A stretch of 54,975 nt of DNA from Candidatus Wildermuthbacteria bacterium (GTDB taxonomy: Bacteria > Patescibacteriota > Minisyncoccia > Minisyncoccales > UBA10102). This document shows positions 1 through 54,975 of the stretch, one piece after another. Made by a program: the position numbers and the translations under genes. Within the stretch, counting starts at the first letter, position 1; every line of letters starts with the position of its first letter. The stretch spans positions 340,323-395,297 of the forward strand of contig JACPMK010000002.1 of NCBI GenBank assembly GCA_016186115.1, read 5' to 3'. Below the pieces are notes generated by a model, which was not told the DNA's origin, did no database searches, and saw nothing but the letters and a program-made list of their open reading frames with translations.

Positions 1-929
1 TCTGTTCTTCCGGCTCCGCTCACTTCTATTGTGGCTTCAATTTTCTGCCGAGGTACAAGAACGGAATAGCTAACGAGCTTCAAAGTACGACTTGTGCCGT
101 CTTGAAGCGTATAGGTGTAACTTTCCCCTACTGCCAAATCAACTTTAGTTGGCCATCCTGATACACTGGGCGTCGGTGTTGGAGTTGGCGTAGGAGTTGG
201 TGTAGGTGTTGGGGTTGGGGTCGAGCTCGGCGTGGGAGTCGGAGTCGATGTCGGTGTTGGTGTTGGTGTTGGAGTAGGTGTGGGGGTTGGCGTAGGGGTT
301 GGCGTTGGAGATGCTCCGTCGGTTGTATACTCAATATGAAGCTTCGCAGCTTTGGTAGCATCCAAATCATAACTTGCCCATTCATGATATTCCCCTTGAA
401 CACCGCCAGTCCCATTTTCCAAAAGCACAATAGAATTTATTGCGCCATACGTGTCCACCAATTCCTGAACTCCCGCTACAAGAGAGGGACTCTGAATCCA
501 ATTGTTGGGATCTTGCGGACCCCAGTTCCAGTTTAATTGGAATGTTGTTTTGCTCGCCCAGCGATGATACGGAGAAGATCCCGAAGAAAATGTTGCAGGG
601 CTTGCCGATTTCTCAAGGGCAAGTACAGTTGGCGCATTGTAGCCCCAATTCTGTTGATTAAACTCTACGTAAGCAGCGGTAATGGTTGCACCAGCAGGAA
701 TAGTAAGATTTGTCCAGCGCCAGCCACCCCACGAAGGATTACTCTCTTGAGGAATGCCAGCATAAATATATTCTCCTGTACCGCTATACCCAAGCCATCC
801 TGTGGGATACACATGATATGCATCATCGCTGCTTGCAACCACTTGCGCATCCATGACTGCTGCCTGAACAGAAGATGACAAAAAAAAGATTCCGCTGAAT
901 AGCCAGACCGATAAAAGTAAAAATTTCAT
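1..929 (-). CDS. Secreted protein, partial (C-terminus beyond window edge): signal peptide, globular domain, Pro/Thr linker
   Basis: Absent from the ORF track because it runs off the edge. Manual reverse-complement translation from ATG 929..927 gives [29 protein letters not shown]... and stays open to position 1. ATGA start/stop overlap with 926..1537. A (PT)n run lies at about 170-310. Confidence 0.6.
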
Positions 930-1537
930 TCTTTTGATGTTTGAATTTTCCGTCGGAATACAAAGAAAAGAAGCACGGCAACAAGCGCAAACAGAAAGAG
1001 TATTCCTATTGTTATTTTTTCTTTGGTGAAATCAGCAGAAAAATTCTCTGGTAAAAAAGAAGCAAGAGATTGATTTCTTTTTCGCGGTGAATCATCAACT
1101 GCCAAAATATTTTTATCTTGCGGCGTTAAAGCCAATGAAGAAGGATCAACTGTAAACAATGCCGCCCCTGTTCCAATCTTCTTAAAATTAACTTTTGCGA
1201 TATGTGCGTCACCCTGAACACCGGGGGTAGGAGCCGATGCCTGAAGCCTAATAAGTCCTGTCCCATCTTCAAGAGAAGATGCCTCTTCCCACCAGTAAGG
1301 AAAATTGCTTTTATTTCTATTGATACTTTCCACTTCAACAAGAGATGGATCGAAATAAATGTAGGCCTTCACCGAAAGGATCGATTCTTCGGTTTTCAAT
1401 TCGATACTGGCTTCAAATTCATCCCCTACTGTCATTGAGGATTGATCCGGGGCATCAATAATAAACTGCGCTTCTTTTGCAAAAGCAGAATTCCACGGAA
1501 CAAAAATCAGTACGATTAATAAAAAAATAATTTGCAT
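926..1537 (-). CDS. Cohesin-like domain surface protein with N-terminal signal peptide and C-terminal TM anchor
   Basis: 203-aa ORF. Signal peptide [20 protein letters not shown]. Cohesin-like beta-sandwich signature ([48 protein letters not shown]). Hydrophobic C-terminal helix followed by RRK. Confidence 0.55.
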
Positions 1538-1570
1538 ACCATTCCAAGCTTCTACTGAAAGGCTTATACT

Positions 1571-1601
1571 ATTATACTCCTTTTTACGAGACTGTTGTCA
1601 A
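1571..1601 (-). promoter_or_regulatory. Possible sigma70-type promoter for 926..1537
   Basis: Minus strand reads TTGACA (1601..1596) and TATAAT (1576..1571), but the 19-nt spacer is suboptimal. Confidence 0.3.
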
Positions 1602-1659
1602 TATGAAAATTGTGCAAAACATTACTTGAGAAATAGAATCGCGATATTTTTTAAATTTT

Positions 1660-1698
1660 AAAAAAAAATCGCAGAAGATAGGGTTCTTATCCTCTGCG
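1660..1698 (-). terminator. Rho-independent terminator after the O-antigen-ligase-like gene
   Basis: Minus strand: CGCAGAGGATA-loop-TATCTTCTGCG (11-bp stem, 1 mismatch), followed by A and T9. Confidence 0.7.
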
Positions 1699-1775
1699 AA
1701 CTATAAAGATAGGGCGTTGCCGCGAAATTTCTCCAAATAAGCTCGAGGACTATATCGGATAGCATGTACCCCCCT

Positions 1776-4118
1776 CTATCGGCTCTCTGATGATTCCTTT
1801 GATTTTTGTATTTCCGGAGGATTCTCTACAATGGGTGGCTGCTCTTGTCGCGCAATGCCATCCAGAGCAGGACGGCCTATACTCAAATTTTGGAGAATTT
1901 TTTTAACTTCCTGATTATCCGGATTGGATTGGGCCACAGCAGAAAACTCTTCCCTTGCTTTATCCTTTTGGCCGAGACGATCATATACTAATCCAAGCAT
2001 ATACCGGGCATTGGCATAATCGGCATTAATGCCTTTTGCCCTTTCAAAAGTAGCTCTTGCCTTTTCAAATTCTCCTTTTTTCCAATACGCCACCCCGAGC
2101 TGAAAGACAATTCCAATATCATTGGGGTCGCTTGTTCTTGCCTGCTCGAGCGATGCAATGGCTTCATCGCTTTTCCCTTGCTGATCCAATGCCACCGCAA
2201 GAAGATAATGCGCTGAAGCATAAGAGGATTCCAAGTCAATTGCCTTTCTCAAGTTCTCAACGGCATTTGCCAAATAGGTGTTGCGCTGTTCTTCCAATTT
2301 TTTGTCAGATGACATTTGTTGGGCCGCAAGAATATATACGCGAGCCAATTCGGTCCAACTGTAAGGAGAAGATGGTTCGAGTTTTTTCGCCCGCTCATAG
2401 CTTTCGATTGCAAAGATATCGGCATTCTGAATTGATAAAATATTCCGGAAGAGATAGCCACGCACATTCCAGTTGGCAACATTCGCTGGTACTTTCTCAA
2501 CGGCATTTCTTGTGGCATCGGTTGCCTTTTCAAGAGCGGCGTTGATTTGCCGCTGTTTTTCGTCTGCGGAAAGATCGCTGTTTGCCGCAATCTGATTAAT
2601 TCGCGAGAGATAGAGTTGAGCAAGATCTCTCAAATAATTATCTTGAGAAGCATTGAGAGAAGCGGCCTTTGCAACATACGAAATCGCTTTCTCTATATTC
2701 ATATCGCGCGCCTCTTGAAGTCCTTTCGCGTACAGAATCTCTGCACGATACTGCTGTCCCGTAATGAAAAGAAGTCCGAATCCGAAGATGGCCACAAATA
2801 AAAAGAAAAAGGAAAAAATAGGAGAAAGCACCGGAGAGGAACTAAAAGACAGTGTCCATTCTCCCCTGCTTGTCAGCCATGCAAATGATGCGAGAAGAAT
2901 CCAAAAAAGAAACCAAAGAAGAAAATTCGCCGGATACAAAAATTGAGCAACAATAAGTGCGGTAAACGAAGAAAACACTCCAAGAGTCATCATCCAAGAG
3001 TCGCCCCCCGAAGAAGCGATAAGTTTTCGTATCCCCACCCAAAGCACCGCAACAAAAAGAAAAAGAAGTGTCGCGCCGCCAACTACACCTTTTGTTGTAA
3101 CCCAGTCCAGAACTTCAGAAGCGCCGCTCGTCAAACGCAGCCCCCAGAATACTTTCTTATTGACTTCTGGAGAATGAAATTGCGAATAATCATACACAAA
3201 AGTTCCGGGACCCGATCCAAAGAGCATATGCTCCTTCAGGGCGCTCTGCGCGATCTCAATGCCATACTTTTGAGCAAGCACCGGCTCTCTTGGAATAGAC
3301 GGAATTCCCGGGATCGAGAAATGAAAAATTGCAAAGAACAACGCAACAATTAAAAAAGCTATTGGGAAAGAAATCCATTCAAATCCAGCATGCTTTCTGA
3401 CGTCCATCATGCCGAATCCCAAAAGTAAGACCAGTCCTATACTCAATACAACCCATGCCGCAAAAAGATTAACGAGTGCTACCCCCGCGAAAAGAACAAA
3501 AGAAATCCCAAGGAACAGCCATCGCATGCGAGATTGGAAATGAAATGCTAAGGCGAGGGCTAAGGGCGTCAGAATTGCTGCAACAAGGGCCCCAATGCTC
3601 AAGAGGCCAATGGTATTGAAAAGCGGATTCTGGGCAAAGGAAAAGGGAAGCGCAAAAATATGAAAGAACTGGAGCATCGCGAAAACCATTGCGATACCCA
3701 CTGATAAAAGAAGAATAAAAAGAAGAATCGCAAGCTGTTTTTGCTCTGAAATACTTTGTACCAAAAGGAAATATAAAAAGAAAAATGCGAGGAACGAAAA
3801 AAGCCCTTCTGCAACATCCAGAGGAAGCCCCCAAAAACTTCCGGAAGGGAAAAGAGAAAATACGGTTGATATGCCCACTGCAACCAACAAAAGGAGAACG
3901 GGGATATGAAGGAAATTCAAGCGAAACTGCACTTTTCTTTTTTGAATGGCGCGAATAAACCAAAGCACAACTCCAAGAAATGCAAGACCAACCAATACTA
4001 TCTGCTTCTGGTACTCAAGCATATCTTGAGTAAAAGGAAGAGACCACAAGGGCAAGAGTAGGGTTAAAAGATATACAATTCCTCTCGGGAGACGATCGAA
4101 AAATACGGCTGCTTTCAT
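1776..4118 (-). CDS. O-antigen ligase/polymerase-like (Wzy_C-type) polytopic membrane protein with C-terminal TPR repeats
   Basis: 780-aa ORF. About 12 hydrophobic helices and an FGSGPGTF loop typical of O-antigen ligase-like proteins. The C-terminal ~300 aa carry repeated TPR-like A..Y..LA/G...G motifs. Confidence 0.75.
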   Translation of the reverse strand: MKAAVFFDRLPRGIVYLLTLLLPLWSLPFTQDMLEYQKQIVLVGLAFLGVVLWFIRAIQKRKVQFRLNFLHIPVLLLLVAVGISTVFSLFPSGSFWGLPLDVAEGLFSFLAFFFLYFLLVQSISEQKQLAILLFILLLSVGIAMVFAMLQFFHIFALPFSFAQNPLFNTIGLLSIGALVAAILTPLALALAFHFQSRMRWLFLGISFVLFAGVALVNLFAAWVVLSIGLVLLLGFGMMDVRKHAGFEWISFPIAFLIVALFFAIFHFSIPGIPSIPREPVLAQKYGIEIAQSALKEHMLFGSGPGTFVYDYSQFHSPEVNKKVFWGLRLTSGASEVLDWVTTKGVVGGATLLFLFVAVLWVGIRKLIASSGGDSWMMTLGVFSSFTALIVAQFLYPANFLLWFLFWILLASFAWLTSRGEWTLSFSSSPVLSPIFSFFFLFVAIFGFGLLFITGQQYRAEILYAKGLQEARDMNIEKAISYVAKAASLNASQDNYLRDLAQLYLSRINQIAANSDLSADEKQRQINAALEKATDATRNAVEKVPANVANWNVRGYLFRNILSIQNADIFAIESYERAKKLEPSSPYSWTELARVYILAAQQMSSDKKLEEQRNTYLANAVENLRKAIDLESSYASAHYLLAVALDQQGKSDEAIASLEQARTSDPNDIGIVFQLGVAYWKKGEFEKARATFERAKGINADYANARYMLGLVYDRLGQKDKAREEFSAVAQSNPDNQEVKKILQNLSIGRPALDGIARQEQPPIVENPPEIQKSKESSESR

Positions 4119-4144
4119 AATTACTTCTTGATTACTTTTTGAGA

Positions 4145-7100
4145 TTACTGATTATGAAGATCCGGAGATGATACTTCTTGCGCTGGGCTGGGTCCGCCAG
4201 CTGGTGGAGCAGTTGGTTCTGGAATTGGTTCTAGCGTTGGTTCAACTGATGGAGTAGGGCTGACTTCTGGTGTTGGGACTGGCATAGATATGGAGGTAGG
4301 CGTGGGTGCAGGTTCCTCGACTGGTGAAGGCGCGGGAGTTGGGGTTGGTACAGAAGTTGGGCTTGGAGTAATAGTGGGCGATGGCATGGGAGTTGACTCA
4401 AGAGTTGCCTCTGGCGTTGGGGCTGGCGCAGGCGTAATGGTCGGTTCCTCGACTGGGGAAGACGTGGGGGTTGGATTTGCGGCATTGTCGGCTGGTTCCT
4501 CGTCCTCTTGGGCCGGCTCTTCTATCGGAGGAGTTGACGTAGGGATTGGAGTCGGAGTTGGGGTTACTTCAGGAGTCGGCTCTGGCGTCGGCTGGTTTTC
4601 TTCGTGATACACGGGAACCTGATCCACCACAATGGGCTGGCCATTGAGATATTGAACCTTATCGCATTCTCCGCGGACTTTTCTCCATTCTCCATTTTCA
4701 ATCCACGTGCAGTAGGCCTCTCCTGTCGCGCTGTCAACCATTTCTAATTTTTCTATTTTTGCGGTCTTTACGGATATTCTATCGAATAGCCACTCCCCTG
4801 CTGTTTGAATGCTGCCGGTAAAACTCGCAATAGTTTGTTTGATATTCTCATTGAAACTCCCAAGAAATGCTCCGAAAAGATTTTCTTTATTTTCTTGCTG
4901 CTTTGTATCTTGAAACAATGCTGCGGTATCCATTGATCCCAATGACCAGTGAGGATTTACAAATATAAGCACTTTGCCGTCTATGCTCTTTTCGTCATAG
5001 GGCTCTAGCGCAATTCCAATCACTCTGCCCGGTTGTGTTGCCTTCATTGCAACTCCGGGTGTTGAGGAAGACGTAAGATAATCGCCTGCTGCAATAGACC
5101 CGTTCTCCAAAGAAACCTTCACTTTTACGCGGCCGTTCAGAGCAACTGGCAAAGGACTATCTTCGGTTTTAATATTATACCCAATGCTGTTAAAATCGCC
5201 TGCATCGCTGGGATTCGAAATAACGCCAATAATATTTTGTTGATACGCTTCCGAGCTTTTCACGAGTTTTGCAAGCTGACTACCGGTCGTAGTTGTCGTG
5301 AGATCCTGCCCCGGCGCTATAACATCGCCTGGTTCCACTCCTTCTCTTGTTGCATACATTTCCATATAGTCAGCAGTTACCGAACCCACGCAATCCTGAA
5401 TCTGCGAGGCGCCAGAAGCATCCCAGCACAACGCATTGGTATAGCTGCCCCCGGTGCCGAACACCGCGGTAATATTTCCATCCGAATCCACGCTGAATAC
5501 TTCGGCAGGGGCAGAATCAAGTATCTGAAACTTGCTCGCTCCTGCCGCATCAAGCAATTGAATAGAGCTATTACCAGAAGCTCCCGACATATCGATAGAC
5601 ATATAGGTAACACTGCTTTTTGAAAGTTCGAACTTGGTAGGAGCATCAATCACGAGATATGGCTCTCCGCTTTCGGAGACAACAGCAAAATCAATTTCTC
5701 CGGCAAGAGCACCTGAGAGCAAAGTCAACGCAGGAAATGCCACCGTAGTGCCCGGCGTTACAATACGTACTCCCCCATCGCTTCCTGTTCCATTGAATAC
5801 CCAGCCGCCAGCAACCGAAGTTGAAAAATCCGAAGTGCTGGTATTGGGAATGTAAGGGCCGGGAGACGATGCCTGCTCAAACTGTGCACCCCATGCATAA
5901 AAAGAATCGTCTGCAGTTGAGCTCGCGTTAATATTTAAAGTCATCTGGGTGGTGCCCGTAGAACCAGTGTGCGTAACCCAATATCTTCTCCAGTTTGTGG
6001 GAAGAGTAATTGTAGTTGTAGTTGTGGCAGGGCTACTCCCATTATCAGTAAGATCAATGGAAATCGTTGTTCCGGCAGCCACGTTGTTATTTTTAATCCA
6101 TATACTGAATGTCCATGTTTCTGAAGCATCGGCATCGGTTTCGATTTGAGAAGCAGTTCCGTTGGCAGAAGTATGATTCACTCTATCTGCGTATAGCATG
6201 CCATTTGGAGCAGCGATTGCATTATTAGTTACCGTAACCCCAGTAAGAGTCCAGCTTCCAATTGCTTCGCTGTTGTTTGCCTGATTCTCCAGTCGCCCGA
6301 ATCCGCCAAGGGGAGTCATGAGAGTGCCGCCGTGCATGAGAAAATCGTTGGTGTCGGCAAGCGTAAGTTCAACTTCTGGGTTCGTTGTTCCAATTCCCAC
6401 ATTGCCTCCGAAATAAGAATCTCCGGCATTCACCGCAAGCGACAAGGCATCAGTAATGGTCACTGATCCTCCCGCGCTTGGCGCACCCGCAATGGTCAGG
6501 GTTGCTGCCTTGTCCACGGTTACCGAAGAAGAATCTGTAATCGTTGGGACGTTAATCAATATGGAATCCATCTGGCTTGTCACCTGTGTGGTGCCGGTAA
6601 GAGTGATGGTAGGTGGGGTGACTGTCAATGTCGTATATTCTGCGCCTGCAGCAGAAGCAATGGTGGGGGCTGTTCCTGCCTTAAGCGTTAAGGCAGAGAC
6701 CGCTGACGTAGCTGTCCTTGTATCTAAAACGAAGTATGCATTTGTGCCATCGGTGATATCAAGGGCTGCAGCAGTGTTGGAAGCTGTAATAATATCAAGT
6801 GCGGCTCCCGAAAATGTGAGGTTGCCAGTAAGCGTGAGGCCCGTAAACTGCGGAGATGCACTTGTTCGAATATCCTGAATCGTATCGAGTGTAGTCGTGG
6901 TGATAGCAATACTATTCCCCGGAGCCAACCACGTTACTGCGCTTTCGCTATCATCCCAGAAAAGAATCCTATCCGCATTAGGATCGGTCAATGAGGCGCC
7001 AGTTCCACCATCAGCCAATGCAACATCGGTTCCACCTGCACGATACACATAATTTCCGCCAATTGTAACTGCTGTAGGAATATCAGTAGCAATAGAAGGA

Positions 7101-9625
7101 ATGCCTGTTGCCCCAGTTACCAATATTCCGTTATTGCCAGTAGTCAAACCGCTGACAGTATTTGCTGCAGAAGAATAAAGAATTTGATTAATGGTAGTAG
7201 TTGCGGGGTAGGTCGCAGTTGACCACGAGGGAGCTGCACTTGAACCAGATAACAAAACTTGATTGGCGGTAGCAGTTCCCGAAAGAATTGCCAGGGCTGA
7301 AGCTCCGGAATAGACAATGCCACCGGTTGAAGCGGTTAAGGCCGCTCCCGTACCTCCATTGCCAAGGGTTAATGCAGAAGAAAGGGTGAGGGCTGCAAAA
7401 GTTGGAGAAGAAGTTGTAAGCACGTTTTGGTCCATGTCATACAACTCATTCGCGCCCTGACCAGTATCAATGGTAGCAAAGGTTACAGCAGCTGTGGTCT
7501 TTACTGACTGATCAAACCAGTCGTTAAGAGTAACATCTCCGTTAATGGTGATAGTTCTCGCGGCATCTCCTGTGGTTATTGTAAGATTGCGGTCGGCAGT
7601 TAAGTTAGAACCGGGGACAATTACCAAATCATGGGATGCGTCGGTATCCAAAATATGAAGACCGGCATTGAGAGCAGTGACGATAGCATTGTCAATGGAA
7701 AACGTGGGCGTGTTCCCTGCGGTCAATGTTACGAACGTGGTGTAGGCTGCTCCATCAACATCGTATGCCTGCAATACAAGGGTGTTATCGACAGATGTGC
7801 TGGTGCGCAACGCCCCGGCTGTGCCCAATGTAAGGTTCCCAAAAGTAACCGAGGAAGATGTCGCGATGCTTTGTGGCAAGGAAAGGGTTACGTTTCCGTT
7901 AGCTCCCCCGTCGGTAACAGTAATTTGATTTGCTGTTCCTGTCAGAATACGTTCGGCAGAAAGGGTTGAATCTGCAGCGAGTAACACGTATTGGGCATCT
8001 GTTGGAGCTCCTCCTGAAGCCGAAACCGTTGTCCAACTCAAAGTTCCAGAACCATTTGTCGTCAAAACCTGGTTGCTCGTGCCGTCAGCGCTCGGCAGAG
8101 TCCAAATCACATTGCTGGCAATGGAATCAGGGGCCTTAAACCCGATATAATTTGTCCCATTGGCTGCAAGCTCGAGAAGTCGCACCTCTCCAGTATTGCC
8201 TGTGGAAGTGCTGAAGGGATCAATCTGCAACGCAGCGGCAGCTGATGGCGTCAGATGCAGTAAACTGCTCGGACTTGCATTTCCAATCCCAATTCTGTTG
8301 TTGGAAGCGTCTATATATAATGTATTGGAGTCGATGTTGAGGGAATTTTGGAGAGAGACCGTTGAGGCATTAATGGTGATCGAATCTGCTGCTGCGTCGC
8401 CAAGAGTCGTAGTCCCAGTACTGCTTATGCCAGCCGCTGAAACGCTTCCCGAAGTGCTGATATTACCAGCATTGCTCACCGTGAGATTTCCACTCCCGAT
8501 ATTCAAAGAAGCGAAATTCCCCGCTATATCCAATTTTGTGTTCGGAACATCTGCTATTGCAAAAGAACCCAAACTAAATCCTCCTCCTGCTCCCTGCTCA
8601 CCCGTTGGCCCTTGTGGTCCCACTGCTCCCTGCGGCCCCTGTTGCCCCGCCGGTCCTTGCGGGCCTTGAGGGCCTGCCGGGCCTTGTGGCCCCGGCACTC
8701 GTTGCATAATTTTTATTTCTGCCATCTCTCCTTCTAGGGTACTAATCTTTTGCTCAAGTGTGCTTGGGGAAACAGTTGGTATAGGAGTAGATATAAAAGT
8801 GGGGGTAGGCGTTGTGTCGACGGCTATCCTTTGCGCAATTTGTTTTTGTTTTATAGAAGTAGCAGAAGGAGAAGGTCTAGAAACAGATGCGGTATTTGGC
8901 GAAAAAGCATTTTGAAATTTTTGACTTGCTTTGTGAACAAGATCACCAACTGATCCCACTAATGTATAATTACCAGAAGAAATACTAGCAATATTGGCTT
9001 GCGCATTATCATCAAGTTGCTGGACAATTGTATTTGCTGAACGAGCAAAATGCGCTGCGTATTTTTCAGTGTTCTTTCCAAATTTTTGCACTACGTCATT
9101 GAGTACTTGCGCCACATCTAACGTGGCTCGTACGATTTGTCTTGAGTAATCATATGTTTGAAAAAGCACATTTCCTGCTTCCTGCGGCGTTGGAACAACT
9201 GCATTAATCGAACTCCAGTTAAATTTTGTAGCTCCGGCGCCCATGCCGACAAATACCAAGAATACCAGAGAAGTAATTCCAATTCGCAATAATTTTGCAA
9301 AATCCATTATTGTGCCGCGAGACAGTGGAGTATTTTCTTTCTGTTCTTTTGGAATTGCTAAAGTTTCTGTGGGGAGATTTTCTGGAGGAGGAGCGAGCTT
9401 TAAAATTTTTGGAGTGATTGGTTTTTGAAGTTGTTTTTCCTCTAGCTCTTTTTTATAACCCTCTGCTTTTTGAATGTACTCAAGAAGCCATTCCTTTGTC
9501 GTAAACCATGTCTTGCCTTTTTTTATTGCGTTCAATTTTCCTTGTCTTGCGCGCAAACTCAAATACTCTTGCGAGTAGTCGCAATATTGGGTTGCCTGCT
9601 GAAGAGAGATATGCATTTCTTCCAT
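4145..9625 (-). CDS. Giant membrane-anchored fibre protein: N-terminal HTH, TM helix, coiled coil, collagen-like Gly-X-Y, S/T/A/G-rich fibre, peptidase-G2/IMC-like domain, Pro/Thr tail
   Basis: ORF 4145..9646 (GTG). ATG 9625 is the likelier start. HTH-like ISLQQATQYCDYSQEYLSLRARQGKLNAIKKGKTWFTTKEWLLEYI. TM segment LLRIGITSLVFLVFVGMGAGA. 13 G-X-Y triplets. TADYMEMYATREGVEPGDVI...NGRVKVKVSLENGSIAAGDYLTSSSTPGVAMKA. C-terminal PT-rich ~150 aa. Confidence 0.85.
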   Translation of the reverse strand: MEEMHISLQQATQYCDYSQEYLSLRARQGKLNAIKKGKTWFTTKEWLLEYIQKAEGYKKELEEKQLQKPITPKILKLAPPPENLPTETLAIPKEQKENTPLSRGTIMDFAKLLRIGITSLVFLVFVGMGAGATKFNWSSINAVVPTPQEAGNVLFQTYDYSRQIVRATLDVAQVLNDVVQKFGKNTEKYAAHFARSANTIVQQLDDNAQANIASISSGNYTLVGSVGDLVHKASQKFQNAFSPNTASVSRPSPSATSIKQKQIAQRIAVDTTPTPTFISTPIPTVSPSTLEQKISTLEGEMAEIKIMQRVPGPQGPAGPQGPQGPAGQQGPQGAVGPQGPTGEQGAGGGFSLGSFAIADVPNTKLDIAGNFASLNIGSGNLTVSNAGNISTSGSVSAAGISSTGTTTLGDAAADSITINASTVSLQNSLNIDSNTLYIDASNNRIGIGNASPSSLLHLTPSAAAALQIDPFSTSTGNTGEVRLLELAANGTNYIGFKAPDSIASNVIWTLPSADGTSNQVLTTNGSGTLSWTTVSASGGAPTDAQYVLLAADSTLSAERILTGTANQITVTDGGANGNVTLSLPQSIATSSSVTFGNLTLGTAGALRTSTSVDNTLVLQAYDVDGAAYTTFVTLTAGNTPTFSIDNAIVTALNAGLHILDTDASHDLVIVPGSNLTADRNLTITTGDAARTITINGDVTLNDWFDQSVKTTAAVTFATIDTGQGANELYDMDQNVLTTSSPTFAALTLSSALTLGNGGTGAALTASTGGIVYSGASALAILSGTATANQVLLSGSSAAPSWSTATYPATTTINQILYSSAANTVSGLTTGNNGILVTGATGIPSIATDIPTAVTIGGNYVYRAGGTDVALADGGTGASLTDPNADRILFWDDSESAVTWLAPGNSIAITTTTLDTIQDIRTSASPQFTGLTLTGNLTFSGAALDIITASNTAAALDITDGTNAYFVLDTRTATSAVSALTLKAGTAPTIASAAGAEYTTLTVTPPTITLTGTTQVTSQMDSILINVPTITDSSSVTVDKAATLTIAGAPSAGGSVTITDALSLAVNAGDSYFGGNVGIGTTNPEVELTLADTNDFLMHGGTLMTPLGGFGRLENQANNSEAIGSWTLTGVTVTNNAIAAPNGMLYADRVNHTSANGTASQIETDADASETWTFSIWIKNNNVAAGTTISIDLTDNGSSPATTTTTITLPTNWRRYWVTHTGSTGTTQMTLNINASSTADDSFYAWGAQFEQASSPGPYIPNTSTSDFSTSVAGGWVFNGTGSDGGVRIVTPGTTVAFPALTLLSGALAGEIDFAVVSESGEPYLVIDAPTKFELSKSSVTYMSIDMSGASGNSSIQLLDAAGASKFQILDSAPAEVFSVDSDGNITAVFGTGGSYTNALCWDASGASQIQDCVGSVTADYMEMYATREGVEPGDVIAPGQDLTTTTTGSQLAKLVKSSEAYQQNIIGVISNPSDAGDFNSIGYNIKTEDSPLPVALNGRVKVKVSLENGSIAAGDYLTSSSTPGVAMKATQPGRVIGIALEPYDEKSIDGKVLIFVNPHWSLGSMDTAALFQDTKQQENKENLFGAFLGSFNENIKQTIASFTGSIQTAGEWLFDRISVKTAKIEKLEMVDSATGEAYCTWIENGEWRKVRGECDKVQYLNGQPIVVDQVPVYHEENQPTPEPTPEVTPTPTPIPTSTPPIEEPAQEDEEPADNAANPTPTSSPVEEPTITPAPAPTPEATLESTPMPSPTITPSPTSVPTPTPAPSPVEEPAPTPTSISMPVPTPEVSPTPSVEPTLEPIPEPTAPPAGGPSPAQEVSSPDLHNQ
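8579..8695 (-). repeat. Collagen-like Gly-X-Y triplet repeat (13 triplets) inside the giant CDS
   Basis: Translates to PGPQGPAGPQGPQGPAGQQGPQGAVGPQGPTGEQGAGGG, preceded by the heptad-like stretch LEQKISTLEGEMAEIKIM. Confidence 0.85.
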
Positions 9626-9656
9626 AATAAAAACAAAACGATACACCTGTTATTCA

Positions 9657-9685
9657 ATTATCGTAAAAGTAGAGGTAAGAGTCAA
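9657..9685 (-). promoter_or_regulatory. Putative promoter of the giant fibre gene
   Basis: Minus strand: TTGACT (9685..9680), 17 nt, GATAAT (9662..9657), about 30 nt upstream of ATG 9625. Confidence 0.45.
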
Positions 9686-9705
9686 ACCTCTCCCTGTGTA
9701 TAACT

Positions 9706-10833
9706 TCAGGGTGTATCGGATAATCTCTCGATCTTATGAATCTTGATGCTCTGAAGAATGCCGAGAGCTATAAAGTTCATCACCAGAGAAGACCCCCCAT
9801 AGCTCACCAATGGCAAAGGAAGTCCGACAATGGGCAAAAGCCCAAGATTCATCCCAATATTAATAAAAATCTGGAAAACAAAAAGTACGGCAAGGCCGGT
9901 AGTAAAAAGTCGGGCAAAATTGTTCTGGACAACAGTTCCAATTTTTAGAATCTGAACGATCAGCAGAAGAAAAAGTGCAAAGAGTATGGATACGCCCAAA
10001 AGTCCGAATTCTTCTGCGATTGCGGCAAATATAAAATCCGTGTGCGGTTCGGAAAGAAATCCATACTGTGTTTGGGTACCTTGGCCAACGCCTTGACCGA
10101 AAATTCCTCCGTTGCCAATTGCAATTTTCGACTGTAACTGGCTCCATCCGATACCCAACGGGTCTAATCCAGGCTCTACAAAGCTTATAATCCTCTGTTT
10201 TTGGTAATCATGGAGAAACCCAACCCATCCGATTGCTGCAATAACTATTGCAATAGCAAGAATAGCTCCTACGTATCGGATAGGAGCCCCAGCCACAAGG
10301 AGAGTGGCTATCCAGAGAGATCCAAGAATTAATACCGATCCCAAATCTGGCTGAAGAAAAACAAGGAGCGTAGGAAGAGTAAAATAAAGCCCCGAAAGAA
10401 TAGTATGGCGTATCCGGTGCGCCTCTGCGTGCCTCAACGCGAAGTATTTCGCCATAAGAATAACAAGCACAAGACGAATATACTCCCTTGGATCAACCGA
10501 TATGCCCCCAATTCGGTACCATCCATGCACTCCCCTGATTTCTGGAACAAAGGGAGTAAAAAGCCCTGCCAGCGCCAGTACCCCGACCAGATAGAAAGCA
10601 AGAATAAGATATGGATTATTTTTCAAAATGCGCCAATCAATAAATGAAATAACAAACATCGCAATTATCCCAATTCCCAAAAAGGTGAGTTGCTTTGCGA
10701 AATTCGAAAAATCTCCTCTGCTCATAGAAGAGCTATATAACGAGAGTAGTCCAAATCCGCAAAGCAATAACGATGAGCCCGCAACGATCCAATCCAAACT
10801 TTTGATTTGTCTAAGAAATTTTTGAATCCCCAT
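9706..10833 (-). CDS. FtsW/RodA/SpoVE-family peptidoglycan glycosyltransferase
   Basis: ORF 9706..10956. Trimmed to ATG 10833 (MGIQKFLRQIKSLDW...) because the upstream part overlaps ligA. About 10 TM helices. Family motifs QPDLGS, FIFAAIAEEFGLLG, PLPLVSYGGSS. Confidence 0.85.
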   Translation of the reverse strand: MGIQKFLRQIKSLDWIVAGSSLLLCGFGLLSLYSSSMSRGDFSNFAKQLTFLGIGIIAMFVISFIDWRILKNNPYLILAFYLVGVLALAGLFTPFVPEIRGVHGWYRIGGISVDPREYIRLVLVILMAKYFALRHAEAHRIRHTILSGLYFTLPTLLVFLQPDLGSVLILGSLWIATLLVAGAPIRYVGAILAIAIVIAAIGWVGFLHDYQKQRIISFVEPGLDPLGIGWSQLQSKIAIGNGGIFGQGVGQGTQTQYGFLSEPHTDFIFAAIAEEFGLLGVSILFALFLLLIVQILKIGTVVQNNFARLFTTGLAVLFVFQIFINIGMNLGLLPIVGLPLPLVSYGGSSLVMNFIALGILQSIKIHKIERLSDTP

Positions 10834-10853
10834 GCAAAAATGTATTGTAGGAT

Positions 10854-12952
<2,099 letters not shown>

Positions 12953-12968
12953 TTAAGGCTCGCTTTCC

Positions 12969-12996
12969 AAAGTATAAAGTATAAAGATAAATACTC
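12969..12996 (+). repeat. Intergenic heptanucleotide tandem repeat (AAAGTAT-type, about 4 units)
   Basis: AAAGTAT AAAGTAT AAAGATA AATACTC, directly abutting the stop codon of 12998..13549. Confidence 0.6.
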
Positions 12997-12997
12997 T

Positions 12998-13549
12998 TTA
13001 TTCTATAATACTGACTGCTCGCAGCGTCCCCTCAAAAGACCCGACTGATTTTGCACAAAATTCAGCACTAGTGCAATTTGCCCCCGGGCTCACAATATTG
13101 CAATCGCTCGCTGGATCCTTACATACCGTATATGTTGCCCCGCTTGAAAAAATATTATCTATTCTGCCGTCAACAGGCACCTTATCTCGAGACTCGTGAG
13201 CTGCCATCACTTCTTTTCTGCAATTCATTCTATTTTCTCCGCCACCAGAACCTGCACAAACCCCAGGCACAGGAATTCCAATAATATCATCGATACAATC
13301 CCGACGCTGAACAGGCGGATTATAAGGATACGTATCAAGGCAGTATTCTACTCGCAGCAGTGTCTCAATGCCAGTGTCGGCGGCGTAAAAGGCCTTGACT
13401 GATTTATCGATACTGCCGACCAACTGAAGCCGTCCCAAAAAAATAGCGGCCAAGCCAATTGATGCGCCCAGAAGGATAGTAAGCGCAAGCATTACCAGAT
13501 AAATTGCGATACTCCCTTTGGTAGAATGATTGTTTTTCAAGAAGATCAT
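12998..13549 (-). CDS. PilX/GspK-like minor pilin-like protein (no canonical prepilin cleavage motif)
   Basis: 183-aa ORF. N-terminal KGSIAIYLVMLALTILLGASIGLAAIFL resembles the PilX_N hydrophobic segment. Multiple Cys. Last gene of the minor-pilin operon. Confidence 0.55.
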   Translation of the reverse strand: MIFLKNNHSTKGSIAIYLVMLALTILLGASIGLAAIFLGRLQLVGSIDKSVKAFYAADTGIETLLRVEYCLDTYPYNPPVQRRDCIDDIIGIPVPGVCAGSGGGENRMNCRKEVMAAHESRDKVPVDGRIDNIFSSGATYTVCKDPASDCNIVSPGANCTSAEFCAKSVGSFEGTLRAVSIIE

Positions 13550-13557
13550 ATTCTTTG

Positions 13558-14130
13558 TTAAAGGTCCAAACGTCGTTGCGATAAAGTTGTCTGAAGACGC
13601 AAGGTGGGCTGGTCGCTTGGATCTTGGGGGCCCAATCCTTTTACGTACAAAGAAATAACAAGGCGCGGCTGAAGATTGTCAGCTCCTCCGTCTCCCGTAA
13701 GAGAAAAACTTATGCTCTCAACGCTCAAATCATTTGATGTAAGGGCCTCTCCGTTCACGGGAAGATTCCCAAAGGTATGATCAGTTGAGATCTTTTCAAG
13801 CAACTGTCCATTCTGAAGGAAGATCTCCCGGCACAACTGGCTGCCATCGATAAAACGAACGCCGGTATTTCCACCAAAAAGCTCGTAATTTCTTGCGGGC
13901 GCACCGATACAATCATTAAGAGTATCTACCTGGGCTTGGCGCAATGCTCTGCTCATGTATTCCAAAACAAACGAGGTTTCATCAACAAGTTTTTGCTGTG
14001 CAAGTGCGCCCTTCTGGGTGGCAATGCCCGCGATCAATAAATTCAAACCGGCTCCGATTACCACGGAAAAAATTGTAAGCGCCACAAGCATCTCAATGAG
14101 TGTGAATCCTGATTTGCGCGCAGATTTCAT
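13558..14130 (-). CDS. Prepilin-type N-terminal cleavage/methylation domain protein (PilW/GspJ-like minor pilin)
   Basis: 190 aa. MKSARKSG|FTLIEMLVALTIFSVVIG is a class III signal peptide with Glu at +5. Confidence 0.8.
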   Translation of the reverse strand: MKSARKSGFTLIEMLVALTIFSVVIGAGLNLLIAGIATQKGALAQQKLVDETSFVLEYMSRALRQAQVDTLNDCIGAPARNYELFGGNTGVRFIDGSQLCREIFLQNGQLLEKISTDHTFGNLPVNGEALTSNDLSVESISFSLTGDGGADNLQPRLVISLYVKGLGPQDPSDQPTLRLQTTLSQRRLDL

Positions 14131-14150
14131 TTCTACCTCAAATGTTACTA

Positions 14151-14669
14151 CTAATAATTATACAGCTCTGCAATAACTGCTTCGGTGCGCTGCTTTCCTC
14201 TGTCTTCCCAGAAAACCTCGACCGTTACTGTAATTTTATTGCCCCCCGCGCCATCAACTGTGGTAATTTTTCGCTTAAAAATCCTGGGTGTTCCGGCATC
14301 ATAGCTATACATATTATTCGCATCCAGATTTAAAAAAGTATTGCCATATGCGACTAGACTCGCATCATTATAATCACCCTGGCAACCGCTTAAGCAATCT
14401 GTTGGCGAAATTCCATCATCCCAATCGCTACCCGAAATAAAATTCCCATCCCGGATATTGCGCGTGATTTCCGCACCCTCCTGCGCAAGATACACCGCGA
14501 TAAGCCGATTGGTGTCGGTTGCGCTTACTGAAACAAGGAACGTCATCAAACCAAATGCTCCGCCGATCCCGATCAAAACCACAAAAAATGCAAGTAAAAC
14601 TTCGATCAGCGTGAATCCACTCGAAGCTCCCGGCGAAGTATTTAGTATCTCGTATTTGGTATTTGGCAT
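14151..14669 (-). CDS. Prepilin-type minor pilin (PilV/GspI-like)
   Basis: ORF 14151..14711 trimmed to ATG 14669. MPNTKYEILNTSPGASSG|FTLIEVLLAFFVVLIGIGG. The leader is encoded by heptamer repeats. Confidence 0.7.
   Translation of the reverse strand: MPNTKYEILNTSPGASSGFTLIEVLLAFFVVLIGIGGAFGLMTFLVSVSATDTNRLIAVYLAQEGAEITRNIRDGNFISGSDWDDGISPTDCLSGCQGDYNDASLVAYGNTFLNLDANNMYSYDAGTPRIFKRKITTVDGAGGNKITVTVEVFWEDRGKQRTEAVIAELYNY
14638..14665 (-). repeat. Heptanucleotide repeat block (NAAATAC type, 4 units) encoding the prepilin leader
   Basis: Minus strand: CAAATAC CAAATAC GAGATAC TAAATAC, starting immediately after ATG-C. Confidence 0.7.
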
Positions 14670-14830
14670 AAGGGCTAGAAGCGAAAGCCACGTTTTACAT
14701 GGTGAGAGCAAGGAATTTTTCTGCAGACGCGTAGGTGCCCACGTTGAGCTACGCGAAATGTGGGGTAAAGCGCAAGGAAAAATTTCTTGCTCGAACTATT
14801 AAGAATGGGTGAGGTTGAGATAATCATAGC

Positions 14831-15370
14831 TTACTGGATGTCGACAACGCCTTTGCCATTGATAGTAAGAGTTCTTGTCTGGGTTTTTAATTGCAGGGTA
14901 ATCGACGCCGACGAATCTGCTCCATTGCTAATGCTTGTATTGGGATTGGGAGGGGTAAAAGCAATACTCAAGGGATCTCTGCTCAAACTTTGAATCGTCA
15001 CTCCTGTATCCAGAGGAACTGTCTTTACAATTTGATCACCTGATAGTGCACTATACCGTGTATCAGCATCACAATTGGCATAAATAAGATAAGAAGAATC
15101 AGATAAAACAGTGTCGAAATAGATTCCATATCCCGAAACGGTGCCTGCGCATCCCGTGAACTGCTTTGCCGACAAAGCGAGATTCATTGCCCCTCTAATA
15201 TCCTGACTAACTTTGTGAATCGAACGATCAAGCGCCAGCGATCTTTCGCTGGCATGGATATTAACCATAATTACTCCGCTCACAATAACAAGAATAGAAA
15301 CCACGAGCAGTAGTTCGGTTAACGTAAATCCTTTATTGGAATCTTTTAGAATGGTGAAACCTCGCGCCAT
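14831..15370 (-). CDS. Prepilin-type minor pilin (FimT/GspH-like)
   Basis: ORF 14831..15421 trimmed to ATG 15370. MARGFTILKDSNKG|FTLTELLLVVSILVIVSG. Confidence 0.7.
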   Translation of the reverse strand: MARGFTILKDSNKGFTLTELLLVVSILVIVSGVIMVNIHASERSLALDRSIHKVSQDIRGAMNLALSAKQFTGCAGTVSGYGIYFDTVLSDSSYLIYANCDADTRYSALSGDQIVKTVPLDTGVTIQSLSRDPLSIAFTPPNPNTSISNGADSSASITLQLKTQTRTLTINGKGVVDIQ

Positions 15371-16650
15371 ATGGGCACCGAAGATGAAGAAATTGTAATA
15401 AGTGTTCTTGAAGCGCTGCAACTTCCTACGTTATCCCCTGAAGTAAGTTTTACTGTTTGCAACCCGCTTGAGGAAAAAGTATAACTCGGATTTTGCAAAG
15501 TACTATCAGTAGTCCCGTTGTTATCAAAATCCCACGCCCAGTTTTTACCAATACTCGTCGCAGCAAATGTTGTTGCGTCGGTAAAGCTCACAAGCTGGCC
15601 AGTAATCGGTGAGGCCGGGCTCCAATTAAAACTTGGATCTGGATAGTGATGCAGCGGCGTGGCAAAAGAACCTCCAGAAACCCAGCCGGAATTTTGACCG
15701 TCATTGTCCCATACCATCACTTGCCAGGTATAGGTTTTGTCCCAGCCAAGCTGCTCCCCGGCACTTTGAAATACGTACTGCATCGATGACCCCATTTTTT
15801 GCCCGGTATCCACCACGACCACTGCTCCATCTTTTACCTGAATGCGGAAAGCCGATTGCGTGCCGGCTGGCGGATCGTAAAAAGTCCAGCGCACTCTGAC
15901 CGGAGGATAAGCAGTAAATCCGCAATACTCGGCAGAAGTTGCCGGGTCTGCTTGCATATTCTTGACTTCGGGAGCTGCATTCAAATCGATTTCCGCGGAA
16001 TAATCAATCGTTGCACAGCTTGAATCGTTGCTGCAATTGAAACTGATCCAGCCCACCACAGCGCTTCCCCACGCCCATCCTTCTAATTCCTGTGTCACTG
16101 GATTCCGATCAACTCCATAACTTACCGGGGCGGTATCACGAAATTTGATCCAGCCATCCCAACCGCCAGCAAGAGGATCCTCTGTTCCCTCGCAGGTAAC
16201 CTTATCCAATACCGCGCCGCATGCTCTTGCCCATCCCGATATTTGATTGCTCGCGAGATCCAATCTGACCGGCGCTGCTCCTGTTTCTCCGGGCGGAGTG
16301 GTTGTTGGGTCGAATTTAGTCCAGCCAATATTGGGCGACCACGCGTATCCGGAAAAATTTCCCGTGGTCGAATTTACATTTACTCCGTAATCAAAGGCAA
16401 CGGTTGAAGTATCGTTTCCTCCGCATGCCCCCGAGTCAACAAATCCATTGTTGTTTGCATCGCATCCTATACTATTCATACTAATCCAACCAATATTCGA
16501 TGACCATGCCCATCCAAAAACATTGTGTGAAGATCCTGCGCTTACTTCTTTGGGCGCGAACACAGAAATTTTATCGCTCGCCATAAAAAATACAGCTACC
16601 GCCAACGCGACAAATAAAACAAGGCATACAATGTGAAACGCTCTTGGCAT
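15346..16650 (-). CDS. Secreted/anchored protein with Trp-rich repeats, FN3-like domain and C-terminal PKD-like domain; candidate pilus-associated adhesin
   Basis: ORF 15346..16662 (TTG); ATG at 16650. N-terminal hydrophobic helix. Repeats GWAWSSNIGWISMN / GYAWSPNIGWTKFD / GWDGWIKF / GWAWGSAVVGWISFN. PKD-like FNWSP...VSFTDATT...WAWDFDNNGTTDS..NPSYTF. First gene of the minor-pilin operon. Confidence 0.7.
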   Translation of the reverse strand: MPRAFHIVCLVLFVALAVAVFFMASDKISVFAPKEVSAGSSHNVFGWAWSSNIGWISMNSIGCDANNNGFVDSGACGGNDTSTVAFDYGVNVNSTTGNFSGYAWSPNIGWTKFDPTTTPPGETGAAPVRLDLASNQISGWARACGAVLDKVTCEGTEDPLAGGWDGWIKFRDTAPVSYGVDRNPVTQELEGWAWGSAVVGWISFNCSNDSSCATIDYSAEIDLNAAPEVKNMQADPATSAEYCGFTAYPPVRVRWTFYDPPAGTQSAFRIQVKDGAVVVVDTGQKMGSSMQYVFQSAGEQLGWDKTYTWQVMVWDNDGQNSGWVSGGSFATPLHHYPDPSFNWSPASPITGQLVSFTDATTFAATSIGKNWAWDFDNNGTTDSTLQNPSYTFSSSGLQTVKLTSGDNVGSCSASRTLITISSSSVPIWREVSPF

Positions 16651-16672
16651 GGATGAATTCAAAGTTGTATTT

Positions 16673-16681
16673 ATTATACCA
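16673..16681 (-). promoter_or_regulatory. Extended -10 promoter element for the minor-pilin operon
   Basis: Minus strand reads TGGTATAAT (TGnTATAAT), about 22 nt upstream of ATG 16650. No good -35. Confidence 0.4.
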
Positions 16682-16707
16682 AAAACAAACCTCTACAAAA
16701 AGCTCCC

Positions 16708-16730
16708 GCATTGCTTAACTAAGTTAAGCA
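16708..16730 (+). repeat. 23-nt palindromic repeat, copy 2
   Basis: GCATTGCTTAACTAAGTTAAGCA, identical to the reverse complement of 10854..10876. Confidence 0.8.
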
Positions 16731-16828
16731 CTTAGCGAGTCAACATGCGGGTGCCTGCCTATCAGCCCAGTGTCTCCATAATAACACGTACATTTAATTA
16801 AAGAGGCGAAGAGAACGAAACGAACGGC

Positions 16829-16987
16829 ATGAAGGAAGTCAAACTTCCTTCATGCTTCCTTCTTAAAAACTTCCGTCGACCTCACCAAGCCCTAGGGTAC
16901 GAAACCCCAATCAACTTCCATTACAAGTATCACAAGGTGTTACCTATGTACTCATCTAGTACAAAACTTGACAAAGGTCGATTATGA
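16829..16987 (+). pseudogene. Remnant of a DDE (rve-type) transposase/integrase C-terminus
   Basis: This frame translates to MKEVKLPSCFLLKNFRRPHQALGYETPINFHYKYHKVLPMYSSSTKLDKGRL*. NxxRPHxALGYxTPxxF is the conserved tail motif of the rve integrase core. Upstream stop at 16799-16801, so only about 50 codons survive. Confidence 0.45.
16830..16862 (+). repeat. 33-nt hairpin repeat, copy A
   Basis: TGAAGGAAGTCAAACTTCCTTCATGCTTCCTTC. It matches 21708..21740 at 29/33. Three of the four differences invert the loop (GTCAAAC vs GTTTGAC). Confidence 0.75.
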
Positions 16988-16997
16988 ATGGTATAAT
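16968..16997 (+). promoter_or_regulatory. Near-consensus sigma70 promoter with extended -10, driving 17086..17754
   Basis: TTGACA (16968-73), 18 nt, TATAAT (16992-97) preceded by TGg. RBS AAAGGAGAG lies before GTG 17086. Confidence 0.6.
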
Positions 16998-17085
16998 ATA
17001 GATGAGTAAAAGCACCTTCACACATGTTTATCCCCTGTCCATGGGGTTAAAATAAAAAAACTGCAGAACTCTTGAAAGGAGAGAA

Positions 17086-17754
17086 GTGACCACGAAAACG
17101 CAGGGTGCAAAGAAATCCCCGTTTTGGATTTTGTGGCTAGTTTCCGCATTCTTCATCCTTGCCTTCGTGGCAGGGACGGCTGGCTATTTTGTCAGGGGTG
17201 GCGAAGTCCAAATTCCTGGGGTCCCGGTACCCGCAGGAATACCTGCTGTCGATGTGCCAACTCCAACGCCTACTACTGCGGTGGAAACCCCAACTGCCGT
17301 GCCAACGCCGACCATTGTCGGGGTATTGCCGGGCGTGCAGACAGCAACGAATGTTAACGGCACAACTACTCCTGCCGCATCCGCTACTTCCGTATCGAGA
17401 AGCGGACTCGCAACGCTTCCTGCGGAATTGGTTGGCAAAATAGAGGTTAAATATACCTACAACCTCGCGGTCCAGAATGGAATACTAATTTTCCAGCCCT
17501 CGGTCTATGTTACGAACAAATCCGAGGGGAAAATTACGGCTGTCGCAGTAAGATATGCAGTACGAGATACTCAATGGGGCATAATTCCTTTGGGCGGGAT
17601 TGCAATAGATTTTCCGCAGAAACCAATCCTGCCAGGGGAAACAAGACAGATAACTGGAGGAGATGGATCTCGGAGGGAGCTGCCGAAAGGAGTAGAAGTA
17701 CGCCCCATGGAGACGGAAGTTGAAATATCCGTTTCCAGCGTAAGCTTCTCCTAG
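17086..17754 (+). CDS. Membrane-anchored protein with Pro/Thr linker and C-terminal beta-rich (Ig-like?) domain, function unknown
   Basis: 222-aa ORF with GTG start behind a strong SD. TM helix FWILWLVSAFFILAFVAGTAGYF. Linker VPTPTPTTAVETPTAVPTPT. Confidence 0.7.
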   Translation: MTTKTQGAKKSPFWILWLVSAFFILAFVAGTAGYFVRGGEVQIPGVPVPAGIPAVDVPTPTPTTAVETPTAVPTPTIVGVLPGVQTATNVNGTTTPAASATSVSRSGLATLPAELVGKIEVKYTYNLAVQNGILIFQPSVYVTNKSEGKITAVAVRYAVRDTQWGIIPLGGIAIDFPQKPILPGETRQITGGDGSRRELPKGVEVRPMETEVEISVSSVSFS

Positions 17755-17766
17755 CGCAATGTACCA

Positions 17767-17798
17767 AAGACCCTCACCGATATATCGGTGAGGGTCTT
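17767..17798. terminator. Bidirectional hairpin terminator between convergent genes
   Basis: AAGACCCTCACCGA-TATA-TCGGTGAGGGTCTT (14-bp perfect stem). Short T-rich flanks on both strands. Confidence 0.6.
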
Positions 17799-17818
17799 CT
17801 TCATTTATTGTCGCATAT

Positions 17819-20440
17819 TTATTCGCGAAGCCGGACGCAACTTGCACTACAGGATGCCTCCTGATCGCCGCAACCAGCCAACAATGCGCTTACATACCAT
17901 TCATTGGTGACATCTTTACCCACACTGCAATTGGCAATTTCGGTTTGTCCGTCAACATCTGTTTGACGCACGGCAGACAAAGAGCAGAAAGAGTCAGGCC
18001 AGAAATATCCGGTATATGTGAAAGTATTTCCGTCTCCCTGAACCAAACAAGACCTAAATGCAGTTTCTTCAAAAAGACCACTAAAGTTCCAGTTCGATTT
18101 TGTTTGCCCTCCCAAGATTAAACTTCCAGCAGCTACCGTCAAATTCCCTGAAATATTAATATTCCCCGCTACGTTCAGCATGTACGCGCCGGGGGCTACT
18201 CCAATGCCTAAAGCGCCAGACATTTGATCGCCTGCGGTATTCACATATCGCGCGTCGCTCCAGTTTGTTTGCAGCCAAGCGGTATCCACCGATAACGTCC
18301 CCGTGGAAGTAATTGGATTCGTTGGAGCAGCAGAAAGGCCATTACCAGCCGTAATACTTGTGACTCCGCCGCCTCCGCCGCTCGTATCATCTGCCTCACA
18401 AACAACAGTTCCGTCTGAATTGATACCGACCATTACTTGGCCTAAACAAGTGCCCGAAACGCGCCGCTGAAGATACGTGATATCGGTGGAATGTGTAACT
18501 CTTTTGTTCACCGCATCGAATCCCAGCAACAATCCAGCGCTCGTTCCAAATTGCAACGTATCGGCGCCAGAAGCAGAAAATTGCACAACGCCGCTTGAGT
18601 TGGCGATCTTCGTAAACGCATCCCCGCCAGCGCCGCCCTGATCGGTGCCACAGGTTAAATTCCCACTAGCATCAGTGTCCAGCGTGCTGCTGCCAGTGCA
18701 ATTTTGGAGCGCAGGATCCTCGAAACGCATTCCGCCAGCAGAGGTTATGATAACTGCATTGCCTATGCCTCGAAAAGCCAACGCTCCATCCGTTCCAAGA
18801 TTTACTGTAAATTGATTGGCTCCGCGAGTAAGTCGGATAAAATCATCTGTGGCATTCGATATCGTCAAACGCGATCCAGGGCTTGCAGTCCCAATGCCGA
18901 GTCGTTTATCCGTATTATTCCAGTACAAATTTGCGTCAGAACCGATCGTGCCTCCGCCAGTGAAGAACGCGACTTGAGTCGCTGTTCCACTGCCGCCGAT
19001 TCCGCCGGCCCCGCCCTGATCAGCGCCGCAAATCAGGTTTCCGCTGGCGTCCGCATCCACTGTGCTAGTACCAGTGCAATTTGCGAGCGCCGGAATTCTG
19101 ACGTTTCCGCCCTCCAATATCGCTGCCGGAGGCGCTACAAGAATAGGTTCGAAAGTAATATCTGCCTGCCCATACATTGTCCCAAGTATGTTAATATTGG
19201 GCATCGCATTGCTTCCTACTATATAACGAGAGGCCTGAATTCTGATATCGCCAGAAGTAATTGGCATGCCCGCAAGCGGATTAGAGCAAGTATACGCAGG
19301 GTCAAAAGGTGAAGTACGGACCGCAACCACATAGCTCTGCCCGGCTGTTACATTTACAGACGTAATAGTAACATAGCCCCAAGTAGTGGTATCGTTAACT
19401 GCAGAAAACCTGCTAGTGTTCGCCAGTTCAACCCCGGTTGCCGCGTCATAAAGTCGAATATCTCTCACGGTATTAGCATTAAAACAACGTACGCCAAGCC
19501 GAGTTATCCTTCCGTTCACCAAGGGAGTAAATAGATAACCCGCATTGTAATCGAGGCCATTGCTAACGGTTGCGGCAGGCATTCCAACAGCTTGCAATGG
19601 GTTTTGCGGAGCGCCTACGGTCTGCGCTACTTTTACATGGAGTCCGGCGCTCGGGGTTGAGGTGCCGATGCCGACGTTGCCGGTGTTGTAGTAAATATTC
19701 GAACCCGAAGTTGTCCATTGAGAACTTCCGCCTGCGCCCATACAATCGCCCCAAGCGCCATTTTGATAGCAGCGGAATTTCTGCGAAGTGGAATCGTAAT
19801 AGAGCACTCCGTTTGCTCCTGTCGGCGCAGCCGATGGCTGCAACCGTATCGCGCCGCCAACATCCAACGGATAGCTCGGAGACGTTACCCCAGCCAAACC
19901 AATTTTCCCTTCCGGCAATAAATCTCCAGCAGTATTCAAGTTAAGCACAAGCGGACGATTTGTACCGCTCGTATTCATATTCACGGCAAACTGATACGTA
20001 CCGCCTGATCTATAAAATCCGAGTGACCCCCAACCAGTAACTGTTGTATCGTAGGCCGTTGAACCTCGTGGATAAATCTCGAGCTGATAGCGGAGTGGAG
20101 CCATCTGTACTCTTACCGCCCCCGTTAAATTTTCTGCGGCTGTAATTGTGCCCGCAACGAGGGTATCCCCATTCACTGTCAGCTTTGATCCCGGAGTACT
20201 CGTCCCAATGCCAACATTGCCAAAGGGCACTGAAAGACCGGTAGCATAAAGATTTGCTACATTCACAGCGATATTTCCGTCTTTACTTTGAGTGTCTGAT
20301 CCTATATTAATAGGCGGAGCAACATTGCCGCCGGGAGGCGTTGCGCTTGGCGCAGTCCATGCCGCGAATGCATAAAATCCAAAAAACAAAAGGCCAAGAA
20401 CGCCCCAAATGATAATCGATTGAAAAAGAAACCTTCGCAT
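17819..20440 (-). CDS. Large secreted/anchored fibre-like protein with Cys-bracketed repeats and Cys-rich C-terminal domain
   Basis: 873 aa. N-terminal hydrophobic helix, then AWTAPSATPPGGNVAPPINIGS. Repeats NCTGTSTVDADASGNLICGADQGGAGG / NCTGSSTLDTDASGNLTCGTDQGGAGG / TCLGQVMVGINSDGTVVCEADDTSGGGGG. Last gene of the pilD operon. Confidence 0.8.
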   Translation of the reverse strand: MRRFLFQSIIIWGVLGLLFFGFYAFAAWTAPSATPPGGNVAPPINIGSDTQSKDGNIAVNVANLYATGLSVPFGNVGIGTSTPGSKLTVNGDTLVAGTITAAENLTGAVRVQMAPLRYQLEIYPRGSTAYDTTVTGWGSLGFYRSGGTYQFAVNMNTSGTNRPLVLNLNTAGDLLPEGKIGLAGVTSPSYPLDVGGAIRLQPSAAPTGANGVLYYDSTSQKFRCYQNGAWGDCMGAGGSSQWTTSGSNIYYNTGNVGIGTSTPSAGLHVKVAQTVGAPQNPLQAVGMPAATVSNGLDYNAGYLFTPLVNGRITRLGVRCFNANTVRDIRLYDAATGVELANTSRFSAVNDTTTWGYVTITSVNVTAGQSYVVAVRTSPFDPAYTCSNPLAGMPITSGDIRIQASRYIVGSNAMPNINILGTMYGQADITFEPILVAPPAAILEGGNVRIPALANCTGTSTVDADASGNLICGADQGGAGGIGGSGTATQVAFFTGGGTIGSDANLYWNNTDKRLGIGTASPGSRLTISNATDDFIRLTRGANQFTVNLGTDGALAFRGIGNAVIITSAGGMRFEDPALQNCTGSSTLDTDASGNLTCGTDQGGAGGDAFTKIANSSGVVQFSASGADTLQFGTSAGLLLGFDAVNKRVTHSTDITYLQRRVSGTCLGQVMVGINSDGTVVCEADDTSGGGGGVTSITAGNGLSAAPTNPITSTGTLSVDTAWLQTNWSDARYVNTAGDQMSGALGIGVAPGAYMLNVAGNINISGNLTVAAGSLILGGQTKSNWNFSGLFEETAFRSCLVQGDGNTFTYTGYFWPDSFCSLSAVRQTDVDGQTEIANCSVGKDVTNEWYVSALLAGCGDQEASCSASCVRLRE

Positions 20441-20445
20441 AAAAA

Positions 20446-20778
20446 TTATTTCATGGGAGCACTTAATTGTTCTTCGATTTCTTGTTTCTGCTGATCAGAA
20501 ATTGAACTATTTTCTCCATCCTTTGCTGGCAGCGATAGATTCTTTAAAATTTGCTGCTTCTCCTTTTCAGTGGTGGGCTTGCCCTCTGTTGCCGGCGAAG
20601 ACAAATTTTGCAAAATTTCTTCTTTGGTAAGCGGTCTTTCGGTTGACAACGGGGCAACCTGCTCCTCTGCTTTTTTGCGCTGATCGAGGAATACCACAAT
20701 CAATAAAGCATCGACAAACAGAACAACAAAGATGACAAACAGCAAACCCCACACCAGTTTTCGATTGCCAAAAATCAT
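20446..20778 (-). CDS. Small membrane-anchored protein with short internal repeats
   Basis: 110 aa. One TM helix. Repeats ILQNLSSPATEGK / ILKNLSLPAKDGE / IEEQLSAPMK. ATGA overlap with the pilD stop. Confidence 0.55.
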   Translation of the reverse strand: MIFGNRKLVWGLLFVIFVVLFVDALLIVVFLDQRKKAEEQVAPLSTERPLTKEEILQNLSSPATEGKPTTEKEKQQILKNLSLPAKDGENSSISDQQKQEIEEQLSAPMK

Positions 20779-21668
20779 AAGGCAAAAGAGCTAAAATACC
20801 ACTGCGCAATTTCTTCTCCCGCCAAGTATGCAATCAGGACGCCCAGAATTAAAAACGGGCCGAAGGGAATCTCGCTCTGCAATCCTTTTTTCCTGGCTCC
20901 CATCAGAATTACCCCTATTATAGCACCGATGAGAAAAGCGAAAAATAGGGCAACAAAAATATTGGGGAAGCCAAGAAAAAGGCCCATGAAAATTCCGAGT
21001 TTTACGTCTCCAAACCCGATCCACTTGCCGCGCGAGGCCAAAAAGAGAAGAAGGAAAAATCCAGAGGCAATAAGCGCGGCAACCGCTCCATTCACCAAGG
21101 GGTTGGGAAATCCAAATGCTCCACCTTCGCCCAATGCCTGCACCGCAAGCGATGCCCAATTCTTTGTCTCTCCTGCTCTTGTCGCAAGAAGACGAAAAAT
21201 GGGGAAAACCTCGAATATTCGCCACGCAAATGCAATTCCAATGGCGGGGTATACAATTTCATTGGGAATAATATAATGCTTCAAATCGTAGACAAAAATC
21301 ACCAGCAACAAACAACTAATCGCAAGGAGAAAAAGGAAATCGATCAATTGTAGATTATCTGGCTGTGCCATATCTCGCGAAGCGAGAAAAATGAGGAGAA
21401 ATAGCAGCCCGGTTGCTGTTTCGACTATGGGGTATTGCCGCGAGATATTTTTTTTGCAATAGCGGCATTTGCCGCCAAGCAAAAGAAAACTCACAACAGG
21501 AATCAAATCAAACCACGCGAGCTGATGATGACAATAAGGACAACACGATCGCCCCTTGAGAGCATTTTCTTGAGTGCGCAGGCGATAAATCACTACATTC
21601 AAAAAACTCCCCACCGCCAACCCAAAAAGAAAAATAAAAATCGGAAAGAGATACGTCATTTCTTTCAT
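20775..21668 (-). CDS. pilD: Prepilin peptidase (A24 family)
   Basis: 297 aa. N-terminal Cys motif CPYCHHQL...GKCRYCKKNI. Polytopic. Asp-containing GFGDVKL motif. Confidence 0.9.
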   Translation of the reverse strand: MKEMTYLFPIFIFLFGLAVGSFLNVVIYRLRTQENALKGRSCCPYCHHQLAWFDLIPVVSFLLLGGKCRYCKKNISRQYPIVETATGLLFLLIFLASRDMAQPDNLQLIDFLFLLAISCLLLVIFVYDLKHYIIPNEIVYPAIGIAFAWRIFEVFPIFRLLATRAGETKNWASLAVQALGEGGAFGFPNPLVNGAVAALIASGFFLLLFLASRGKWIGFGDVKLGIFMGLFLGFPNIFVALFFAFLIGAIIGVILMGARKKGLQSEIPFGPFLILGVLIAYLAGEEIAQWYFSSFAL

Positions 21669-21707
21669 TATATCTCATCCCTCCCCATCCTCAAAATGCA
21701 AATGATG

Positions 21708-21740
21708 TGAAGGAAGTTTGACTTCCTTCATACTTCCTTC
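21708..21740 (+). repeat. 33-nt hairpin repeat, copy B (overlaps the stop of 21728..22615)
   Basis: TGAAGGAAGTTTGACTTCCTTCATACTTCCTTC; see copy A at 16830..16862. Confidence 0.75.
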
Positions 21741-22615
21741 ATATTGAGGGTGAAGTCGAGAATGGGATCAAGGCCGGAGAAATCGCTATTGTCGCAGGGA
21801 AGAGCGTCGCGATCAAAGGCCAGAGCGCCCGAATCCCTGCTTTCCAGCAGCGTCCCAAAATGAATATAGCCCTGTTCTTGGCATATATAGTAGAGATAAT
21901 TCTGTCCATTGAACTCGTCTTTTAACGCGCCTTGGTAGCCGGCAGAAGATAAATCTTCCAGACGAACCGGATAAACACCGCGCTCTTTTTGGTGGCCAAT
22001 GAGCGCGGCGGTTAATTGTGTTATTGCTTCGGTTCGTTGGGTGTCGCGATCCAAACGTTTTTGCTCAAGATAGTTGCGATTTGCAACCAAAAAGAAGGCG
22101 ACTCCCACGAACAAAAGAAATGCCGAAGATAAAACAATGTCTTTTTTTAGTGCGATGGGACGGGGCTGCTCGAGCTTTGGAACAGAGATCTCATCGAGCC
22201 AAATAATCCCAAACATAAACAAAATAACTCCCAAAAGGAACGCTGCTCCCCCACCCATGGCATAACGCCATTGGCCAAGAGATTGAGTTAGTGTGCCGAA
22301 GGCCAAAAAGATTATCAAAAATCCGATCATCCCGACCGCGACAAGCGAAATCGCCAGATGCCGCACTTCGGGGTCTGCAACTTGAGTTTTCTTTTTGAGA
22401 AATCGAACCGCGATCCGCAATCCCACAAGATGCGAAGCTAATGCCGCTAGGATGCTTAGTGAAAAGAAAATACTCCAATGAAGCTGCAGCGCCTTGGGAG
22501 AAAATGTGTCAAATAAAAATTTGGCGAGCATTATTAAAACAAACCCTAAGACTATTCCAGTTACAAGAGTTATTACCCATAGAAAGAATACAAACCATAT
22601 ATATGATTTTGGCAT
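21728..22615 (-). CDS. Polytopic membrane protein with pilin-like C-terminal module lacking a prepilin cleavage site
   Basis: 295 aa. About 5 TM helices. Then a helix plus RDTQRTEAITQLTAALIGHQKERGVYPVRLEDL, resembling the pilin/pseudopilin alpha1-to-globular transition (..G.YP..L..L). Confidence 0.6.
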   Translation of the reverse strand: MPKSYIWFVFFLWVITLVTGIVLGFVLIMLAKFLFDTFSPKALQLHWSIFFSLSILAALASHLVGLRIAVRFLKKKTQVADPEVRHLAISLVAVGMIGFLIIFLAFGTLTQSLGQWRYAMGGGAAFLLGVILFMFGIIWLDEISVPKLEQPRPIALKKDIVLSSAFLLFVGVAFFLVANRNYLEQKRLDRDTQRTEAITQLTAALIGHQKERGVYPVRLEDLSSAGYQGALKDEFNGQNYLYYICQEQGYIHFGTLLESRDSGALAFDRDALPCDNSDFSGLDPILDFTLNMKEV

Positions 22616-22708
22616 AGATGTTCTTATTGAGTGCGAAATATAAATTTTGAAAATTACTTACTGCGTATAAAATAATTGTAGAAGAAAACAGGACAAAGAA
22701 AAAGTTTC

Positions 22709-22742
22709 CTAAAAAGAAATACCCCTTGTAAGGGGTATTTCT
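22709..22742 (-). terminator. Rho-independent terminator of the major pilin gene
   Basis: Minus strand: AGAAATACCCCTT-AC-AAGGGGTATTTCT (13-bp stem), followed by TTTT. Confidence 0.7.
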
Positions 22743-22766
22743 AAACTTATGCGACTACGAGATACA

Positions 22767-23294
22767 TTACGGTGTTGTGTCGCACGCCTGACCAAGCGTT
22801 CCTCCAGTTGCCTGGTTGACAGCAAATACCGCCTTGCCTCCCATGCCAGCTGTTCCGTTCTCCATCCAGAAACAAACTTGCCAATTAGCCAGGGTAGGAG
22901 CTGCTACGCCATTCTGGGCGCCGATCGAATATTCACATCCAGCAACGCTCGCATCTGTACATACGGCTGCAGCGCCAAACCGAGGATCTTCGAAAGGTGT
23001 GGTATTAAATAACGATATATCACCCGGACCAGTACAGCTTTGCACCGGATCCATCGCAGCAGCTGTGTTACATCCGGTTAATGCTGCTGTAGATTCAAAT
23101 CCCTCTGCTTGTAGAATCAAGGCCATCTGTCTTATGTCAGATACTCTCTCTCCGTCACGAGCGCGGCCTTGGATGCCGGTGAATGATACCAACACGATTC
23201 CAGCCAAGATACCGATGATGGCGATTACCACAAGCAACTCGATGAGTGTGAAACCAGTCGTATGCTTTCTTAATCGTTCAATCATGAATTCCAA
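22767..23294 (-). CDS. pilA: Type IV major pilin (PilA/GspG-like prepilin)
   Basis: 175 aa. MEFMIERLRKHTTG|FTLIELLVVIAIIGILAGIVL. Six Cys. Own terminator; monocistronic appearance. Confidence 0.85.
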   Translation of the reverse strand: MEFMIERLRKHTTGFTLIELLVVIAIIGILAGIVLVSFTGIQGRARDGERVSDIRQMALILQAEGFESTAALTGCNTAAAMDPVQSCTGPGDISLFNTTPFEDPRFGAAAVCTDASVAGCEYSIGAQNGVAAPTLANWQVCFWMENGTAGMGGKAVFAVNQATGGTLGQACDTTP

Positions 23295-23410
23295 TTATTT
23301 TTTGATTTCTTATATATAAAAGACCTTTGGTTTGTATTGACCTTTTAACCACTAATTCATCTCTTCTTTATTATACACAATTGGCAATACTCTACCCTGT
23401 GGAAAACTTT

Positions 23411-24625
23411 TTAATATACCGAGGTAAGCGTTTGATACAGAGGAAGCAATATCGAAGCCATAACTCCTGCGACAATCAAGCCAAGGAAAATGATCAGGAA
23501 TGGCTCAAGCAAAGTAAGCAGGTTATCAACAATGCGATTCACCTCGTTGCGGTAAAAACCCACAATCCCATTCAATGTTGAATCCAAAGAACCGGATTGC
23601 TCGCCCACATAGACCATCTGCGTAAACACGGGCGGAAATTCATTGGGATAGCGGTCGAGCACCGAGCTGATTGACTCGCCTTGTCTGACTGCTTCGGTTG
23701 CTGATTTGATGATTTCTTTATAGCGAACATCGCCAACCACCTGCCCGGTAATTTCCAGAGCCGGAACAATGGGAATGCCTGCGCCAATTAATGTTGCCAA
23801 ATTTTCGGCAAAGCGCGCAATATAGGTGAGCTGCATCATACGGGAAATAACAGGGACTTTCGACTTGATTTTACTATATATTCTCTCGCCCGCAGGAGAA
23901 CGTTTCAATTGGAAAAGAGCAACGATGGCGCCAATCATTGCTCCGAAAATAATCCACCACCAGCTCTGCACAAAATAAGTGAACCAGATCACAAATTTTG
24001 TTGCCAAGGGCAGATTCGTTGTGCCTGCTTCGGTCACAACCTGAAGGATATTGGGTATAACAAAAAAGACCATTAAGGTTACAACAATGACAACTGCCAC
24101 CAGAATAAACGCCGGGTAAATCATTGCTCCCCTCACTTTGCTCGTAAGCTCGTACTCGCGCTCCAGGTGGTCTGCCAAGTATTGCAAAACATCAGAAAGT
24201 TTTCCCGAGGCCTCGCCGCTCTGCACCATACTGATATAAAAAGAAGAGAAAAGCGCTTTGTGCTTGGCAAGGGATTTGGAAAAGGCAATACCTCCTTCCA
24301 CATCTTCCTCAATTTTCATTATTTTTTCTTTGAAGGTTCTCTTTTTGGTTTGAGAAGCCAAGGTATGCAAGGCCTCGATAATAGGAACTTGGGACCTGAC
24401 CATAACCGCAAGCTGCCGCGAAAAAATCATGACATCTTTTACCGATGGCTTGTTAAAAAATTCGATATCTTTTGCGTAGACCGGCCGCTTACTTTCGAGC
24501 TGCAGCCCAGTTACATACAAGCCATAGCGATGCAATAAATCCAATGCACCCTCTTCGGAAGAGGCCTCAATAACTCCCTCGCGAAAATCCCCTTTTTGAT
24601 CTCGTGCTTGGTAGGTAAATTGCAT
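23411..24625 (-). CDS. pilC: Type IV pilus platform protein (GspF/PilC family)
   Basis: 404 aa. Two T2SSF-type repeats and 3 TM segments. Confidence 0.9.
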   Translation of the reverse strand: MQFTYQARDQKGDFREGVIEASSEEGALDLLHRYGLYVTGLQLESKRPVYAKDIEFFNKPSVKDVMIFSRQLAVMVRSQVPIIEALHTLASQTKKRTFKEKIMKIEEDVEGGIAFSKSLAKHKALFSSFYISMVQSGEASGKLSDVLQYLADHLEREYELTSKVRGAMIYPAFILVAVVIVVTLMVFFVIPNILQVVTEAGTTNLPLATKFVIWFTYFVQSWWWIIFGAMIGAIVALFQLKRSPAGERIYSKIKSKVPVISRMMQLTYIARFAENLATLIGAGIPIVPALEITGQVVGDVRYKEIIKSATEAVRQGESISSVLDRYPNEFPPVFTQMVYVGEQSGSLDSTLNGIVGFYRNEVNRIVDNLLTLLEPFLIIFLGLIVAGVMASILLPLYQTLTSVY

Positions 24626-24637
24626 AATGGCATACTA

Positions 24638-25711
24638 CTAGGAGTGTCCAACCAACTTTCGCAAACTTCCGGGATCTGATGCATAGATAAACGCATTCTC
24701 AAGAGTTACTTCTCTTTTGCGCACTAAATCGGCAAGCGCACGATCCAAAGAGACCATTCCTTTTTCTGCGGAAGTATCGATCACAAATGACACCTCATGC
24801 ACTTTATTTTCGCGAATTAAATTCGACACTGCGGGATTGGCAAGCAACACCTCAACTGCCGGGATTAACCCTCCCTTGATACGGGGAACCAAACGCTGCG
24901 CGACAATTCCAGACAAAGAGGTTGAGAGCTGGGCCCTAATTTGGGTTTGCTGTTCCGCAGGAAAAGAATCAACAATACGGTGAATGGTTTGCGCGGCAGA
25001 GTTCGTATGAAGCGTGGCAAACACAAGATGGCCGGTTTCGGCAGCAGTAATAGCAGTTGAAATTGTCTCGGGATCTCTCATCTCGCCCACCATAATGACA
25101 TCGGGGTCCTGGCGAAAGGTGGCGCGCAAGGCGCGGGAAAAACTAAGGGCATCCTGATATACTTCGCGCTGATCAATGATTGCCTGATCCGGCGTGAACA
25201 CGTATTCGATAGGGTCTTCAATGGTAATAATGTGAGAGGATCGCGTATGATTGATCTCATCAATAAGCGCAGCAAGCGTGGTGGATTTTCCATGGCTCGA
25301 GGGACCAGTAATCAAAACAAACCCCTGTTTTAAGGTAGCGAACTGGTGAAGAATCGGCGGAAGGTTGAGTTCTTCAACGGTACGAATTTCACTGGGAACC
25401 AAACGCAGAGCAACGCTGATGTCGCCTTTCTGATAAAAAATATTGACGCGGAAACGCGCCTTATCTTCAAAACGGTACGAAAAATCAACATCTTTCTCTT
25501 GTAGAAACCGCTCTTTGAGCTCTTCGGACATTAGGGCAAAAGCGAGGTCCTGAACATCTTGAGCTGAAAGCGCTCCCCTTTTGGGCAGAGGGACAAGCGC
25601 CCTTGCGATACGCACAATAGGAGGATGCCCCGGCGACAAATGCAAGTCAGATGCATTACTGTCAATCGTCATCTGCAAAAACTCCTGAAGTTTTTTTGCT
25701 GGGTCGGTCAT
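24638..25711 (-). CDS. pilT: Twitching-motility retraction ATPase PilT
   Basis: 357 aa. Walker A GPSSHGKST, Asp box, Walker B, His box. AIRNLIRE-like motif AVSNLIRENK. Confidence 0.9.
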   Translation of the reverse strand: MTDPAKKLQEFLQMTIDSNASDLHLSPGHPPIVRIARALVPLPKRGALSAQDVQDLAFALMSEELKERFLQEKDVDFSYRFEDKARFRVNIFYQKGDISVALRLVPSEIRTVEELNLPPILHQFATLKQGFVLITGPSSHGKSTTLAALIDEINHTRSSHIITIEDPIEYVFTPDQAIIDQREVYQDALSFSRALRATFRQDPDVIMVGEMRDPETISTAITAAETGHLVFATLHTNSAAQTIHRIVDSFPAEQQTQIRAQLSTSLSGIVAQRLVPRIKGGLIPAVEVLLANPAVSNLIRENKVHEVSFVIDTSAEKGMVSLDRALADLVRKREVTLENAFIYASDPGSLRKLVGHS

Positions 25712-26076
25712 ACATTTAGTTCTTTTTTTACTTCTTCGACGATTTGGCTCGGGGTATAGTGGGCCTTGATCAAATATTTACTCGCGCCAAGCGACAATCC
25801 CTTTTCCACCTCTTCCTTTTGGGACAGATTCGAAAGCACAACTACTTTCAGGCCTTTCAACTTTTCATCCTTTCGTATCATCTCGAGAAATTGCCAGCCG
25901 TCGAAATTAGGCAATACAATATCGAGCAGAACAAGATCGGGTGCCCCCTTCTCAATTTTACGCACCGCCTCTTCGCCATCCTCTGCCACCTCCACTGTAA
26001 ACTCCGCTTCCTTAAGCTTTGTGCTGTAGATATCTATCAGCAACGGATCGTCTTCTACTAATAAGATATGCTTCAT
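25708..26076 (-). CDS. Stand-alone response-regulator receiver domain (CheY/PilH-like)
   Basis: 122 aa. LLVEDD acidic pocket, phospho-acceptor Asp in LVLLDIVLP, conserved Lys in KYLIKA. 4-nt overlap with pilT. Confidence 0.85.
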   Translation of the reverse strand: MKHILLVEDDPLLIDIYSTKLKEAEFTVEVAEDGEEAVRKIEKGAPDLVLLDIVLPNFDGWQFLEMIRKDEKLKGLKVVVLSNLSQKEEVEKGLSLGASKYLIKAHYTPSQIVEEVKKELNV

Positions 26077-26097
26077 ATAAAGTATAATGCTAATCTA

Positions 26098-27828
26098 CTA
26101 TTTGCTTTCTTGGGCTACCTGCAGAATTTCTTCAATGGTTGTGACGCCATCTAATACCTTTGCGACTCCATCCTGCATCATGTTGACCATGCCCTGACGC
26201 TTTGCCTCTTCGGCAACTCGTGCCTCGGTGGGGTCAGAAAGCACAATTTCAGCCAAAGAATCGGTCATGGATATCACCTCGAAAATGCCGATGCGCCCTG
26301 CGTATCCCGAAGAACCGCAGCGTTTACACCCTTTGGGTTTATATATCTTGAGATCTGCCAAGTGAGGCGCAAAGCGTTTTTGCAAATCAGCAGGAGCTCC
26401 CTCCATGACCCGCACGATAAGTTCCTTGATCGCCTTGGACGGTTTTATTTGCTCTCTGCAATCCGGACAAAGTTTTCGTATCAAACGCTGGGCCATGCCT
26501 GCGGCAAGTGTGACAGGAAGCAGATATTTCTCTACTCCCATATCAACCAAACGCGGCACAATCCCAAAAGCATTATTCGTGTGCAGCGTGGAAAGCACAA
26601 GGTGCCCCGTGAGAGCAGAGTGAATCACGAGAGAGGCGGTCTCGCTGTCTCGCACCTCACCCACCATAATAATATCAGGGTCTTGGCGCAAAATCTGGCG
26701 TAATCCCTGCGCAAAGTCGTAATTAATTTCAGGCCGTACCTGCGACTGGTTCATCCCCTGAATAAGATACTCTACCGGATCCTCCAAACTCACGATATTT
26801 ACATCTTCTTCATTGAGCTGCCGAAGCATGGTGTAAAGAGTCGTGGTTTTTCCGGAACCTGTCGGGCCTGTCACAAGAATCAATCCATAGGGCTTTTTCA
26901 TGGCAACTTGCACCTTTTCAAGATTCGAGCCCTCAAGCCCAAGTTCTTCAAAATTTCGCAATCCTGCTTCGGGATCCAAGATACGGAGAGCGACTTTTTC
27001 GCCCAAAGCCGTGGGAAATGTTGCTACGCGGAAATCCACATTGCGATCATCAATGGTCATCGAGAATCTTCCATCTTGGGGAACGCGCGTTTCGTCGATT
27101 TTCAAATTGGAAAGAATTTTAATGCGCGCGATCACTGCTGCATGCACCCGCATCGGCAGAAATAAAGAGGAGTGCAAATCGCCCATAAAACGGAACCGCA
27201 CCCGCAAGTTCTCTTTGCTCGGCTCAATGTGAATATCCGATGCCCCTCCTTCAACTGCGTTTCGCACAATGACGGCAACCATTTTGGTGATAGGCGCCTC
27301 TTCTACCAGCCGCGTGAATGCTTCCTGTTTCTTTTCTTTGATGGCCTTCTGTTTTTTCATTTCTTCTTCCAACTCCTGCAGGGCGCGTTTCATTTCGCCC
27401 TTGAGCCCCCGATATTGCTTCATCAAGGCCTCAAAAGTGCTCGGTGTAATCAGAGAAATGGTATAGATAAAATTTGCCTGTCTTGAGAGAAACTGCAAAG
27501 CGCCCAAAGCTGTCAAGTCCTTGGGATAGACCATTCCTATTTCCAATTTTTTTCCGTCGAGCGCTAAAGGCGCAATTTTATAGTAGCGGGCCGAATCCTC
27601 GGAAATTAACTGCAAGGCCTTAAAGGGAACGTCTTGCACTTCCACGCGGCGGATAGGCATTTTAAGCATCTCGCTCTCTGCCTGAAAAAGTGCTTCCTCG
27701 TCAACAATCTCATTCTCTAAAATAACCTCTTCCGGCTTTTTTCCGGATGATTCTGCTTCTGTCGAAATCCGCTTGGCCTTTTCTTCGTCAAGAATATTTT
27801 TTTGGATGAGGAAATCAATGATGTCCAT
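26098..27828 (-). CDS. pilB: Type IV pilus assembly ATPase PilB (GspE family)
   Basis: 576 aa. T2SSE N-terminal domain, Walker A GPTGSGKTT, tetracysteine CPDC...CKRC. Confidence 0.9.
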   Translation of the reverse strand: MDIIDFLIQKNILDEEKAKRISTEAESSGKKPEEVILENEIVDEEALFQAESEMLKMPIRRVEVQDVPFKALQLISEDSARYYKIAPLALDGKKLEIGMVYPKDLTALGALQFLSRQANFIYTISLITPSTFEALMKQYRGLKGEMKRALQELEEEMKKQKAIKEKKQEAFTRLVEEAPITKMVAVIVRNAVEGGASDIHIEPSKENLRVRFRFMGDLHSSLFLPMRVHAAVIARIKILSNLKIDETRVPQDGRFSMTIDDRNVDFRVATFPTALGEKVALRILDPEAGLRNFEELGLEGSNLEKVQVAMKKPYGLILVTGPTGSGKTTTLYTMLRQLNEEDVNIVSLEDPVEYLIQGMNQSQVRPEINYDFAQGLRQILRQDPDIIMVGEVRDSETASLVIHSALTGHLVLSTLHTNNAFGIVPRLVDMGVEKYLLPVTLAAGMAQRLIRKLCPDCREQIKPSKAIKELIVRVMEGAPADLQKRFAPHLADLKIYKPKGCKRCGSSGYAGRIGIFEVISMTDSLAEIVLSDPTEARVAEEAKRQGMVNMMQDGVAKVLDGVTTIEEILQVAQESK

Positions 27829-27843
27829 AAAAAGATTTCCTTC

Positions 27844-28116
27844 CTAGGGCACAAAGGGATTGTCCTTGCCAATTTCTTCTGGCAAAGGAAATTGCGCCGA
27901 CGGAACCAAGATTATGCGATTCTTCAAAAGATCCTGCAATCCTTCTGTTTCAATAGAGATAGCCCTGCGGACAAACAAGGGCTGTGTTAACTCCTGCACT
28001 CCTGCGGTATTGATCTTTCCCTTTAAGAGGAAAGCAATCCACAGAAATCCCAAAGCTAGCAGCAGAAGAGGAAGGTATGCCTGGACGACGCGTCTTTGAA
28101 AGGAGAAAGTGGCCAT
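27844..28116 (-). CDS. Small single-pass membrane protein between pilO and pilB (PilP-position), unknown
   Basis: ORF 27844..28233 trimmed to ATG 28116 (MATFSFQRRVVQAYLPLLLLALGFLWIAFLL...) to remove the overlap with pilO. Confidence 0.4.
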   Translation of the reverse strand: MATFSFQRRVVQAYLPLLLLALGFLWIAFLLKGKINTAGVQELTQPLFVRRAISIETEGLQDLLKNRIILVPSAQFPLPEEIGKDNPFVP

Positions 28117-28120
28117 ACAA

Positions 28121-28693
28121 TTAATACGAATGAGTAATAAGGGTAAGGTTAAATTGATAGATGGATTGCCCGGGCAATACTTGCGGCTGCGACTTGTCTT
28201 TTTCTGATGATTTTTCTCTTTCTTCCGGCGCAATTTCTATACTCTCCACATAAAAAATCTTTGCAGAGGATCTTAGGGTCTGCAGGAATGCCTTGAGCGA
28301 TTCATACGAACCCGTGAAAGAAAGATCGATTGCTATCTCTTTGAGCTGGCTCTGCGCGCCTTTCTCTGCTTTTGCGTCGGCAATAGAAATATCCTTTAAG
28401 ACCGACCCGCTCTGGGAAGCAATGCCCCGGAAAAAGTGATAAAGAAATGGCGTTTCCATGCCCTCGGGCAAAGCATAATCGATTTTTGCGAGCTCTTCTT
28501 TATATGAAGAAAGATTCTCATCTAATTGCGTGAGATTATCAAAGTATTGCTTTTTATTTTGAATGGACTGACGGATGTTTTCATTCGTTCTTCCCAAAAT
28601 GGTGTACTCGTTCCAGCCGGGAAGCACAAAAAAGAGAAGTCCCAGAAAGGAAACCCCGAATAAAATAGTTGCGATAAATAAGCGTCTATTCAT
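28121..28693 (-). CDS. pilO: PilO-like pilus alignment protein
   Basis: 190 aa. N-terminal TM, coiled coil, C-terminal ferredoxin-like segment (IDLSFTGSYESLKAFLQTL). Operon position after pilN. Confidence 0.6.
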   Translation of the reverse strand: MNRRLFIATILFGVSFLGLLFFVLPGWNEYTILGRTNENIRQSIQNKKQYFDNLTQLDENLSSYKEELAKIDYALPEGMETPFLYHFFRGIASQSGSVLKDISIADAKAEKGAQSQLKEIAIDLSFTGSYESLKAFLQTLRSSAKIFYVESIEIAPEEREKSSEKDKSQPQVLPGQSIYQFNLTLITHSY

Positions 28694-29222
28694 TGAAGTT
28701 AAGGGGGAATTTTAAGATAGCGCCGAAGATTGCTTTTCCATCTTTATCCATTCCTATCCCTGAAAACTGCACCTCTTGCAGCTGATTATTTTTCTTTCGG
28801 TCCTCCAAAAGATACACCTGCTCTTGAAGAGTGAGGAAGTCCGTTGCCTCCCCCGAAATTGACACTTCCATTGCTTCCACGTCAATTATCGCACTGTTCA
28901 AAACCACGCCTTTGTGAATATTCCTTTCAAGCGCGGCGAGAAGAGGAAGAACATTCTTTTCTCCAGAGACAACCGTGCGATAGTCGTTAATCTTGCGTTT
29001 ATACCCCTGCATATTCTTTTCAAGATCGAGCTCTTTTTCTGAACCGGTCTGACGGAATTCTGCTTCCAGAGTACGGCTTTCTTTATCTCGGATACCGCCC
29101 AAATATTTTAAAATCCCGTAGGAAAAAAGCGTGACGACAAAAGCAATAATCGAAAGCACGAACATCGCCTTTATCCAAGGGATAGTCGCAAGAAGTGATT
29201 TTTTCTTTGGGATAATGTCCAT
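28686..29222 (-). CDS. pilN: PilN-like pilus alignment protein
   Basis: 178 aa. Short cytoplasmic N-terminus, TM, coiled coil, VVLNSAIID...ISGEA motif. Follows pilM. Confidence 0.6.
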   Translation of the reverse strand: MDIIPKKKSLLATIPWIKAMFVLSIIAFVVTLFSYGILKYLGGIRDKESRTLEAEFRQTGSEKELDLEKNMQGYKRKINDYRTVVSGEKNVLPLLAALERNIHKGVVLNSAIIDVEAMEVSISGEATDFLTLQEQVYLLEDRKKNNQLQEVQFSGIGMDKDGKAIFGAILKFPLNFNE

Positions 29223-29225
29223 ATA

Positions 29226-30320
29226 TTATTCAAACCCCCGAAGCGCCATGCCTGCTGCAATTGCGTAGGCGGGCCCCATTTTTTGAAGCGTCTCTTCCAA
29301 AATCGAGGGATAAAAAATATTCCGGAATGGCTGAACCAGCTCCACCGAGGGTTGCGAACCATTTTCCGCAGCTCCTGCAATCTCTGCGAAATGCTGCTGG
29401 AAATATTCCCGCAGACCGGGGAGCAAAGACGTTCCTCCTGCGATAACCATTTTTTCAATCGGCGTGTCATCAATTTCCCTGAAATTGCGCACCACCTTTT
29501 GGGTCTCCCGCCAGATTGATTCTGCCAACGGCAGCAGCAGCTCTACTGTTCCTGCTTTGAGCTGCAATCCCTTTTCCATCTTTAACTTCTCTGCCTCTTC
29601 AAATGAAACCTGTAAAGAGCTTGCGATTCTTTCGGAAATGGTATTTCCCGCAATATCGAAACTGTGGGAAATTCGTAGCGTACCCTTGGTCACAACGCTC
29701 ACGGTTGTGCTTTGAGCTCCTATGTCCATCATAATCACTCCTCCCTGTTCTTCGCTAGATACAGAGGAACGTAAAATCCCGAAAACCTCTGCCTCCAACG
29801 CCACCAAATTGAGGTTTGCGATCTTTGCAATGGTTTGATATTGCTGAATAACATCATTGGGCACTGCGGCCATTAAGATATTGAACCACCGGTAATCACT
29901 ATCTGGCTTTTGTACTACCTGCCAATCAAGAGTCACCTCTGACAAAGGAATCGGCACATGCCGCCGCGCCTCAAAAGTTACCGCGTTCGGAAGTTCTTGG
30001 GCAGTCATCGGCGGAAGTTTGAAATTGGTAAAAAATGTAGAAAAATCAGGGATAGAAAAAATTGCCTTCTTGGCGCGCATGTGCCCCTCCTGAATAATTG
30101 CGTCGATCGCTCGCGCAACTTCTTTGCCAGACAACACCAATGTGTTACGCTCAAAAGTACGGAAAGGAGTGCCGTAGAGAACTGCGCTTTTCAGTTCGCC
30201 GTAATTTTTAAGAGTTCTTCTTTCTCCCCAACCCGACAACTCCACTACTTTCACCGCGGAGGTGCCGACATCTATTCCAAGGAAATTTTTTGGGAAGAGC
30301 TTAAATTGTTGCAATATCAT
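29226..30320 (-). CDS. pilM: PilM, actin-like ATPase of the pilus alignment complex
   Basis: 364 aa. GIDVGTSAVKVVEL and MDIGAQSTTVSV phosphate motifs; IAGGTSLLPGL. Confidence 0.85.
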   Translation of the reverse strand: MILQQFKLFPKNFLGIDVGTSAVKVVELSGWGERRTLKNYGELKSAVLYGTPFRTFERNTLVLSGKEVARAIDAIIQEGHMRAKKAIFSIPDFSTFFTNFKLPPMTAQELPNAVTFEARRHVPIPLSEVTLDWQVVQKPDSDYRWFNILMAAVPNDVIQQYQTIAKIANLNLVALEAEVFGILRSSVSSEEQGGVIMMDIGAQSTTVSVVTKGTLRISHSFDIAGNTISERIASSLQVSFEEAEKLKMEKGLQLKAGTVELLLPLAESIWRETQKVVRNFREIDDTPIEKMVIAGGTSLLPGLREYFQQHFAEIAGAAENGSQPSVELVQPFRNIFYPSILEETLQKMGPAYAIAAGMALRGFE

Positions 30321-30358
30321 TTTGTATCAAACGCCACGGCTATTACTTTCATAATAGA

Positions 30359-31048
30359 ATGAAACACAACTTTTGGGAACTGATAAAGAATATATTCCTC
30401 CCTGCATCTTGCATTGGCTGCGGCAAAATGGGAAGCGCCTTTTGCCGGGATTGCCTTGCGCTCATCTCCCTCAACAGAACCCCGGCATTATTTCCTGCGC
30501 CCTCTCATATCTCGGCGCTTTTCTTTGCAAGCTCCTATGAAAATCCACTTTTGCAAAAAGCAGTAAAAATTCTCAAGTATCCTCCCTTTAGTAAAGAAAT
30601 CGCAAAACATCTTGCTTTTCTTATTATAGCTCACCTTGCACTTGTGGACAAACCATTTCAATTCACAATCGGCAATTCTTTCAAAACCAAAGAGTGGGAC
30701 TACCTTTTTTGCCCAATTCCTTTGCACAAAAAGCGCCTCAAATGGCGCGGATTCAATCATGCCGAGGAAATCGCAAAGCATCTTGCTTTTGCTTCGAACA
30801 TACCTATGGCAACAGATATTCTTTTGAAAGTCAGGCACACCAAGCCGCAGGTGGATCTTGACGGAGAAGAAAGAAAAAGAAACGTACGCAATTGTTTTGC
30901 AACGGCACACCAAGAAAAAATTCAAGGAAAAACCATTTTCCTTGTGGACGACGTTTGCACCACGGGCGCAACCTTGGAAGAAGCCGCCCGTACATTAAAA
31001 CAAGCCGGAGCCCACAGGGTCTACGGTCTTGTTGTTGCGAGAGGATAG
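30359..31048 (+). CDS. comF: ComF-family phosphoribosyltransferase-domain protein
   Basis: 229 aa. N-terminal CxxC...CxxC. PRTase motif IFLVDDVCTTGATL. Confidence 0.8.
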   Translation: MKHNFWELIKNIFLPASCIGCGKMGSAFCRDCLALISLNRTPALFPAPSHISALFFASSYENPLLQKAVKILKYPPFSKEIAKHLAFLIIAHLALVDKPFQFTIGNSFKTKEWDYLFCPIPLHKKRLKWRGFNHAEEIAKHLAFASNIPMATDILLKVRHTKPQVDLDGEERKRNVRNCFATAHQEKIQGKTIFLVDDVCTTGATLEEAARTLKQAGAHRVYGLVVARG

Positions 31049-31051
31049 GTG

Positions 31052-31137
31052 CGGAAGCGGGAGGATTCGAACCTCCGAGGGTTATTCGCCCTGCCGGTTT
31101 TCAAAACCGGTGCATTCGTCCGCTCTGCCACGCTTCC
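31052..31137 (-). tRNA. tRNA-Ser (anticodon UGA)
   Basis: Cloverleaf folded by hand: acceptor GGAAGCG/CGCTTCC, anticodon arm CCGGT-TTTGAAA-ACCGG, long variable arm, T-loop GGTTCGAATCC. No encoded CCA. Confidence 0.85.
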
Positions 31138-31509
31138 TTACTCCCACGGATATTTCACCTCAAGCGTCTCAACTTGCTTTGGCGCAATTTTCAAGATTTT
31201 ATAGAGATATTTTCTCACTTTCTCGTAATCAAATGGTTTGCAAGAAAATATATCGATAAAGGCCTCCTGCGTATCAACAAAGGTATGAATCGAAACATGG
31301 GAAAAATCGATAATCTCAAAACCAGAAAATCCTTCGTGGCCCGTATCATAATCTTGTACAAGATTGGGGCCGGAAAGAATTTTCATATCGAGTATTGGCG
31401 GAATTTCAAGAAGCAGATTCAACACAAATTTTCCATCGCCAAGCAATTTCTTATTCACCCCAAACGCGTCGAAAATAATATGATAGGTTTTGGTATACTT
31501 CCGTTGCAT
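31138..31509 (-). CDS. S-adenosylmethionine decarboxylase-like (pyruvoyl AdoMetDC family) protein
   Basis: 123 aa. EGFSGFEIIDFSHVSIHTFVDTQEAFIDIFSC matches the ..sG...i.eSH.siHTwPe...a.iD.F.C core, but Phe replaces the Glu before the processing Ser. The stop abuts the tRNA 5' end. Confidence 0.6.
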   Translation of the reverse strand: MQRKYTKTYHIIFDAFGVNKKLLGDGKFVLNLLLEIPPILDMKILSGPNLVQDYDTGHEGFSGFEIIDFSHVSIHTFVDTQEAFIDIFSCKPFDYEKVRKYLYKILKIAPKQVETLEVKYPWE

Positions 31510-31532
31510 CTATCGCAATGAATACTGAAGCA

Positions 31533-31760
31533 TCATACGTAATGATGCTTTGCCTTTCTTGGTTTTAAATATATCTCTCTACGCTTTGCATCTCTCTTAT
31601 CTTTATATGCTTCGTAAAAAATAATTTGTAATGGTCTCCTTGATCTAGTTGATATTACCTCGCCACTCTGATGCCTTGCAAATCTTTTTCTTAAATCAGT
31701 CGTGTAGCCCGTATACAAAAGACCATCCCTTAAACTCTTTAATATATACACGTAGTACAT
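31533..31760 (-). CDS. Small GIY-YIG nuclease-family protein
   Basis: 75 aa. YVYILKS..GLLYTGYTTDLRKRFARH shows the GIY...YIG spacing with a conserved Arg. Confidence 0.75.
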   Translation of the reverse strand: MYYVYILKSLRDGLLYTGYTTDLRKRFARHQSGEVISTRSRRPLQIIFYEAYKDKRDAKRREIYLKPRKAKHHYV

Positions 31761-31831
31761 AAAATAATGTAGGGGCGAAGGCGGTGTGAATCACGCAGGG
31801 TTCACACCAGCCATGCACCCTACGTGGTGCA

Positions 31832-31921
31832 TGGCGGAGGGTGTGGGAATCGAACCCACAGACCGCTTTTAGACGGTCGCAGTTTAGCAAACTGCTGCCT
31901 TGCCATTCGGCGCAACCCTCC
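31832..31921 (-). tRNA. tRNA-Ser (anticodon GCU)
   Basis: Acceptor GGAGGGT/ACCCTCC, anticodon arm GCAGT-TTGCTAA-ACTGC, long variable arm, GGTTCGATTCC, encoded CCA. Confidence 0.85.
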
Positions 31922-31935
31922 ATAGTAACGTTTTT

Positions 31936-31964
31936 ATAATACCCTAAACGATCCATCGTTTCAA
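31936..31964 (-). promoter_or_regulatory. Promoter for tRNA-Ser(GCU)
   Basis: Minus strand: TTGAAA (31964..59), 17 nt, TATTAT (31941..36), about 14 nt before the tRNA 5' end. Confidence 0.5.
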
Positions 31965-32017
31965 TGGAGAAGCATCCTATTTGAAGAATACCGAACATCT
32001 GGAAAAATCAAGCAAAT

Positions 32018-32026
32018 TGTGATAAT
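32018..32026 (+). promoter_or_regulatory. Extended -10 element upstream of tRNA-Arg/recG
   Basis: TGtGATAAT lies 15 nt upstream of the tRNA 5' end. No clear -35. Confidence 0.35.
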
Positions 32027-32041
32027 CTTGCTATGCAGTAT

Positions 32042-32113
32042 GTCCCCATAGCTCAACGGATAGAGTGCAGCCCTGCGGAGGCTGAAATGGAGGTTCGATT
32101 CCTCCTGGGGACA
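32042..32113 (+). tRNA. tRNA-Arg (anticodon GCG)
   Basis: Acceptor GTCCCCA/TGGGGAC. D-arm TAGCTCAACGGATAGAGT resembles E. coli tRNA-Arg. Anticodon arm CAGCC-CTGCGGA-GGCTG. T-arm GGAGGTTCGATTCCTCC. Confidence 0.75.
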
Positions 32114-32127
32114 CTGAAGGAAAGCAA

Positions 32128-34257
32128 ATGAATTTTACAACGCCGCTCTCGGCCGTTCCGCGCATAGGGCCGGTCTTTCAAAAACGCTTGAAAAAATTGG
32201 GGATCACTACGGTTCGTGATCTGCTTTTTTATTTTCCCAGAACGTATGAAGACCTCTCCAAAATCACTCCGATAGCAGAGATAAAAGAAGGAACATTTTA
32301 TTGCATTGCAGGAGAAATTCTTGAAATAAGCGAGGAACGGACATTTAAAAAACGCATGCATCTCACTCATGCCATTGTCCGAGATGATACGGGAACCATA
32401 AAAGCTCTCTGGTTTAACCAACCCTATCTGCCGCAAACCCTCCGAAAGGGAGAGAGAATGTACCTTGCGGGAAGAGTAGTGCGCGACGCCAAAGGTATTT
32501 ATCTTTCCAATCCCATCTATGAAAAATTTGCTGAAGGAGAAATGAATCTTATTCACACCGGAAGAATCATCCCGGTATATCCTGAAACCAGAGGTATTTC
32601 TTCGCGATGGCTGCGTTCAATTATACGCATTATCCTGCAAGGATTAACAGAAAAAATTGAGGATGCCATTCCCGAGAAAATTACGCAAGAAGAGCGTTTT
32701 CTACCCCTGCAAACAGCGCTCAAACAAATTCATTTTCCTGATACGTTAGAAAATATCGAAAAAGCAAAAAAACGCTTTTCATTTGAAGAACTCTTCTTTA
32801 TTTCGCTTTTCGTATTAACCGAACGAAAAAAAATCGCAAGCGTGAAAGCGGTTCCCATTCCCTTTGATGAGCAACTGATGAAAAAATTCACCTCCTCGCT
32901 CCCCTTTCAACTTACGGATGCCCAGAAAAAAGCTGCATGGCATATTTTGAAGGATTTGGAAAAGCCGCGGCCCATGAACCGGCTTTTGCAAGGAGATGTG
33001 GGCTCGGGAAAAACCGTGGTCGCAACCATGGCGTCGCTTGCTGTCACCAAGAAGGGATACCAAGCAGTATTTATGGCACCAACAGAAATTCTTGCCCAGC
33101 AACATTTTAAAACCGTTGGGCAATTGCTTGCGCCGTTCAAAATTACGGCTGGCCTTTTGACGGGCAAAGCCGACCGGTTTATTTCTCCCAAACTCCCCAA
33201 TGACTACATTGAAATTTCGAGAAAAAAATTATTGGAAAAAGCGCTTAAAGGAGATATTGATATTCTCATTGGCACTCACGCCTTAATTCAAAAAGAAGTA
33301 CGATTTGGCAAATTGGCACTGGTTATTGTTGACGAACAGCATCGTTTTGGAGTAAAGCAAAGAGCGCAATTGCTTCGTCACGCCCAACTTATTCCTCATT
33401 TGCTTTCTATGACCGCAACGCCTATCCCCCGCACCTTGGCGCTCACCATTTATGGCGATCTTGATCTCACGCTTATTGACGAACTCCCCAAAGGAAGAAA
33501 AAAAATCGAAACGCGGATTATTTCTCCCCAAGAGCGGGAGCAGGCCTATCAATTTATTGCAAAAGAAGTAAAACAGGGGCATCAAGTATTTGTCATTTGC
33601 CCGCGTATAGAAAAATCCGAAATCCGAAATCCGAAATCCGAAACTCCTAACAAAAAAAATGGCTGGTCGGAGACAAAAGCGGTAAAAGAGGAATACGAAA
33701 AGCTATCCAAAGAAATATTCCCCAACCTGCGCATAGCAATGCTGCATGGAAAAATGGCGCAAAAAGAAAAGGAAGAAATTATGCGCAAATTCAAATTCGG
33801 AAAAATTGATATCCTTGTTTCAACCTCGGTGGTCGAAGTGGGGGTCGACATTCCCAATGCCAGCGTCATGATGATTGAGGGGGCTGACCGCTTTGGTTTG
33901 GCCCAACTTCACCAGTTCCGAGGCAGAGTGGGACGATCAGATCAACAATCGCATTGTTTTCTTTTTACCGAATCATCCTCGCGAACAGTTGCGGAACGAT
34001 TACGGGCGCTGGTACGTTTGGAAAGCGGGTTTGAGCTGGCCGAAAAGGATTTACATATGCGCGGCCCCGGAGATTTTAACGGGGTAAAACAATGGGGCAT
34101 ACCCGACTTTGCAATGCAGCAACTCTCAAATGTAGCACTGGTTGAAAAAGCAAGAGAAGCAGCAAAAAATATTCTCGAAAAAGATATTGCTTTGCACACT
34201 TATCCCCTGCTGAAAAAGAGAGTGGAGGAGTTACGAGAAAAATTACACCTCGAGTAA
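32128..34257 (+). CDS. recG: ATP-dependent DNA helicase RecG
   Basis: 709 aa. Wedge/OB N-terminus. Motif I GDVGSGKT, DEQHRFG, SMTATPIPRT, helicase C motifs QLHQFRGRVGRS. Confidence 0.9.
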   Translation: MNFTTPLSAVPRIGPVFQKRLKKLGITTVRDLLFYFPRTYEDLSKITPIAEIKEGTFYCIAGEILEISEERTFKKRMHLTHAIVRDDTGTIKALWFNQPYLPQTLRKGERMYLAGRVVRDAKGIYLSNPIYEKFAEGEMNLIHTGRIIPVYPETRGISSRWLRSIIRIILQGLTEKIEDAIPEKITQEERFLPLQTALKQIHFPDTLENIEKAKKRFSFEELFFISLFVLTERKKIASVKAVPIPFDEQLMKKFTSSLPFQLTDAQKKAAWHILKDLEKPRPMNRLLQGDVGSGKTVVATMASLAVTKKGYQAVFMAPTEILAQQHFKTVGQLLAPFKITAGLLTGKADRFISPKLPNDYIEISRKKLLEKALKGDIDILIGTHALIQKEVRFGKLALVIVDEQHRFGVKQRAQLLRHAQLIPHLLSMTATPIPRTLALTIYGDLDLTLIDELPKGRKKIETRIISPQEREQAYQFIAKEVKQGHQVFVICPRIEKSEIRNPKSETPNKKNGWSETKAVKEEYEKLSKEIFPNLRIAMLHGKMAQKEKEEIMRKFKFGKIDILVSTSVVEVGVDIPNASVMMIEGADRFGLAQLHQFRGRVGRSDQQSHCFLFTESSSRTVAERLRALVRLESGFELAEKDLHMRGPGDFNGVKQWGIPDFAMQQLSNVALVEKAREAAKNILEKDIALHTYPLLKKRVEELREKLHLE
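33613..33647 (+). repeat. Heptanucleotide tandem repeat inside recG (AAATCCG x4 plus AAACTCC)
   Basis: Four perfect AAATCCG units and one degenerate unit. Translates to (E)IRNPKSETP within a segment absent from E. coli RecG. Confidence 0.85.
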
Positions 34258-35796
34258 CTTCCTAAATTTTGGGGTTGACCAGAAGCCAAGATATTTTCCA
34301 AACATCAAACGAATCTGGGCCTCAATGGCCGGGATCGAAGAAAAAATCATAACGAAAGGAAGCAACAGCCATTGCAGCACAAAAAATACGATCCGCGGCA
34401 TCCCAAATTGCTTTACATTGATTGGGAACAAAAGAATGCTCAAATATACCGAACCAATAAGTCCAACAATTCCGACCCGCAAGATCCCCGTGGCAAGACG
34501 GGGAAGATTATAAGAAAGCAAACTTTGCGCAAACTCCTGTCCTCCTAAAACAAGCGGTAGCCACCCTAAAAAGAGAATGAGGATGGAAGCAGTCGCCCAC
34601 GACCAGAATCCGAAAAACACCTCCCAGCCGGGAGAAATTTTTTTTGATAATGAGATACGCTTGTTTTTAAGAAACCCAAAAAGAAAATAGGGAACATCGG
34701 CCACGCCGTATGCCCATCTTCGCTGCTGCTTATAAATATTTTTAAGGGTATCCAAAAAACGCGGGGCAACATTTGCATCCATAGAAATAGGATAATAAAG
34801 AGGAATGGTTTGGTAGTTCCCATTGTAATAAAGATAGCATTGCCAAAAGATCCGCGAATCATCGGATACCACATTGGTTTGCTTGAATCCAACATCTACC
34901 AGCGCCTGAAAATTCATCGCATGGGAAGAAAATGTTATGAGTTTTTCTGGTCGCGACTGATTCATCATATGCCAGAAAGTAGAGTTAAAGGAGAACACCC
35001 GCGAAATTGCCGGAACTTCCATAATATTGTTCAAAAAAAGAGGGACTGGCTGAAAAGAACAGTGAAGAGGATCGGGCGTCGTGAGAAAAACATGGGTAAG
35101 GCGGCCAAAATATTCGGGATACACAATGGTATCTGCGTCAAGCGAGGTCACAAGAATACGGTCATACGGGATAGAAAGTGCATCAATGATTTCTTTCTTC
35201 ACTTCTTTCACTGCCCAAGTTTCATTGGAGGCCTTGCCTGCGATTTCCCCGGCGATATTGGCGGGATGAAACGCAACGTGAAAACGGAAAAAACAATTTT
35301 CAAATTCTTTTTGCAAAAGTGAAGCGACCATTCTGCCTTCTGGCCCAGCGCGTTCTTCAATTCCCAACACCACAATCATCCGTTCTTTGGGATAATGGGC
35401 ATTCTTGAGAGAAAGTAATGTTCCTCGCAAAACATCGAGGGGCTCACGGTACGTTGGAATAAGGATCAGATGAAAGATGTCTTTCCATGCTGGCGATAGC
35501 TTTTCTAACTCTTTGACCCAATCAATTTTTTCGTTGCGGCGCATTTGGCGATAGGAATATTGGAGATGAAAAGAAAAATAGATTAGCCGCACAAACCAAT
35601 ACACAATGAACACAATAATAAAAATACTAATTCCAACCGGAAAAAGCCACGAAAAAAGAAAGGCGAGAAGAAACACTACCAAAGTAAAGCAGCCCGGAAA
35701 TATCTCGAGCAAGCGGTAAATAGTTCGATCATGAGGATTTTCAATGTCAGACGCCCGGCCAATATGAAGATAAGAGTCGGCAACAACCCTAGTCAT
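34243..35796 (-). CDS. Membrane-embedded family-2 glycosyltransferase (cellulose-synthase-like)
   Basis: 517 aa. LILIPTYREP, SLDADT, DDSRIFWQ and QQRRWAYG (QxxRW) motifs flanked by TM helices. The 3' end overlaps recG by 15 nt. Confidence 0.8.
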   Translation of the reverse strand: MTRVVADSYLHIGRASDIENPHDRTIYRLLEIFPGCFTLVVFLLAFLFSWLFPVGISIFIIVFIVYWFVRLIYFSFHLQYSYRQMRRNEKIDWVKELEKLSPAWKDIFHLILIPTYREPLDVLRGTLLSLKNAHYPKERMIVVLGIEERAGPEGRMVASLLQKEFENCFFRFHVAFHPANIAGEIAGKASNETWAVKEVKKEIIDALSIPYDRILVTSLDADTIVYPEYFGRLTHVFLTTPDPLHCSFQPVPLFLNNIMEVPAISRVFSFNSTFWHMMNQSRPEKLITFSSHAMNFQALVDVGFKQTNVVSDDSRIFWQCYLYYNGNYQTIPLYYPISMDANVAPRFLDTLKNIYKQQRRWAYGVADVPYFLFGFLKNKRISLSKKISPGWEVFFGFWSWATASILILFLGWLPLVLGGQEFAQSLLSYNLPRLATGILRVGIVGLIGSVYLSILLFPINVKQFGMPRIVFFVLQWLLLPFVMIFSSIPAIEAQIRLMFGKYLGFWSTPKFRKLLEV

Positions 35797-35844
35797 ATAA
35801 CTTATATTCTGTCATGTAAGCTCACAAATTCCAAGGGTTTGAGG

Positions 35845-35872
35845 TTGATTTTTCGCGAATTTTTGGTATACT
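35845..35872 (+). promoter_or_regulatory. Promoter for tRNA-Glu/tsaD/valS
   Basis: TTGATT (35845-50), 16 nt, TATACT (35867-72) with TGg extension, 17 nt before the tRNA. Confidence 0.5.
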
Positions 35873-35889
35873 ACACCCGATGCTCACAT

Positions 35890-35964
35890 GGTCCCGTCGT
35901 CTAGCCCGGCCTAGGACACCAGGTTTTCATCCTGACAACACGGGTTCGAATCCCGTCGGGACCG
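35890..35964 (+). tRNA. tRNA-Glu (anticodon UUC)
   Basis: GGTCCCG..GTCTAG..GGACA, anticodon loop TTTTCAT, T-arm ACGGGTTCGAATCCCGT. Closely parallels E. coli tRNA-Glu. Confidence 0.85.
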
Positions 35965-35983
35965 CTGCTTCGCCTCCACCCCC

Positions 35984-37069
35984 ATGAAAATTCTTGGCAT
36001 TGAAACATCCTGCGATGACACAGGAATTGCAATTGTTGAAGTAAGCGTCCGCCATGGGCGGACGCGTTTTAAAATTCTCTCCAATATCATCTCTTCGCAA
36101 GTCGAGATCCATAAAAAATACGGGGGAGTATATCCCATGCTTGCAAAAAGAGAGCACGAAAAAAATCTTCCCATCGTGCTCGATCAAGCGCTCCGTCAAA
36201 TGAACATCAATTCTATCCCATCGCATCAAATTGATGTTGTTGCGTGTACGCAGGGGCCGGGCCTTTCCCCTTGCCTATGGACAGGGCTCAACTTTGCAAA
36301 GAATATTGCCGAAGAATGGGATGTTCCCCTAATTCCCGTTGATCACATCGAAGCCCATTTGCTCATTGGTTTGCTTTTTCAAAATACTCAATACCAAATA
36401 CGAAATACTAAATACTTTCCTGCGGTTGCTTTGATTGTTTCTGGCGGGCACACCCAGCTCGTGCTCGTAGAAAAAATGGGCAGTTATAGAATTATTGGCG
36501 AAACAAGAGATGACGCCGCCGGAGAAGCATTCGACAAAACCGCAAGAATTTTAGGACTGGGTTTCCCCGGTGGCCCCGAGATTGCAAAAATAGCATCTCA
36601 ATACAAGATACAAAATACTAAATACAAAATACGTCTCCCTAGGCCGATGCTGCACACCAAAGATTACGATTTCAGTTTCTCGGGATTAAAAACCGCGGTG
36701 CTGTACGACTACCAATCGCGCTCGCCAAGAGAAAGAAGGTCCAAAGCATACATTCAAGCAATGGCAGCAGAAATCCAACAGGCAATTACAGATGTGCTCA
36801 TTGCAAAAACCATTCGAGCTGCTGAAGAATACCGCGCGAAAACAATAATTCTTGGCGGAGGGGTGGCAGCAAATGTAGAACTCCGCCAACAGCTTTCATA
36901 CCAAATACAAAATACTACATATAAAATACAGTTCCTCATTCCTCCTCCGCATTTGTGTACGGACAATGGCGCCATGATCGCAATCGCCGGCTATTTTAAA
37001 TTTTTGCACAAAAAATATATCGGTCCGGAAGCTGAAGTTGAAGCCAAGCCCAATTTAAGGATAGAATAA
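35984..37069 (+). CDS. tsaD: tRNA N6-adenosine threonylcarbamoyltransferase TsaD
   Basis: 361 aa. LGIETSCDDTGIAIV, GPGLSPCL, HIEAHL, VSGGHTQL, GEAFDK, FSFSGLKT, CTDNGAMIA. Confidence 0.9.
   Translation: MKILGIETSCDDTGIAIVEVSVRHGRTRFKILSNIISSQVEIHKKYGGVYPMLAKREHEKNLPIVLDQALRQMNINSIPSHQIDVVACTQGPGLSPCLWTGLNFAKNIAEEWDVPLIPVDHIEAHLLIGLLFQNTQYQIRNTKYFPAVALIVSGGHTQLVLVEKMGSYRIIGETRDDAAGEAFDKTARILGLGFPGGPEIAKIASQYKIQNTKYKIRLPRPMLHTKDYDFSFSGLKTAVLYDYQSRSPRERRSKAYIQAMAAEIQQAITDVLIAKTIRAAEEYRAKTIILGGGVAANVELRQQLSYQIQNTTYKIQFLIPPPHLCTDNGAMIAIAGYFKFLHKKYIGPEAEVEAKPNLRIE
36383..36417 (+). repeat. Heptamer block 1 in tsaD (5 x AATACNN)
   Basis: AATACTC AATACCA AATACGA AATACTA AATACTT. Encodes QNTQYQIRNTKY. 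Confidence 0.8.
36598..36632 (+). repeat. Heptamer block 2 in tsaD (5 x NNAATAC)
   Basis: TCAATAC AAGATAC AAAATAC TAAATAC AAAATAC. Encodes QYKIQNTKYKIR. Confidence 0.8.
36895..36929 (+). repeat. Heptamer block 3 in tsaD (5 units)
   Basis: TTCATAC CAAATAC AAAATAC TACATAT AAAATAC. Encodes SYQIQNTTYKIQ. Confidence 0.75.
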
Positions 37070-37080
37070 GGATATACCAC

Positions 37081-39210
37081 ATGCTAGAACTCGCAAAAAC
37101 CTACAACGCAAAAGAAATTGAAGACAAAATATACAAGCTCTGGGAAAAGAGCGGATTTTTTAATCCGAATAAGTTGCCCAGAACATACAAAAAGCCGTTC
37201 ACTATTATCATGCCGCCGACTAATGCCAATGGCTCTTTGCATGCGGGACACGGTTTAGTGTTAACGATTGAAGACATTATGATTCGCTATAAAAGAATGC
37301 GGGGGTATAAAACATTATGGCTTCCCGGTTTAGATCACGCCGGATTTGAAACTCAAGTTGTGTACGAAAGACAACTGGAAAAAGAGGGCCGGTCGCGTTT
37401 CACCATGAAGCCGGGGGATCTCTATCAAGAAATCATGGAGTTCACCATGCGCAACAAAAAGAACATCGAAGACCAAACAAAAAAGATAGGATCATCTTGC
37501 GATTGGTCGCGCGAAAAATTCACGCTCGATGCCGATATTATTAAAACCGTGTATTCCACATTCAAGAAACTATACAACGATGGTTTGGTGTACCGCGGAA
37601 GAAGAATCGTTCACTGGTGTCCCAAGCACCAGACATCTCTCTCTGATTTGGAAACAATCGATAAAAAGCAGACAGACAAATTGTACTATTTGCAATACGG
37701 CCCCTTTACCATAGCCACTGCCCGCCCCGAAACCAAATTCGGCGATAAATATGTAGTTATGCATCCCGACGACAAAAGATATAAAGATTACAAGCACGGC
37801 CAGAAAATAGAGCTGGAATGGATAAACGGCAAGGTTACTGCGACGGTCATTAAGGACAAGGCAATTGACATGTCTTTTGGCACGGGAGTAATGACTATTA
37901 CTCCCTGGCATGATGCGGTTGACTTTGATATCGCCGAACGCCATAGCTTAGACAAAGAACAAATTATAGATTTTCAAGGGCGCCTACTGCCCATTGCCGG
38001 AGAATTTGCCGGAATGAAAATTGGAGAAGCTCGCCCCAAAATCGTTGAAAAATTGCAGGCGAAGGGGCTACTCGTAAAAATAGATGAAAATTATACGCAT
38101 GTTGTAAAAACCTGCTACAAATGCGGCGCGCTCATCGAGCCCCAAATAAAAGACCAGTGGTTTGTGAAAATGAAACCATTGGCGGAACCCGCCATCGAAG
38201 CAATTAAGAAAAATAAAATCAGGTTCATACCGGCCCATTACAAAAAAATCTCCCTCCACTGGCTACAAAATATTATTGACTGGAACATTTCAAGACAAAT
38301 TGTCTGGGGCATTCCCATACCCGCAAAGATTTGCGACAGTTGCGGAGCCGGAATTGTCGATATTGAGAACAAAATTTCTGCTTGCCACAAATGCAATGGG
38401 TCCGTCCGAAAAGAAACCGATACCTTTGACACCTGGTTTTCTTCCGGACAGTGGCCGTTCGCCGCACTGGGATACCCTTCCTCCAAAGATTACAAAACAT
38501 TCTACCCGACTCAAGTCATGGAAACTGCGGGAGAAATTATCTTTTTCTGGGTATGCCGCATGATCATGCTCGGCCTCTACGTAAGCAAGAAAATTCCCTT
38601 TGAAAATGTATACCTCCATGGCTTGGTGCTGGACGCGAAAGGCCAAAAAATGAGCAAGAGCCGAGGAAATGTGATTAACCCCTTGGATTTAACGGAGAAG
38701 TACGGAACAGATGCATTTAGAATAGGAATGGTTGTGGGAAATACGCCGGGTACTTCTCTGGCGTTAAACGAAGACAGAATTCGCGGATACAAGAATTTTG
38801 CGAACAAGATTTGGAACGCTTCCCGATTTGTGCTCATGAATGTGAAAGATTACAAACCAGGTACGCGAGTAGTTTTAAATCAAAAACAGAAAAAAACGCT
38901 GGCTGATTTTAAAAAAGAGGTAAAAGAAATAGAAAAGCTCATGGATTCTTTTAAGTTTTATATTGCTGCAGAAAAAATCTACCACTATTTTTGGCACACA
39001 TTCTGCGACAACATTATAGAGGAAAATAAAACAAAATTATCTGGCACGGCAAAAGAAAGAAGGGCAAGCCAATATCTGCTTTTGGAGATTCTTTCTTCTT
39101 CCTTAAAGATTCTTCACCCTTTCATGCCCCTTATAACGGAAGAAATCTACCAGCAATTGCCCCTGAAAAATAAGAAGAAAACATTAATGATCGAACAATG
39201 GCCACAATAA
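37081..39210 (+). CDS. valS: Valine--tRNA ligase (short form without C-terminal coiled coil)
   Basis: 709 aa. HIGH-type PPTNANGSLHAGHG, KMSKSRGN, LHPFMPLITEEIY near the C-terminus. Confidence 0.9.
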   Translation: MLELAKTYNAKEIEDKIYKLWEKSGFFNPNKLPRTYKKPFTIIMPPTNANGSLHAGHGLVLTIEDIMIRYKRMRGYKTLWLPGLDHAGFETQVVYERQLEKEGRSRFTMKPGDLYQEIMEFTMRNKKNIEDQTKKIGSSCDWSREKFTLDADIIKTVYSTFKKLYNDGLVYRGRRIVHWCPKHQTSLSDLETIDKKQTDKLYYLQYGPFTIATARPETKFGDKYVVMHPDDKRYKDYKHGQKIELEWINGKVTATVIKDKAIDMSFGTGVMTITPWHDAVDFDIAERHSLDKEQIIDFQGRLLPIAGEFAGMKIGEARPKIVEKLQAKGLLVKIDENYTHVVKTCYKCGALIEPQIKDQWFVKMKPLAEPAIEAIKKNKIRFIPAHYKKISLHWLQNIIDWNISRQIVWGIPIPAKICDSCGAGIVDIENKISACHKCNGSVRKETDTFDTWFSSGQWPFAALGYPSSKDYKTFYPTQVMETAGEIIFFWVCRMIMLGLYVSKKIPFENVYLHGLVLDAKGQKMSKSRGNVINPLDLTEKYGTDAFRIGMVVGNTPGTSLALNEDRIRGYKNFANKIWNASRFVLMNVKDYKPGTRVVLNQKQKKTLADFKKEVKEIEKLMDSFKFYIAAEKIYHYFWHTFCDNIIEENKTKLSGTAKERRASQYLLLEILSSSLKILHPFMPLITEEIYQQLPLKNKKKTLMIEQWPQ

Positions 39211-40058
39211 GCCCTATTTTTCTTTTGCTTCTTGGATTAGTCCCTAGCGCAATCTGGCTGTTGTTTTATTTGAGAAAAGATGCCCACCCCGAGCCAAAAC
39301 ACATGGTTCTGCGCGTTTTCCTCTTGGGAATGCTGGCAACGTTTCCAGTGATCTTTCTTGAAAAAATAGTCAAAATTATTATTGACTGCGGCGATCTGGC
39401 AAAGTTTCTACGACTACCCTTCTCTTTACCCTCATGCGCTTCTCCTCTTTCTTCTTTTTTGCCAGAACCACTATTTTGGATTCTCTATTTTGTTATCGGG
39501 GTAGCGCTTATCGAAGAATTATTTAAATATCTTGCGGCGCGGTTTGGTTCGTTTTCCAATCCCAATCTTGACGAGCCGGTGGATGTCATGATCTATATGA
39601 TTGTCTCTGCATTGGGATTTGCCGCGCTCGAAAATATGCTCTTAATCACCCAACTTCTTTCTAACACTCCTACGCCTGCCTCTCCTTCAGAAATTGTCTG
39701 GGTTGTTGCGCTCCGTTTCCTTGAAGCAACTTCTCTGCATGCGCTCGCTTCGGGAATATTCGGCTATGCGCTTGCATTTTCGCTTTTTCAACGGAGGCAC
39801 CATGCCATGTTCTATTTTCTGCCGGGGCTGGCAGTCGCAACTCTCTTGCATGGAGTGTTTAACTTTTATATAGTATCAGTAGAAACAGTAGAAAAAGAAA
39901 ACCTCTTTCCTTTTCATATACTCTTGATCTTCGCTCTTTTGGCAATAGGACTTTTTGTATCACTCGGATTTCAACAGCTAAAAAGAATAATCCCCACAAC
40001 CAATAATGTCGCCTCATCAATCTCTTCAAACCCAACCCTCGCTCCAAGAAAAAAGTGA
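39198..40058 (+). CDS. PrsW-family intramembrane metalloprotease
   Basis: 286 aa. Multi-pass membrane protein. EELFKY and HALASGIFGY motifs. 13-nt overlap with valS. Confidence 0.7.
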   Translation: MATISPIFLLLLGLVPSAIWLLFYLRKDAHPEPKHMVLRVFLLGMLATFPVIFLEKIVKIIIDCGDLAKFLRLPFSLPSCASPLSSFLPEPLFWILYFVIGVALIEELFKYLAARFGSFSNPNLDEPVDVMIYMIVSALGFAALENMLLITQLLSNTPTPASPSEIVWVVALRFLEATSLHALASGIFGYALAFSLFQRRHHAMFYFLPGLAVATLLHGVFNFYIVSVETVEKENLFPFHILLIFALLAIGLFVSLGFQQLKRIIPTTNNVASSISSNPTLAPRKK

Positions 40059-40482
40059 AGAAAAGAAAAAAATCCCGATCAAAGAAGAACCGGCAGAAAA
40101 AGAGACCCGCTCCCAAAAAGAAGGAAACGAAGGAAAGGATTGGCTGGTTGCAGAAGGAGAGCTCGCGATTGATATGTATCAAACAGAAAGCGAAATTGTG
40201 ATGCAGGCAGCAATCGCCGGCATCGGAAGCAACGACCTCGAAGTTATCATCGAAAAAGATATTGTGACTATCAGCGGAGAACGAAGAAATCCCCTTGATC
40301 AGGAATCCAAGGAGTATTTTTATCAGGAATGTTTTTGGGGACCGTTCTCGCGCCAAATAATTCTGCCCGAAGAAGTGGACGTTGCCAAGGCAGAAGCAAC
40401 AATCAAAAACGGCATCTTCACTCTGCGCATCCCCAAGGACCAAGAAAAAATCAGAGTCAAAAAAATCAAAGTAAAAGGATAA
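40006..40482 (+). CDS. Hsp20/alpha-crystallin small heat-shock protein
   Basis: 158 aa. Alpha-crystallin core LAIDMYQTESEIVMQAAIAGIGSNDLEVIIEKDIVTISGER...GIFTLRIPK. 53-nt overlap with the PrsW gene. Confidence 0.8.
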   Translation: MSPHQSLQTQPSLQEKSEEKKKIPIKEEPAEKETRSQKEGNEGKDWLVAEGELAIDMYQTESEIVMQAAIAGIGSNDLEVIIEKDIVTISGERRNPLDQESKEYFYQECFWGPFSRQIILPEEVDVAKAEATIKNGIFTLRIPKDQEKIRVKKIKVKG

Positions 40483-40488
40483 GAAAGT

Positions 40489-40573
40489 TGGTGCCCTCGA
40501 GAGGACTCGAACCTCTATACCTTGCGGCATGGGGTCCTAAACCCCACGTGTCTACCAATTTCACCACGAGGGC
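40489..40573 (-). tRNA. tRNA-Leu (anticodon UAG)
   Basis: GCCCTCG acceptor, anticodon arm TGGGG-TTTAGGA-CCCCA, long variable arm, GGTTCGAGTCC, encoded CCA. Confidence 0.85.
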
Positions 40574-40584
40574 ATTTCATAACT

Positions 40585-40613
40585 ATTATCCGCCAATTTG
40601 TCAAAGAAATCAA
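40585..40613 (-). promoter_or_regulatory. Promoter for tRNA-Leu
   Basis: Minus strand: TTGATT (40613..08), 17 nt, GATAAT (40590..85), 11 nt before the tRNA 5' end. Confidence 0.45.
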
Positions 40614-40626
40614 CTGCTAGCAAATA

Positions 40627-40660
40627 AAACGATGGAAGATATGAATATCTTCCATCGTTT
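40627..40660 (-). terminator. Hairpin terminator after 40684..41070
   Basis: Perfect 16-bp stem AAACGATGGAAGATAT/ATATCTTCCATCGTTT with a 2-nt loop. The minus strand continues TTTTATTTG. Confidence 0.7.
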
Positions 40661-40683
40661 GTATTGTTCCCTCTGAAAACGAT

Positions 40684-41070
40684 CTATGGCGTTCCGATAA
40701 AGGTCGCTATAATGTTGGGGAAAACAAATGCAAGAATTGCTACGATAATGCCGACTGCTGCCCACATCAAGATTCCTCTTGCCTGATTTGTCTTTTCTGG
40801 ACTCCCTGCTGAAGTAAGAAAAAGAAAGGCGGCATAAAGCACCATAAAAACAGAAACAACAATAAGAACGGCAAAAACCCAGTTTGCGATAGTTCTCAAG
40901 AGTTGAAGCCACTCTCCGGGCGTATCAACACTGGTTGCGCTAGGAGGAGTAATGGTGGGCTGCGGTTGGTTTGGTCCGGGTGGTGGTAACTCGATAGCAA
41001 ATGCCGCTTGACTCAATATCCCTACAGCAAATACAGCGATAATGAGGATAGCAAAAATCTTTTTGATCAT
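40684..41070 (-). CDS. VirB2/TrbC-like (T4SS-pilin-like) small membrane protein with Pro/Thr-rich N-terminal segment
   Basis: 128 aa. Signal peptide, PPPGPNQPQPTITPPSATSVDTPG, then two hydrophobic helices joined by the loop FLTSAGSPEKTNQARG. Confidence 0.6.
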   Translation of the reverse strand: MIKKIFAILIIAVFAVGILSQAAFAIELPPPGPNQPQPTITPPSATSVDTPGEWLQLLRTIANWVFAVLIVVSVFMVLYAAFLFLTSAGSPEKTNQARGILMWAAVGIIVAILAFVFPNIIATFIGTP

Positions 41071-41129
41071 AGAGATTTATAAACAACAGTTACTATAAAA
41101 ATGCGACCTTTCTTAATGTGTATCAAAAA

Positions 41130-41387
41130 CTACATTCCAAAGATATTTTCAATTGTAGTACTGATTCCCTGCGCTAATAATATTATAACAAATCCTATTA
41201 CTGCCCACAACAAGATTGACTTTGCTTTGGCGAGCTTTTGAGGATCTCCTCCTGAAGTAAGGAAAGTAAACCCGGCATACAACACAACAAGTACAAGGAT
41301 CATGACAGAAAATGCGAAGAACCAATTATAAATTGTGGTAATAGTACCGAAAAGAGTATCCTGACCGGGTAAATTATTATAAGTCAT
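41130..41387 (-). CDS. VirB2/TrbC-like (T4SS-pilin-like) small membrane protein
   Basis: 85 aa. Helix-loop-helix WFFAFSVMILVLVVLYAGFTFLTSGGDPQKLAKAKSILLWAVIGFVIILLA. Paralogous to 40684..41070. Confidence 0.6.
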   Translation of the reverse strand: MTYNNLPGQDTLFGTITTIYNWFFAFSVMILVLVVLYAGFTFLTSGGDPQKLAKAKSILLWAVIGFVIILLAQGISTTIENIFGM

Positions 41388-41453
41388 ACCGATGCTAATT
41401 GATTTATTCTAGCATTTATGTCAAGCAGATCAATTCCCTTCTCTGTGGAAAAT

Positions 41454-41462
41454 TGATATAAT
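41454..41462 (+). promoter_or_regulatory. Extended -10 element upstream of the GT39 gene
   Basis: TGaTATAAT lies 20 nt upstream of ATG 41483. Confidence 0.4.
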
Positions 41463-41482
41463 GCTCACATTATGCAGCATTG

Positions 41483-42829
41483 ATGAATATGGCCTTTATA
41501 AAATTTAAAAAGGAAATCCTTTTTCTTGCTCTTCTCCTTTCCTTCAGCCTTGCAACTCATTTTCTATTTCTCGGGCATCCCAGTGAGGTAGTATTCGATG
41601 AATACCACTATGGAAAATTTGTGAACGGGTATCTGGAAGGAAAGTATTTTTACAATATTCATCCTCCGCTTGCCACTCAATTGATTACCTTGGGAGGATG
41701 GCTTGACGGATATCAAACCCCAAAATTTTCTTTTGAGACCATCGGGGGAGTATTTTCCGATTCCTCATATCTCGGCCTGCGCTTTTTCCCTGCGTTAGCC
41801 GGCAGCTTGATTCCCCTGGCGTTGTATTTTTTTCTCAAGAGCATTGGCGCGCCATTCCGCGCAGCTTTCTTGGCGGGCGCATTGATTTCGTTAGACAATG
41901 CCCTTCTTGCTCAATCGCGGCTTGCGCTTCCCGACTCCATCCTTTTGCTCCTTGGAATTCTTGGCCTCGGTTTCTTTTTTCTCGGCCGCCGCAACAACTA
42001 TAAGACCATTTTTCTTCTGTTTGCTGGTATTTTTTTTGCCCTAAGCTTTTCCGTAAAATGGACCGGATTTGCCTTTTTGGGGCTTGCAGGAGTTATTACT
42101 CTTTTCGATCTCATAAAAATATTGTTCTTATCCTCATTCCGCGCCGTGGCTTTCCCTTTGATCAAATCGTTTCTCTTCCTGTTCCTTATCCCAATTGCAA
42201 TATATTTTGAAATCTACAATATCCATTTTGCGCTTCTCCCAAATCCGGGGCCCGGCAATCCGTATATGTCCAAAGAATTTAACGAGGGAAACCTCACCAA
42301 TATGGAAAAATTTATTGAGATTAATCAGATAAACTACACCATCAACAAAGGATTCGCCGCAACGCATCCCTATGGCAGCAAATGGTATACCTGGCCCTTC
42401 ATGTCTCGCCCCATTTACTATTGGAATAACGACGGCGCCACCGAGAAGATATACTTCCTTGGCAATCCTGTTGTCTGGTGGGGCTCAACGCTTACATTGT
42501 TGCTTTTGCCCATTCTGTTGTTCTTCAAACAACTTTGGAAAGAACGTATTGTGCTTATATTGGCTGCAGGATATATCGTTAGTTTTGTGCCATTTCTCAT
42601 TGTCTCCCGCGTCATGTTTCTCTACCACTATCTTATTCCCTTGATATTCGCGGTCTCGTTATTTGCTTATCTTGCAACGACAATAAAACCGAGATACGCA
42701 AAGATTCTCTCTCTTCTTCTTGCCTTGGCAGCTCTTATTTCCTTTTTCTACTTTGCGCCCCTTACCTACGGCTTCCCCTTAGACAAAGCGCAATTTGAAA
42801 ATCGCATGTGGCTCTCCACATGGCCCTAA
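41483..42829 (+). CDS. Family-39 glycosyltransferase (dolichyl/polyprenyl-phosphate-mannose protein mannosyltransferase, PMT-like)
   Basis: ORF 41480 (TTG); ATG 41483. VFDEYHYGKFVNGYL....NIHPPLATQL is the PMT DE-loop signature. About 11 TM helices. Confidence 0.8.
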   Translation: MNMAFIKFKKEILFLALLLSFSLATHFLFLGHPSEVVFDEYHYGKFVNGYLEGKYFYNIHPPLATQLITLGGWLDGYQTPKFSFETIGGVFSDSSYLGLRFFPALAGSLIPLALYFFLKSIGAPFRAAFLAGALISLDNALLAQSRLALPDSILLLLGILGLGFFFLGRRNNYKTIFLLFAGIFFALSFSVKWTGFAFLGLAGVITLFDLIKILFLSSFRAVAFPLIKSFLFLFLIPIAIYFEIYNIHFALLPNPGPGNPYMSKEFNEGNLTNMEKFIEINQINYTINKGFAATHPYGSKWYTWPFMSRPIYYWNNDGATEKIYFLGNPVVWWGSTLTLLLLPILLFFKQLWKERIVLILAAGYIVSFVPFLIVSRVMFLYHYLIPLIFAVSLFAYLATTIKPRYAKILSLLLALAALISFFYFAPLTYGFPLDKAQFENRMWLSTWP

Positions 42830-44734
42830 TTAGGGAGAGATTCCTCCAAGGATCCCTGTGACTATTTCGATTAACGCCTTGGAGAAAATAACAATTGCAA
42901 ATCCAATAATAGACCAGGTAATAATGTTCTTGGCTCTGGTTACTCTTGCCGGATCGCCTCCCGAAGTAAAGAAGAAAAATCCACCAATCAAAATCATGAG
43001 CGGGAAAAGAATAAAGGTAAGCTTGAGGATGAAATCGATCACCCCCTTGAGGAGATCGGGGAAAGAATTGACATTCTTCAGAGGATTTTCAAATTTAATC
43101 AGCGTCCCTCCCGGCGGATTCTGCGTCGAACTCTGTTGAGGAGTTCCCGCTGCCACCCCTCCTCCAAAAACTGCCGCGCTCCCAATTTGAGGATTCTCAA
43201 CTTTCACTACGCTTGGAAAGTTTCCTGCTGCAGTTGGTGCAAAACGAATTGTCACGTTTTGACTGGTCCCTTTTGCCAAATTATAGGCACACCCGCTCAC
43301 GCAAGAAAATGGAGCAGTTGTAGAAATAGATCCACCGGCTGAACCTGCCGGACTTGAAAGATCATGGGTAAGAGTAAAAGTGATATCTTTTGTTGTCCCC
43401 ACGTCTATATTGCCGAAATCAGAGCTCGAAGGAGTAAAAATAAACACAGCAACGTTGCCGCCAGCAATAGTAACGGTGCCAAAGTTAAAACTCAATACAT
43501 TCTGCCGAGTACCCTCTACTTTCACCTGATAGCTTCCGGCTGCGGAGTAATTACATCGTTCATTAAAATCATAAGGAAAACTATTTGCCGTTTCTGTTGC
43601 CTCCCATACGCCGTCATTCGTACAATCGAGTCGTACGGTTGCTGCGCCTGCTGCGTTCCCTCCCGCGGCCACAGTAATTTTTACATTATTCAATGGCGCG
43701 GGACCAGAAGCAGGACTGGGCGTTACATTCGAAATATTGAACGTTACTGCCCCGATTCCTCTTCCGGAAACAGCTGCGCTTCCCGTATTAGGCGAAGAAA
43801 CTGCTAGGGTTTTAGAGAAATTTCCTTGGTTGGTCGGCGCAAAACGAATGATAACCTCTTGACCTTCCTCTCGCGACAAACCGAATGTACATCCACTTAT
43901 ACAAGAGAATGGGGCATCGTCTGGAATCGAGCCCGAAGCAAAAGCCGATGGGCTTGAGGAGCTGTGAACGAGGAAAAAAGTAGCATCTTTCTTCTGGCCG
44001 ACATCTACATTACCAAAATCATAACTTGAAGGCGAAAAAGAAAAAATAGGACTATTCGACTGGACAGTAAAACTTCCCGCTGGTATTGCGGTGGAGCCGA
44101 CGTTATTTGCCTTGTCGGTTGCCATGGCATAGTACCGAACAGTTTGGCCTACGCTATAGGTACGCGTCAAGGAACAAGTTGAATTATTCGTACAAATCTG
44201 CGAGGCATCGGCATAGGAACCATCGCCGTTTTCATCAACCGAAATAGTGATATTTGCAATGCCGCTTGCATCACTTGCATCTGCGGTAAATTTTACCTGC
44301 CCCGGAGAAGGATTACCTGAAGGAGAGTGCGATATCGAAATGCTCGGAGGAGTCGTGTCTTGCTGCTGGGCCGCAGAAACAGTAACATTCGTACCCGAGC
44401 TTGTGGGATCGAACTTGGAACCATCAGCATCTGAACATTGAGCATAGACCCAATAGACACCCGTTGAAGAAAACGCATAACTAACCGAAGCGGTGTTGCC
44501 AGAAATAGTCATCTGCACCTGGCCTGCTGGATGAATAAAATAACAGGAAAAGAGCGGGGGCTTTGTGGCGGAGACCTGAAGAGAAAAGGTAGTTGGAACC
44601 CCTGCGGTTGCGACATCGGGAGCAATGTGGGTATCGTATGTTACTGTTGCATTGCTTGCCGAAGGGAAAAGAAACCAAACCCCAACAAACAAAAGGGCGA
44701 ACAAAAAGAATAGAAGAGCGTGGTGTTTATTCAT
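42830..44734 (-). CDS. Ig-like-repeat surface protein fused to a C-terminal VirB2/T4SS-pilin-like module
   Basis: ORF to 44782, trimmed to ATG 44734 (MNKHHALLFFLFALLF...). Duplicated ~100-aa modules F(S/I)F(S/T)PSS.DFGN(V/I)DVG..KD.TF.L.H...SP....G.I....PFSC(I/V)SGC...L......V.IRFAPT..GNF. C-terminal IGGFFFFTSGGDPARVTRAKNIITWSIIGFAIVIF. Confidence 0.75.
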   Translation of the reverse strand: MNKHHALLFFLFALLFVGVWFLFPSASNATVTYDTHIAPDVATAGVPTTFSLQVSATKPPLFSCYFIHPAGQVQMTISGNTASVSYAFSSTGVYWVYAQCSDADGSKFDPTSSGTNVTVSAAQQQDTTPPSISISHSPSGNPSPGQVKFTADASDASGIANITISVDENGDGSYADASQICTNNSTCSLTRTYSVGQTVRYYAMATDKANNVGSTAIPAGSFTVQSNSPIFSFSPSSYDFGNVDVGQKKDATFFLVHSSSSPSAFASGSIPDDAPFSCISGCTFGLSREEGQEVIIRFAPTNQGNFSKTLAVSSPNTGSAAVSGRGIGAVTFNISNVTPSPASGPAPLNNVKITVAAGGNAAGAATVRLDCTNDGVWEATETANSFPYDFNERCNYSAAGSYQVKVEGTRQNVLSFNFGTVTIAGGNVAVFIFTPSSSDFGNIDVGTTKDITFTLTHDLSSPAGSAGGSISTTAPFSCVSGCAYNLAKGTSQNVTIRFAPTAAGNFPSVVKVENPQIGSAAVFGGGVAAGTPQQSSTQNPPGGTLIKFENPLKNVNSFPDLLKGVIDFILKLTFILFPLMILIGGFFFFTSGGDPARVTRAKNIITWSIIGFAIVIFSKALIEIVTGILGGISP

Positions 44735-44740
44735 TCCTCT

Positions 44741-44769
44741 AGTATAGAATCCCCAAGTAGATGAGGCAA
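44741..44769 (-). promoter_or_regulatory. Promoter placed for a leaderless transcript of 42830..44734
   Basis: Minus strand: TTGCCT (44769..64), 17 nt, TATACT (44746..41), 6 nt, ATG 44734. Confidence 0.5.
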
Positions 44770-44786
44770 GAGTGAAATTCACAAAA

Positions 44787-47252
44787 CTAAATACAGGCGG
44801 CAGAGGCCGCTTTGTCTCCCTCTTCCAGCTTCATAATTCTTACCCCTTGGGTAGATCTGCTGATTTTGGGGATCGAATTAATTGCTGTGCGAATCACATG
44901 TCCTTTGCGGGAAATAACGACAAGGTCTTCCTCGTCTGGCGCCAACACCTTTGCATAGACCAGCAATCCTGTTTTCGAGGTTACATTTGCGGTTTTAATC
45001 CCAGACCCGCCTCTCCCCTGCAAACGATACTCTTTGACATCCGTTCTTTTGCCGTAGCCATTTTCAGTTAGCACAAGAAGATATGCGGGTTGCGCGGTCT
45101 GGGGCTGAACAACATCCATTCCTATCACTTCGTCTCCTTTCTTCAAACGAATGGCGTGAATGCCGGCTGCCGGCCTGCCCATCGGCCGTATATCTTTTTC
45201 TCGGAACCTCACGGACTGGCCTTTTTTGGTGACAATAATAATTTCGTCTTGCCCGGTTGTTTTATGTACTGCCTGCAACGCATCGCCCTTCTTTAGGGTG
45301 ATGGCAATCAGCCCCGATTTACGAACGTTCTTGAAATCCTCGAGCGGCGTTTTCTTGATAAGGCCGTTCTTTGTCACCATGGTGAGATAGCGAACGCTCC
45401 CGGCTTCCTCGCTTTTGCCCAAGGCAAAAATCGACATTACTTTATCTTGAGGGGCCATCTCAAAAAAGTTCAAAAGCCCTCTTCCTTTTGATACGCGTGT
45501 GGCCTCGGGAATTTCATACACCGGGGAACGAAATACTTTTCCCGAGTCGGTGAAAACCAAAAATGAATCATGGGTTTGAGCGTACAGAAAATGCTCCACA
45601 ATGTCGTCTCCTGTTGTTTTCATCCCAACAACCCCTTTGCCGCCCCGCTTTTGCAATTTATAGGTAGAAGGATTAATGCGCTTGATGTATCCGCCTTGGG
45701 TAAGAGTAATCATTGTGTCCTCCTGCGGGATCAAGTCCTCCTCTGCAATCTCTCCCACGCCCTGCACATACACTCTCGTGCGGCGTTCGTCGCCAAAGGT
45801 TTGCTTTGCCTGCAACAATTCTTGTGTGATAATCGCATCGATTTTCTTTGGGCTGGCCAAAATTGCAGAAAATTCTTTGATTTTCGCCTGAACTTCTTTG
45901 AGTTCGTCTTCGATTCTCTTGCGCTCAAGCTTCGCCAATTGGGCCAAGCGCATGTCCAAAATCGCATTGGTCTGAATTTCGGTGAGCCGAAAACGTTTCA
46001 TTAACTTTACTTTTGCGTCGTCTCTGTCATCTGCGTGACGGATGATTTTGATTACCTCATCAATATTTGCCAAGCACTTATGCAACCCCTGCAAAATATG
46101 CTCTCTTTCCTTGGCCCGATCGAGCTCGTATTGCGTTCTGCGCACGATGACGTGCCGGCGATGGCTAAGGAAATACGAAAGCAATTCAGATAAAGAAAGA
46201 ACCTTGGGCTGAATCCCATCCACTAACGCGAGGGCATTGAGGTGATACGTTTTCTGCAAATCAGAGAATTTGTACAAACGATTTAGAATCTTCTGCGGGT
46301 AGGCATCTTTCTGCAGATCAAAGACAACGCGCAAGCCGTCTTTGTCTGACTCATCGCGGATATCCTTGATGCCATCGATTTTTTTCTCCTGCACCAAATT
46401 TGCAAACTGTTCAACCAGCGTTGCTTTGTTCACCTGATAAGGAATCTCGGTAATAATAATTTGAGGCCGTTTTCCTTCGCCTTCCACGATATCTGCTTTT
46501 CCCCGAACAACAATGGGGCCGTTGCCTTGTGAATATGCTTCGATAATTGCTTTGCGGTTATAAATAATGCCGCCGGTAGGAAAATCAGGCCCTTTCACAA
46601 ATTGAAAAAGGGTTTCTGTGGTTGCCTTGGGATTGCCGATGAGATACATGAGCGCATCAACGAGTTCACCAAGATTATGAGGCGGCATGTCTGTTGCCAT
46701 GCCAACCGCGATCCCCAAAGTTCCGTTGAGCAAAAGCTGAGGCAAGGGGGAAGGCAATACGGTCGGCTCTTTGCGCGTGCCATCGTAGTTATCTACGAAA
46801 TCAACGGTATTCTTGGCAATATCCCGCAGCGTTTCTTCTCCTATTCTCGACATTCGCGCCTCCGAGTATCGCATTGCCGCAGGAGGATCCCCGTCGATGG
46901 ATCCGAAGTTGCCTTGACCATCAATCAAAGGGTAGCGCATGGAAAAATCCTGCGCCATGCGCACGAGAGCGTCGTACACTGGAATGTCTCCATGAGGATG
47001 ATATCGCCCCAAGGTAGAGCCCACCACTGTTGCGGACTTGCGGTATTTTGCATTGTGGGTAAGGCCATCTTCGTACATTGCATACAAAATTCTGCGATGC
47101 ACTGGCTTTAATCCATCGCGCACATCAGGCAGAGCCCGCGCCACAATCACGGACATTGCGTAGTCAAGATAGGAAACTCTCATTTCCTCGGTTATCTCTC
47201 TTGGCTGCACCTGCCCCAGTGGCTGAATTTGTTTGGTATTATCTTGGGCCAT
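44787..47252 (-). CDS. gyrA: DNA gyrase subunit A
   Basis: 821 aa. DGLKPVHRR, active-site [18 protein letters not shown]-terminal beta-pinwheel repeats. Confidence 0.95.
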
Positions 47253-47454
47253 TATTCAAGGTATCTTTTAGTTCTGGAAGAAAAAGGTCTTTTTCCGCAT
47301 TACTATTTTGCAACGCAGAAAGTGAATCTTTGAGATGTTTTCCCCACCATCCCAAAAGCATGACTCCGACAGCTATAGTAATTCCCCATACCAGCATCTT
47401 TTTCTTTTGCTGGGGAATGCTCTGCAAGGCAGGCAGAATCTGCCGAATCTTCAT
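47239..47454 (-). CDS. Small single-pass membrane protein upstream of gyrA (hypothetical)
   Basis: 71 aa. One TM helix ([18 protein letters not shown]). Overlaps both neighbours, so translationally coupled if real. Confidence 0.4.
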
Positions 47455-48110
47455 GATGGCTGAAGAAGAATAATTTGCATTTCCTCTGCGGGCAAATCCT
47501 TTGCTTTTAATACCAACTTGAGTTGGGGCTCAACTTCTTTCTTTCCCATCACTTTCAAAAAATCTTCAATGCCCTCTAATTGCACCTTCAATTTCGGCAA
47601 GCGATAGTGCATGGGGATAACGATCTTTGGTTCGATTTGATTAATGATATTCCGCGCGCCTTGGCCATCGATTGTGTACACTCCACCCACAGGGATAAAC
47701 AATATATCAATATTGCCGATTTGCTCCAATTGTTCCGAGGTCAATTCCTTTTGGCCAAGATCTCCTAAATGGCATAATTTCATTCCTTCTGCTTCGATCG
47801 TATAGATCGCGTTGAGGCCGCGTTCCTTCCCGTCGGAAGCATCATGAAAAGAAGAAATTCCCTCAACGAATACCTCCTTCACTTCGTATTCTCCGGGATT
47901 GGCAATACTAAAAGGAGGGATGCCTTTTAGGGCATTCCGATTGTTGTGATCATGATGTTCGTGAGTGATCAGCAAGAGATCGGCTTCCACGGAAGACATA
48001 TGCAATCCAATCGAATCCTGAAAAGGATCGATCAGAATGCGTACTTGCTCTTGTTTGCCTCGTGAAGCTGCCAAATAAAAACATGCTTGGCCTTTCCAAG
48101 AAATCTGCAT
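47451..48110 (-). CDS. Metallo-beta-lactamase-fold hydrolase (UPF0173-like)
   Basis: ORF to 48116. ATG 48110 (MQISWKGQACFY) fits the promoter geometry. HEHHDH metal motif. Confidence 0.8.
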   Translation of the reverse strand: MQISWKGQACFYLAASRGKQEQVRILIDPFQDSIGLHMSSVEADLLLITHEHHDHNNRNALKGIPPFSIANPGEYEVKEVFVEGISSFHDASDGKERGLNAIYTIEAEGMKLCHLGDLGQKELTSEQLEQIGNIDILFIPVGGVYTIDGQGARNIINQIEPKIVIPMHYRLPKLKVQLEGIEDFLKVMGKKEVEPQLKLVLKAKDLPAEEMQIILLQPS

Positions 48111-48118
48111 ACACATAT

Positions 48119-48146
48119 ATTATAGCATAATACCCTCCGCGTTCAA
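48119..48146 (-). promoter_or_regulatory. Promoter placed for a leaderless MBL-hydrolase/gyrA transcript
   Basis: Minus strand: TTGAAC (48146..41), 16 nt, TATAAT (48124..19), 8 nt, ATG 48110. Confidence 0.55.
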
Positions 48147-48167
48147 TGGCTTTCTAACCCCTTACCC

Positions 48168-48196
48168 TTGAAATTATTTTGCCGATTCTGTATAGT
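48168..48196 (+). promoter_or_regulatory. Promoter placed for a leaderless rpsA transcript
   Basis: TTGAAA (48168-73), 17 nt, TATAGT (48191-96), 7 nt, ATG 48204. The ORF-track TTG start is the -35 hexamer itself. Confidence 0.55.
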
Positions 48197-48203
48197 CAAC
48201 GAT

Positions 48204-49352
48204 ATGACAACAATGGCAAAACCGCAGTTTATTCAAAGGATAGAAATTCAAAGACCCTATAAGATAGGAGATATTGTAGAAGCTCCAGTTATTGCCATCG
48301 GAAGATCTGCGATCTATGTTGACCTTGCTCCCCAAGGAACTGGCATTGTATATGGGAAAGAATTTCTTGAAGAAAAAAGTACGCTCAAGAATGTCAAGAT
48401 AGGAGAGAAGATTACGGCAAAGGTTGTGGATATAGAAAATGAAGAGGGATATGTTGAACTTTCTCTCAAAGAAGCAGGGAGGCAGATCAACTGGGAGCGG
48501 CTTCGCGAGAAAAAAGAATCAGAAGAAATTATTCCCGTGAAAATTTTGAGCGCAAACAAAGGAGGCCTTCTTTCTGAACTCTACGGAATTGCCGCGTTTC
48601 TTCCTGTTTCCCAGCTTGCGCCAGAACATTATCCCAAAGTAGAAGGAGGAGATCCGGAGAAAATTCTCCACGAATTGCAAAAATTTACCGGCACAGAACT
48701 TCAGGTTCAAATTTTTGATATTGACCCAAAGGAAAATAAAATCATCCTTTCCGAAAGAGCCAAGGAACGCCTCAAGGTAAAAGAGCTCCTGCAGAATTAT
48801 CAAGTCGGCGATGTGGTCGAAGGAACAATTACCGGAGTAGTTGATTTTGGAGCATTTGTGAGCTTTGGCAAAGAAGGGGAGGAAATCGAAGGACTCATCC
48901 ATATTTCAGAAATTGACTGGCAGATTATCGAGGACCCCAGTAAATTTCTCGCGGCGGGCGACAAAATTGCGGCAAAAATTATTGATATTTCAAATGGCAG
49001 GGTATCGTTATCGCTCAAGGCGCTCAAAGAAGATCCTTGGAAAAACATTGGAGAGAAGTACAAGAAATTGGACTTTATTAAGGGAAAGGTTACCAAAATG
49101 AACCCCTACGGAGCATTTGTTGAAATCGAGCCGAAAATTCAGGGATTAGCGCACATTTCAGAATTTGGCACCAAAAAGAAAATGGAAGAAGAGCTCCTCG
49201 TTGGAGAAACCTATAACTTCCAAATTATCGACCTCAATCCTGCAGAGCATCGGATGAGTTTGCGTTTCGCCGCGAATCCAGAAATCGTTTCAACGCCAGA
49301 ATCCCCGCAGCCGAAACCAGAGCAAGAGAAAGCGCAACAAAAAGAGGGCTAG
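48204..49352 (+). CDS. rpsA: 30S ribosomal protein S1 (four S1 domains)
   Basis: Repeated S1 OB-fold motifs (G.iV.g.V......ga.V.l...GiEGliH.SE). Low-complexity C-terminal tail. Confidence 0.85.
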   Translation: MTTMAKPQFIQRIEIQRPYKIGDIVEAPVIAIGRSAIYVDLAPQGTGIVYGKEFLEEKSTLKNVKIGEKITAKVVDIENEEGYVELSLKEAGRQINWERLREKKESEEIIPVKILSANKGGLLSELYGIAAFLPVSQLAPEHYPKVEGGDPEKILHELQKFTGTELQVQIFDIDPKENKIILSERAKERLKVKELLQNYQVGDVVEGTITGVVDFGAFVSFGKEGEEIEGLIHISEIDWQIIEDPSKFLAAGDKIAAKIIDISNGRVSLSLKALKEDPWKNIGEKYKKLDFIKGKVTKMNPYGAFVEIEPKIQGLAHISEFGTKKKMEEELLVGETYNFQIIDLNPAEHRMSLRFAANPEIVSTPESPQPKPEQEKAQQKEG

Positions 49353-49971
49353 TATTCGTGGGCACAGAAGAGGACTGCTGAAAGTCCTTTTTTGTTTGTT
49401 CTTGCAGCGCAAGAATATCTGTGCCAAAAATACTATTTTGCGATCGAGGAGTTCCTACGCGAACAATGCTTGTTCCCCAATTTTTTGCGTCTGTCCCGGG
49501 CTCCGATGGATTGCGCCGCTCCATGGAAAATTTTGTTTCATTATCTCCTCCGTACCAGCCGCCTGCTGCATCAATTTCATCCACGATCTCGCCTTGTGCA
49601 TTTTTGAGTACAACGTTTTGCCCGGTATTGACGAATTTTCCGGTCAAATTTTCATACGACAAATCAAAGTTTGCGATCTTGTCAGAAGATACGATCAAAA
49701 AATATCCTTGCGCCGGAATGTTCCCGGCTAGGGGAATGCGAAAATCGAGCTGGTCGCGCGAAAGTTCAACTGCCCATCCCGCAAGAGAAACCTGCTGCTC
49801 TGCGGAGTTATACAATTCCAGCCATTCATATCTCCACCATTGCTTTTGCTCCACCCCTTCCACCGGACTTCCCATCCATACTATCTCGTTTATCACCACA
49901 TCACCTAATTCAGCCGATACAAAAAGAGGCGCACCGAACAACAAAGAGAAAAAGAAAGCTACATATTGCAT
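49234..49971 (-). CDS. Lamin-tail-domain (LTD) surface protein with signal peptide and C-terminal TM anchor
   Basis: 245 aa. VVINEIVWMGS....WLELYNSAEQQVSLAGWAV....IPAQGYFLIVS is the LTD signature. The C-terminal helix LFVALSLALVSAAGILAL is encoded inside the rpsA 3' end. Confidence 0.7.
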   Translation of the reverse strand: MQYVAFFFSLLFGAPLFVSAELGDVVINEIVWMGSPVEGVEQKQWWRYEWLELYNSAEQQVSLAGWAVELSRDQLDFRIPLAGNIPAQGYFLIVSSDKIANFDLSYENLTGKFVNTGQNVVLKNAQGEIVDEIDAAGGWYGGDNETKFSMERRNPSEPGTDAKNWGTSIVRVGTPRSQNSIFGTDILALQEQTKKDFQQSSSVPTNTSPLFVALSLALVSAAGILALKRFLDSRRNANSSDALQD

Positions 49972-50001
49972 GTTGCTTTACTATACTTCGCGTTTAAGAA
50001 T

Positions 50002-50029
50002 TTGACAAATAAATATAAAGTGATATACT
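50002..50029 (+). promoter_or_regulatory. Promoter of 50089..51150
   Basis: TTGACA (50002-07), 16 nt, TATACT (50024-29) with TGa extension. SD GGGAGAGG lies before the start. Confidence 0.5.
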
Positions 50030-50088
50030 GCTGATTAGCTACGGAGGGTAAAACTAAGCCCTCGGATCGTAAAAGAAGGGAGAGGTTG

Positions 50089-51150
50089 ATGATTAAAGAA
50101 ATCGTCACTCATGGAAGCCCAGCGCACCTAGACGAGTTGATGGCGTATCTGATGCTCGCTGACCACGGAGGAGAGGAAAAACTTCCTGGAGTTAGCAAGG
50201 CGAATTTCCGATGTCTCACCAAGGATGACAATCTTAAGATGCTCGCCCATGACGAGCACGTGGTATTGCTGGGGATTGGTGCCGAGTTCCAAAACAGCAC
50301 CAACGCTCACAGAATCTTTGACGAACACGTGTTTAACGGCGACAAGTCCAAAAAAGACGAGTGCGCCGCAACGCTCGTGGCAAAATTCCTTGGGCTTGAC
50401 CAACAGTTTACATGGAGGCAGATTCTCAAGTACGTCCTTCATACCGATAAGAATCCCCCTAGCCTAACTCTGGACCTCGCCCCCACAGTAATAAGATTCC
50501 AACGTCAGGGCTGGAGTCTCTCTGCTGTGGTCAGATATGCAGACGATGCTATTCACGCAAAGCTCGAAGAGAGTCAATGCTTTGCCAACGTTGCAATGGA
50601 GAAAATCCACGAGGAGGAGCTCGATCTCGGATGCGGCGGAAGACAATGGCTTGCAGTGATAGAAACCGACGACGTGGAGACGTCTAGATTTGCACGATTT
50701 ATGGGCGCCGCGTTAGCCATTGTCAAAAACCCGACCGGGCACATTCAAATTCTTTCCGCCAAGCATCTCCGCCTCGATTTGCGAGATATCTTGCGTATCT
50801 TGAGGTTAAGAGAGCAATGGATAGAAAACAAGTATAAAGTAACTGATTGGAGGATACTCGAACAAGAAGGTACCGTTGCAGGCATTCCCCAGTGGTTCTT
50901 CCACGAGGAAGCGAACGACATCCTTAACGGAGGGCAAGCCCGACCCGATGTCCCGGCCACAAAGATTCCGATTTCTATGATTGTAGAATCGGTAAAGCTG
51001 GGCCTCGAGACGCATTGCTTTGAACCGTCGCGAGAAACACGCTGCAAACAAGGCGTGTGCACATCCACAGCAATAAACCCATGCCCCTTATATAGATTGG
51101 GACTTCTGCGATGCCGGCAGATACGAGCAAAAATGTATCTTTCAAAATAG
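50089..51150 (+). CDS. MYG1/UPF0160-like (DHH-superfamily-like) metal-dependent hydrolase homologue with Cys-rich C-terminus
   Basis: IVTHGSPAHLDELMAYLML and GIGAEF....HRIFDEH resemble the MYG1 motifs THxGxFHxDE and DVGG....(R)xDHH. C-terminus CFEPSRETRCKQGVCTSTAINPC...C. Confidence 0.5.
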   Translation: MIKEIVTHGSPAHLDELMAYLMLADHGGEEKLPGVSKANFRCLTKDDNLKMLAHDEHVVLLGIGAEFQNSTNAHRIFDEHVFNGDKSKKDECAATLVAKFLGLDQQFTWRQILKYVLHTDKNPPSLTLDLAPTVIRFQRQGWSLSAVVRYADDAIHAKLEESQCFANVAMEKIHEEELDLGCGGRQWLAVIETDDVETSRFARFMGAALAIVKNPTGHIQILSAKHLRLDLRDILRILRLREQWIENKYKVTDWRILEQEGTVAGIPQWFFHEEANDILNGGQARPDVPATKIPISMIVESVKLGLETHCFEPSRETRCKQGVCTSTAINPCPLYRLGLLRCRQIRAKMYLSK

Positions 51151-51157
51151 GTCCCAA

Positions 51158-51197
51158 AGGCCCTGTCGCTCAGCCAGCGATGGGGCCTCATTTTTTT
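51158..51197 (+). terminator. Rho-independent terminator
   Basis: AGGCCCTGTCGCT-CAGCC-AGCGATGGGGCCT (13-bp stem including 2 G-U pairs), followed by CA and T7. Confidence 0.65.
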
Positions 51198-51198
51198 C

Positions 51199-51227
51199 TT
51201 GAATAATACGGGATTTTCTATTATAAT
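51199..51227 (+). promoter_or_regulatory. Promoter placed for a leaderless ftsH transcript
   Basis: TTGAAT (51199-204), 17 nt, TATAAT (51222-27), 7 nt, ATG 51235. The ORF-track TTG start is the -35 hexamer. Confidence 0.55.
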
Positions 51228-51234
51228 AATCTCG

Positions 51235-53118
51235 ATGAAAAACCTATCCAAAAATTTTGTCATTACCATTCTGGTTCTCCTCGGAATCTCTGTTTTATTT
51301 ACCTTTGTCTCGACAAACTCTTTCGAGCGGGCTGAACAGATTTCAATTTCGCAATTAGCCAAAGATGTGAACGCGGGAAAGGTAAAAGAACTCACCGTTT
51401 CTGGTAGCAAAGTAGGGGTACTTTACGCCAATGACAAGCAGGCAGACACTACCAAAGAAGACCAATCCTCATTGGAAGAATCTCTGCTCAATCTCGGAGT
51501 GGACAAACAACGTCTTGGAGAACTCGATATCAAAGTGAAGCCATCCGGAGGAATTTCCAACTGGCTGGTTCCGCTTTCCTTTGTGGTGCTTCCTTTGCTT
51601 TTCTTTATCTTTTTCTTCTGGATGATGTTTCGCCAAGCACGAACCGGATTGACGCAGGCATTTGATTTCACCAAGGCAAGAGCAAAATTATTTGGCGCCG
51701 AGGGTCAGGTGAAACAACCGGTCAGCTTCAAAGATGTTGCCGGGCTCAAAGAAGCAAAAGAAGAGTTGGAGGAGGTGGTGGATTTCTTGAAGAACCCAAA
51801 AAAATATCTTCAGATCGGCGCGAAAATTCCGAGGGGAGTGCTTTTGATGGGCCCGCCGGGCACGGGAAAAACACTTCTCGCAAGAGCGGTCGCATCAGAA
51901 GCAGGAGTGCCGTTCTTTTCTGCTTCGGGATCGGAATTCATTGAGATGTTTGTGGGTGTAGGAAGTTCAAGGGTTCGCGATTTGTTCGCTACGGCAAAAA
52001 AGGCCGGGAAATCTATTATCTTTATCGATGAACTCGATGCAATTGGAAGGGTGCGAGGAGTTGGTTTCACGGGCGGGCACGAAGAAAGAGAACAAACCCT
52101 CAACCAAATTTTAGTAGAGATGGACGGATTCGAAAGGGATTCCACGGTCATCGTATTCGGAGCAACCAACCGTCCTGACGTGCTCGACCCTGCGCTTCTG
52201 CGGCCGGGGCGATTCGACCGGAGAATTGTACTGGATCTTCCCGACGTGAATGATCGGGAAGCAATTCTCAAAATTCATGTTCGGAACATGCCTCTTGCCT
52301 CGGATGTGGAGCTTCGGGAAATTGCCGAGCGCACCCCCGGATTTTCTGGAGCGGATTTGGCAAACCTTGTAAACGAGGCAGCAATTTTTGCGGCGCGCCG
52401 CAACAAAACCCAGATTTTTCAGCAGGAATTCCTCGGCTCCATTGAAAAAGTTTTGCTGGGACCGGAGCGAAAAAGCCATGTGCTTTCCAAGCGCGAAAAA
52501 GAAATAACTGCTTACCACGAAGCAGGTCATGCCCTTGTTGCTGCTGTCCTTCCCCATGTTGACCCAGTACGAAAAATCTCTATTATTTCACGAGGGAGGG
52601 CTGGCGGCTACACCCTTAAACTTCCAAGCGAAGACCGGCACCTGCGCAGCCGTACGGAATTTATCGAAGAACTCGCCGTACTTCTGGGCGGATACGCCGC
52701 AGAAAAACTTGTGTTTGGCGACGTCACTACTGGTCCGAGTAACGACCTTGAAAAGGCCTCGGAAATTGCGCGACAATTAGTCAAAGAATATGGCATGTCG
52801 GAAAAACTTGGGCCTGTCGCCTTTGGTGAGGGCGAAGCAGTGCCGTTTTGGAAAGGAGAGTTTGGGGAACGACCTTACTCTGATACCATAGCAACAACGA
52901 TCGATCAGGAGGTATCCCGGCTTATCGAGAACGCAAGAACTACGGCAGAAAAAATTCTCAAACAAAAACGCAAGACCCTTGCAACCATTGCCCAAGTTTT
53001 GATAGAAAAAGAGACGATCGAGAGAGAAGAATTTGAGAAACTTATCAAACAAGAAACAAAGACGTCCAAGCAAACGAAAAATGCCAAACCGAAAGCTGTG
53101 CCAGTGGCCGCGAAGTAA
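51235..53118 (+). CDS. ftsH: ATP-dependent zinc metalloprotease FtsH
   Basis: Two N-terminal TM helices, Walker A GPPGTGKT, Walker [12 protein letters not shown] region, zinc motif HEAGHAL. Confidence 0.95.
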
Positions 53119-53136
53119 TCCATCGCGGCAACTCTT

Positions 53137-53213
53137 GCGCGTGTAGCTCAGTTGGTTAGAGCATGGCTCTTATAAAGCCAGGGTCGATGGTTCGAATCCA
53201 TCCACGCGCACCA
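53137..53213 (+). tRNA. tRNA-Ile (anticodon UAU)
   Basis: GCGCGTG acceptor, TAGCTCAGTTGGTTAGAGC D-arm (Ile-like), anticodon arm TGGCT-CTTATAA-AGCCA, GGTTCGAATCC, encoded CCA. Confidence 0.8.
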
Positions 53214-54731
53214 AATTGGACTTCCTGATTTTTTGGAAGCCAAAGCGATAGTTTGCTCGCCGCGCCTCGCGGCGCGGCTCGCAAGGAATTGGGCGGTAAA
53301 ATCAAACGGCGGGGCGAAATCCCAAGAAACATTTTTTTCGGAAATGAGGCGGTTCGTTCCAATTTTTTGCGCAAAATGAGCAATCTCTTGCGGAGATTGC
53401 TCCGAGGCGATTTTTCCCGCTTGAATTAAGGTATTTATGTAATCCCGCATTGGTTCGTTCCACCCGCTCATCCGCTTTCGCAGAAGCGTGTCCTGCTCGC
53501 CCTTCAAGGCGATTTTTTGTTGCACCAAACTTTCTTTTTTTCGTCTGTAAGTTTCCTCGTCAATAAGATTGTCTAAATATCCTTCAAGCAGTTTATCCAG
53601 TTTTTCTTGAAGGGCGAAAATCTTTTTTCTATTCGCTTCTGCGAAAGCGTCTGCTGATTGGGCTTGCGATTTTTCTTCGCGCTCCAATTTTTTCAGCATT
53701 TCTTTTGACCAATCGTCAGGCAAAGCAATTGTTTGCGACTTTTCAATGATTTGCTTTTGCAATTCGCTTTCTTGGATATACTTTTCGGCGCAAGCCCCGT
53801 GTTTGCGTGTGCAACGATAATATCGGTAAAGTCCGCCGTTGCCCTTGGCGAATTGCGCCGTGAACATTGAACCGCAAGAGCAATTGAAAAGTCCGACAAA
53901 CGGAAAATCATGCCGTTTCTTGCTCTTGCGGGGCTTGCGCCTGTTTGCCAAAACTTCCTGCACTTTCGCAAATAATTGCTTTGAGATGAGCGGGCGGTAT
54001 TTGCCCTCGTGGGCTTCGCCGTTCCAGCGCATAATGCCGATATAGCGATCATTGGTCAAAAGATTTTCAATTGAATAATTGGAGCGCGTTTTTCCGCCGC
54101 CAAGCTCGGCGAGGCGAGCCGAAATTGATTTGAGCGTACGCCTGCCGGTCGCAAATTCCTCGTAGATTTTCTTAACGATTTTTGCTTCTTTCGGCTCAGG
54201 CACAATATTTCGCAAGCGGTGGTCATAGACATAGCCGAAAGGTTTTTGTCCGGGCCATTCGCCTCGCCGCAGCTTGGCGCGGTTCCCTCGTCGAACATTT
54301 TCGGCCAGATTGTCCACATAGTATTTGGCGTTTGATAATCCAATAGCGAGAAAAAATTTTCCCGACGGGTTATTTTCAAACGCGAAAGTTGGAAATTTTA
54401 GACCGCCAAGTTTTCCGGTGTCCAAAAGATATATTAAACGCCCGCCGTCGACGGAATTTCTGGACAATCTGTCCGGATGCCATGCCAAAATACCGACAAG
54501 ATGAGGAAGACCGCCGTCAATTTTATTGAGCATGGAATTGAAAATTTCTCTGCCCGGAACTTTGGCAGTTTTCTTTTCAATAAATGTTTCTATGATTTCT
54601 AAACTTTCTTTTTCGGCATATTCTTTCAATTCCGTAAGTTGCGCTTCCAAGCTCAAAACTTGGCGGTCTTCCTCATCGGTGCTTTTACGAATGTAGAGAA
54701 AATATTTTGTTGGTTGCGGTAGTGTATTCAT
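53148..54731 (-). CDS. Large serine recombinase (resolvase catalytic domain, recombinase domain, zinc ribbon, coiled coil); 3' end uncertain
   Basis: 527 codons. YIRKSTDEEDRQVLSLEAQ...HPDRLSRN catalytic region. CSCGS...YYRCTRKHGAC zinc ribbon. The last ~25 codons read antisense through tRNA-Ile (..WMDSNHRP..), so the true C-terminus is probably upstream or context dependent. Confidence 0.85.
   Translation of the reverse strand: MNTLPQPTKYFLYIRKSTDEEDRQVLSLEAQLTELKEYAEKESLEIIETFIEKKTAKVPGREIFNSMLNKIDGGLPHLVGILAWHPDRLSRNSVDGGRLIYLLDTGKLGGLKFPTFAFENNPSGKFFLAIGLSNAKYYVDNLAENVRRGNRAKLRRGEWPGQKPFGYVYDHRLRNIVPEPKEAKIVKKIYEEFATGRRTLKSISARLAELGGGKTRSNYSIENLLTNDRYIGIMRWNGEAHEGKYRPLISKQLFAKVQEVLANRRKPRKSKKRHDFPFVGLFNCSCGSMFTAQFAKGNGGLYRYYRCTRKHGACAEKYIQESELQKQIIEKSQTIALPDDWSKEMLKKLEREEKSQAQSADAFAEANRKKIFALQEKLDKLLEGYLDNLIDEETYRRKKESLVQQKIALKGEQDTLLRKRMSGWNEPMRDYINTLIQAGKIASEQSPQEIAHFAQKIGTNRLISEKNVSWDFAPPFDFTAQFLASRAARRGEQTIALASKKSGSPIWCAWMDSNHRPWLYKSHALTN
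53239..53357. repeat. Left arm of 119-nt inverted repeat flanking the recombinase
   Basis: The reverse complement equals 54857..54975 at 118/119 positions; the single mismatch is 53332 vs 54882. Contains the GC hairpin CGCCGCG-CCT-CGCGGCG. Confidence 0.9.
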
Positions 54732-54853
54732 AGTTTTATATTTTGGCGTGGCTTATGTTCGGCGAGGGAATGAAAAATCGCCTCAATCCCGCGAAGCGGG
54801 ATATTTTGCGCAAAAAATTGGAATAAAAATTTATTTTTATACATAACTTCGTT

Positions 54854-54975
54854 ATGACGAACCGCCTCATTTCCGAAAAAATTGTTTCTTGGGATTTCGC
54901 CCCGCCGTTTGATTTTACCGCCCAATTCCTTGCGAGCCGCGCCGCGAGGCGCGGCGAGCAAACTATCGCTTTGGC
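54854..54975 (+). CDS. Start of a plus-strand ORF leaving the window; its first 40 codons duplicate recombinase residues encoded in the left repeat arm
   Basis: ATG 54854, then MTNRLISEKIVSWDFAPPFDFTAQFLASRAARRGEQTIALA..., open to the window end. Not in the ORF track (edge ORF). May be non-coding repeat sequence. Confidence 0.25.
   Translation, partial: MTNRLISEKIVSWDFAPPFDFTAQFLASRAARRGEQTIAL
54857..54975. repeat. Right arm of the inverted repeat (truncated by the window end)
   Basis: See the left arm. Identity continues to the last base of the window, so the true length is unknown. Confidence 0.9.

Follow-up and report, generated by a model that had tools for sequence, protein, structure and literature searches.

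Heptanucleotide tandem arrays translated in frame within loops of TsaD in Patescibacteria

Three short heptanucleotide arrays lie within one tsaD gene in the 54,975-nucleotide stretch of DNA that we analysed (the window; Table 1). We put the probability at about 0.55 that they are simple-sequence repeats, 4-5 units long, which originated in tsaD DNA, become part of the enzyme like any other translated sequence and persist as tolerated passengers. We demonstrate that their periodicity resides in the nucleotides rather than following from the choice of amino acids, and that heptamer arrays occur lineage-wide and are strongly concentrated in tsaD.

Table 1. Positions of the arrays, their host gene and neighbouring features in the window.
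Feature	Position	Strand	Description
tsaD host gene	35984..37069	+	TIGR03723 profile, 6nak match and AlphaFold2 model
Array 1, five AATACNN units	36383..36417	+	Residues 133-144 (QNTQYQIRNTKY); site 1, after HxxxH metal motif
Array 2, five NNAATAC units (one GATAC)	36598..36632	+	Residues 206-217 (QYKIQNTKYKIR); site 2, between GGP and LPRPM
Array 3, five degenerate units (CATAC, AATAC, AATAC, CATAT, AATAC)	36895..36929	+	Residues 305-316 (SYQIQNTTYKIQ); site 3, before PP..LCTDN
Fourth AATAC array	14638..14670	-	Codons 2-11 of type IV prepilin-like leader (MPNTKYEILNTSPGASS|GFTLIE)
(AAATCCG)4.4, 100% identity, heptamer unlike AATAC	33609..33651	+	In frame in recG (KSEIRNPKSE)
tRNA-Glu(UUC)	35890..35965	+	19 nt upstream of tsaD start; context only
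valS	37081..39210	+	Separated from upstream tsaD by 11 nt; array-free in this genome

The product of the host gene scores 367.9 bits (cut-off 296.1) against TIGR03723, the profile of TsaD, the tRNA t6A37 threonylcarbamoyltransferase subunit, with residues 3-340 aligned to profile positions 1-313 of 314, and it matches T. maritima TsaD (6nak) with E=6.4e-76. H121, H125, D327 and N328 are invariant in a 50-sequence alignment, and the HxxxH and [CS]TDN motifs are kept despite the inserts. The host organism is a groundwater Patescibacteria bacterium. In most related loci a tRNA-Glu gene adjoins tsaD, usually in divergent orientation; an Rfam search of the window returned tRNAs only and no other structured RNA.

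All three arrays are in frame within the single ORF of tsaD. Reading of the sequence gives the unit order AATAC-TC, AATAC-CA, AATAC-GA, AATAC-TA, AATAC-TT for array 1, TC-AATAC, AA-GATAC, AA-AATAC, TA-AATAC, AA-AATAC for array 2, and TT-CATAC, CA-AATAC, AA-AATAC, TA-CATAT, AA-AATAC for array 3. Tandem Repeats Finder (TRF) calls the same arrays at 36382-36416 (5.0 copies, 82% matches), 36600-36632 (4.7 copies, 84%) and 36898-36930 (4.7 copies, 73%), confirming the description in an earlier note on this DNA of three 35-nt blocks of about five heptamers each, whose translations were also correct as given. Arrays 2 and 3 match each other at about 25 of 28 positions, and the fourth array agrees with the core of array 1 at 27 of 28 positions; its prepilin-like ORF has a weak PilV-type profile match that falls below the cut-off (E=2.1e-7). 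The whole spacer order is repeated between copies, in array 1 and the pilin array and again in arrays 2 and 3, and the unit AATACTA also recurs among the window's copies. This recurring order looks like the copying of whole blocks of about 30 nt, or some other constraint. Unit position 6 is the main place of variation in the window's arrays; a conserved 5-nt core with free spacers was rejected as a general rule, since mismatches in 22 imperfect arrays are not clustered by phase (0.70 against a null of 0.67, p=0.41). The recG ORF (32128-34257) that hosts the perfect AAATCCG array scores 857 bits against NF008168, and with it all five of the window's arrays lie in ORFs, not mostly in intergenic or 5'-UTR sequence as STRR-like repeats do.

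Several lines of evidence place the origin of the arrays in the DNA. The pattern AATACNNAATACNNAATAC, allowing two mismatches, has 13 matches in the window against 0.07 in dinucleotide shuffles (largest value 1); nine of the matches are in tsaD and three in the fourth array. When codons are permuted within ORFs, 1.1 period-7 arrays remain per window; the observed number is 6. At 4.7-5.0 copies by TRF, beyond chance, the arrays exceed the three head-to-tail copies that define prokaryotic long simple-sequence repeats, an STRR-like class with units of 5-11 nt. Within the arrays, Ile is encoded by ATA at 6/6 positions, compared with 15% genome-wide (P about 1e-5), and Tyr by TAC at 6/7, compared with 34%. 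The inference of a DNA-level rather than a protein-level process is therefore supported, because array codon choice tracks the heptamer rather than the genome, because orthologous loops hold true heptanucleotide arrays with other units, because a single DNA repeat yields three local structures that are predicted to differ, and because near relatives gain and lose arrays as blocks.

The positions that the earlier note gave for the three blocks, after HxEAHLL, between GGP and LPRPM and before PP..LCTDN, are correct by alignment to 6nak, relative to which sites 1, 2 and 3 are longer by 6, 4 and 2 residues. In the AlphaFold2 model (mean pLDDT 91.1, pTM 0.90) the loop of array 1 has the lowest confidence (pLDDT about 67), array 2 is coil, and array 3 is predicted to form the end of a helix (298-309) and a strand (316-318) at pLDDT 92-96. 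Placement in variable loops holds for the blocks, although the third is predicted not to be floppy, and the idea that each 33-nt array is an autonomous beta-hairpin is not supported. Of the two possibilities raised, that the blocks colonise or replace loops, replacement fits better: the modal length of the site 2 loop is 19 residues with an array and 16-17 without, and the net gain within the lineage is just +2 to +3 residues at sites 2 and 3; arrays mostly overwrite existing loop sequence instead of adding to it.

It is conceivable that the loops themselves are adaptive, as nucleic-acid-binding or partner-replacing surfaces on tRNA-handling enzymes, with the heptamers as a mutational supply of Lys/Asn/Ser-rich loops. 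In support of this, the main array hosts, TsaD, ValS and RecG, all bind nucleic acids, K is the commonest residue that arrays encode, and site 2 is filled in a large share of homologues at a fixed loop length. In addition, site 2b lies just after helix alpha7, and in T. maritima TsaD this helix (residues 210-223) contacts the tRNA D-stem (PMC13276492). The window's own arrays are not basic, however, with 2 K/R in 12 residues; blocks 1-3 do not overlap the described tRNA-binding elements, close relatives do without arrays, and the same repeat is predicted to serve three unlike local structures. Many arrays are also perfect DNA repeats, and so young rather than refined. We therefore consider adaptive loops unlikely.

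Comparison with orthologues shows six permissive TsaD sites that host arrays of many units across Patescibacteria. The same loops carry AATTTTC, AAATTCG and AAATCAC heptamers in other lineages, several of them in perfect arrays, as in (AAATTCG)4.7, (AATTTTC)4.3 and (AAATCAC)4.4-4.6, and in orthologue loops lag-7 identity equals or exceeds lag-21 identity. The alignment to orthologues that the earlier note had proposed shows arrays that vary across the lineage in these loops. An array is detectable in 20/39 tsaD genes of Patescibacteria-like loci. Relatives that are 83-92% identical differ by block indels exactly at these loops, and array presence or absence already varies between relatives that are 88-92% identical. 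P0025, for example, has exactly four AATTTTC units (28 nt) more than P0034, a relative that is 88% identical in protein, together with a 1-nt gap 14 nt upstream, and P0015 and P0007 differ by a 60-nt block. By these sequence comparisons, arrays are gained and lost blockwise between relatives whose proteins differ by 8-17%.

Arrays of one genome tend to share a unit: the mean rotational distance of units is 2.04 within genomes and 2.68 between them (permutation p<2e-4). Such genome-specific unit families would also be expected of a dispersed mobile mini-element of roughly 30 nt, copied by a dedicated enzyme (a transposase, a reverse-transcriptase-type or a nuclease-coupled system), for which the loops are merely survivable sites. 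The near-identical copies in the window, spacer order included, are consistent with such an element, as are the YKIQDTKYKIQ block, which lies at site 2 or at site 3 depending on the lineage, and the small palindromic (hairpin) elements, distinct from the heptamer arrays, that sit in the same TsaD loops of some relatives. Array copies, on the other hand, share neither flanks nor terminal repeats nor target duplications, unit sequence varies continuously from one genome to the next, and outside tsaD and valS the arrays are no denser than in other bacteria. Nor is a candidate enzyme linked to them, the window's sole recombinase being a serine recombinase that adjoins a tRNA gene. Taken together, these observations make a mobile element quite improbable.

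At the scale of strains and populations the arrays are stable. The tsaD gene is identical in samples of 2017 and 2020 (four metagenome runs), and a variant strain, roughly 98.7% identical, has 15 SNPs and no indels in tsaD, the only one of these SNPs inside any array being 36909 A>G at a spacer position of array 3. The exact protein is present on 8 contigs, and its 90% cluster is a single sequence. The unit-number polymorphism for which the earlier note proposed to look was thus absent from the four runs and from the diverged strain, in assembler contigs from which rare variants would be missed. Since no polymorphism was seen, ongoing slippage is not directly observed. These data bear on a further idea, that the arrays form a contingency locus in which added or lost units switch tsaD on and off. 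A one-unit change in an ORF heptanucleotide does shift the frame, and neuO, with its AAGACTC unit, sets a precedent (PMC13001214). Yet tsaD is universal and normally essential, and in place of a long, near-perfect, switching array this core gene has just 4-5 imperfect units (73-84% matches) that are invariant in number wherever sampled; we regard phase variation as close to refuted.

The distribution of arrays was compared between 39 Patescibacteria-like loci and 47 loci of other bacteria. In the former, density per 100 kb is 103 in tsaD, 17.8 in the 2.3 kb downstream (valS in annotated loci) and 1.5-5 elsewhere; in the latter the profile is flat. Among relatives, valS is the second most frequent host. 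Period 7 accounts for 69 of the 131 TRF arrays in 515 kb of Patescibacteria-like loci, and 63/69 of these lie in ORFs, compared with 90% of random windows, so that a check of coding against intergenic sequence finds arrays not excluded from genes. In other bacteria, 19/28 arrays are in ORFs against 92% expected, a depletion. Heptanucleotide repeats are known far beyond the cyanobacteria named in the earlier note, and depletion from ORFs holds in the other bacteria sampled but not in Patescibacteria-like loci. AATAC-type arrays occur in at least 119 loci, with Bacteroidota, Ignavibacteria, Chloroflexota, cyanobacteria, Planctomycetota and Patescibacteria among the matches listed. The sense strand of arrays has the composition A.49, T.28, C.17 and G.06, and T-rich arrays are found in membrane segments. 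A sensor of t6A through ANN codons in tsaD was rejected: the ANN share is 0.49 both in tsaD arrays and in the arrays of other genes, and this equality leaves no tsaD-specific signal beyond A-richness. The logic of such a sensor would in any case give positive, not homeostatic, feedback. A nearby replication origin or terminus was likewise rejected as the cause of the hot spot, GC skew having no switch around 31-37 kb.

The restriction of the excess to tsaD and valS, and its absence in other bacteria, would suit cis-acting nucleic-acid elements. These would be tracts of the tsaD-valS transcript or DNA that are unstructured, rich in A and poor in G, are bound by a lineage-specific factor or affect translation or decay, and are kept by selection. 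Such elements would also accord with the strong sense-strand asymmetry, with the units common to arrays of one genome, and with the heptamer arrays that in other phyla immediately precede start codons, tsaD-like ones in loci L032 and L177 among them; both TAACTGA repeats and the heptamers of Nostoc have been suggested to be regulatory. The arrays are moreover predicted to be fully single-stranded in RNA. Of five stretches folded, four have z-scores of at least -0.18, and that of array 2 (-1.32) owes its value to flank pairing; a structured RNA was rejected because array stretches fold unpaired. None of the RNA runs searched contains this tsaD gene. Against cis-acting elements stand the presence or absence of arrays between close relatives, the near-half of the tsaD genes without a detectable array, the wide variation of units across genomes, the placement of arrays always in protein loops and not at fixed mRNA positions, and the lack of any known binding factor. 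On balance, we think it improbable that the arrays serve in this way.

We favor instead the view that the arrays are tolerated simple-sequence repeats. Mrazek and co-workers, as summarised in PMC4679880, name heptanucleotides as the commonest long simple-sequence repeat in prokaryotes and explain them by polymerase slippage. Slipped-strand or template-switch copying would create arrays in tsaD and refresh them, and in many cases the template would probably be another array a few hundred bases off. Selection would keep versions that restore the frame, if needed through a compensating indel of 1-2 nt nearby, and surviving arrays would be free of stops in all three phases in which heptamers are read. 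The A-rich, G-poor strand would be presented as sense, and the resulting peptide (K, N, S, Q, I, F, T) would thus fit a solvent-exposed loop of roughly fixed length; TsaD loop lengths do remain near fixed values, which we count as a selection filter. Arrays would then decay through point mutation until replaced.

This account of tolerated repeats faces several difficulties. As the earlier note rightly argued, 7 is not a multiple of 3, so that gain or loss of a unit shifts the frame. Because steps of 1, 2 and 4 units all do so, stepwise slippage could not build an array of 4-5 units in an essential gene, and a multi-unit event or a copied block must be assumed. The overwriting of prior loop sequence is not predicted by simple insertion. 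Tolerance alone cannot explain why array density in an essential enzyme is roughly 20-fold that in nearby pilins, surface proteins and hypothetical genes. As a provisional explanation for the clustering of arrays, strong in tsaD and weaker in valS, we propose an old founder array with short-range spread, an idea that is weakly tested by a mean rotational distance of 1.85 within tsaD against 2.19 between genes of one genome. Alternatively, and we hold this to be possible though doubtful, the hot spot reflects a dedicated process or function of Patescibacteria: local writing of genome-specific arrays into the tsaD-valS unit beside tRNA-Glu, or selection for A-rich tracts or peptides as a regulatory or diversifying t6A module. 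That reading draws on the gene-specific excess, on unit sharing within genomes and on the frequency of young perfect arrays.

Whatever their origin, the arrays provide a clean natural example of repeat DNA of a non-coding type turned into protein sequence in a universal essential enzyme, with the unit length of 7 nt that would be expected to be least compatible with coding. The filters acting on such DNA (frame restoration, stop-free units, strand choice and loop length) can be read from the sequences, and Patescibacteria depart from the general rule seen in the other bacterial loci sampled, where heptamers are depleted from ORFs. A local mutational mechanism or a function could lie behind the hot spot, which is specific to the genes tsaD and valS. 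In practical terms, tsaD is a marker gene for the phylogeny and annotation of these lineages, and array loops make its sequences look more divergent and richer in indels than they otherwise would; natural variants with and without arrays are ready material on the loop tolerance of TsaD.

Our search of one full-text literature collection found no description of heptanucleotide arrays in frame within genes of Patescibacteria; related systems are known. In neuO of the E. coli K1 prophage CUS-3, an ORF-internal tandem heptanucleotide, 5'-AAGACTC-3', is read in three phases to give a 7-residue peptide repeat, and the protein is full-length only when repeat length preserves the frame (PMC13001214). 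The tsaD arrays share with it the tandem heptanucleotide inside an ORF and the reading in all three phases. They differ in having 4-5 degenerate units in internal loops of a core enzyme, fixed in the population, whereas the neuO array, located at the 5' end of an accessory gene, has 3-53 units, is hypervariable and acts as an on/off switch. Cyanobacterial STRR, Nostoc heptamers, the TAACTGA repeats of Beggiatoaceae and the long simple-sequence repeats of Mrazek are likewise tandem, genome-specific 7-nt repeats of many phyla, over-represented relative to other periods; those lie mainly in intergenic DNA or just upstream of starts, in contrast to arrays in frame within conserved genes and concentrated in one of them. 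Rickettsia palindromic elements (RPE), reportedly described by Ogata et al. in 2000, are selfish DNA inserted in frame in protein-coding genes. Like them, the arrays are repeated DNA without protein-level origin, present or absent in frame at tolerant surface positions of a conserved, essential gene; RPE are dispersed palindromes of about 100-150 bp, whereas the arrays are tandem heptamers of about 33 nt, predicted to be unpaired and to form no hairpin. Plasmodium falciparum proteins carry low-complexity, Asn/Lys-rich inserts, in which slippage-prone DNA of an AT-rich genome similarly yields hydrophilic inserts in the loops of conserved enzymes, although these are eukaryotic, mostly triplet- or homopolymer-based and genome-wide rather than confined to a single gene. 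Prokaryotic heptanucleotide repeats, the NeuO repeat and the in-frame Rickettsia elements are thus already known, and the in-frame tsaD arrays are a variant of such kinds.

The tsaD gene that carries the three arrays scored 367.9 bits against TIGR03723 (cut-off 296.1); its product matched T. maritima TsaD with E=6.4e-76, and the closest named TsaD proteins are those of Patescibacteria (Parcubacteria-type). The gene, present in groundwater metagenome runs of 2017 and 2020, lies in the order recG, glycosyltransferase-like gene, tRNA-Glu(UUC), tsaD, valS, with valS starting 11 nt 3' of tsaD. Across the Patescibacteria-like loci (L120-L154) the tRNA is mostly found 20-60 nt 5' of tsaD and is usually divergent; in the window and in locus L138 it is co-directional, 19-23 nt before the start codon.

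The earlier note had described three five-unit, AATAC-type blocks in frame in tsaD, and sequence, coordinates and translation bear this out. Period 7 is in excess over shuffled sequence: a three-unit pattern with at most two mismatches had 13 matches in the window and 0.07 after shuffling, and six period-7 arrays were observed versus 1.1 after codon permutation within ORFs. Array 1 and a fourth AATAC array, in a prepilin-like leader, are identical at 27 of 28 bases and have their spacer dinucleotides in the same order (CA, GA, TA, TT); arrays 2 and 3 show a likeness of the same sort. The recG array and the tsaD arrays have different units. Leaders made mostly of AATAC-type array, before a G↓FTL(I/T)E cleavage motif, were also seen at two Pirellulales loci, L077 and L091. 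Since prepilin leader peptides are cleaved off, the leader looks like a highly permissive site for arrays.

Positions of the arrays and other features in the window and in compared loci
Locus	Feature	Position	Strand	Description
Window	array 1	36383-36417	+	tsaD residues 133-144; five units, AATAC plus two variable bases
Window	array 2	36598-36632	+	tsaD residues 206-217; five units, AATAC plus two variable bases
Window	array 3	36895-36929	+	tsaD residues 305-316; five units, AATAC plus two variable bases
Window	fourth AATAC array	14638-14670	-	codons 2-11 of prepilin-like leader, MPNTKYEILNTSPGASS followed by GFTLIE
Window	(AAATCCG)4.4, perfect	33609-33651	+	in frame in recG; KSEIRNPKSE just past CPRIE motif
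Window	tRNA-Glu(UUC)	35890-35965	+	19 nt 5' of tsaD
Window	tsaD	35984-37069	+	host gene
Window	(GGTGTT)22	175-308	-	encodes Pro-Thr linker
Window	ORF	4145-9646		1833 residues; no Pfam match
Window	collagen-like GPQ/GPA triplets	8607-8686	-	in the 1833-residue ORF
Window	tRNA-Ile(UAU)	53137-53213	+	end overlapped by recombinase gene
Window	large serine recombinase	53148-54731	-	Resolvase, Recombinase, zinc-ribbon domains
L077	AATAC-type array	6878-6903		prepilin leader
L091	AATAC-type array	924-949		prepilin leader
L125	(AAACTCA)4.6, perfect	8499-8530		ValS, between WYIKY and VATTR
L127	(AAAAATC)4.9, perfect	11707-11740		ValS, between WYIKY and VATTR
L127	T-rich array	13370-13395		probably membrane-spanning
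L140	T-rich array	16190-16219		probably membrane-spanning
L142	T-rich array	8741-8762		probably membrane-spanning
L032	array (Halalkalibaculum)	1533-1558		directly 5' of tsaD-like start (MIILGIES)
L177	array	56-87		directly 5' of tsaD-like start (MIILGIES)
L156	array	10889-10921		TsaD site 3
L176	array	10833-10863		TsaD site 3

Codon choice within the four AATAC arrays follows the repeat: Ile is ATA in 6/6 cases, against 15% in the genes of the window (P about 1e-5), and Tyr is TAC in 6/7, against 34%. The window arrays occupy three TsaD loops, after the HxxxH metal motif (site 1), between GGP and LPRPM (site 2) and before PP..LCTDN (site 3). DNA fetched for eight orthologue loci revealed true heptanucleotide arrays in their loops, built of units other than the window's, including (AATTTTC)4.3 at site 1 of L122 and, at site 2, a perfect (AAATTCG)4.7 in L127, an AAATTCC type in L123 and a CAAGATA type in L125. 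In the three loops of 120 homologues, peptides such as NFQFSIFNFQ, FEIRNSKFEIK, YKIQDTKYKIQ, FSISNSQFSIK and YKLKTINYKL are orthologue heptamer units read in three phases. An AlphaFold2 model (50 homologues as input; mean pLDDT 91) places one repeat in three different predicted local structures: a low-confidence loop for block 1 (pLDDT about 67), coil for block 2, and a helix end plus strand for block 3 (pLDDT 92-96). Codon choice, orthologue arrays and these differing structures support the earlier proposal of a DNA-level process rather than protein-level selection, and the orthologue comparison finds other heptamer units at these loops, not ordinary conserved sequence. The feature is real, DNA-level and lineage-wide. 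We consider it unlikely that the arrays are adaptive at protein level, on enzymes that bind nucleic acids, and a cis-acting nucleic-acid role appears equally doubtful.

The best-supported reading, to which we give a probability of roughly 55%, is that the window arrays are heptanucleotide simple-sequence repeats carried as tolerated parts of TsaD; the interpretation in the earlier note is supported overall. Slippage or template switching over short distances would create new arrays and renew old ones; reading frame, avoidance of stops, strand and loop length would then act as filters, and the survivors would be carried along as tolerated TsaD segments.

Signs of such filters can be read from the arrays. 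Arrays in ORFs have the sense-strand composition A.49, T.28, C.17 and G.06, and the residues they encode most are K, S, N, I, F and Q. The few T-rich arrays are located in hydrophobic segments of membrane proteins; those at L127, L140 and L142 (e.g. FLFLILNIFF, FLLLLFFIFF) are the mirror image of A-rich arrays in soluble-protein loops. Pure (AAATACT)n contains TAA in one of three phases, and the T-containing unit in the window is always read AAT-ACT-AAA. The modal site 2 loop is 19 residues with an array versus 16-17 without, and site 3 has two common lengths, 27 and 25; loop length being held, arrays mostly overwrite loop sequence.

A TsaD profile scan of metagenome contigs gave 80 further loci, which we split by similarity to the Patescibacteria set into group A (Patescibacteria-like loci, with the eight orthologue loci and the window added; 39 loci, 515 kb) and group B (other bacteria; 47 loci, 484 kb). 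Period-7 arrays numbered 69 in group A and 28 in group B, and arrays of the other periods from 4 to 12 numbered 55 and 28. ORFs of at least 100 residues held 63/69 and 19/28 of the period-7 arrays, versus 90% and 92% of random 32-nt windows, so that coding DNA is not avoided in the Patescibacteria-like loci but is avoided in other bacteria. The tsaD gene makes up 8.3% of the group A DNA and contains 44 of that group's 69 arrays (binomial P about 1e-30). At least one array is detectable in 20/39 tsaD genes, with up to four in some, at six recurrent sites: 0 (after SCDDT.I.I), 0b (before ID.IAVT.GPG), 1, 2, 2b (after LKTAVLY) and 3.

What concentrates arrays in tsaD? Per 100 kb, group A has 103 arrays in tsaD, 17.8 over the 2.3 kb that follow it (valS) and 1.5-4.9 at other positions; in group B the density is flat (3.5-13.5; tsaD 4.3). 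We provisionally attribute the concentration to a founder array with local spread, which fits this decay with distance and also homologue P0025, whose new perfect array shares its unit, AATTTTC, with an older, degenerate one lying 190 nt downstream within tsaD. Tolerance alone would be expected to favour genes under less constraint. Feedback through t6A and ANN codons is without specific support, and neither a replication landmark nor RNA structure accounts for the hot spot. In ValS, arrays at one site differ between L125 and L127, and the window ValS has none there. The tsaD-linked arrays of non-Patescibacteria (L032, L177, L156, L176) are compatible with chance at the sampled density.

Within the population the arrays are fixed. 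The window tsaD is identical between the 2017 and 2020 runs, and a variant strain has 15 substitutions and no indel, one substitution falling in an array (36909 A>G, a spacer position). The unit-number polymorphism raised in the earlier note was thus not seen in these runs or the variant strain, in assembler contigs where rare variants are possible, and a phase-variation switch is essentially excluded. Where relatives share 83-92% protein identity, nearly all of their indels are whole elements located at these loops: a 60-nt array block is present in P0015 and absent in P0007, and P0025 has exactly four extra AATTTTC units (28 nt) relative to P0034 and, 14 nt upstream of them, a gap of 1 nt, a combination that from the sequence looks like a compensated frameshift. 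Units are also more alike within than between genomes (mean rotational Hamming distance 2.04 vs 2.68; permutation p<2e-4), the mean within tsaD being 1.85.

Other small repeats occur in the same loops. Locus L124 (orthologue P0097) has two in-frame palindromes at site 2, CCTAAGCT.AGCTTAGG, encoding PKLSLG, and at site 3 a 33-nt hairpin (CCCCGTACC..GGTACGGGG) within a heptamer array, absent in the 83%-identical P0049. In-frame inserts of 20-44 residues (e.g. SGKLSEAVWHGPAKGGQTAESATPERPLGRKRGDSRKQHSERHN, RGARTRRSPELVEGRRGE) at site 2 of P0020, P0030, P0052 and P0087, in P0064 and at site 0b of P0052 are lacking in relatives about 90% identical, and by their sequence look like translated GC-rich repeat elements. 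With palindromes, hairpin and inserts all present there, the TsaD loops serve as landing places for several sorts of small repeated DNA. That the heptamer arrays are themselves a mobile mini-element we regard as improbable, more so than a role in cis or in the protein. Elsewhere in the window, the junction where the serine recombinase gene abuts and overlaps tRNA-Ile(UAU) may mark one border of an integrated element.

According to the literature summarised in PMC4679880, the most frequent long repeat units of prokaryotes are heptanucleotides, perhaps via polymerase slippage. The nearest mechanistic precedent of a translated heptanucleotide repeat is neuO, whose AAGACTC repeat is in frame only with a number of units divisible by three (PMC13001214). 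Unlike the window arrays, that repeat is long and hypervariable and acts as a switch, and its host gene is accessory. In cyanobacteria and Beggiatoaceae, most heptamer repeats lie between genes or 5' of start codons. In our pattern scan, AATAC-type arrays occurred in many phyla among the matches listed, often immediately 5' of a start codon or within prepilin leaders, and a full-text literature search did not find in-frame heptanucleotide arrays reported in Patescibacteria genes. The nearest evolutionary analogue is the Rickettsia palindromic elements, which are in-frame selfish DNA. The tsaD arrays are a variant of already known repeat kinds rather than a separate new kind.

What the first reader, a model, noticed from the sequence alone, without database searches (positions are those of the whole stretch)
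40684..44734. GT39 protein mannosyltransferase nested among three VirB2/T4SS-pilin-like modules, one fused to a 635-aa Ig-repeat protein
Seen in sequence: three proteins share a helix-loop-helix module.
- LYAAFLFLTSAGSPEKTNQARGILMWAAVGIIVAIL (40684..41070)
- LYAGFTFLTSGGDPQKLAKAKSILLWAVIGFVIILL (41130..41387)
- IGGFFFFTSGGDPARVTRAKNIITWSIIGFAIVIF (C-terminus of 42830..44734)

The third carries about 550 aa of duplicated Ig-like modules N-terminal to the pilin-like module. A PMT-type GT39 enzyme (DE..HPPL loop) sits between them, and its stop codon directly abuts the stop of the fusion gene (42829/42830).

Established knowledge: VirB2/TrbC conjugative pilins have exactly this topology of two hydrophobic helices and a short polar loop. 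PMT enzymes O-mannosylate Ser/Thr-rich segments of exported proteins during translocation.

Inference: the cluster may encode a glycosylated pilin-like filament or membrane-anchored display scaffold. The large protein would use a pilin module as its anchor or polymerisation domain. The Pro/Thr-rich segment of the 128-aa paralogue and the many PT linkers in this window are candidate PMT substrates. No VirB4/VirD4 ATPase is present in the window.
Basis: partly seen in the sequence, partly recalled or inferred. Interest (0 to 1): 0.65.

Follow-up and report, generated by a model that had tools for sequence, protein, structure and literature searches.

The report
Pilin-anchored Ig surface protein, unrelated mannosyltransferase
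Three genes of an ultra-small groundwater bacterium (Patescibacteria) carry the conjugation-type (VirB2-like) pilin hairpin already known from this group, one of them as the C-terminal anchor of a 634-residue Ig-repeat surface protein, while the mannosyltransferase gene between them is a lineage-specific insertion, not a conserved partner.

Summary
Three proteins (128, 85 and 634 aa) each hold one two-helix module that scores above threshold for Pfam PF18895 T4SS_pilin. The gene between them is a genuine GT39 protein O-mannosyltransferase. The stop codons of GT39 and the fusion gene abut (TAATTA).

VirB2-like pilin arrays of Patescibacteria are published (PMC10633639, PMC12102498). The closest metagenomic relatives of these modules lie in the same place, downstream of gyrA, usually as gyrA, methyltransferase, solute-binding protein, pilin array. 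This is therefore a vertically kept, orphan chromosomal pilin array.

GT39 is absent from all 23 pilin-side loci. None of 36 GT39-relative loci has a pilin module within 6 kb. The GT39 adjacency is not conserved.

The 634-aa protein reads as signal peptide, about five beta-sandwich domains (two are 55% identical choice-of-anchor-D repeats), a Pro/Thr/Gln linker and a full pilin module. I read it as a surface adhesin anchored by a pilin hairpin, possibly co-assembling with free pilins.

I found no paper describing such modular pilins, but they recur in this scan and in the databases. No VirB4, VirD4 or VirB6 is in the window.

The parts
42830..44734 (-). 634-aa modular pilin: signal peptide, about five beta-sandwich domains, Pro/Thr/Gln linker, C-terminal T4SS_pilin hairpin
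   Evidence: ORF. Pfam and NCBIfam hits. Hydropathy segments at residues 3-29, 561-593 and 603-633. Called as 634 aa on metagenome contigs.
44648..44734 (-). Predicted Sec signal peptide of the fusion (MNKHH..FPSASNA|TV), residues 1-29
   Evidence: Hydrophobic segment 3-29. The cleavage site was read by eye from the sequence; this is inference.
43745..44050 (-). Choice-of-anchor-D / HYDIN-like Ig domain, copy 1 (residues about 229-330)
   Evidence: Pfam PF22544, PF22073 and PF15780. 55% identical to copy 2.
43145..43447 (-). Choice-of-anchor-D / HYDIN-like Ig domain, copy 2 (residues about 430-530)
   Evidence: NCBIfam NF012200 at 60 bits, above the cut-off of 45. Pairwise comparison.
42833..43090 (-). 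C-terminal T4SS_pilin module of the fusion, including the ENPL motif, two helices and the TSGGDPARVTRAKN loop
   Evidence: PF18895 at 32.7 bits. 79.1 bits against the 402-module HMM. AF2 helices 558-590 and 595-629 at pLDDT about 70.
41480..42829 (+). GT39 protein O-mannosyltransferase, bacterial type without a MIR domain. Antisense to the pilin genes. Lineage-specific insertion.
   Evidence: PMT and PMT_4TMC. Alignment to Pmt structures with the DE motif. Absent from syntenic relatives.
41130..41387 (-). 85-aa free pilin (T4SS_pilin), without a signal peptide
   Evidence: PF18895 at 57.1 bits and TrbC at 18.8 bits. NF045849 at 42.9 bits, above the cut-off of 40. AF2 helical hairpin, pLDDT 88.
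40684..41070 (-). 128-aa free pilin: signal peptide (..SQAAFA|IE), Pro/Thr-rich segment, T4SS_pilin module
   Evidence: PF18895 at 39.3 bits. Hydropathy segments 1-29, 54-90 and 96-128.
41406..41433 (-). Promoter-like site (TTGATC-16-TGnTAGAAT) upstream of the two free pilin genes
   Evidence: Consensus scan only. Weak evidence.
44741..44769 (-). Promoter-like site (TTGCCT-17-TATACT) 6 nt upstream of the fusion gene's ATG
   Evidence: Consensus scan only. Sequence read.
40627..40660 (.). 15-bp palindromic hairpin, terminator-like on both strands, between the 128-aa pilin gene and hsp20
44787..47252 (-). gyrA, the conserved upstream synteny anchor of the pilin array
   Evidence: Pfam. gyrA lies upstream of pilin arrays in L044, L046, L049, L050, L052-L055, L062 and L063.
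39198..40482 (+). prsW-like protease and hsp20, the downstream synteny anchors
   Evidence: Pfam. Same order and orientation in L046, L055 and L060-L063.

Best explanation
The locus is this genome's version of an orphan chromosomal array of VirB2-like (Pfam T4SS_pilin) pilin genes. Related Patescibacteria keep such an array immediately downstream of gyrA.

Two genes encode small free pilins. The first gene of the array encodes a modular pilin. A Sec signal peptide exports about 520 aa of beta-sandwich (Ig-like, choice-of-anchor-D) domains. A Pro/Thr/Gln linker follows. The C-terminal pilin hairpin then inserts with helix 1 running out-to-in, the positively charged TSGGDPARVTRAKN loop in the cytoplasm, and helix 2 running in-to-out.

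The result is an Ig-stalk adhesin held at the membrane by a pilin subunit. Its layout matches a Gram-positive wall-spanning surface protein, with the pilin hairpin in the place of an LPXTG or other C-terminal anchor. Because the hairpin keeps the full family signature, the protein sits in the same membrane pool as the free pilins. It may be recruited with them by the T4SS encoded elsewhere in the genome, as a minor adhesive subunit or base.

The GT39 gene is a bona fide protein O-mannosyltransferase that was inserted here, antisense, in this lineage only. It is not a dedicated partner of the pilins. It may mannosylate their Pro/Thr-rich exported segments, as it may those of many other Sec substrates.

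Shown: family membership, topology elements, the domain duplication, the conserved gyrA-linked position, and the non-conservation of GT39.
Inferred: surface display, adhesin role, any co-assembly into a pilus, and any glycosylation.
For: - Family: PF18895 above threshold for all three proteins and NF045849 for the 85-aa protein. Family members reach TrbC/VirB2 above threshold. AF2 predicts a confident helical hairpin for the 85-aa protein, pLDDT 88.
- Published context: VirB2-like pilin arrays of 2-11 genes are widespread in Patescibacteria, and in the one system tested experimentally (Southlakia epibionticum) the pilin genes are essential (PMC12102498; PMC10633639; PMC12857230).
- Position: the closest metagenomic relatives of the modules lie downstream of gyrA (52-68% identical), often followed by hsp20 and prsW as here. 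They are usually preceded by a SAM methyltransferase and an SBP_bac_1 protein.
- Fusion anatomy: signal-peptide-like N-terminus and two C-terminal hydrophobic helices. Two choice-of-anchor-D domains, a domain family named for occurring with different C-terminal anchors. The fused module scores like the free ones, 79 against 82-90 bits.
- Recurrence: L051 carries a different ectodomain (DNRLRE) in front of a C-terminal module 43% identical to this one, again just after the methyltransferase gene. Database proteins carry TIG, fn3, PG_binding or CBM14 domains N-terminal to their modules.
- GT39 not linked.
Against: - No experimental evidence exists for this or any Patescibacterial T4SS_pilin protein forming a filament.
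- No VirB4, VirB6 or VirD4 is in the window.
- Sequence and fold comparison with solved conjugative pilins is not significant.
- The ectodomain could not be modelled, pLDDT 35, so "five Ig-like domains" rests on HMM hits for three of them and on beta-strand pattern for the rest.
- The pilin-side loci were retrieved with patterns taken from these modules, so they sample close relatives only.
- The GT39 relatives are at most 43% identical. A GT39-pilin link confined to very close relatives cannot be excluded.
Confidence: 0.6

Rival explanations
1. One reading: GT39 and the three pilin-module genes form one functional cluster that builds an O-mannosylated pilin-like filament or display scaffold.
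For: Physical nesting with abutting stop codons. A Pro/Thr-rich exported segment in the 128-aa pilin and Pro/Thr/Ser linkers in the fusion. Bacterial PMTs mannosylate such segments of Sec substrates (established knowledge from Actinobacteria). The GT39 is a real PMT with a DE motif.
Against: GT39 is antisense to all three pilin genes. 0 of 36 GT39-relative loci have a pilin module nearby. 0 of 23 pilin-relative loci have GT39, including syntenic gyrA-pilin-hsp20-prsW loci. GT39 neighbourhoods share nothing with each other.
Confidence: 0.12
2. The fusion is a true polymerising subunit. It co-assembles with the free pilins into a T4SS-type pilus and decorates its shaft or tip with Ig-like adhesin arms. 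The gyrA-linked array would then encode a core contact organelle.
For: The fused module keeps the whole family signature and scores like free pilins. It lies in an array with free pilins. In solved conjugative pili both termini of the subunit face outward (established knowledge), so an N-terminal appendage is topologically allowed. Another lineage has a different ectodomain on the same module at the same site.
Against: No filament of this family has been seen. A 520-aa appendage on every subunit is sterically unlikely, so it could only be a minor subunit. No T4SS gene lies within the window or within 8 kb of the syntenic arrays. Natural proteins with 2-17 covalently joined modules fit a membrane platform at least as well as a canonical pilus.
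Confidence: 0.25
3. The hairpin is only a generic two-helix membrane anchor, and the resemblance to T4SS pilins is convergent or compositional.
For: Short hydrophobic hairpins give weak, unspecific matches. Foldseek finds nothing significant and the profile finds no solved pilin.
Against: Curated thresholds of PF18895 are passed three times. Conserved polar loop positions (F..F.TS.G.P, A, W, G) are shared. The family bridges to TrbC above threshold. The closest database relative of the 85-aa pilin sits in a seven-gene pilin array next to a TrbL/VirB6-like gene. Published work finds these genes near virB4 in 1135 assemblies.
Confidence: 0.05

Closest known systems
VirB2-like pilin arrays of Patescibacteria (Pfam PF18895), e.g. 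the essential pilin genes inside the Southlakia epibionticum T4SS cluster SEML1_0006-0019, and the 441 arrays catalogued by Quinonero-Coronel et al. 2025 (PMC12102498)
   Same: Same Pfam family. Several divergent paralogues (28-40% identical) lie side by side in a chromosomal location in a Patescibacterium. There is no relaxase nearby.
   Different: This array is not next to virB4 or virB6 but downstream of gyrA. One member carries a 520-aa N-terminal ectodomain. A GT39 gene interrupts the array. The papers I could read describe neither extended pilins nor the gyrA-linked position.
Canonical conjugative pilins VirB2 / TrbC / TraA (Pfam PF04956)
   Same: Signal peptide followed by two hydrophobic helices joined by a short basic loop, about 70-80 mature residues. 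Both termini are expected outside.
   Different: Only a sub-threshold TrbC hit for one protein (18.8 against 27.9 bits). No significant sequence or fold match to solved pili. The host is a monoderm. Nothing indicates cyclisation or N-acetylation.
Mbov_0395 / MMCAP2_0565 family pilin-like conjugal transfer proteins of Mycoplasma ICEs (NCBIfam NF045849)
   Same: The 85-aa protein passes the model's cut-off (42.9 against 40 bits). This is a small two-helix protein of a wall-less or monoderm T4SS.
   Different: The other two proteins are below cut-off. No ICE context exists here.
Choice-of-anchor-D surface proteins (NCBIfam NF012200) and Gram-positive LPXTG-type wall-spanning adhesins
   Same: Signal peptide, repeated Ig-like domains, a Pro/Thr-rich linker, then a C-terminal anchoring element.
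   Different: The anchoring element is a complete T4SS pilin hairpin, not an LPXTG, PEP-CTERM or T9SS sorting signal.
Protein O-mannosyltransferases of family GT39 (yeast Pmt1/Pmt2, PDB 6p25; actinobacterial Pmt)
   Same: PMT and PMT_4TMC domains. The DE motif in the first loop is aligned. The size and lack of a MIR domain match bacterial enzymes.
   Different: It scores far below the NCBIfam equivalog cut-off (47.6 against 800 bits). The donor lipid and substrates in Patescibacteria are unknown.

Membership tests
Pfam PF18895 T4SS_pilin (monoderm/Patescibacterial VirB2-like pilins) | Match to the family HMM above the curated gathering score | tested here: met
   39.3, 57.1 and 32.7 bits against 26.6.
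Pfam PF18895 T4SS_pilin (monoderm/Patescibacterial VirB2-like pilins) | Two hydrophobic helices joined by a short polar, basic loop (helical hairpin) | tested here: met
   Hydropathy. AF2 of the 85-aa protein gives H9-44 and H49-82 at pLDDT 88. The fusion gives H558-590 and H595-629.
Pfam PF18895 T4SS_pilin (monoderm/Patescibacterial VirB2-like pilins) | N-terminal signal peptide in front of the hairpin | tested here: inconclusive
   Present by hydropathy and by eye in the 128-aa protein and the fusion. Absent from the 85-aa protein, whose stop-to-stop frame is only 92 aa. A few relatives also lack it. No dedicated predictor was available.
Pfam PF18895 T4SS_pilin (monoderm/Patescibacterial VirB2-like pilins) | Genomic association with T4SS core genes (virB4, virB6, prgI) | tested here: not met
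None in the 55-kb window or within 8 kb of the syntenic arrays. A relative's array lies next to a TrbL-like gene.
Pfam PF18895 T4SS_pilin (monoderm/Patescibacterial VirB2-like pilins) | Assembly into an extracellular filament | not testable with these tools
   Needs microscopy or biochemistry. No multimer prediction was available.
Pfam PF04956 TrbC/VirB2 (canonical conjugative pilins) | Match above the gathering score | tested here: not met
   Only the 85-aa protein hits, at 18.8 against 27.9 bits. Multi-module relatives do pass at 55-84 bits.
Pfam PF04956 TrbC/VirB2 (canonical conjugative pilins) | Sequence or fold similarity to solved conjugative pilins | tested here: inconclusive
   The profile against PDB finds no pilin. 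Foldseek finds nothing at E<=0.001. Among the 50 matches printed, one of the highest TM-scores, and the highest between two chains of similar length (0.66/0.67), is the Aeropyrum pernix conjugation pilus 8dfu, at E=4.1.
GT39 protein O-mannosyltransferase (PMT) | PMT N-terminal domain and PMT_4TMC C-terminal domain | tested here: met
   148 and 135.9 bits.
GT39 protein O-mannosyltransferase (PMT) | Asp-Glu motif in the first extracytoplasmic loop | tested here: met
   vvfDEyhygkf aligns with VVFDEVHFGKF of chains 9i5k_A and 6p25_A.
GT39 protein O-mannosyltransferase (PMT) | NCBIfam equivalog PrMnsylTfPmt (NF058602) cut-off | tested here: not met
   47.6 against 800 bits. It is a distant member, not the actinobacterial equivalog.
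GT39 protein O-mannosyltransferase (PMT) | MIR luminal domain (eukaryotic PMTs) | tested here: not met
   The alignment skips residues about 331-546 of the eukaryotic chains. Bacterial PMTs also lack it (established knowledge), so this does not exclude the family.
   0 of 36 from the GT39 side. 0 of 23 from the pilin side.

The most novel reading that the evidence does not exclude
Paceibacteria-type Patescibacteria keep, downstream of gyrA, a core gene set for a VirB2-derived surface organelle. In relatives the set is methyltransferase, solute-binding protein, pilin array. Free pilins would co-assemble with modular pilins whose exchangeable ectodomains (Ig / choice-of-anchor-D here, DNRLRE in L051, TIG, fn3, PG-binding or CBM14 elsewhere) are displayed on or at the base of a conjugative-type filament. 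That would be an adhesin-armed T4SS pilus in a monoderm. In this lineage it might additionally be O-mannosylated by the inserted GT39.
Probability: 0.2. Interest if true: 0.75.

Novelty: new variant of a known kind. Interest (0 to 1): 0.42.

Why it matters
Patescibacteria live attached to other microbes. In the one system tested experimentally (Southlakia epibionticum), the T4SS and its VirB2-like pilins are essential, yet nobody knows what the pilins build or touch.

A pilin hairpin carrying a 520-aa Ig-type ectodomain gives a concrete candidate for the contact-making part. A second lineage has a different ectodomain on the same module at the same chromosomal site. This offers a testable design rule: a constant pilin module with a swappable outer part.

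Two further results help annotation. The array is a conserved gyrA-linked chromosomal feature. The mannosyltransferase is not part of it, which removes a misleading guilt-by-association inference.

Tried and rejected
VirB4, VirB6 and VirD4 could not be sought in the rest of the genome, and no phylum-wide census was possible.
- Word-index homologue searches were almost empty. The whole fusion found 4 proteins, only its own sequence in full. Its module region found only itself. The 85-aa pilin found itself plus P0154.
- A three-sequence module HMM found nothing in the GT39 loci. I did not trust that and rebuilt a 402-module HMM. The result was still zero.
- The 45-sequence alignment A2 was too diverse for the search for related loci, so I used A1 instead.
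- A profile search of PDB sequences gave only designed helical proteins at E>0.7.
- Foldseek of the pilin model gave no significant match. Helical hairpins are too simple for this test.
- AF2 of the 634-aa protein with a 5-sequence alignment failed, with mean pLDDT 34.9. I ran no fold search on it.
- A self-BLAST of the fusion showed no off-diagonal hit. A direct pairwise comparison of the two repeats did.
- PADLOC gave no defence-system match.
- The sequencing-run search listed only groundwater metagenome runs, all labelled 'DNA?', and no RNA run, so expression could not be checked.
- I considered that the 85-aa gene is a 5'-truncated remnant of the GT39 insertion. I rejected this as unproven, because several relatives also lack a signal peptide and the ORF is identical on independent contigs of the same population.

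Full report

**1. The observation**

The four ORFs exist as described:
- 40684..41070(-), 128 aa
- 41130..41387(-), 85 aa
- 41480..42829(+), 449 aa
- 42830..44734(-), 634 aa

The ATG at 44734 gives a signal-peptide-like N-terminus, and gene callers used it on near-identical metagenome contigs. A GTG at 44782 would add 16 residues.

Each of the three minus-strand proteins contains one copy of a roughly 75-residue module. All three pass the curated threshold of Pfam PF18895 T4SS_pilin, at 39.3, 57.1 and 32.7 bits against 26.6. The 85-aa protein also has a sub-threshold TrbC/VirB2 hit (18.8 against 27.9 bits). It passes NCBIfam NF045849, "Mbov_0395 family pilin-like conjugal transfer protein", at 42.9 against 40 bits.

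The modules share F..F.TS.G.P, A, I, W and G positions and are 28-40% identical. A scan of the six-frame translation of the window finds exactly these three copies.

The middle gene is a real GT39 enzyme, with PMT at 148 bits and PMT_4TMC at 136 bits. It aligns to solved Pmt1, Pmt2 and Pmt4 structures with the DE motif conserved and the MIR domain absent. The two convergent stop codons abut as TAA|TTA at 42827-42832.

The fusion protein has two choice-of-anchor-D / HYDIN-like Ig domains. They are 55% identical over 102 residues, E=2e-37. It also has a weak Big_7-like domain and two further beta-rich segments without family hits.

**2. What is already known**

PF18895 is the model used to catalogue VirB2-like pilins of Patescibacteria. 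Quinonero-Coronel et al. (PMC12102498) found such pilins in 1,948 assemblies that also have VirB4. In 1,135 of them the pilin gene lies near virB4. They also found 441 arrays of 2-11 divergent pilin genes.

In Southlakia epibionticum the pilin genes inside the T4SS cluster are essential (PMC10633639). A 2025 review calls these the only monoderm T4SSs with potential pili (PMC12857230). The passages I read in these papers do not mention pilins fused to large ectodomains. The full-text searches found no paper that describes such fusions or a link to GT39.

**3. Family size and architectures**

A profile of the three modules finds 51,316 representative clusters (50% identity) at E<=1e-3. Of the 150 best-scoring representatives, 147 carry two or more tandem modules in one polypeptide, up to at least nine by my HMM and 17 by the tool's count. 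That ranking is biased, because scores add up over modules.

Several of these proteins have 130-960 residues in front of the modules, with TIG, fn3, PG_binding_1 or CBM_14 domains. I also sampled 49 distinct module-bearing ORFs from metagenome loci:

| Architecture | ORFs |
|---|---|
| Simple (signal peptide plus one module) | 38 |
| Multi-module (one of these also has a C-terminal extension) | 6 |
| Single module with C-terminal extension | 3 |
| N-terminal extension over 100 aa | 2 |

Extended or modular pilins are therefore a recurring minority architecture. Notes from this scan report similar fusions in at least 95 other genomes. Most of those have the module at the N-terminus. They are unchecked leads.

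**4. Context and conservation, from the GT39 side**

Thirty-six loci encoding GT39 relatives (25-43% identical, mostly Paceibacteria-type MAGs) were fetched with up to 6 kb on each side. None contains a T4SS_pilin module at E<0.01 with a 402-module HMM. The same HMM scores the window's own modules at 79-90 bits. None shares any neighbouring gene with the window.

**5. Context and conservation, from the pilin side**

Twenty-three metagenome loci encoding the closest relatives of the modules were fetched. No GT39 is present in any of them. They do show clear synteny with the window.
- gyrA (52-68% identical) lies upstream on the same strand in L044, L046, L049, L050, L052-L055, L062 and L063.
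- hsp20 and prsW follow on the opposite strand in L046, L055 and L060-L063.
- valS and tsaD, or the GT2 gene, lie beyond, as in the window.

Between gyrA and the first pilin gene, most relatives have a SAM methyltransferase of about 180 aa and an SBP_bac_1 solute-binding protein of about 436 aa. The window has neither.

The first pilin of these arrays is often extended. It is 250-460 aa, either with two modules or with a Cys-rich C-terminal extension. L051 is the closest analogue of the fusion. Directly after the methyltransferase gene it has a signal-peptide-bearing DNRLRE-domain ORF overlapping a 541-aa ORF. That ORF ends in a module 43% identical to the fusion's module. This is probably one frameshifted gene. 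Its ectodomain is unrelated to the one here.

No VirB4-like protein lies in these syntenic loci. In contrast, P0154, the nearest database relative of the 85-aa pilin (45% identical), sits in a seven-gene pilin array followed by a TrbL/VirB6-like gene.

My conclusion is that the array downstream of gyrA is an inherited, orphan chromosomal pilin array. The GT39 gene is inserted into it, antisense, only in this lineage. The ten contigs of the same population carrying the identical arrangement are not independent evidence.

**6. Structure**

With a 35-sequence alignment built from locus-derived pilins, AF2 predicts the 85-aa protein as a helical hairpin. The helices are H9-44 and H49-82, with mean pLDDT 88.1.

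Foldseek against the PDB gives nothing significant. Among the 50 matches printed, one of the highest TM-scores, and the highest between two chains of similar length (0.66/0.67 over 75 columns), is the conjugation pilus of Aeropyrum pernix (8dfu), at E=4.1. This is suggestive, not a test.

The fusion protein could not be modelled (pLDDT 34.9). Only the C-terminal hairpin, H558-590 and H595-629, reaches about 70.

**7. How it most likely works**

What the sequence shows:
- a cleavable-looking signal peptide (MNKHH...SASNA|TV);
- about 520 exported residues;
- a GTPQQSSTQNPPGG linker;
- an ENPL motif;
- helix 1, the basic loop TSGGDPARVTRAKN, helix 2 and a short tail.

By the positive-inside rule, and by the established topology of VirB2 and TraA (both termini outside, loop inside), the ectodomain is extracytoplasmic. 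This layout is that of a wall-spanning monoderm surface protein whose C-terminal sorting signal is replaced by a pilin hairpin. The domain family's own name, choice-of-anchor D, fits this.

I therefore read the protein as a pilin-anchored Ig-stalk adhesin. The fused module is as well conserved as the free ones. It also retains an N-boundary NP[LIVMF] motif. That motif occurs at 28% of first modules, against 3% of later modules and 6% background. So I consider it more than a generic anchor. It could dock to, or co-assemble with, the free pilins. That step is inference, and I give it about 25-30%.

GT39 may mannosylate the Pro/Thr-rich exported segments. Nothing ties it specifically to these genes.

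**8. Verdict**

- The assignment to T4SS/VirB2-like pilins is supported and belongs to a published kind.
- The fusion with a C-terminal module and the gyrA-linked conserved position are variants I did not find described in the papers I could search.
- The proposed GT39-pilin functional cluster is not supported.
- Interest is moderate.

Noticed in passing
L050:6336-8156 (+); also P0005-P0153: Natural "polypilins": single uninterrupted ORFs with 2 to at least 9 (17 by the tool's count) tandem T4SS_pilin hairpins. One example is a 606-aa protein with 7 modules inside a 14-module locus downstream of gyrA. 147 of the 150 best-scoring representatives are of this kind. The papers read describe arrays of genes, not covalently joined modules.
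   Followed up: partly
L044, L046, L049, L050, L052-L054 (relatives); window 42830-47252: Conserved unit of gyrA, SAM methyltransferase (about 180 aa), SBP_bac_1 protein (about 436 aa) and T4SS_pilin array in related Patescibacteria. The window lacks the methyltransferase and the SBP.
   Followed up: partly
window 43060-43075 (ENPL of the fusion); first modules of family members: An NP[LIVMF] motif sits just before helix 1 in 28% of first modules, against 3% of later modules and 6% background. It may mark the mature N-terminus or a processing site. In the fusion it follows the 520-aa ectodomain.
   Followed up: partly
window 41130-41408: The 85-aa pilin has no signal peptide, and its stop-to-stop frame is only 92 codons. 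It lies 92 nt from the divergently oriented GT39 start, so the GT39 insertion may have removed its 5' part. Some relatives also lack a signal peptide.
   Followed up: partly
L051:391-2566: Two overlapping ORFs, a signal peptide plus DNRLRE domain and a 541-aa ORF ending in a pilin module. They look like one gene of about 720 aa split by a frameshift in a low-coverage contig.
   Followed up: no
window 13558-30320: A complete type IV pilus (T4P, not T4SS) cluster is present. It holds pilM, pilO, pilB, a response regulator, pilT, pilC, a major pilin, prepilin peptidase and a minor-pilin operon led by a PKD / Ig_Rha78A_N protein.
   Followed up: no
window 1-9646: A cohesin-domain protein (926-1537), a 780-aa TPR protein and a 1833-aa protein with no family hit except a weak collagen match.
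   Followed up: no
window about 48000-50000: Cumulative GC skew reaches its minimum here. Gene orientation switches from mostly minus to plus between the MBL/gyrA operon and rpsA. This could be a replication origin or terminus, and published work notes T4SS genes near the origin in some Patescibacteria. No dnaA lies in the window.
   Followed up: no

Follow-up and report, generated by a model that had tools for sequence, protein, structure and literature searches.

The window analysed here comprises 54,975 nucleotides from a contig of Candidatus Wildermuthbacteria bacterium. Near its right-hand end, the chromosomal gene ftsH is followed by a tRNA-Ile(UAU) gene and, on the opposite strand, by the gene of a large serine recombinase (LSR) (Table 1). 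The LSR gene is intact, and its frame crosses the junction between element and chromosome into the antisense of tRNA-Ile(UAU). The stop codon is located inside this antisense, as had been stated in an earlier reading made from the letters alone (below, the sequence-only reading). Three Pfam domains were identified in the LSR, PF00239 Resolvase (residues 11-159, E = 1.5e-17), PF07508 Recombinase (180-264) and PF13408 Zn_ribbon_recom (277-331). The catalytic motif is YIRKS(17)TDEE, with R15, S17 and T18 invariant among 34 homologues. Residues 10-442 align to the SPbeta integrase and residues 164-337 to the A118 integrase; the SPbeta alignment covers the region of the DBD2 coiled-coil insert. The homologues number more than 4000, the closest being 91% identical, and an exact look-up of the window LSR found no identical protein on record. 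Upstream of the LSR gene, the hairpin ATCCCGC-GAA-GCGGGAT pointed out by the sequence-only reading was confirmed. A terminator-like site, identified by consensus match only, lies at 54798-54779 on the minus strand, and in the promoter and terminator scan the match counts were not above those of shuffled sequence. An Rfam scan of positions 52900-54975 found nothing besides the tRNA.

Table 1. Features around the LSR gene, with positions numbered from the first base of the window
Feature	Position	Strand	Remarks
ftsH	51235..53118	+	Chromosomal; flanks the insertion on its tRNA side; Peptidase_M41, AAA and FtsH_ext domains
tRNA-Ile(UAU)	53137..53213	+	ARAGORN; Rfam tRNA 75.7 bits; T-loop GGTTCGAATCC at 53189-53199
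LSR gene, 527 codons	53148..54731	-	Last 22 codons are tRNA antisense
Junction core GCACCA	53208..53213	.	Acceptor end, discriminator and CCA; putative crossover point
Left arm (B' arm)	53214..53377	-	Encodes LSR residues ~452-505; putative P' half of the attachment site
GC-rich hairpin in the left arm	53259..53278	.	GCCGCGCC-TCGC-GGCGCGGC; predicted fold
LSR upstream region	54732..54802	-	Conserved hairpin at 54786-54802, nearly invariant in 9 related loci
Inner right arm, 21 nt	54803..54823	+	Copies the LSR codons for FAQKIG; pairs perfectly with 53357-53377
A/T-rich 34-nt insertion	54824..54856	.	Interrupts the right arm; contains ATG 54854
Right arm (B arm)	54857..54975	+	Inverted, silent duplicate of the LSR 3' end; truncated by the window end
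GC hairpin in the right arm	54937-54956		Copy of the left-arm hairpin

The LSR gene is bracketed by an inverted repeat, which was recovered by a repeat search as it had been described from the letters alone. The arms 53239-53357 and 54857-54975 pair at 118 of 119 positions (99% complementary) and are 1499 nt apart; the single difference is A at 53332 and T at 54882. On the inner side the repeat goes on with a perfect 21-nt inverted pair, which the sequence-only reading had not described. In the right copy, the 119-nt and 21-nt stretches are split by the A/T-rich insertion, which 8 of 9 close relatives share and L089 lacks, the arm of L089 forming a single unbroken 172-nt repeat. The arms of the relatives measure 150-172 nt. 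On the outer side, the identity reaches the last base of the window, and comparison with relatives suggests that the right arm should extend 25 nt further, matching the left-arm limit at 53214, the first base past the tRNA. Within the left arm, 53239-53377 is verified repeat, and 53214-53238 is predicted to pair with sequence past the window end. The stems of the left-arm hairpin are invariant in 8 relatives, and its 4-nt loop is found as reverse-complement pairs.

A search among relatives for the recombinase with and without the repeats, as had been recommended earlier, identified the bracket in 67 of the 74 evaluable loci of species-representative genomes, with a median length of 128 nt and 99.1% identity. 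In 2 further loci the upstream arm is more distant, so that 67-69 of the 74 can be counted as bracketed. These loci include complete genomes and independent metagenomes, some of them internal to contigs of 0.2-1.1 Mb, and two independent JGI metagenomes begin inside the same repeat with the same layout of 21 nt and 34 nt. Across the family, repeats of 75-300 nt were identified, and in 64 of 65 loci the identity of the two arms within the locus was higher than the best identity between loci, showing concerted evolution. Such an inverted repeat is the regular layout in a large family of small mobile elements, found mostly in Patescibacteria (CPR bacteria), whose insertions lie at the 3' ends of nearly all kinds of tRNA genes. 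This LSR element family is apparently undescribed so far, and the literature searched held no description of this inverted-repeat LSR/tRNA architecture. In a scan of viral contigs only 2 loci of the family were found, both of them distant, and a prophage reading was therefore dropped.

The junctions at the outer ends of the arms are of two types. In at least 49 loci, with 28 anticodons, the arm at the LSR 3' end adjoins the 3' end of a tRNA gene and begins 0-6 nt inside it, the corresponding position in the window being 53213/53214. The upstream arm adjoins a pseudo-tRNA-end, here designated A-end, of the form AAAAAGGTTCGAGC(about 17 nt)|core. This was the case in 52 of the 56 loci in which both junctions were readable; in the other four, the motif in the upstream flank is absent (L011, L082), variant (L033) or displaced (L072), and these flanks were not identified. 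An intact inverted A-end|core|B arm is consequently present upstream of the LSR gene in these 52 loci, and the sites found after integration are not exclusively hybrid ones. When copies of the same arm joined to a tRNA and to an A-end are compared, the homology ends at ...TTTGGTGC. On 32 metagenome contigs, the same 33-nt arm end was found joined to more than 12 different tRNA ends or to three A-end types, and five metagenome contigs carry both arms, one on a tRNA and the other on an A-end. Within the window, neither an A-end nor a second arm end was found by a search. A tRNA joined directly to an A-end was found for 0 of 163 tRNA genes in the DNA around LSR loci, a sample biased toward such loci.

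The distance from the GTTCRA motif to the repeat boundary has its mode at 18 nt in the tRNAs and at 23 nt in the A-ends. According to a published rule for LSRs, the DBD2 motif is positioned 5 bp nearer to the centre in attB than in attP (PMC11722253). The 5-nt offset of GTTCGA, which is further from the crossover in the A-end than in the tRNA, is as expected for attP and attB half-sites. The 3' part of tRNA-Ile would then represent the B-type half of the attachment site. In our own reading of the sequences, the B arm contains a CGAAT-like motif at a distance nearer to that of the tRNA (B-type) than to the A-end spacing; because the motif spacing is ambiguous here, the assignment of the B arm to the P' half rests on junction logic. 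For the LSR, the T-loop GGTTCGA would serve as the B-type half-site, with the crossover core provided by the acceptor/CCA end. Recognition of the universal T-loop and CCA end would explain the presence of near-identical elements at many different tRNAs.

On this basis, the window probably contains the part nearest the tRNA of an integrated element with two modules, the whole consisting of attL, an LSR module, an inverted intact attP, cargo and attR. That the locus might be one end of an element integrated at a tRNA had been among the suggestions of the sequence-only reading, and it is supported by the tRNA junctions of the related loci. The element would sit at the 3' end (discriminator/CCA) of tRNA-Ile(UAU). 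Starting from the tRNA, tRNA|core|B arm would be the attL-type junction, followed by the R module with the LSR gene and its upstream region. Next would come inverted B arm|core|inverted A-end, representing an attP-type site that is intact but inverted, then the C module with 0.3-6 kb of variable cargo between A arms, and finally A-end|core|native flank as the attR-type junction. If the first and the last junction are the recombinant joints, it follows that the free element has A-end|core|B arm as its attachment site, and the site upstream of the LSR gene would be a second, complete copy of it. The repeat of 119 nt or more would be the pair of B arms, of which one forms the 3' part of the LSR gene and the other is a non-coding duplicate. 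The core orientation alternates along the array, and therefore only R and C together have direct cores at their bounds; their excision would yield a circle containing two attP sites in inverted orientation. The arms would be kept alike, and the R module flipped, by homologous recombination and gene conversion, which would account for the two isomers among relatives described below. The right part of the window element lies past the window, and its A-end, cargo and attR are therefore deduced from relatives. The right arm is predicted to end in ...GGAAGTCCAATTTGGTGC at the core, to be joined to an A-end such as CCTTTGTTTGAAAATGCGCGAACC, and to be followed by a cargo segment, an inverted copy of the A arm and the native flank. 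About 45 tRNA targets beside an intact internal attP and an active LSR should be dangerous, which speaks against the two-module element.

A second repeat pair of 86-372 nt, which brackets the cargo and meets the first pair at the core, was identified in 12 loci and additionally in L001. On the distal side the A-end borders on unique flank, and several of these junctions have a terminator-like hairpin whose orientation is, in our own reading, the one expected downstream of the tRNA. The attR-type junction of L001 has only GCA in common with the core GCACCA. In about ten internal loci, the distal A arm was absent within the 6 kb examined. Among the loci without the long A pair, a short distal A-end copy was identified in 2 and not in about 15; the cargo may be longer than 6 kb there, or the distal end may have been lost. 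The cargo is variable, and restriction-modification genes are found in the family alongside genes for enzymes, proteases and membrane proteins; a Pfam scan of 20 cargo proteins turned up no replication protein. No recombination directionality factor was identified. One and the same B arm and LSR occur together with at least three A-end/cargo types and with many tRNAs. L115 holds a remnant devoid of an LSR. L124 contains a longer array with cassettes on either side of the LSR module, and L123 contains two inverted LSR genes. Neither of these arrays is derivable from one simple integration. L124 had also been considered as a circular form, which was rejected in favour of a longer array, its terminal similarity being 43 nt at 91%; a circular contig of the element was not found.

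Several other explanations of the bracket were considered. The probability that it is an assembly artefact, arising from a fold-back or a chimeric contig end, is practically negligible, although the contig ends within the repeat and short-read contigs of the same organism break there too. The right copy is set apart by a 34-nt insertion and one mismatch, the same layout is present in independent samples and assemblers, internal to contigs of 0.2-1.1 Mb and in complete genomes, and a true repeat would break contigs at that very point. It is also very improbable that an ordinary gene begins with the right arm, be it a paralogue or a gene for a small protein copying the LSR tail. The ATG at 54854 does open a frame through the arm, which translates to MTNRLISEKIVSWDF...EQTIAL, and gene callers annotated such ORFs in relatives (P0136, P0140). 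However, no conserved start codon or start position was identified at the inner edge of the upstream arm in 49 loci, the ATG belongs to the clade-specific insertion lacking in L089, and the copy spans only the last ~55 codons of the LSR. The sequence-only reading had regarded the right arm as the N-terminus of a gene leaving the window, a view that the 49 loci do not support, and had itself named a fold-back or chimeric assembly and a full-length paralogous gene as possible sources of the second arm, both of which are rejected on the comparative data. Its further suggestion of a new transposon bounded by terminal inverted repeats is not supported. On this view, the LSR module alone would be the autonomous transposon with the B arms as its ends, and the cargo modules would be separate, non-autonomous elements. 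This would agree with the combination of one B arm and LSR with at least three A-end and cargo types and many tRNAs, with a repeat pair of its own for each module, and with the LSR-less remnant in L115. We consider it unlikely, however: the cores, which are asymmetric, point in opposite directions at the two module ends, so that a circle of this module alone could not enter by one conservative crossover. Furthermore, nearly all readable loci have the upstream arm joined to an A-end, no junction of that arm to native flank was identified, and no cargo-only insertion was seen, given that none of the 163 tRNA genes in the LSR-biased sample is joined to an A-end.

The orientation of the LSR module differs among relatives. 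Of the C-terminal tails of the homologues, 43 are encoded by tRNA antisense and 12 consist of an A-end peptide, '...PLFENARTFFERN'. P0134, which is 94.5% identical to the window LSR, reads into an A-end, and P0130 (95.6%) reads into another tRNA. Both orientations of the module thus exist among relatives at least 94% identical, as seen between genomes only. The earlier idea of a self-inverting cassette that switches the LSR C-terminus is borne out in so far as the tail varies with the flank that is faced, but the Hin-like mechanism invoked for it does not fit an LSR of 527 aa and repeats of 75-300 nt in place of ~26-bp sites. It is nevertheless possible, though doubtful, that inversion is the primary role of the system, serving as a phase-variation switch in which the LSR or homologous recombination flips the LSR and cargo modules in the manner of a shufflon. 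Such a switch would alter the expression of the LSR, for example by read-through from the tRNA promoter in one orientation, its tail, or the expression of the cargo. This would be consistent with the invariably inverted cores of neighbouring junctions, the two LSR orientations in close relatives, the long, near-perfect and homogenised arms, and the multi-module arrays. In addition, many loci have just 17-40 nt between the upstream arm and the LSR start, leaving scant room for a private promoter, and 31 of 80 genome contigs end within 500 nt upstream of the LSR. However, a flipped LSR module gives the same junction types and arm sequences, so that little would be altered save the last 13-25 residues of the LSR, and the window clade has a terminator-like hairpin between the arm and the LSR start. 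Synapsis of attL-type with attP-type sites would be contrary to the canonical LSR rule, by which the two do not synapse (PMC11722253), and integration via either attP copy of the two-module element could equally yield both orientations. As a tentative and more far-reaching proposal, the family might represent a new class of elements, mostly of Patescibacteria, in which an LSR able to use essentially any tRNA gene through the T-loop and CCA end serves repeat-bounded modules with sites of alternating orientation, the modules being flippable and exchangeable like those of a shufflon. In such a class, the retained inverted attP could be a regulatory operator or a second integration site, and the enzyme would be an LSR with naturally multiple targets, governed by a target rule that is defined and portable.

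Among the systems characterized so far, the phage-type large serine integrases (A118/LI, SPbeta, Bxb1, phiC31) share the catalytic, recombinase and zinc-ribbon domains with the window LSR, and they resemble it in the putative short asymmetric core and the 5-nt offset of the outer motif between element and target. Whereas these integrases target one site, the window family targets a whole class, the 3' end of many tRNA genes. It also differs in having its attachment site at the 3' end of the integrase ORF, in retaining a second intact inverted attP after integration, and in the long near-perfect inverted repeats around integrase and cargo; unlike phages, it contains no phage genes and is almost absent from viral contigs. 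In the Hin/Gin/Cin/Pin switches, a serine-family recombinase gene is likewise associated with an inverted-repeat segment, the hin gene being located inside the segment. However, these recombinases consist of ~190 aa with a C-terminal helix-turn-helix, act on ~26-34-bp sites together with an enhancer and do not integrate, in contrast to the 527-aa LSR, the 75-300-nt repeats and the clear integration junctions of the window family. In the yeast 2-micron plasmid, FLP/FRT is located inside 599-bp inverted repeats that separate two unique segments, and the predicted excised form of the element would be similar, with two inverted repeats containing central sites, a recombinase segment, a second segment and two isomers. 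The 2-micron plasmid, however, is an autonomous replicon with the tyrosine recombinase FLP, whereas the scanned cargo proteins of the window family included no replication genes.

In Tn4451 and Tn5397, an LSR (TnpX/TndX) moves a small non-phage element via a circular intermediate, and for the SSV1 integrase and the cluster G mycobacteriophages with integration-dependent immunity, integration changes the end of the gene spanning the attachment site. Long inverted repeats, an internal inverted attP and a targeting of tRNA ends by T-loop and CCA are not known from any of these. The R64 shufflon (Rci) consists, as does the window family, of an array of adjacent segments parted by recombination sites of alternating orientation; its recombinase is of the tyrosine type and acts on 19-bp sites, the segments that are shuffled encode the C-termini of a single gene, and the system does not integrate. 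The tycheposons of Prochlorococcus are small cargo elements beside tRNA genes that form variable islets, and a minority of them use an LSR. Their integrases are each specific for a single tRNA and are mostly tyrosine recombinases, and the elements have partial tRNA direct repeats and often replication genes; a bracket of inverted repeats was not described for them (bioRxiv 10.1101/2020.12.28.424599).

Few mobile elements have been described for the small genomes of Patescibacteria, and the LSR/tRNA family is present in hundreds of contigs with varied cargo; it may therefore be a main route for accessory genes in this group. An intact inverted attP kept after integration, together with homogenised repeats, lies outside the textbook scheme of unidirectional attP x attB integration. 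A T-loop outer motif combined with an acceptor/CCA core would explain a targeting that is promiscuous yet precise, and would provide a directly testable rule. The inverted repeats also systematically break the assemblies of these genomes beside tRNA genes. For the window organism, the exact FtsH protein was identified in five Logan assemblies, and every contig ends 92-213 nt past the stop codon, within the repeat arm; the exact ftsH/tRNA-Ile locus is carried by SRR12113420, SRR12113422, SRR12113384, SRR12113385 and SRR4343430.

In the window, the long inverted repeat around the large serine recombinase (LSR) gene, which had been described in the sequence-only reading, was confirmed by a repeat search, in which arm identity reached the last base. 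The LSR reading frame was likewise found to run into the antisense strand of tRNA-Ile, with its final 22 codons. Residues 10-442 of the LSR align to the SPbeta integrase and residues 164-337 to the A118 integrase. The 34-nt insertion in the right arm contains a perfect small palindrome at 54840-54856, CATAAC-TTC-GTTATG, beside an A/T palindrome. The right arm had also been thought to encode the N-terminus of a gene leaving the window from ATG 54854. This gene was ruled out, since the ATG lies in the insertion, which is absent from the related locus L089, and in 49 loci the upstream arm, read outward, showed neither a start codon nor a start position that is conserved; it is solely as a copy of LSR coding sequence that this frame is open. 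In the clade of the window, the insertion may carry the LSR promoter.

Features of the LSR region, with coordinates in the window
Feature	Position	Strand or orientation	Description
ORF, 354 aa	50086-51150		upstream of ftsH; no Pfam match
ftsH	51235-53118		upstream
tRNA-Ile(UAU)	53137-53213		
LSR ORF	53148..54731	minus	527 codons, enclosed by the arms; three LSR Pfam domains
Outer arm pair	53239-53357 / 54857-54975	inverted	complementary at 118/119 positions
Inner pair	53357-53377 / 54803-54823	inverted	perfect, 21 nt; prolongs the repeat inward
Insertion in right arm	54824-54856		A/T-rich, 34 nt; parts outer and inner stretches; holds ATG 54854
GC-rich hairpin in each arm	53259-53278 and 54937-54956		8-bp stems, invariant among relatives

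Homologues of this LSR, about 510-540 amino acids in length, number in the thousands and were mostly identified in Patescibacteria. Their C-termini share the motif KIGTNRLISEK.VSWDF.PPFDF.A.FLASRA.RRGE...SP.W(C/W) and then diverge in two ways, either into plain antisense peptides of the tRNA T-arm (DSNLRP, ESNPRP, MDSNHRP) or into another recurring tail, such as PLFENARTFFERN. The search of related genomes for the recombinase with its repeats, which had been proposed earlier, was performed on one genome per species; 80 loci were returned, each was compared with itself, and 74 were evaluable. In 67 of these, the LSR gene was flanked by an inverted repeat, with one arm directly ahead of its start and the other at its 3' end (median length 128 nt, median identity 99.1%), and in two further loci the upstream arm was more distant. 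Many of the repeats are located deep within contigs of 0.2-1.1 Mb or in complete genomes, and two JGI metagenome contigs with a 91%-identical LSR, which start inside the repeat, show the 21-nt and 34-nt layout of the window. A contig break less than 500 nt upstream of the LSR was present in 31 of the 80 loci, and all five Logan assemblies containing the exact FtsH of the window break 92-213 nt past its stop codon, within the arm; a true repeat has this effect on short-read assemblies. A local accident or assembly artefact was ruled out by the 67 bracketed loci, the interiors of long contigs and complete genomes, and the independent metagenome contigs. The layout was also present on contigs labelled Chitinophagaceae, Bacteroidetes (a contig of 1.15 Mb), Elusimicrobiota and Omnitrophica (loci L018, L020, L060 and L011), which may reflect either a family range wider than Patescibacteria or contamination of these bins. 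Almost no family member was found in a scan of viral contigs.

At 64 of 65 loci, the two arms around the LSR gene, designated B arms, were more alike than the LSR arm was to that of any other locus; for L019 and L023, identity was 98.5-100% within and 94.7% between the loci. Since the arms are nearly identical despite the divergence of the family LSRs to 40-50% amino-acid identity, the duplicate is continually homogenised, for which gene conversion via homologous recombination between the arms would be the simplest cause. Such recombination would also flip the LSR module, the stretch between the arms. Across loci, arm length ranges from 33 to 307 nt, in agreement with expansion and contraction of the repeat boundary.

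In at least 49 loci, with 28 anticodons, the final 4-6 nt of a tRNA gene are shared with the outer end of the LSR 3' arm. The upstream arm, at its outer end, leads through the same 4-6-nt core into a conserved sequence, the A-end, which resembles the 3' part of a tRNA and is composed of AAAAAGGTTCGAGC, about 17 nt and the core. The distance from the GTTCRA motif to the repeat boundary is 18 nt (mode) in tRNAs versus 23 nt in A-ends. For large serine integrases, attB half-sites have the motif of the outer DNA-binding domain 5 bp nearer the centre than attP half-sites do (PMC11722253), and by this rule the spacing suggests that the tRNA is a B-type and the A-end a P-type half-site. A second inverted pair, the A arms, was identified in 12 genome loci and in L001 (86-372 nt, mostly 98-100% identical). 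This pair starts exactly at the core beside the upstream B arm, encloses 0.8-5.7 kb of cargo, and at its far end has an A-end joined via the core to unique DNA, which in our reading opens at several loci with a hairpin and T-run oriented like a tRNA terminator.

Read from the tRNA, the order in the family is tRNA, core and B arm; LSR module; inverted B arm, core and inverted A-end; cargo; and A-end, core and native flank. For the element in the window, the right-hand part falls past the window end. The cores of the first and last junctions are in direct orientation and each of these junctions pairs one chromosomal with one element half, which identifies them as putative attL and attR. From their composition, the attP of the free element would be A-end, core and B arm, with a motif spacing in the B arm that is ambiguous on half-site type, and the middle junction would be an intact inverted copy of attP.

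Of the earlier explanations, that of an integrated-element end at the tRNA is supported by the attL-type junctions between arm and tRNA. A free-standing transposon bounded by terminal inverted repeats (TIRs), corresponding to the LSR module, is argued against by the inverted cores at its ends and by the upstream arm, whose neighbour across the core was an A-end at 52 of the 56 loci with both junctions readable and never an identifiable native flank; in the other four, the motif is absent (L011, which contains N runs, and L082), variant (L033) or displaced from the boundary (L072). Moreover, the 163 tRNA genes of the retrieved DNA, a sample biased toward LSR loci, include none with a direct junction to an A-end. 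Because core orientation alternates along the array, one conservative crossover of a circle could have inserted both modules together, but neither the LSR module nor the cargo module alone.

A scan of metagenome contigs with the outer 33 nt of the arm from the window's clade yielded 32 contigs. In these, this same arm end borders more than 12 different tRNAs at their 3' ends, including tRNA-Ile(UAU) in two further samples, or, in other contigs, three types of A-end; in each of the five contigs that contain both arms, a tRNA adjoins one arm and an A-end the other. Within the 90% protein cluster of the window LSR, tails derive both from the A-end and from several tRNAs; at 95.6% identity to the window LSR, P0130 reads into another tRNA, and P0134, at 94.5%, into an A-end. 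Together with the classifiable homologue tails, 43 into tRNA and 12 into the A-end, this showed that both orientations of the LSR module exist in nature, the one in the window, with the LSR reading into the tRNA, being the commoner. Both orientations among relatives would also fit the suggested self-inverting cassette. The family is not a Hin-type switch, nor is it a TIR transposon in the usual sense or a phage. The minority orientation could arise by flipping in place, by integration via the other attP copy, or from longer arrays with the LSR module between two cassettes, as in L124. There (1-3151), A-type ends are present on both sides of the LSR module, and a separate 126-nt inverted repeat belongs to the upstream cassette, which carries a Germane-domain gene. 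L123 (1-5253) contains two LSR copies of 83% identity, in inverted orientation and 1.6 kb apart.

The 4-nt loop of the B-arm hairpin occurs among relatives as reverse-complement pairs (GCGA/TCGC, GTTC/GAAC; alignment columns about 230-250), and such a flip/flop pattern is typical of hairpin-associated mini-inversions. FLASRA.RRGE of the protein tail coincides with this hairpin, and the position of GCGCGAACC (the reverse of GGTTCGCGC) matches that of the A-end tail ...ARTFF, so that part of the apparent protein conservation of the tails may be a constraint on the DNA. The cargo varies by locus and includes an aromatic amino-acid lyase, ALAD, an alpha/beta hydrolase, proteases, membrane proteins, and DNA methylases with HNH or LexA domains; a comparison of 20 cargo proteins with Pfam revealed no replication genes. 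In L115 (6080-6339), where the LSR is absent, a tRNA is followed by a palindrome of about 125 nt, in which the outer portions of the two arms meet at the GC hairpin, and an A-end comes next. This looks like a decayed form, in which the LSR module was lost by deletion between the two palindromic arm hairpins. A decayed LSR copy is also present at tRNA-Ile(UAU) in L003 (603-2533), where the catalytic N-terminus is lost beside an IS110-family transposase gene and the upstream arm is missing.

The enzyme is a large serine recombinase, and the element works like an LSR integrative element. In contrast to known elements of this kind, the family inserts at the 3' ends of a wide variety of tRNA genes, has its attachment site at the end of the integrase ORF, keeps an inverted attP after integration, and carries long homogenised repeats around both integrase and cargo. 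Tycheposons are the nearest functional analogue, although their construction differs, and no description of this architecture was found in the literature searched. The predicted excised circle with two attP copies would be expected to have a layout similar to that of the yeast 2-micron plasmid. The retained attP copy may be an operator for autoregulation or a second integration site. Chromosomal rearrangements would be expected from an intact attP beside a predicted active LSR in a genome that offers dozens of tRNA targets; an LSR module between two tRNAs was found in none of the 56 loci examined.

Regarding the tRNA genes, CCA is encoded by just three of the six in the window (31051, 31832, 32042, 35890, 40489, 53137). 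In L001 (3890-3910), the attR-type junction reads ...GGGCA followed by TTTTAAG, which suggests that the native tRNA gene lacks CCA and that the element arm supplies it. The codon AUA is mostly read in bacteria by a lysidine-modified CAU tRNA; tRNA-Ile with the anticodon UAU recurs in L003 (2468-2544), L061 (7623-7697) and L079 (7543-7617), in addition to the window. At L037 (7670-7745) and one genome locus, ARAGORN reported tRNAs with the anticodons CTA (labelled Pyl) and TTA (labelled Stop), which are possibly suppressor tRNAs or miscalls.
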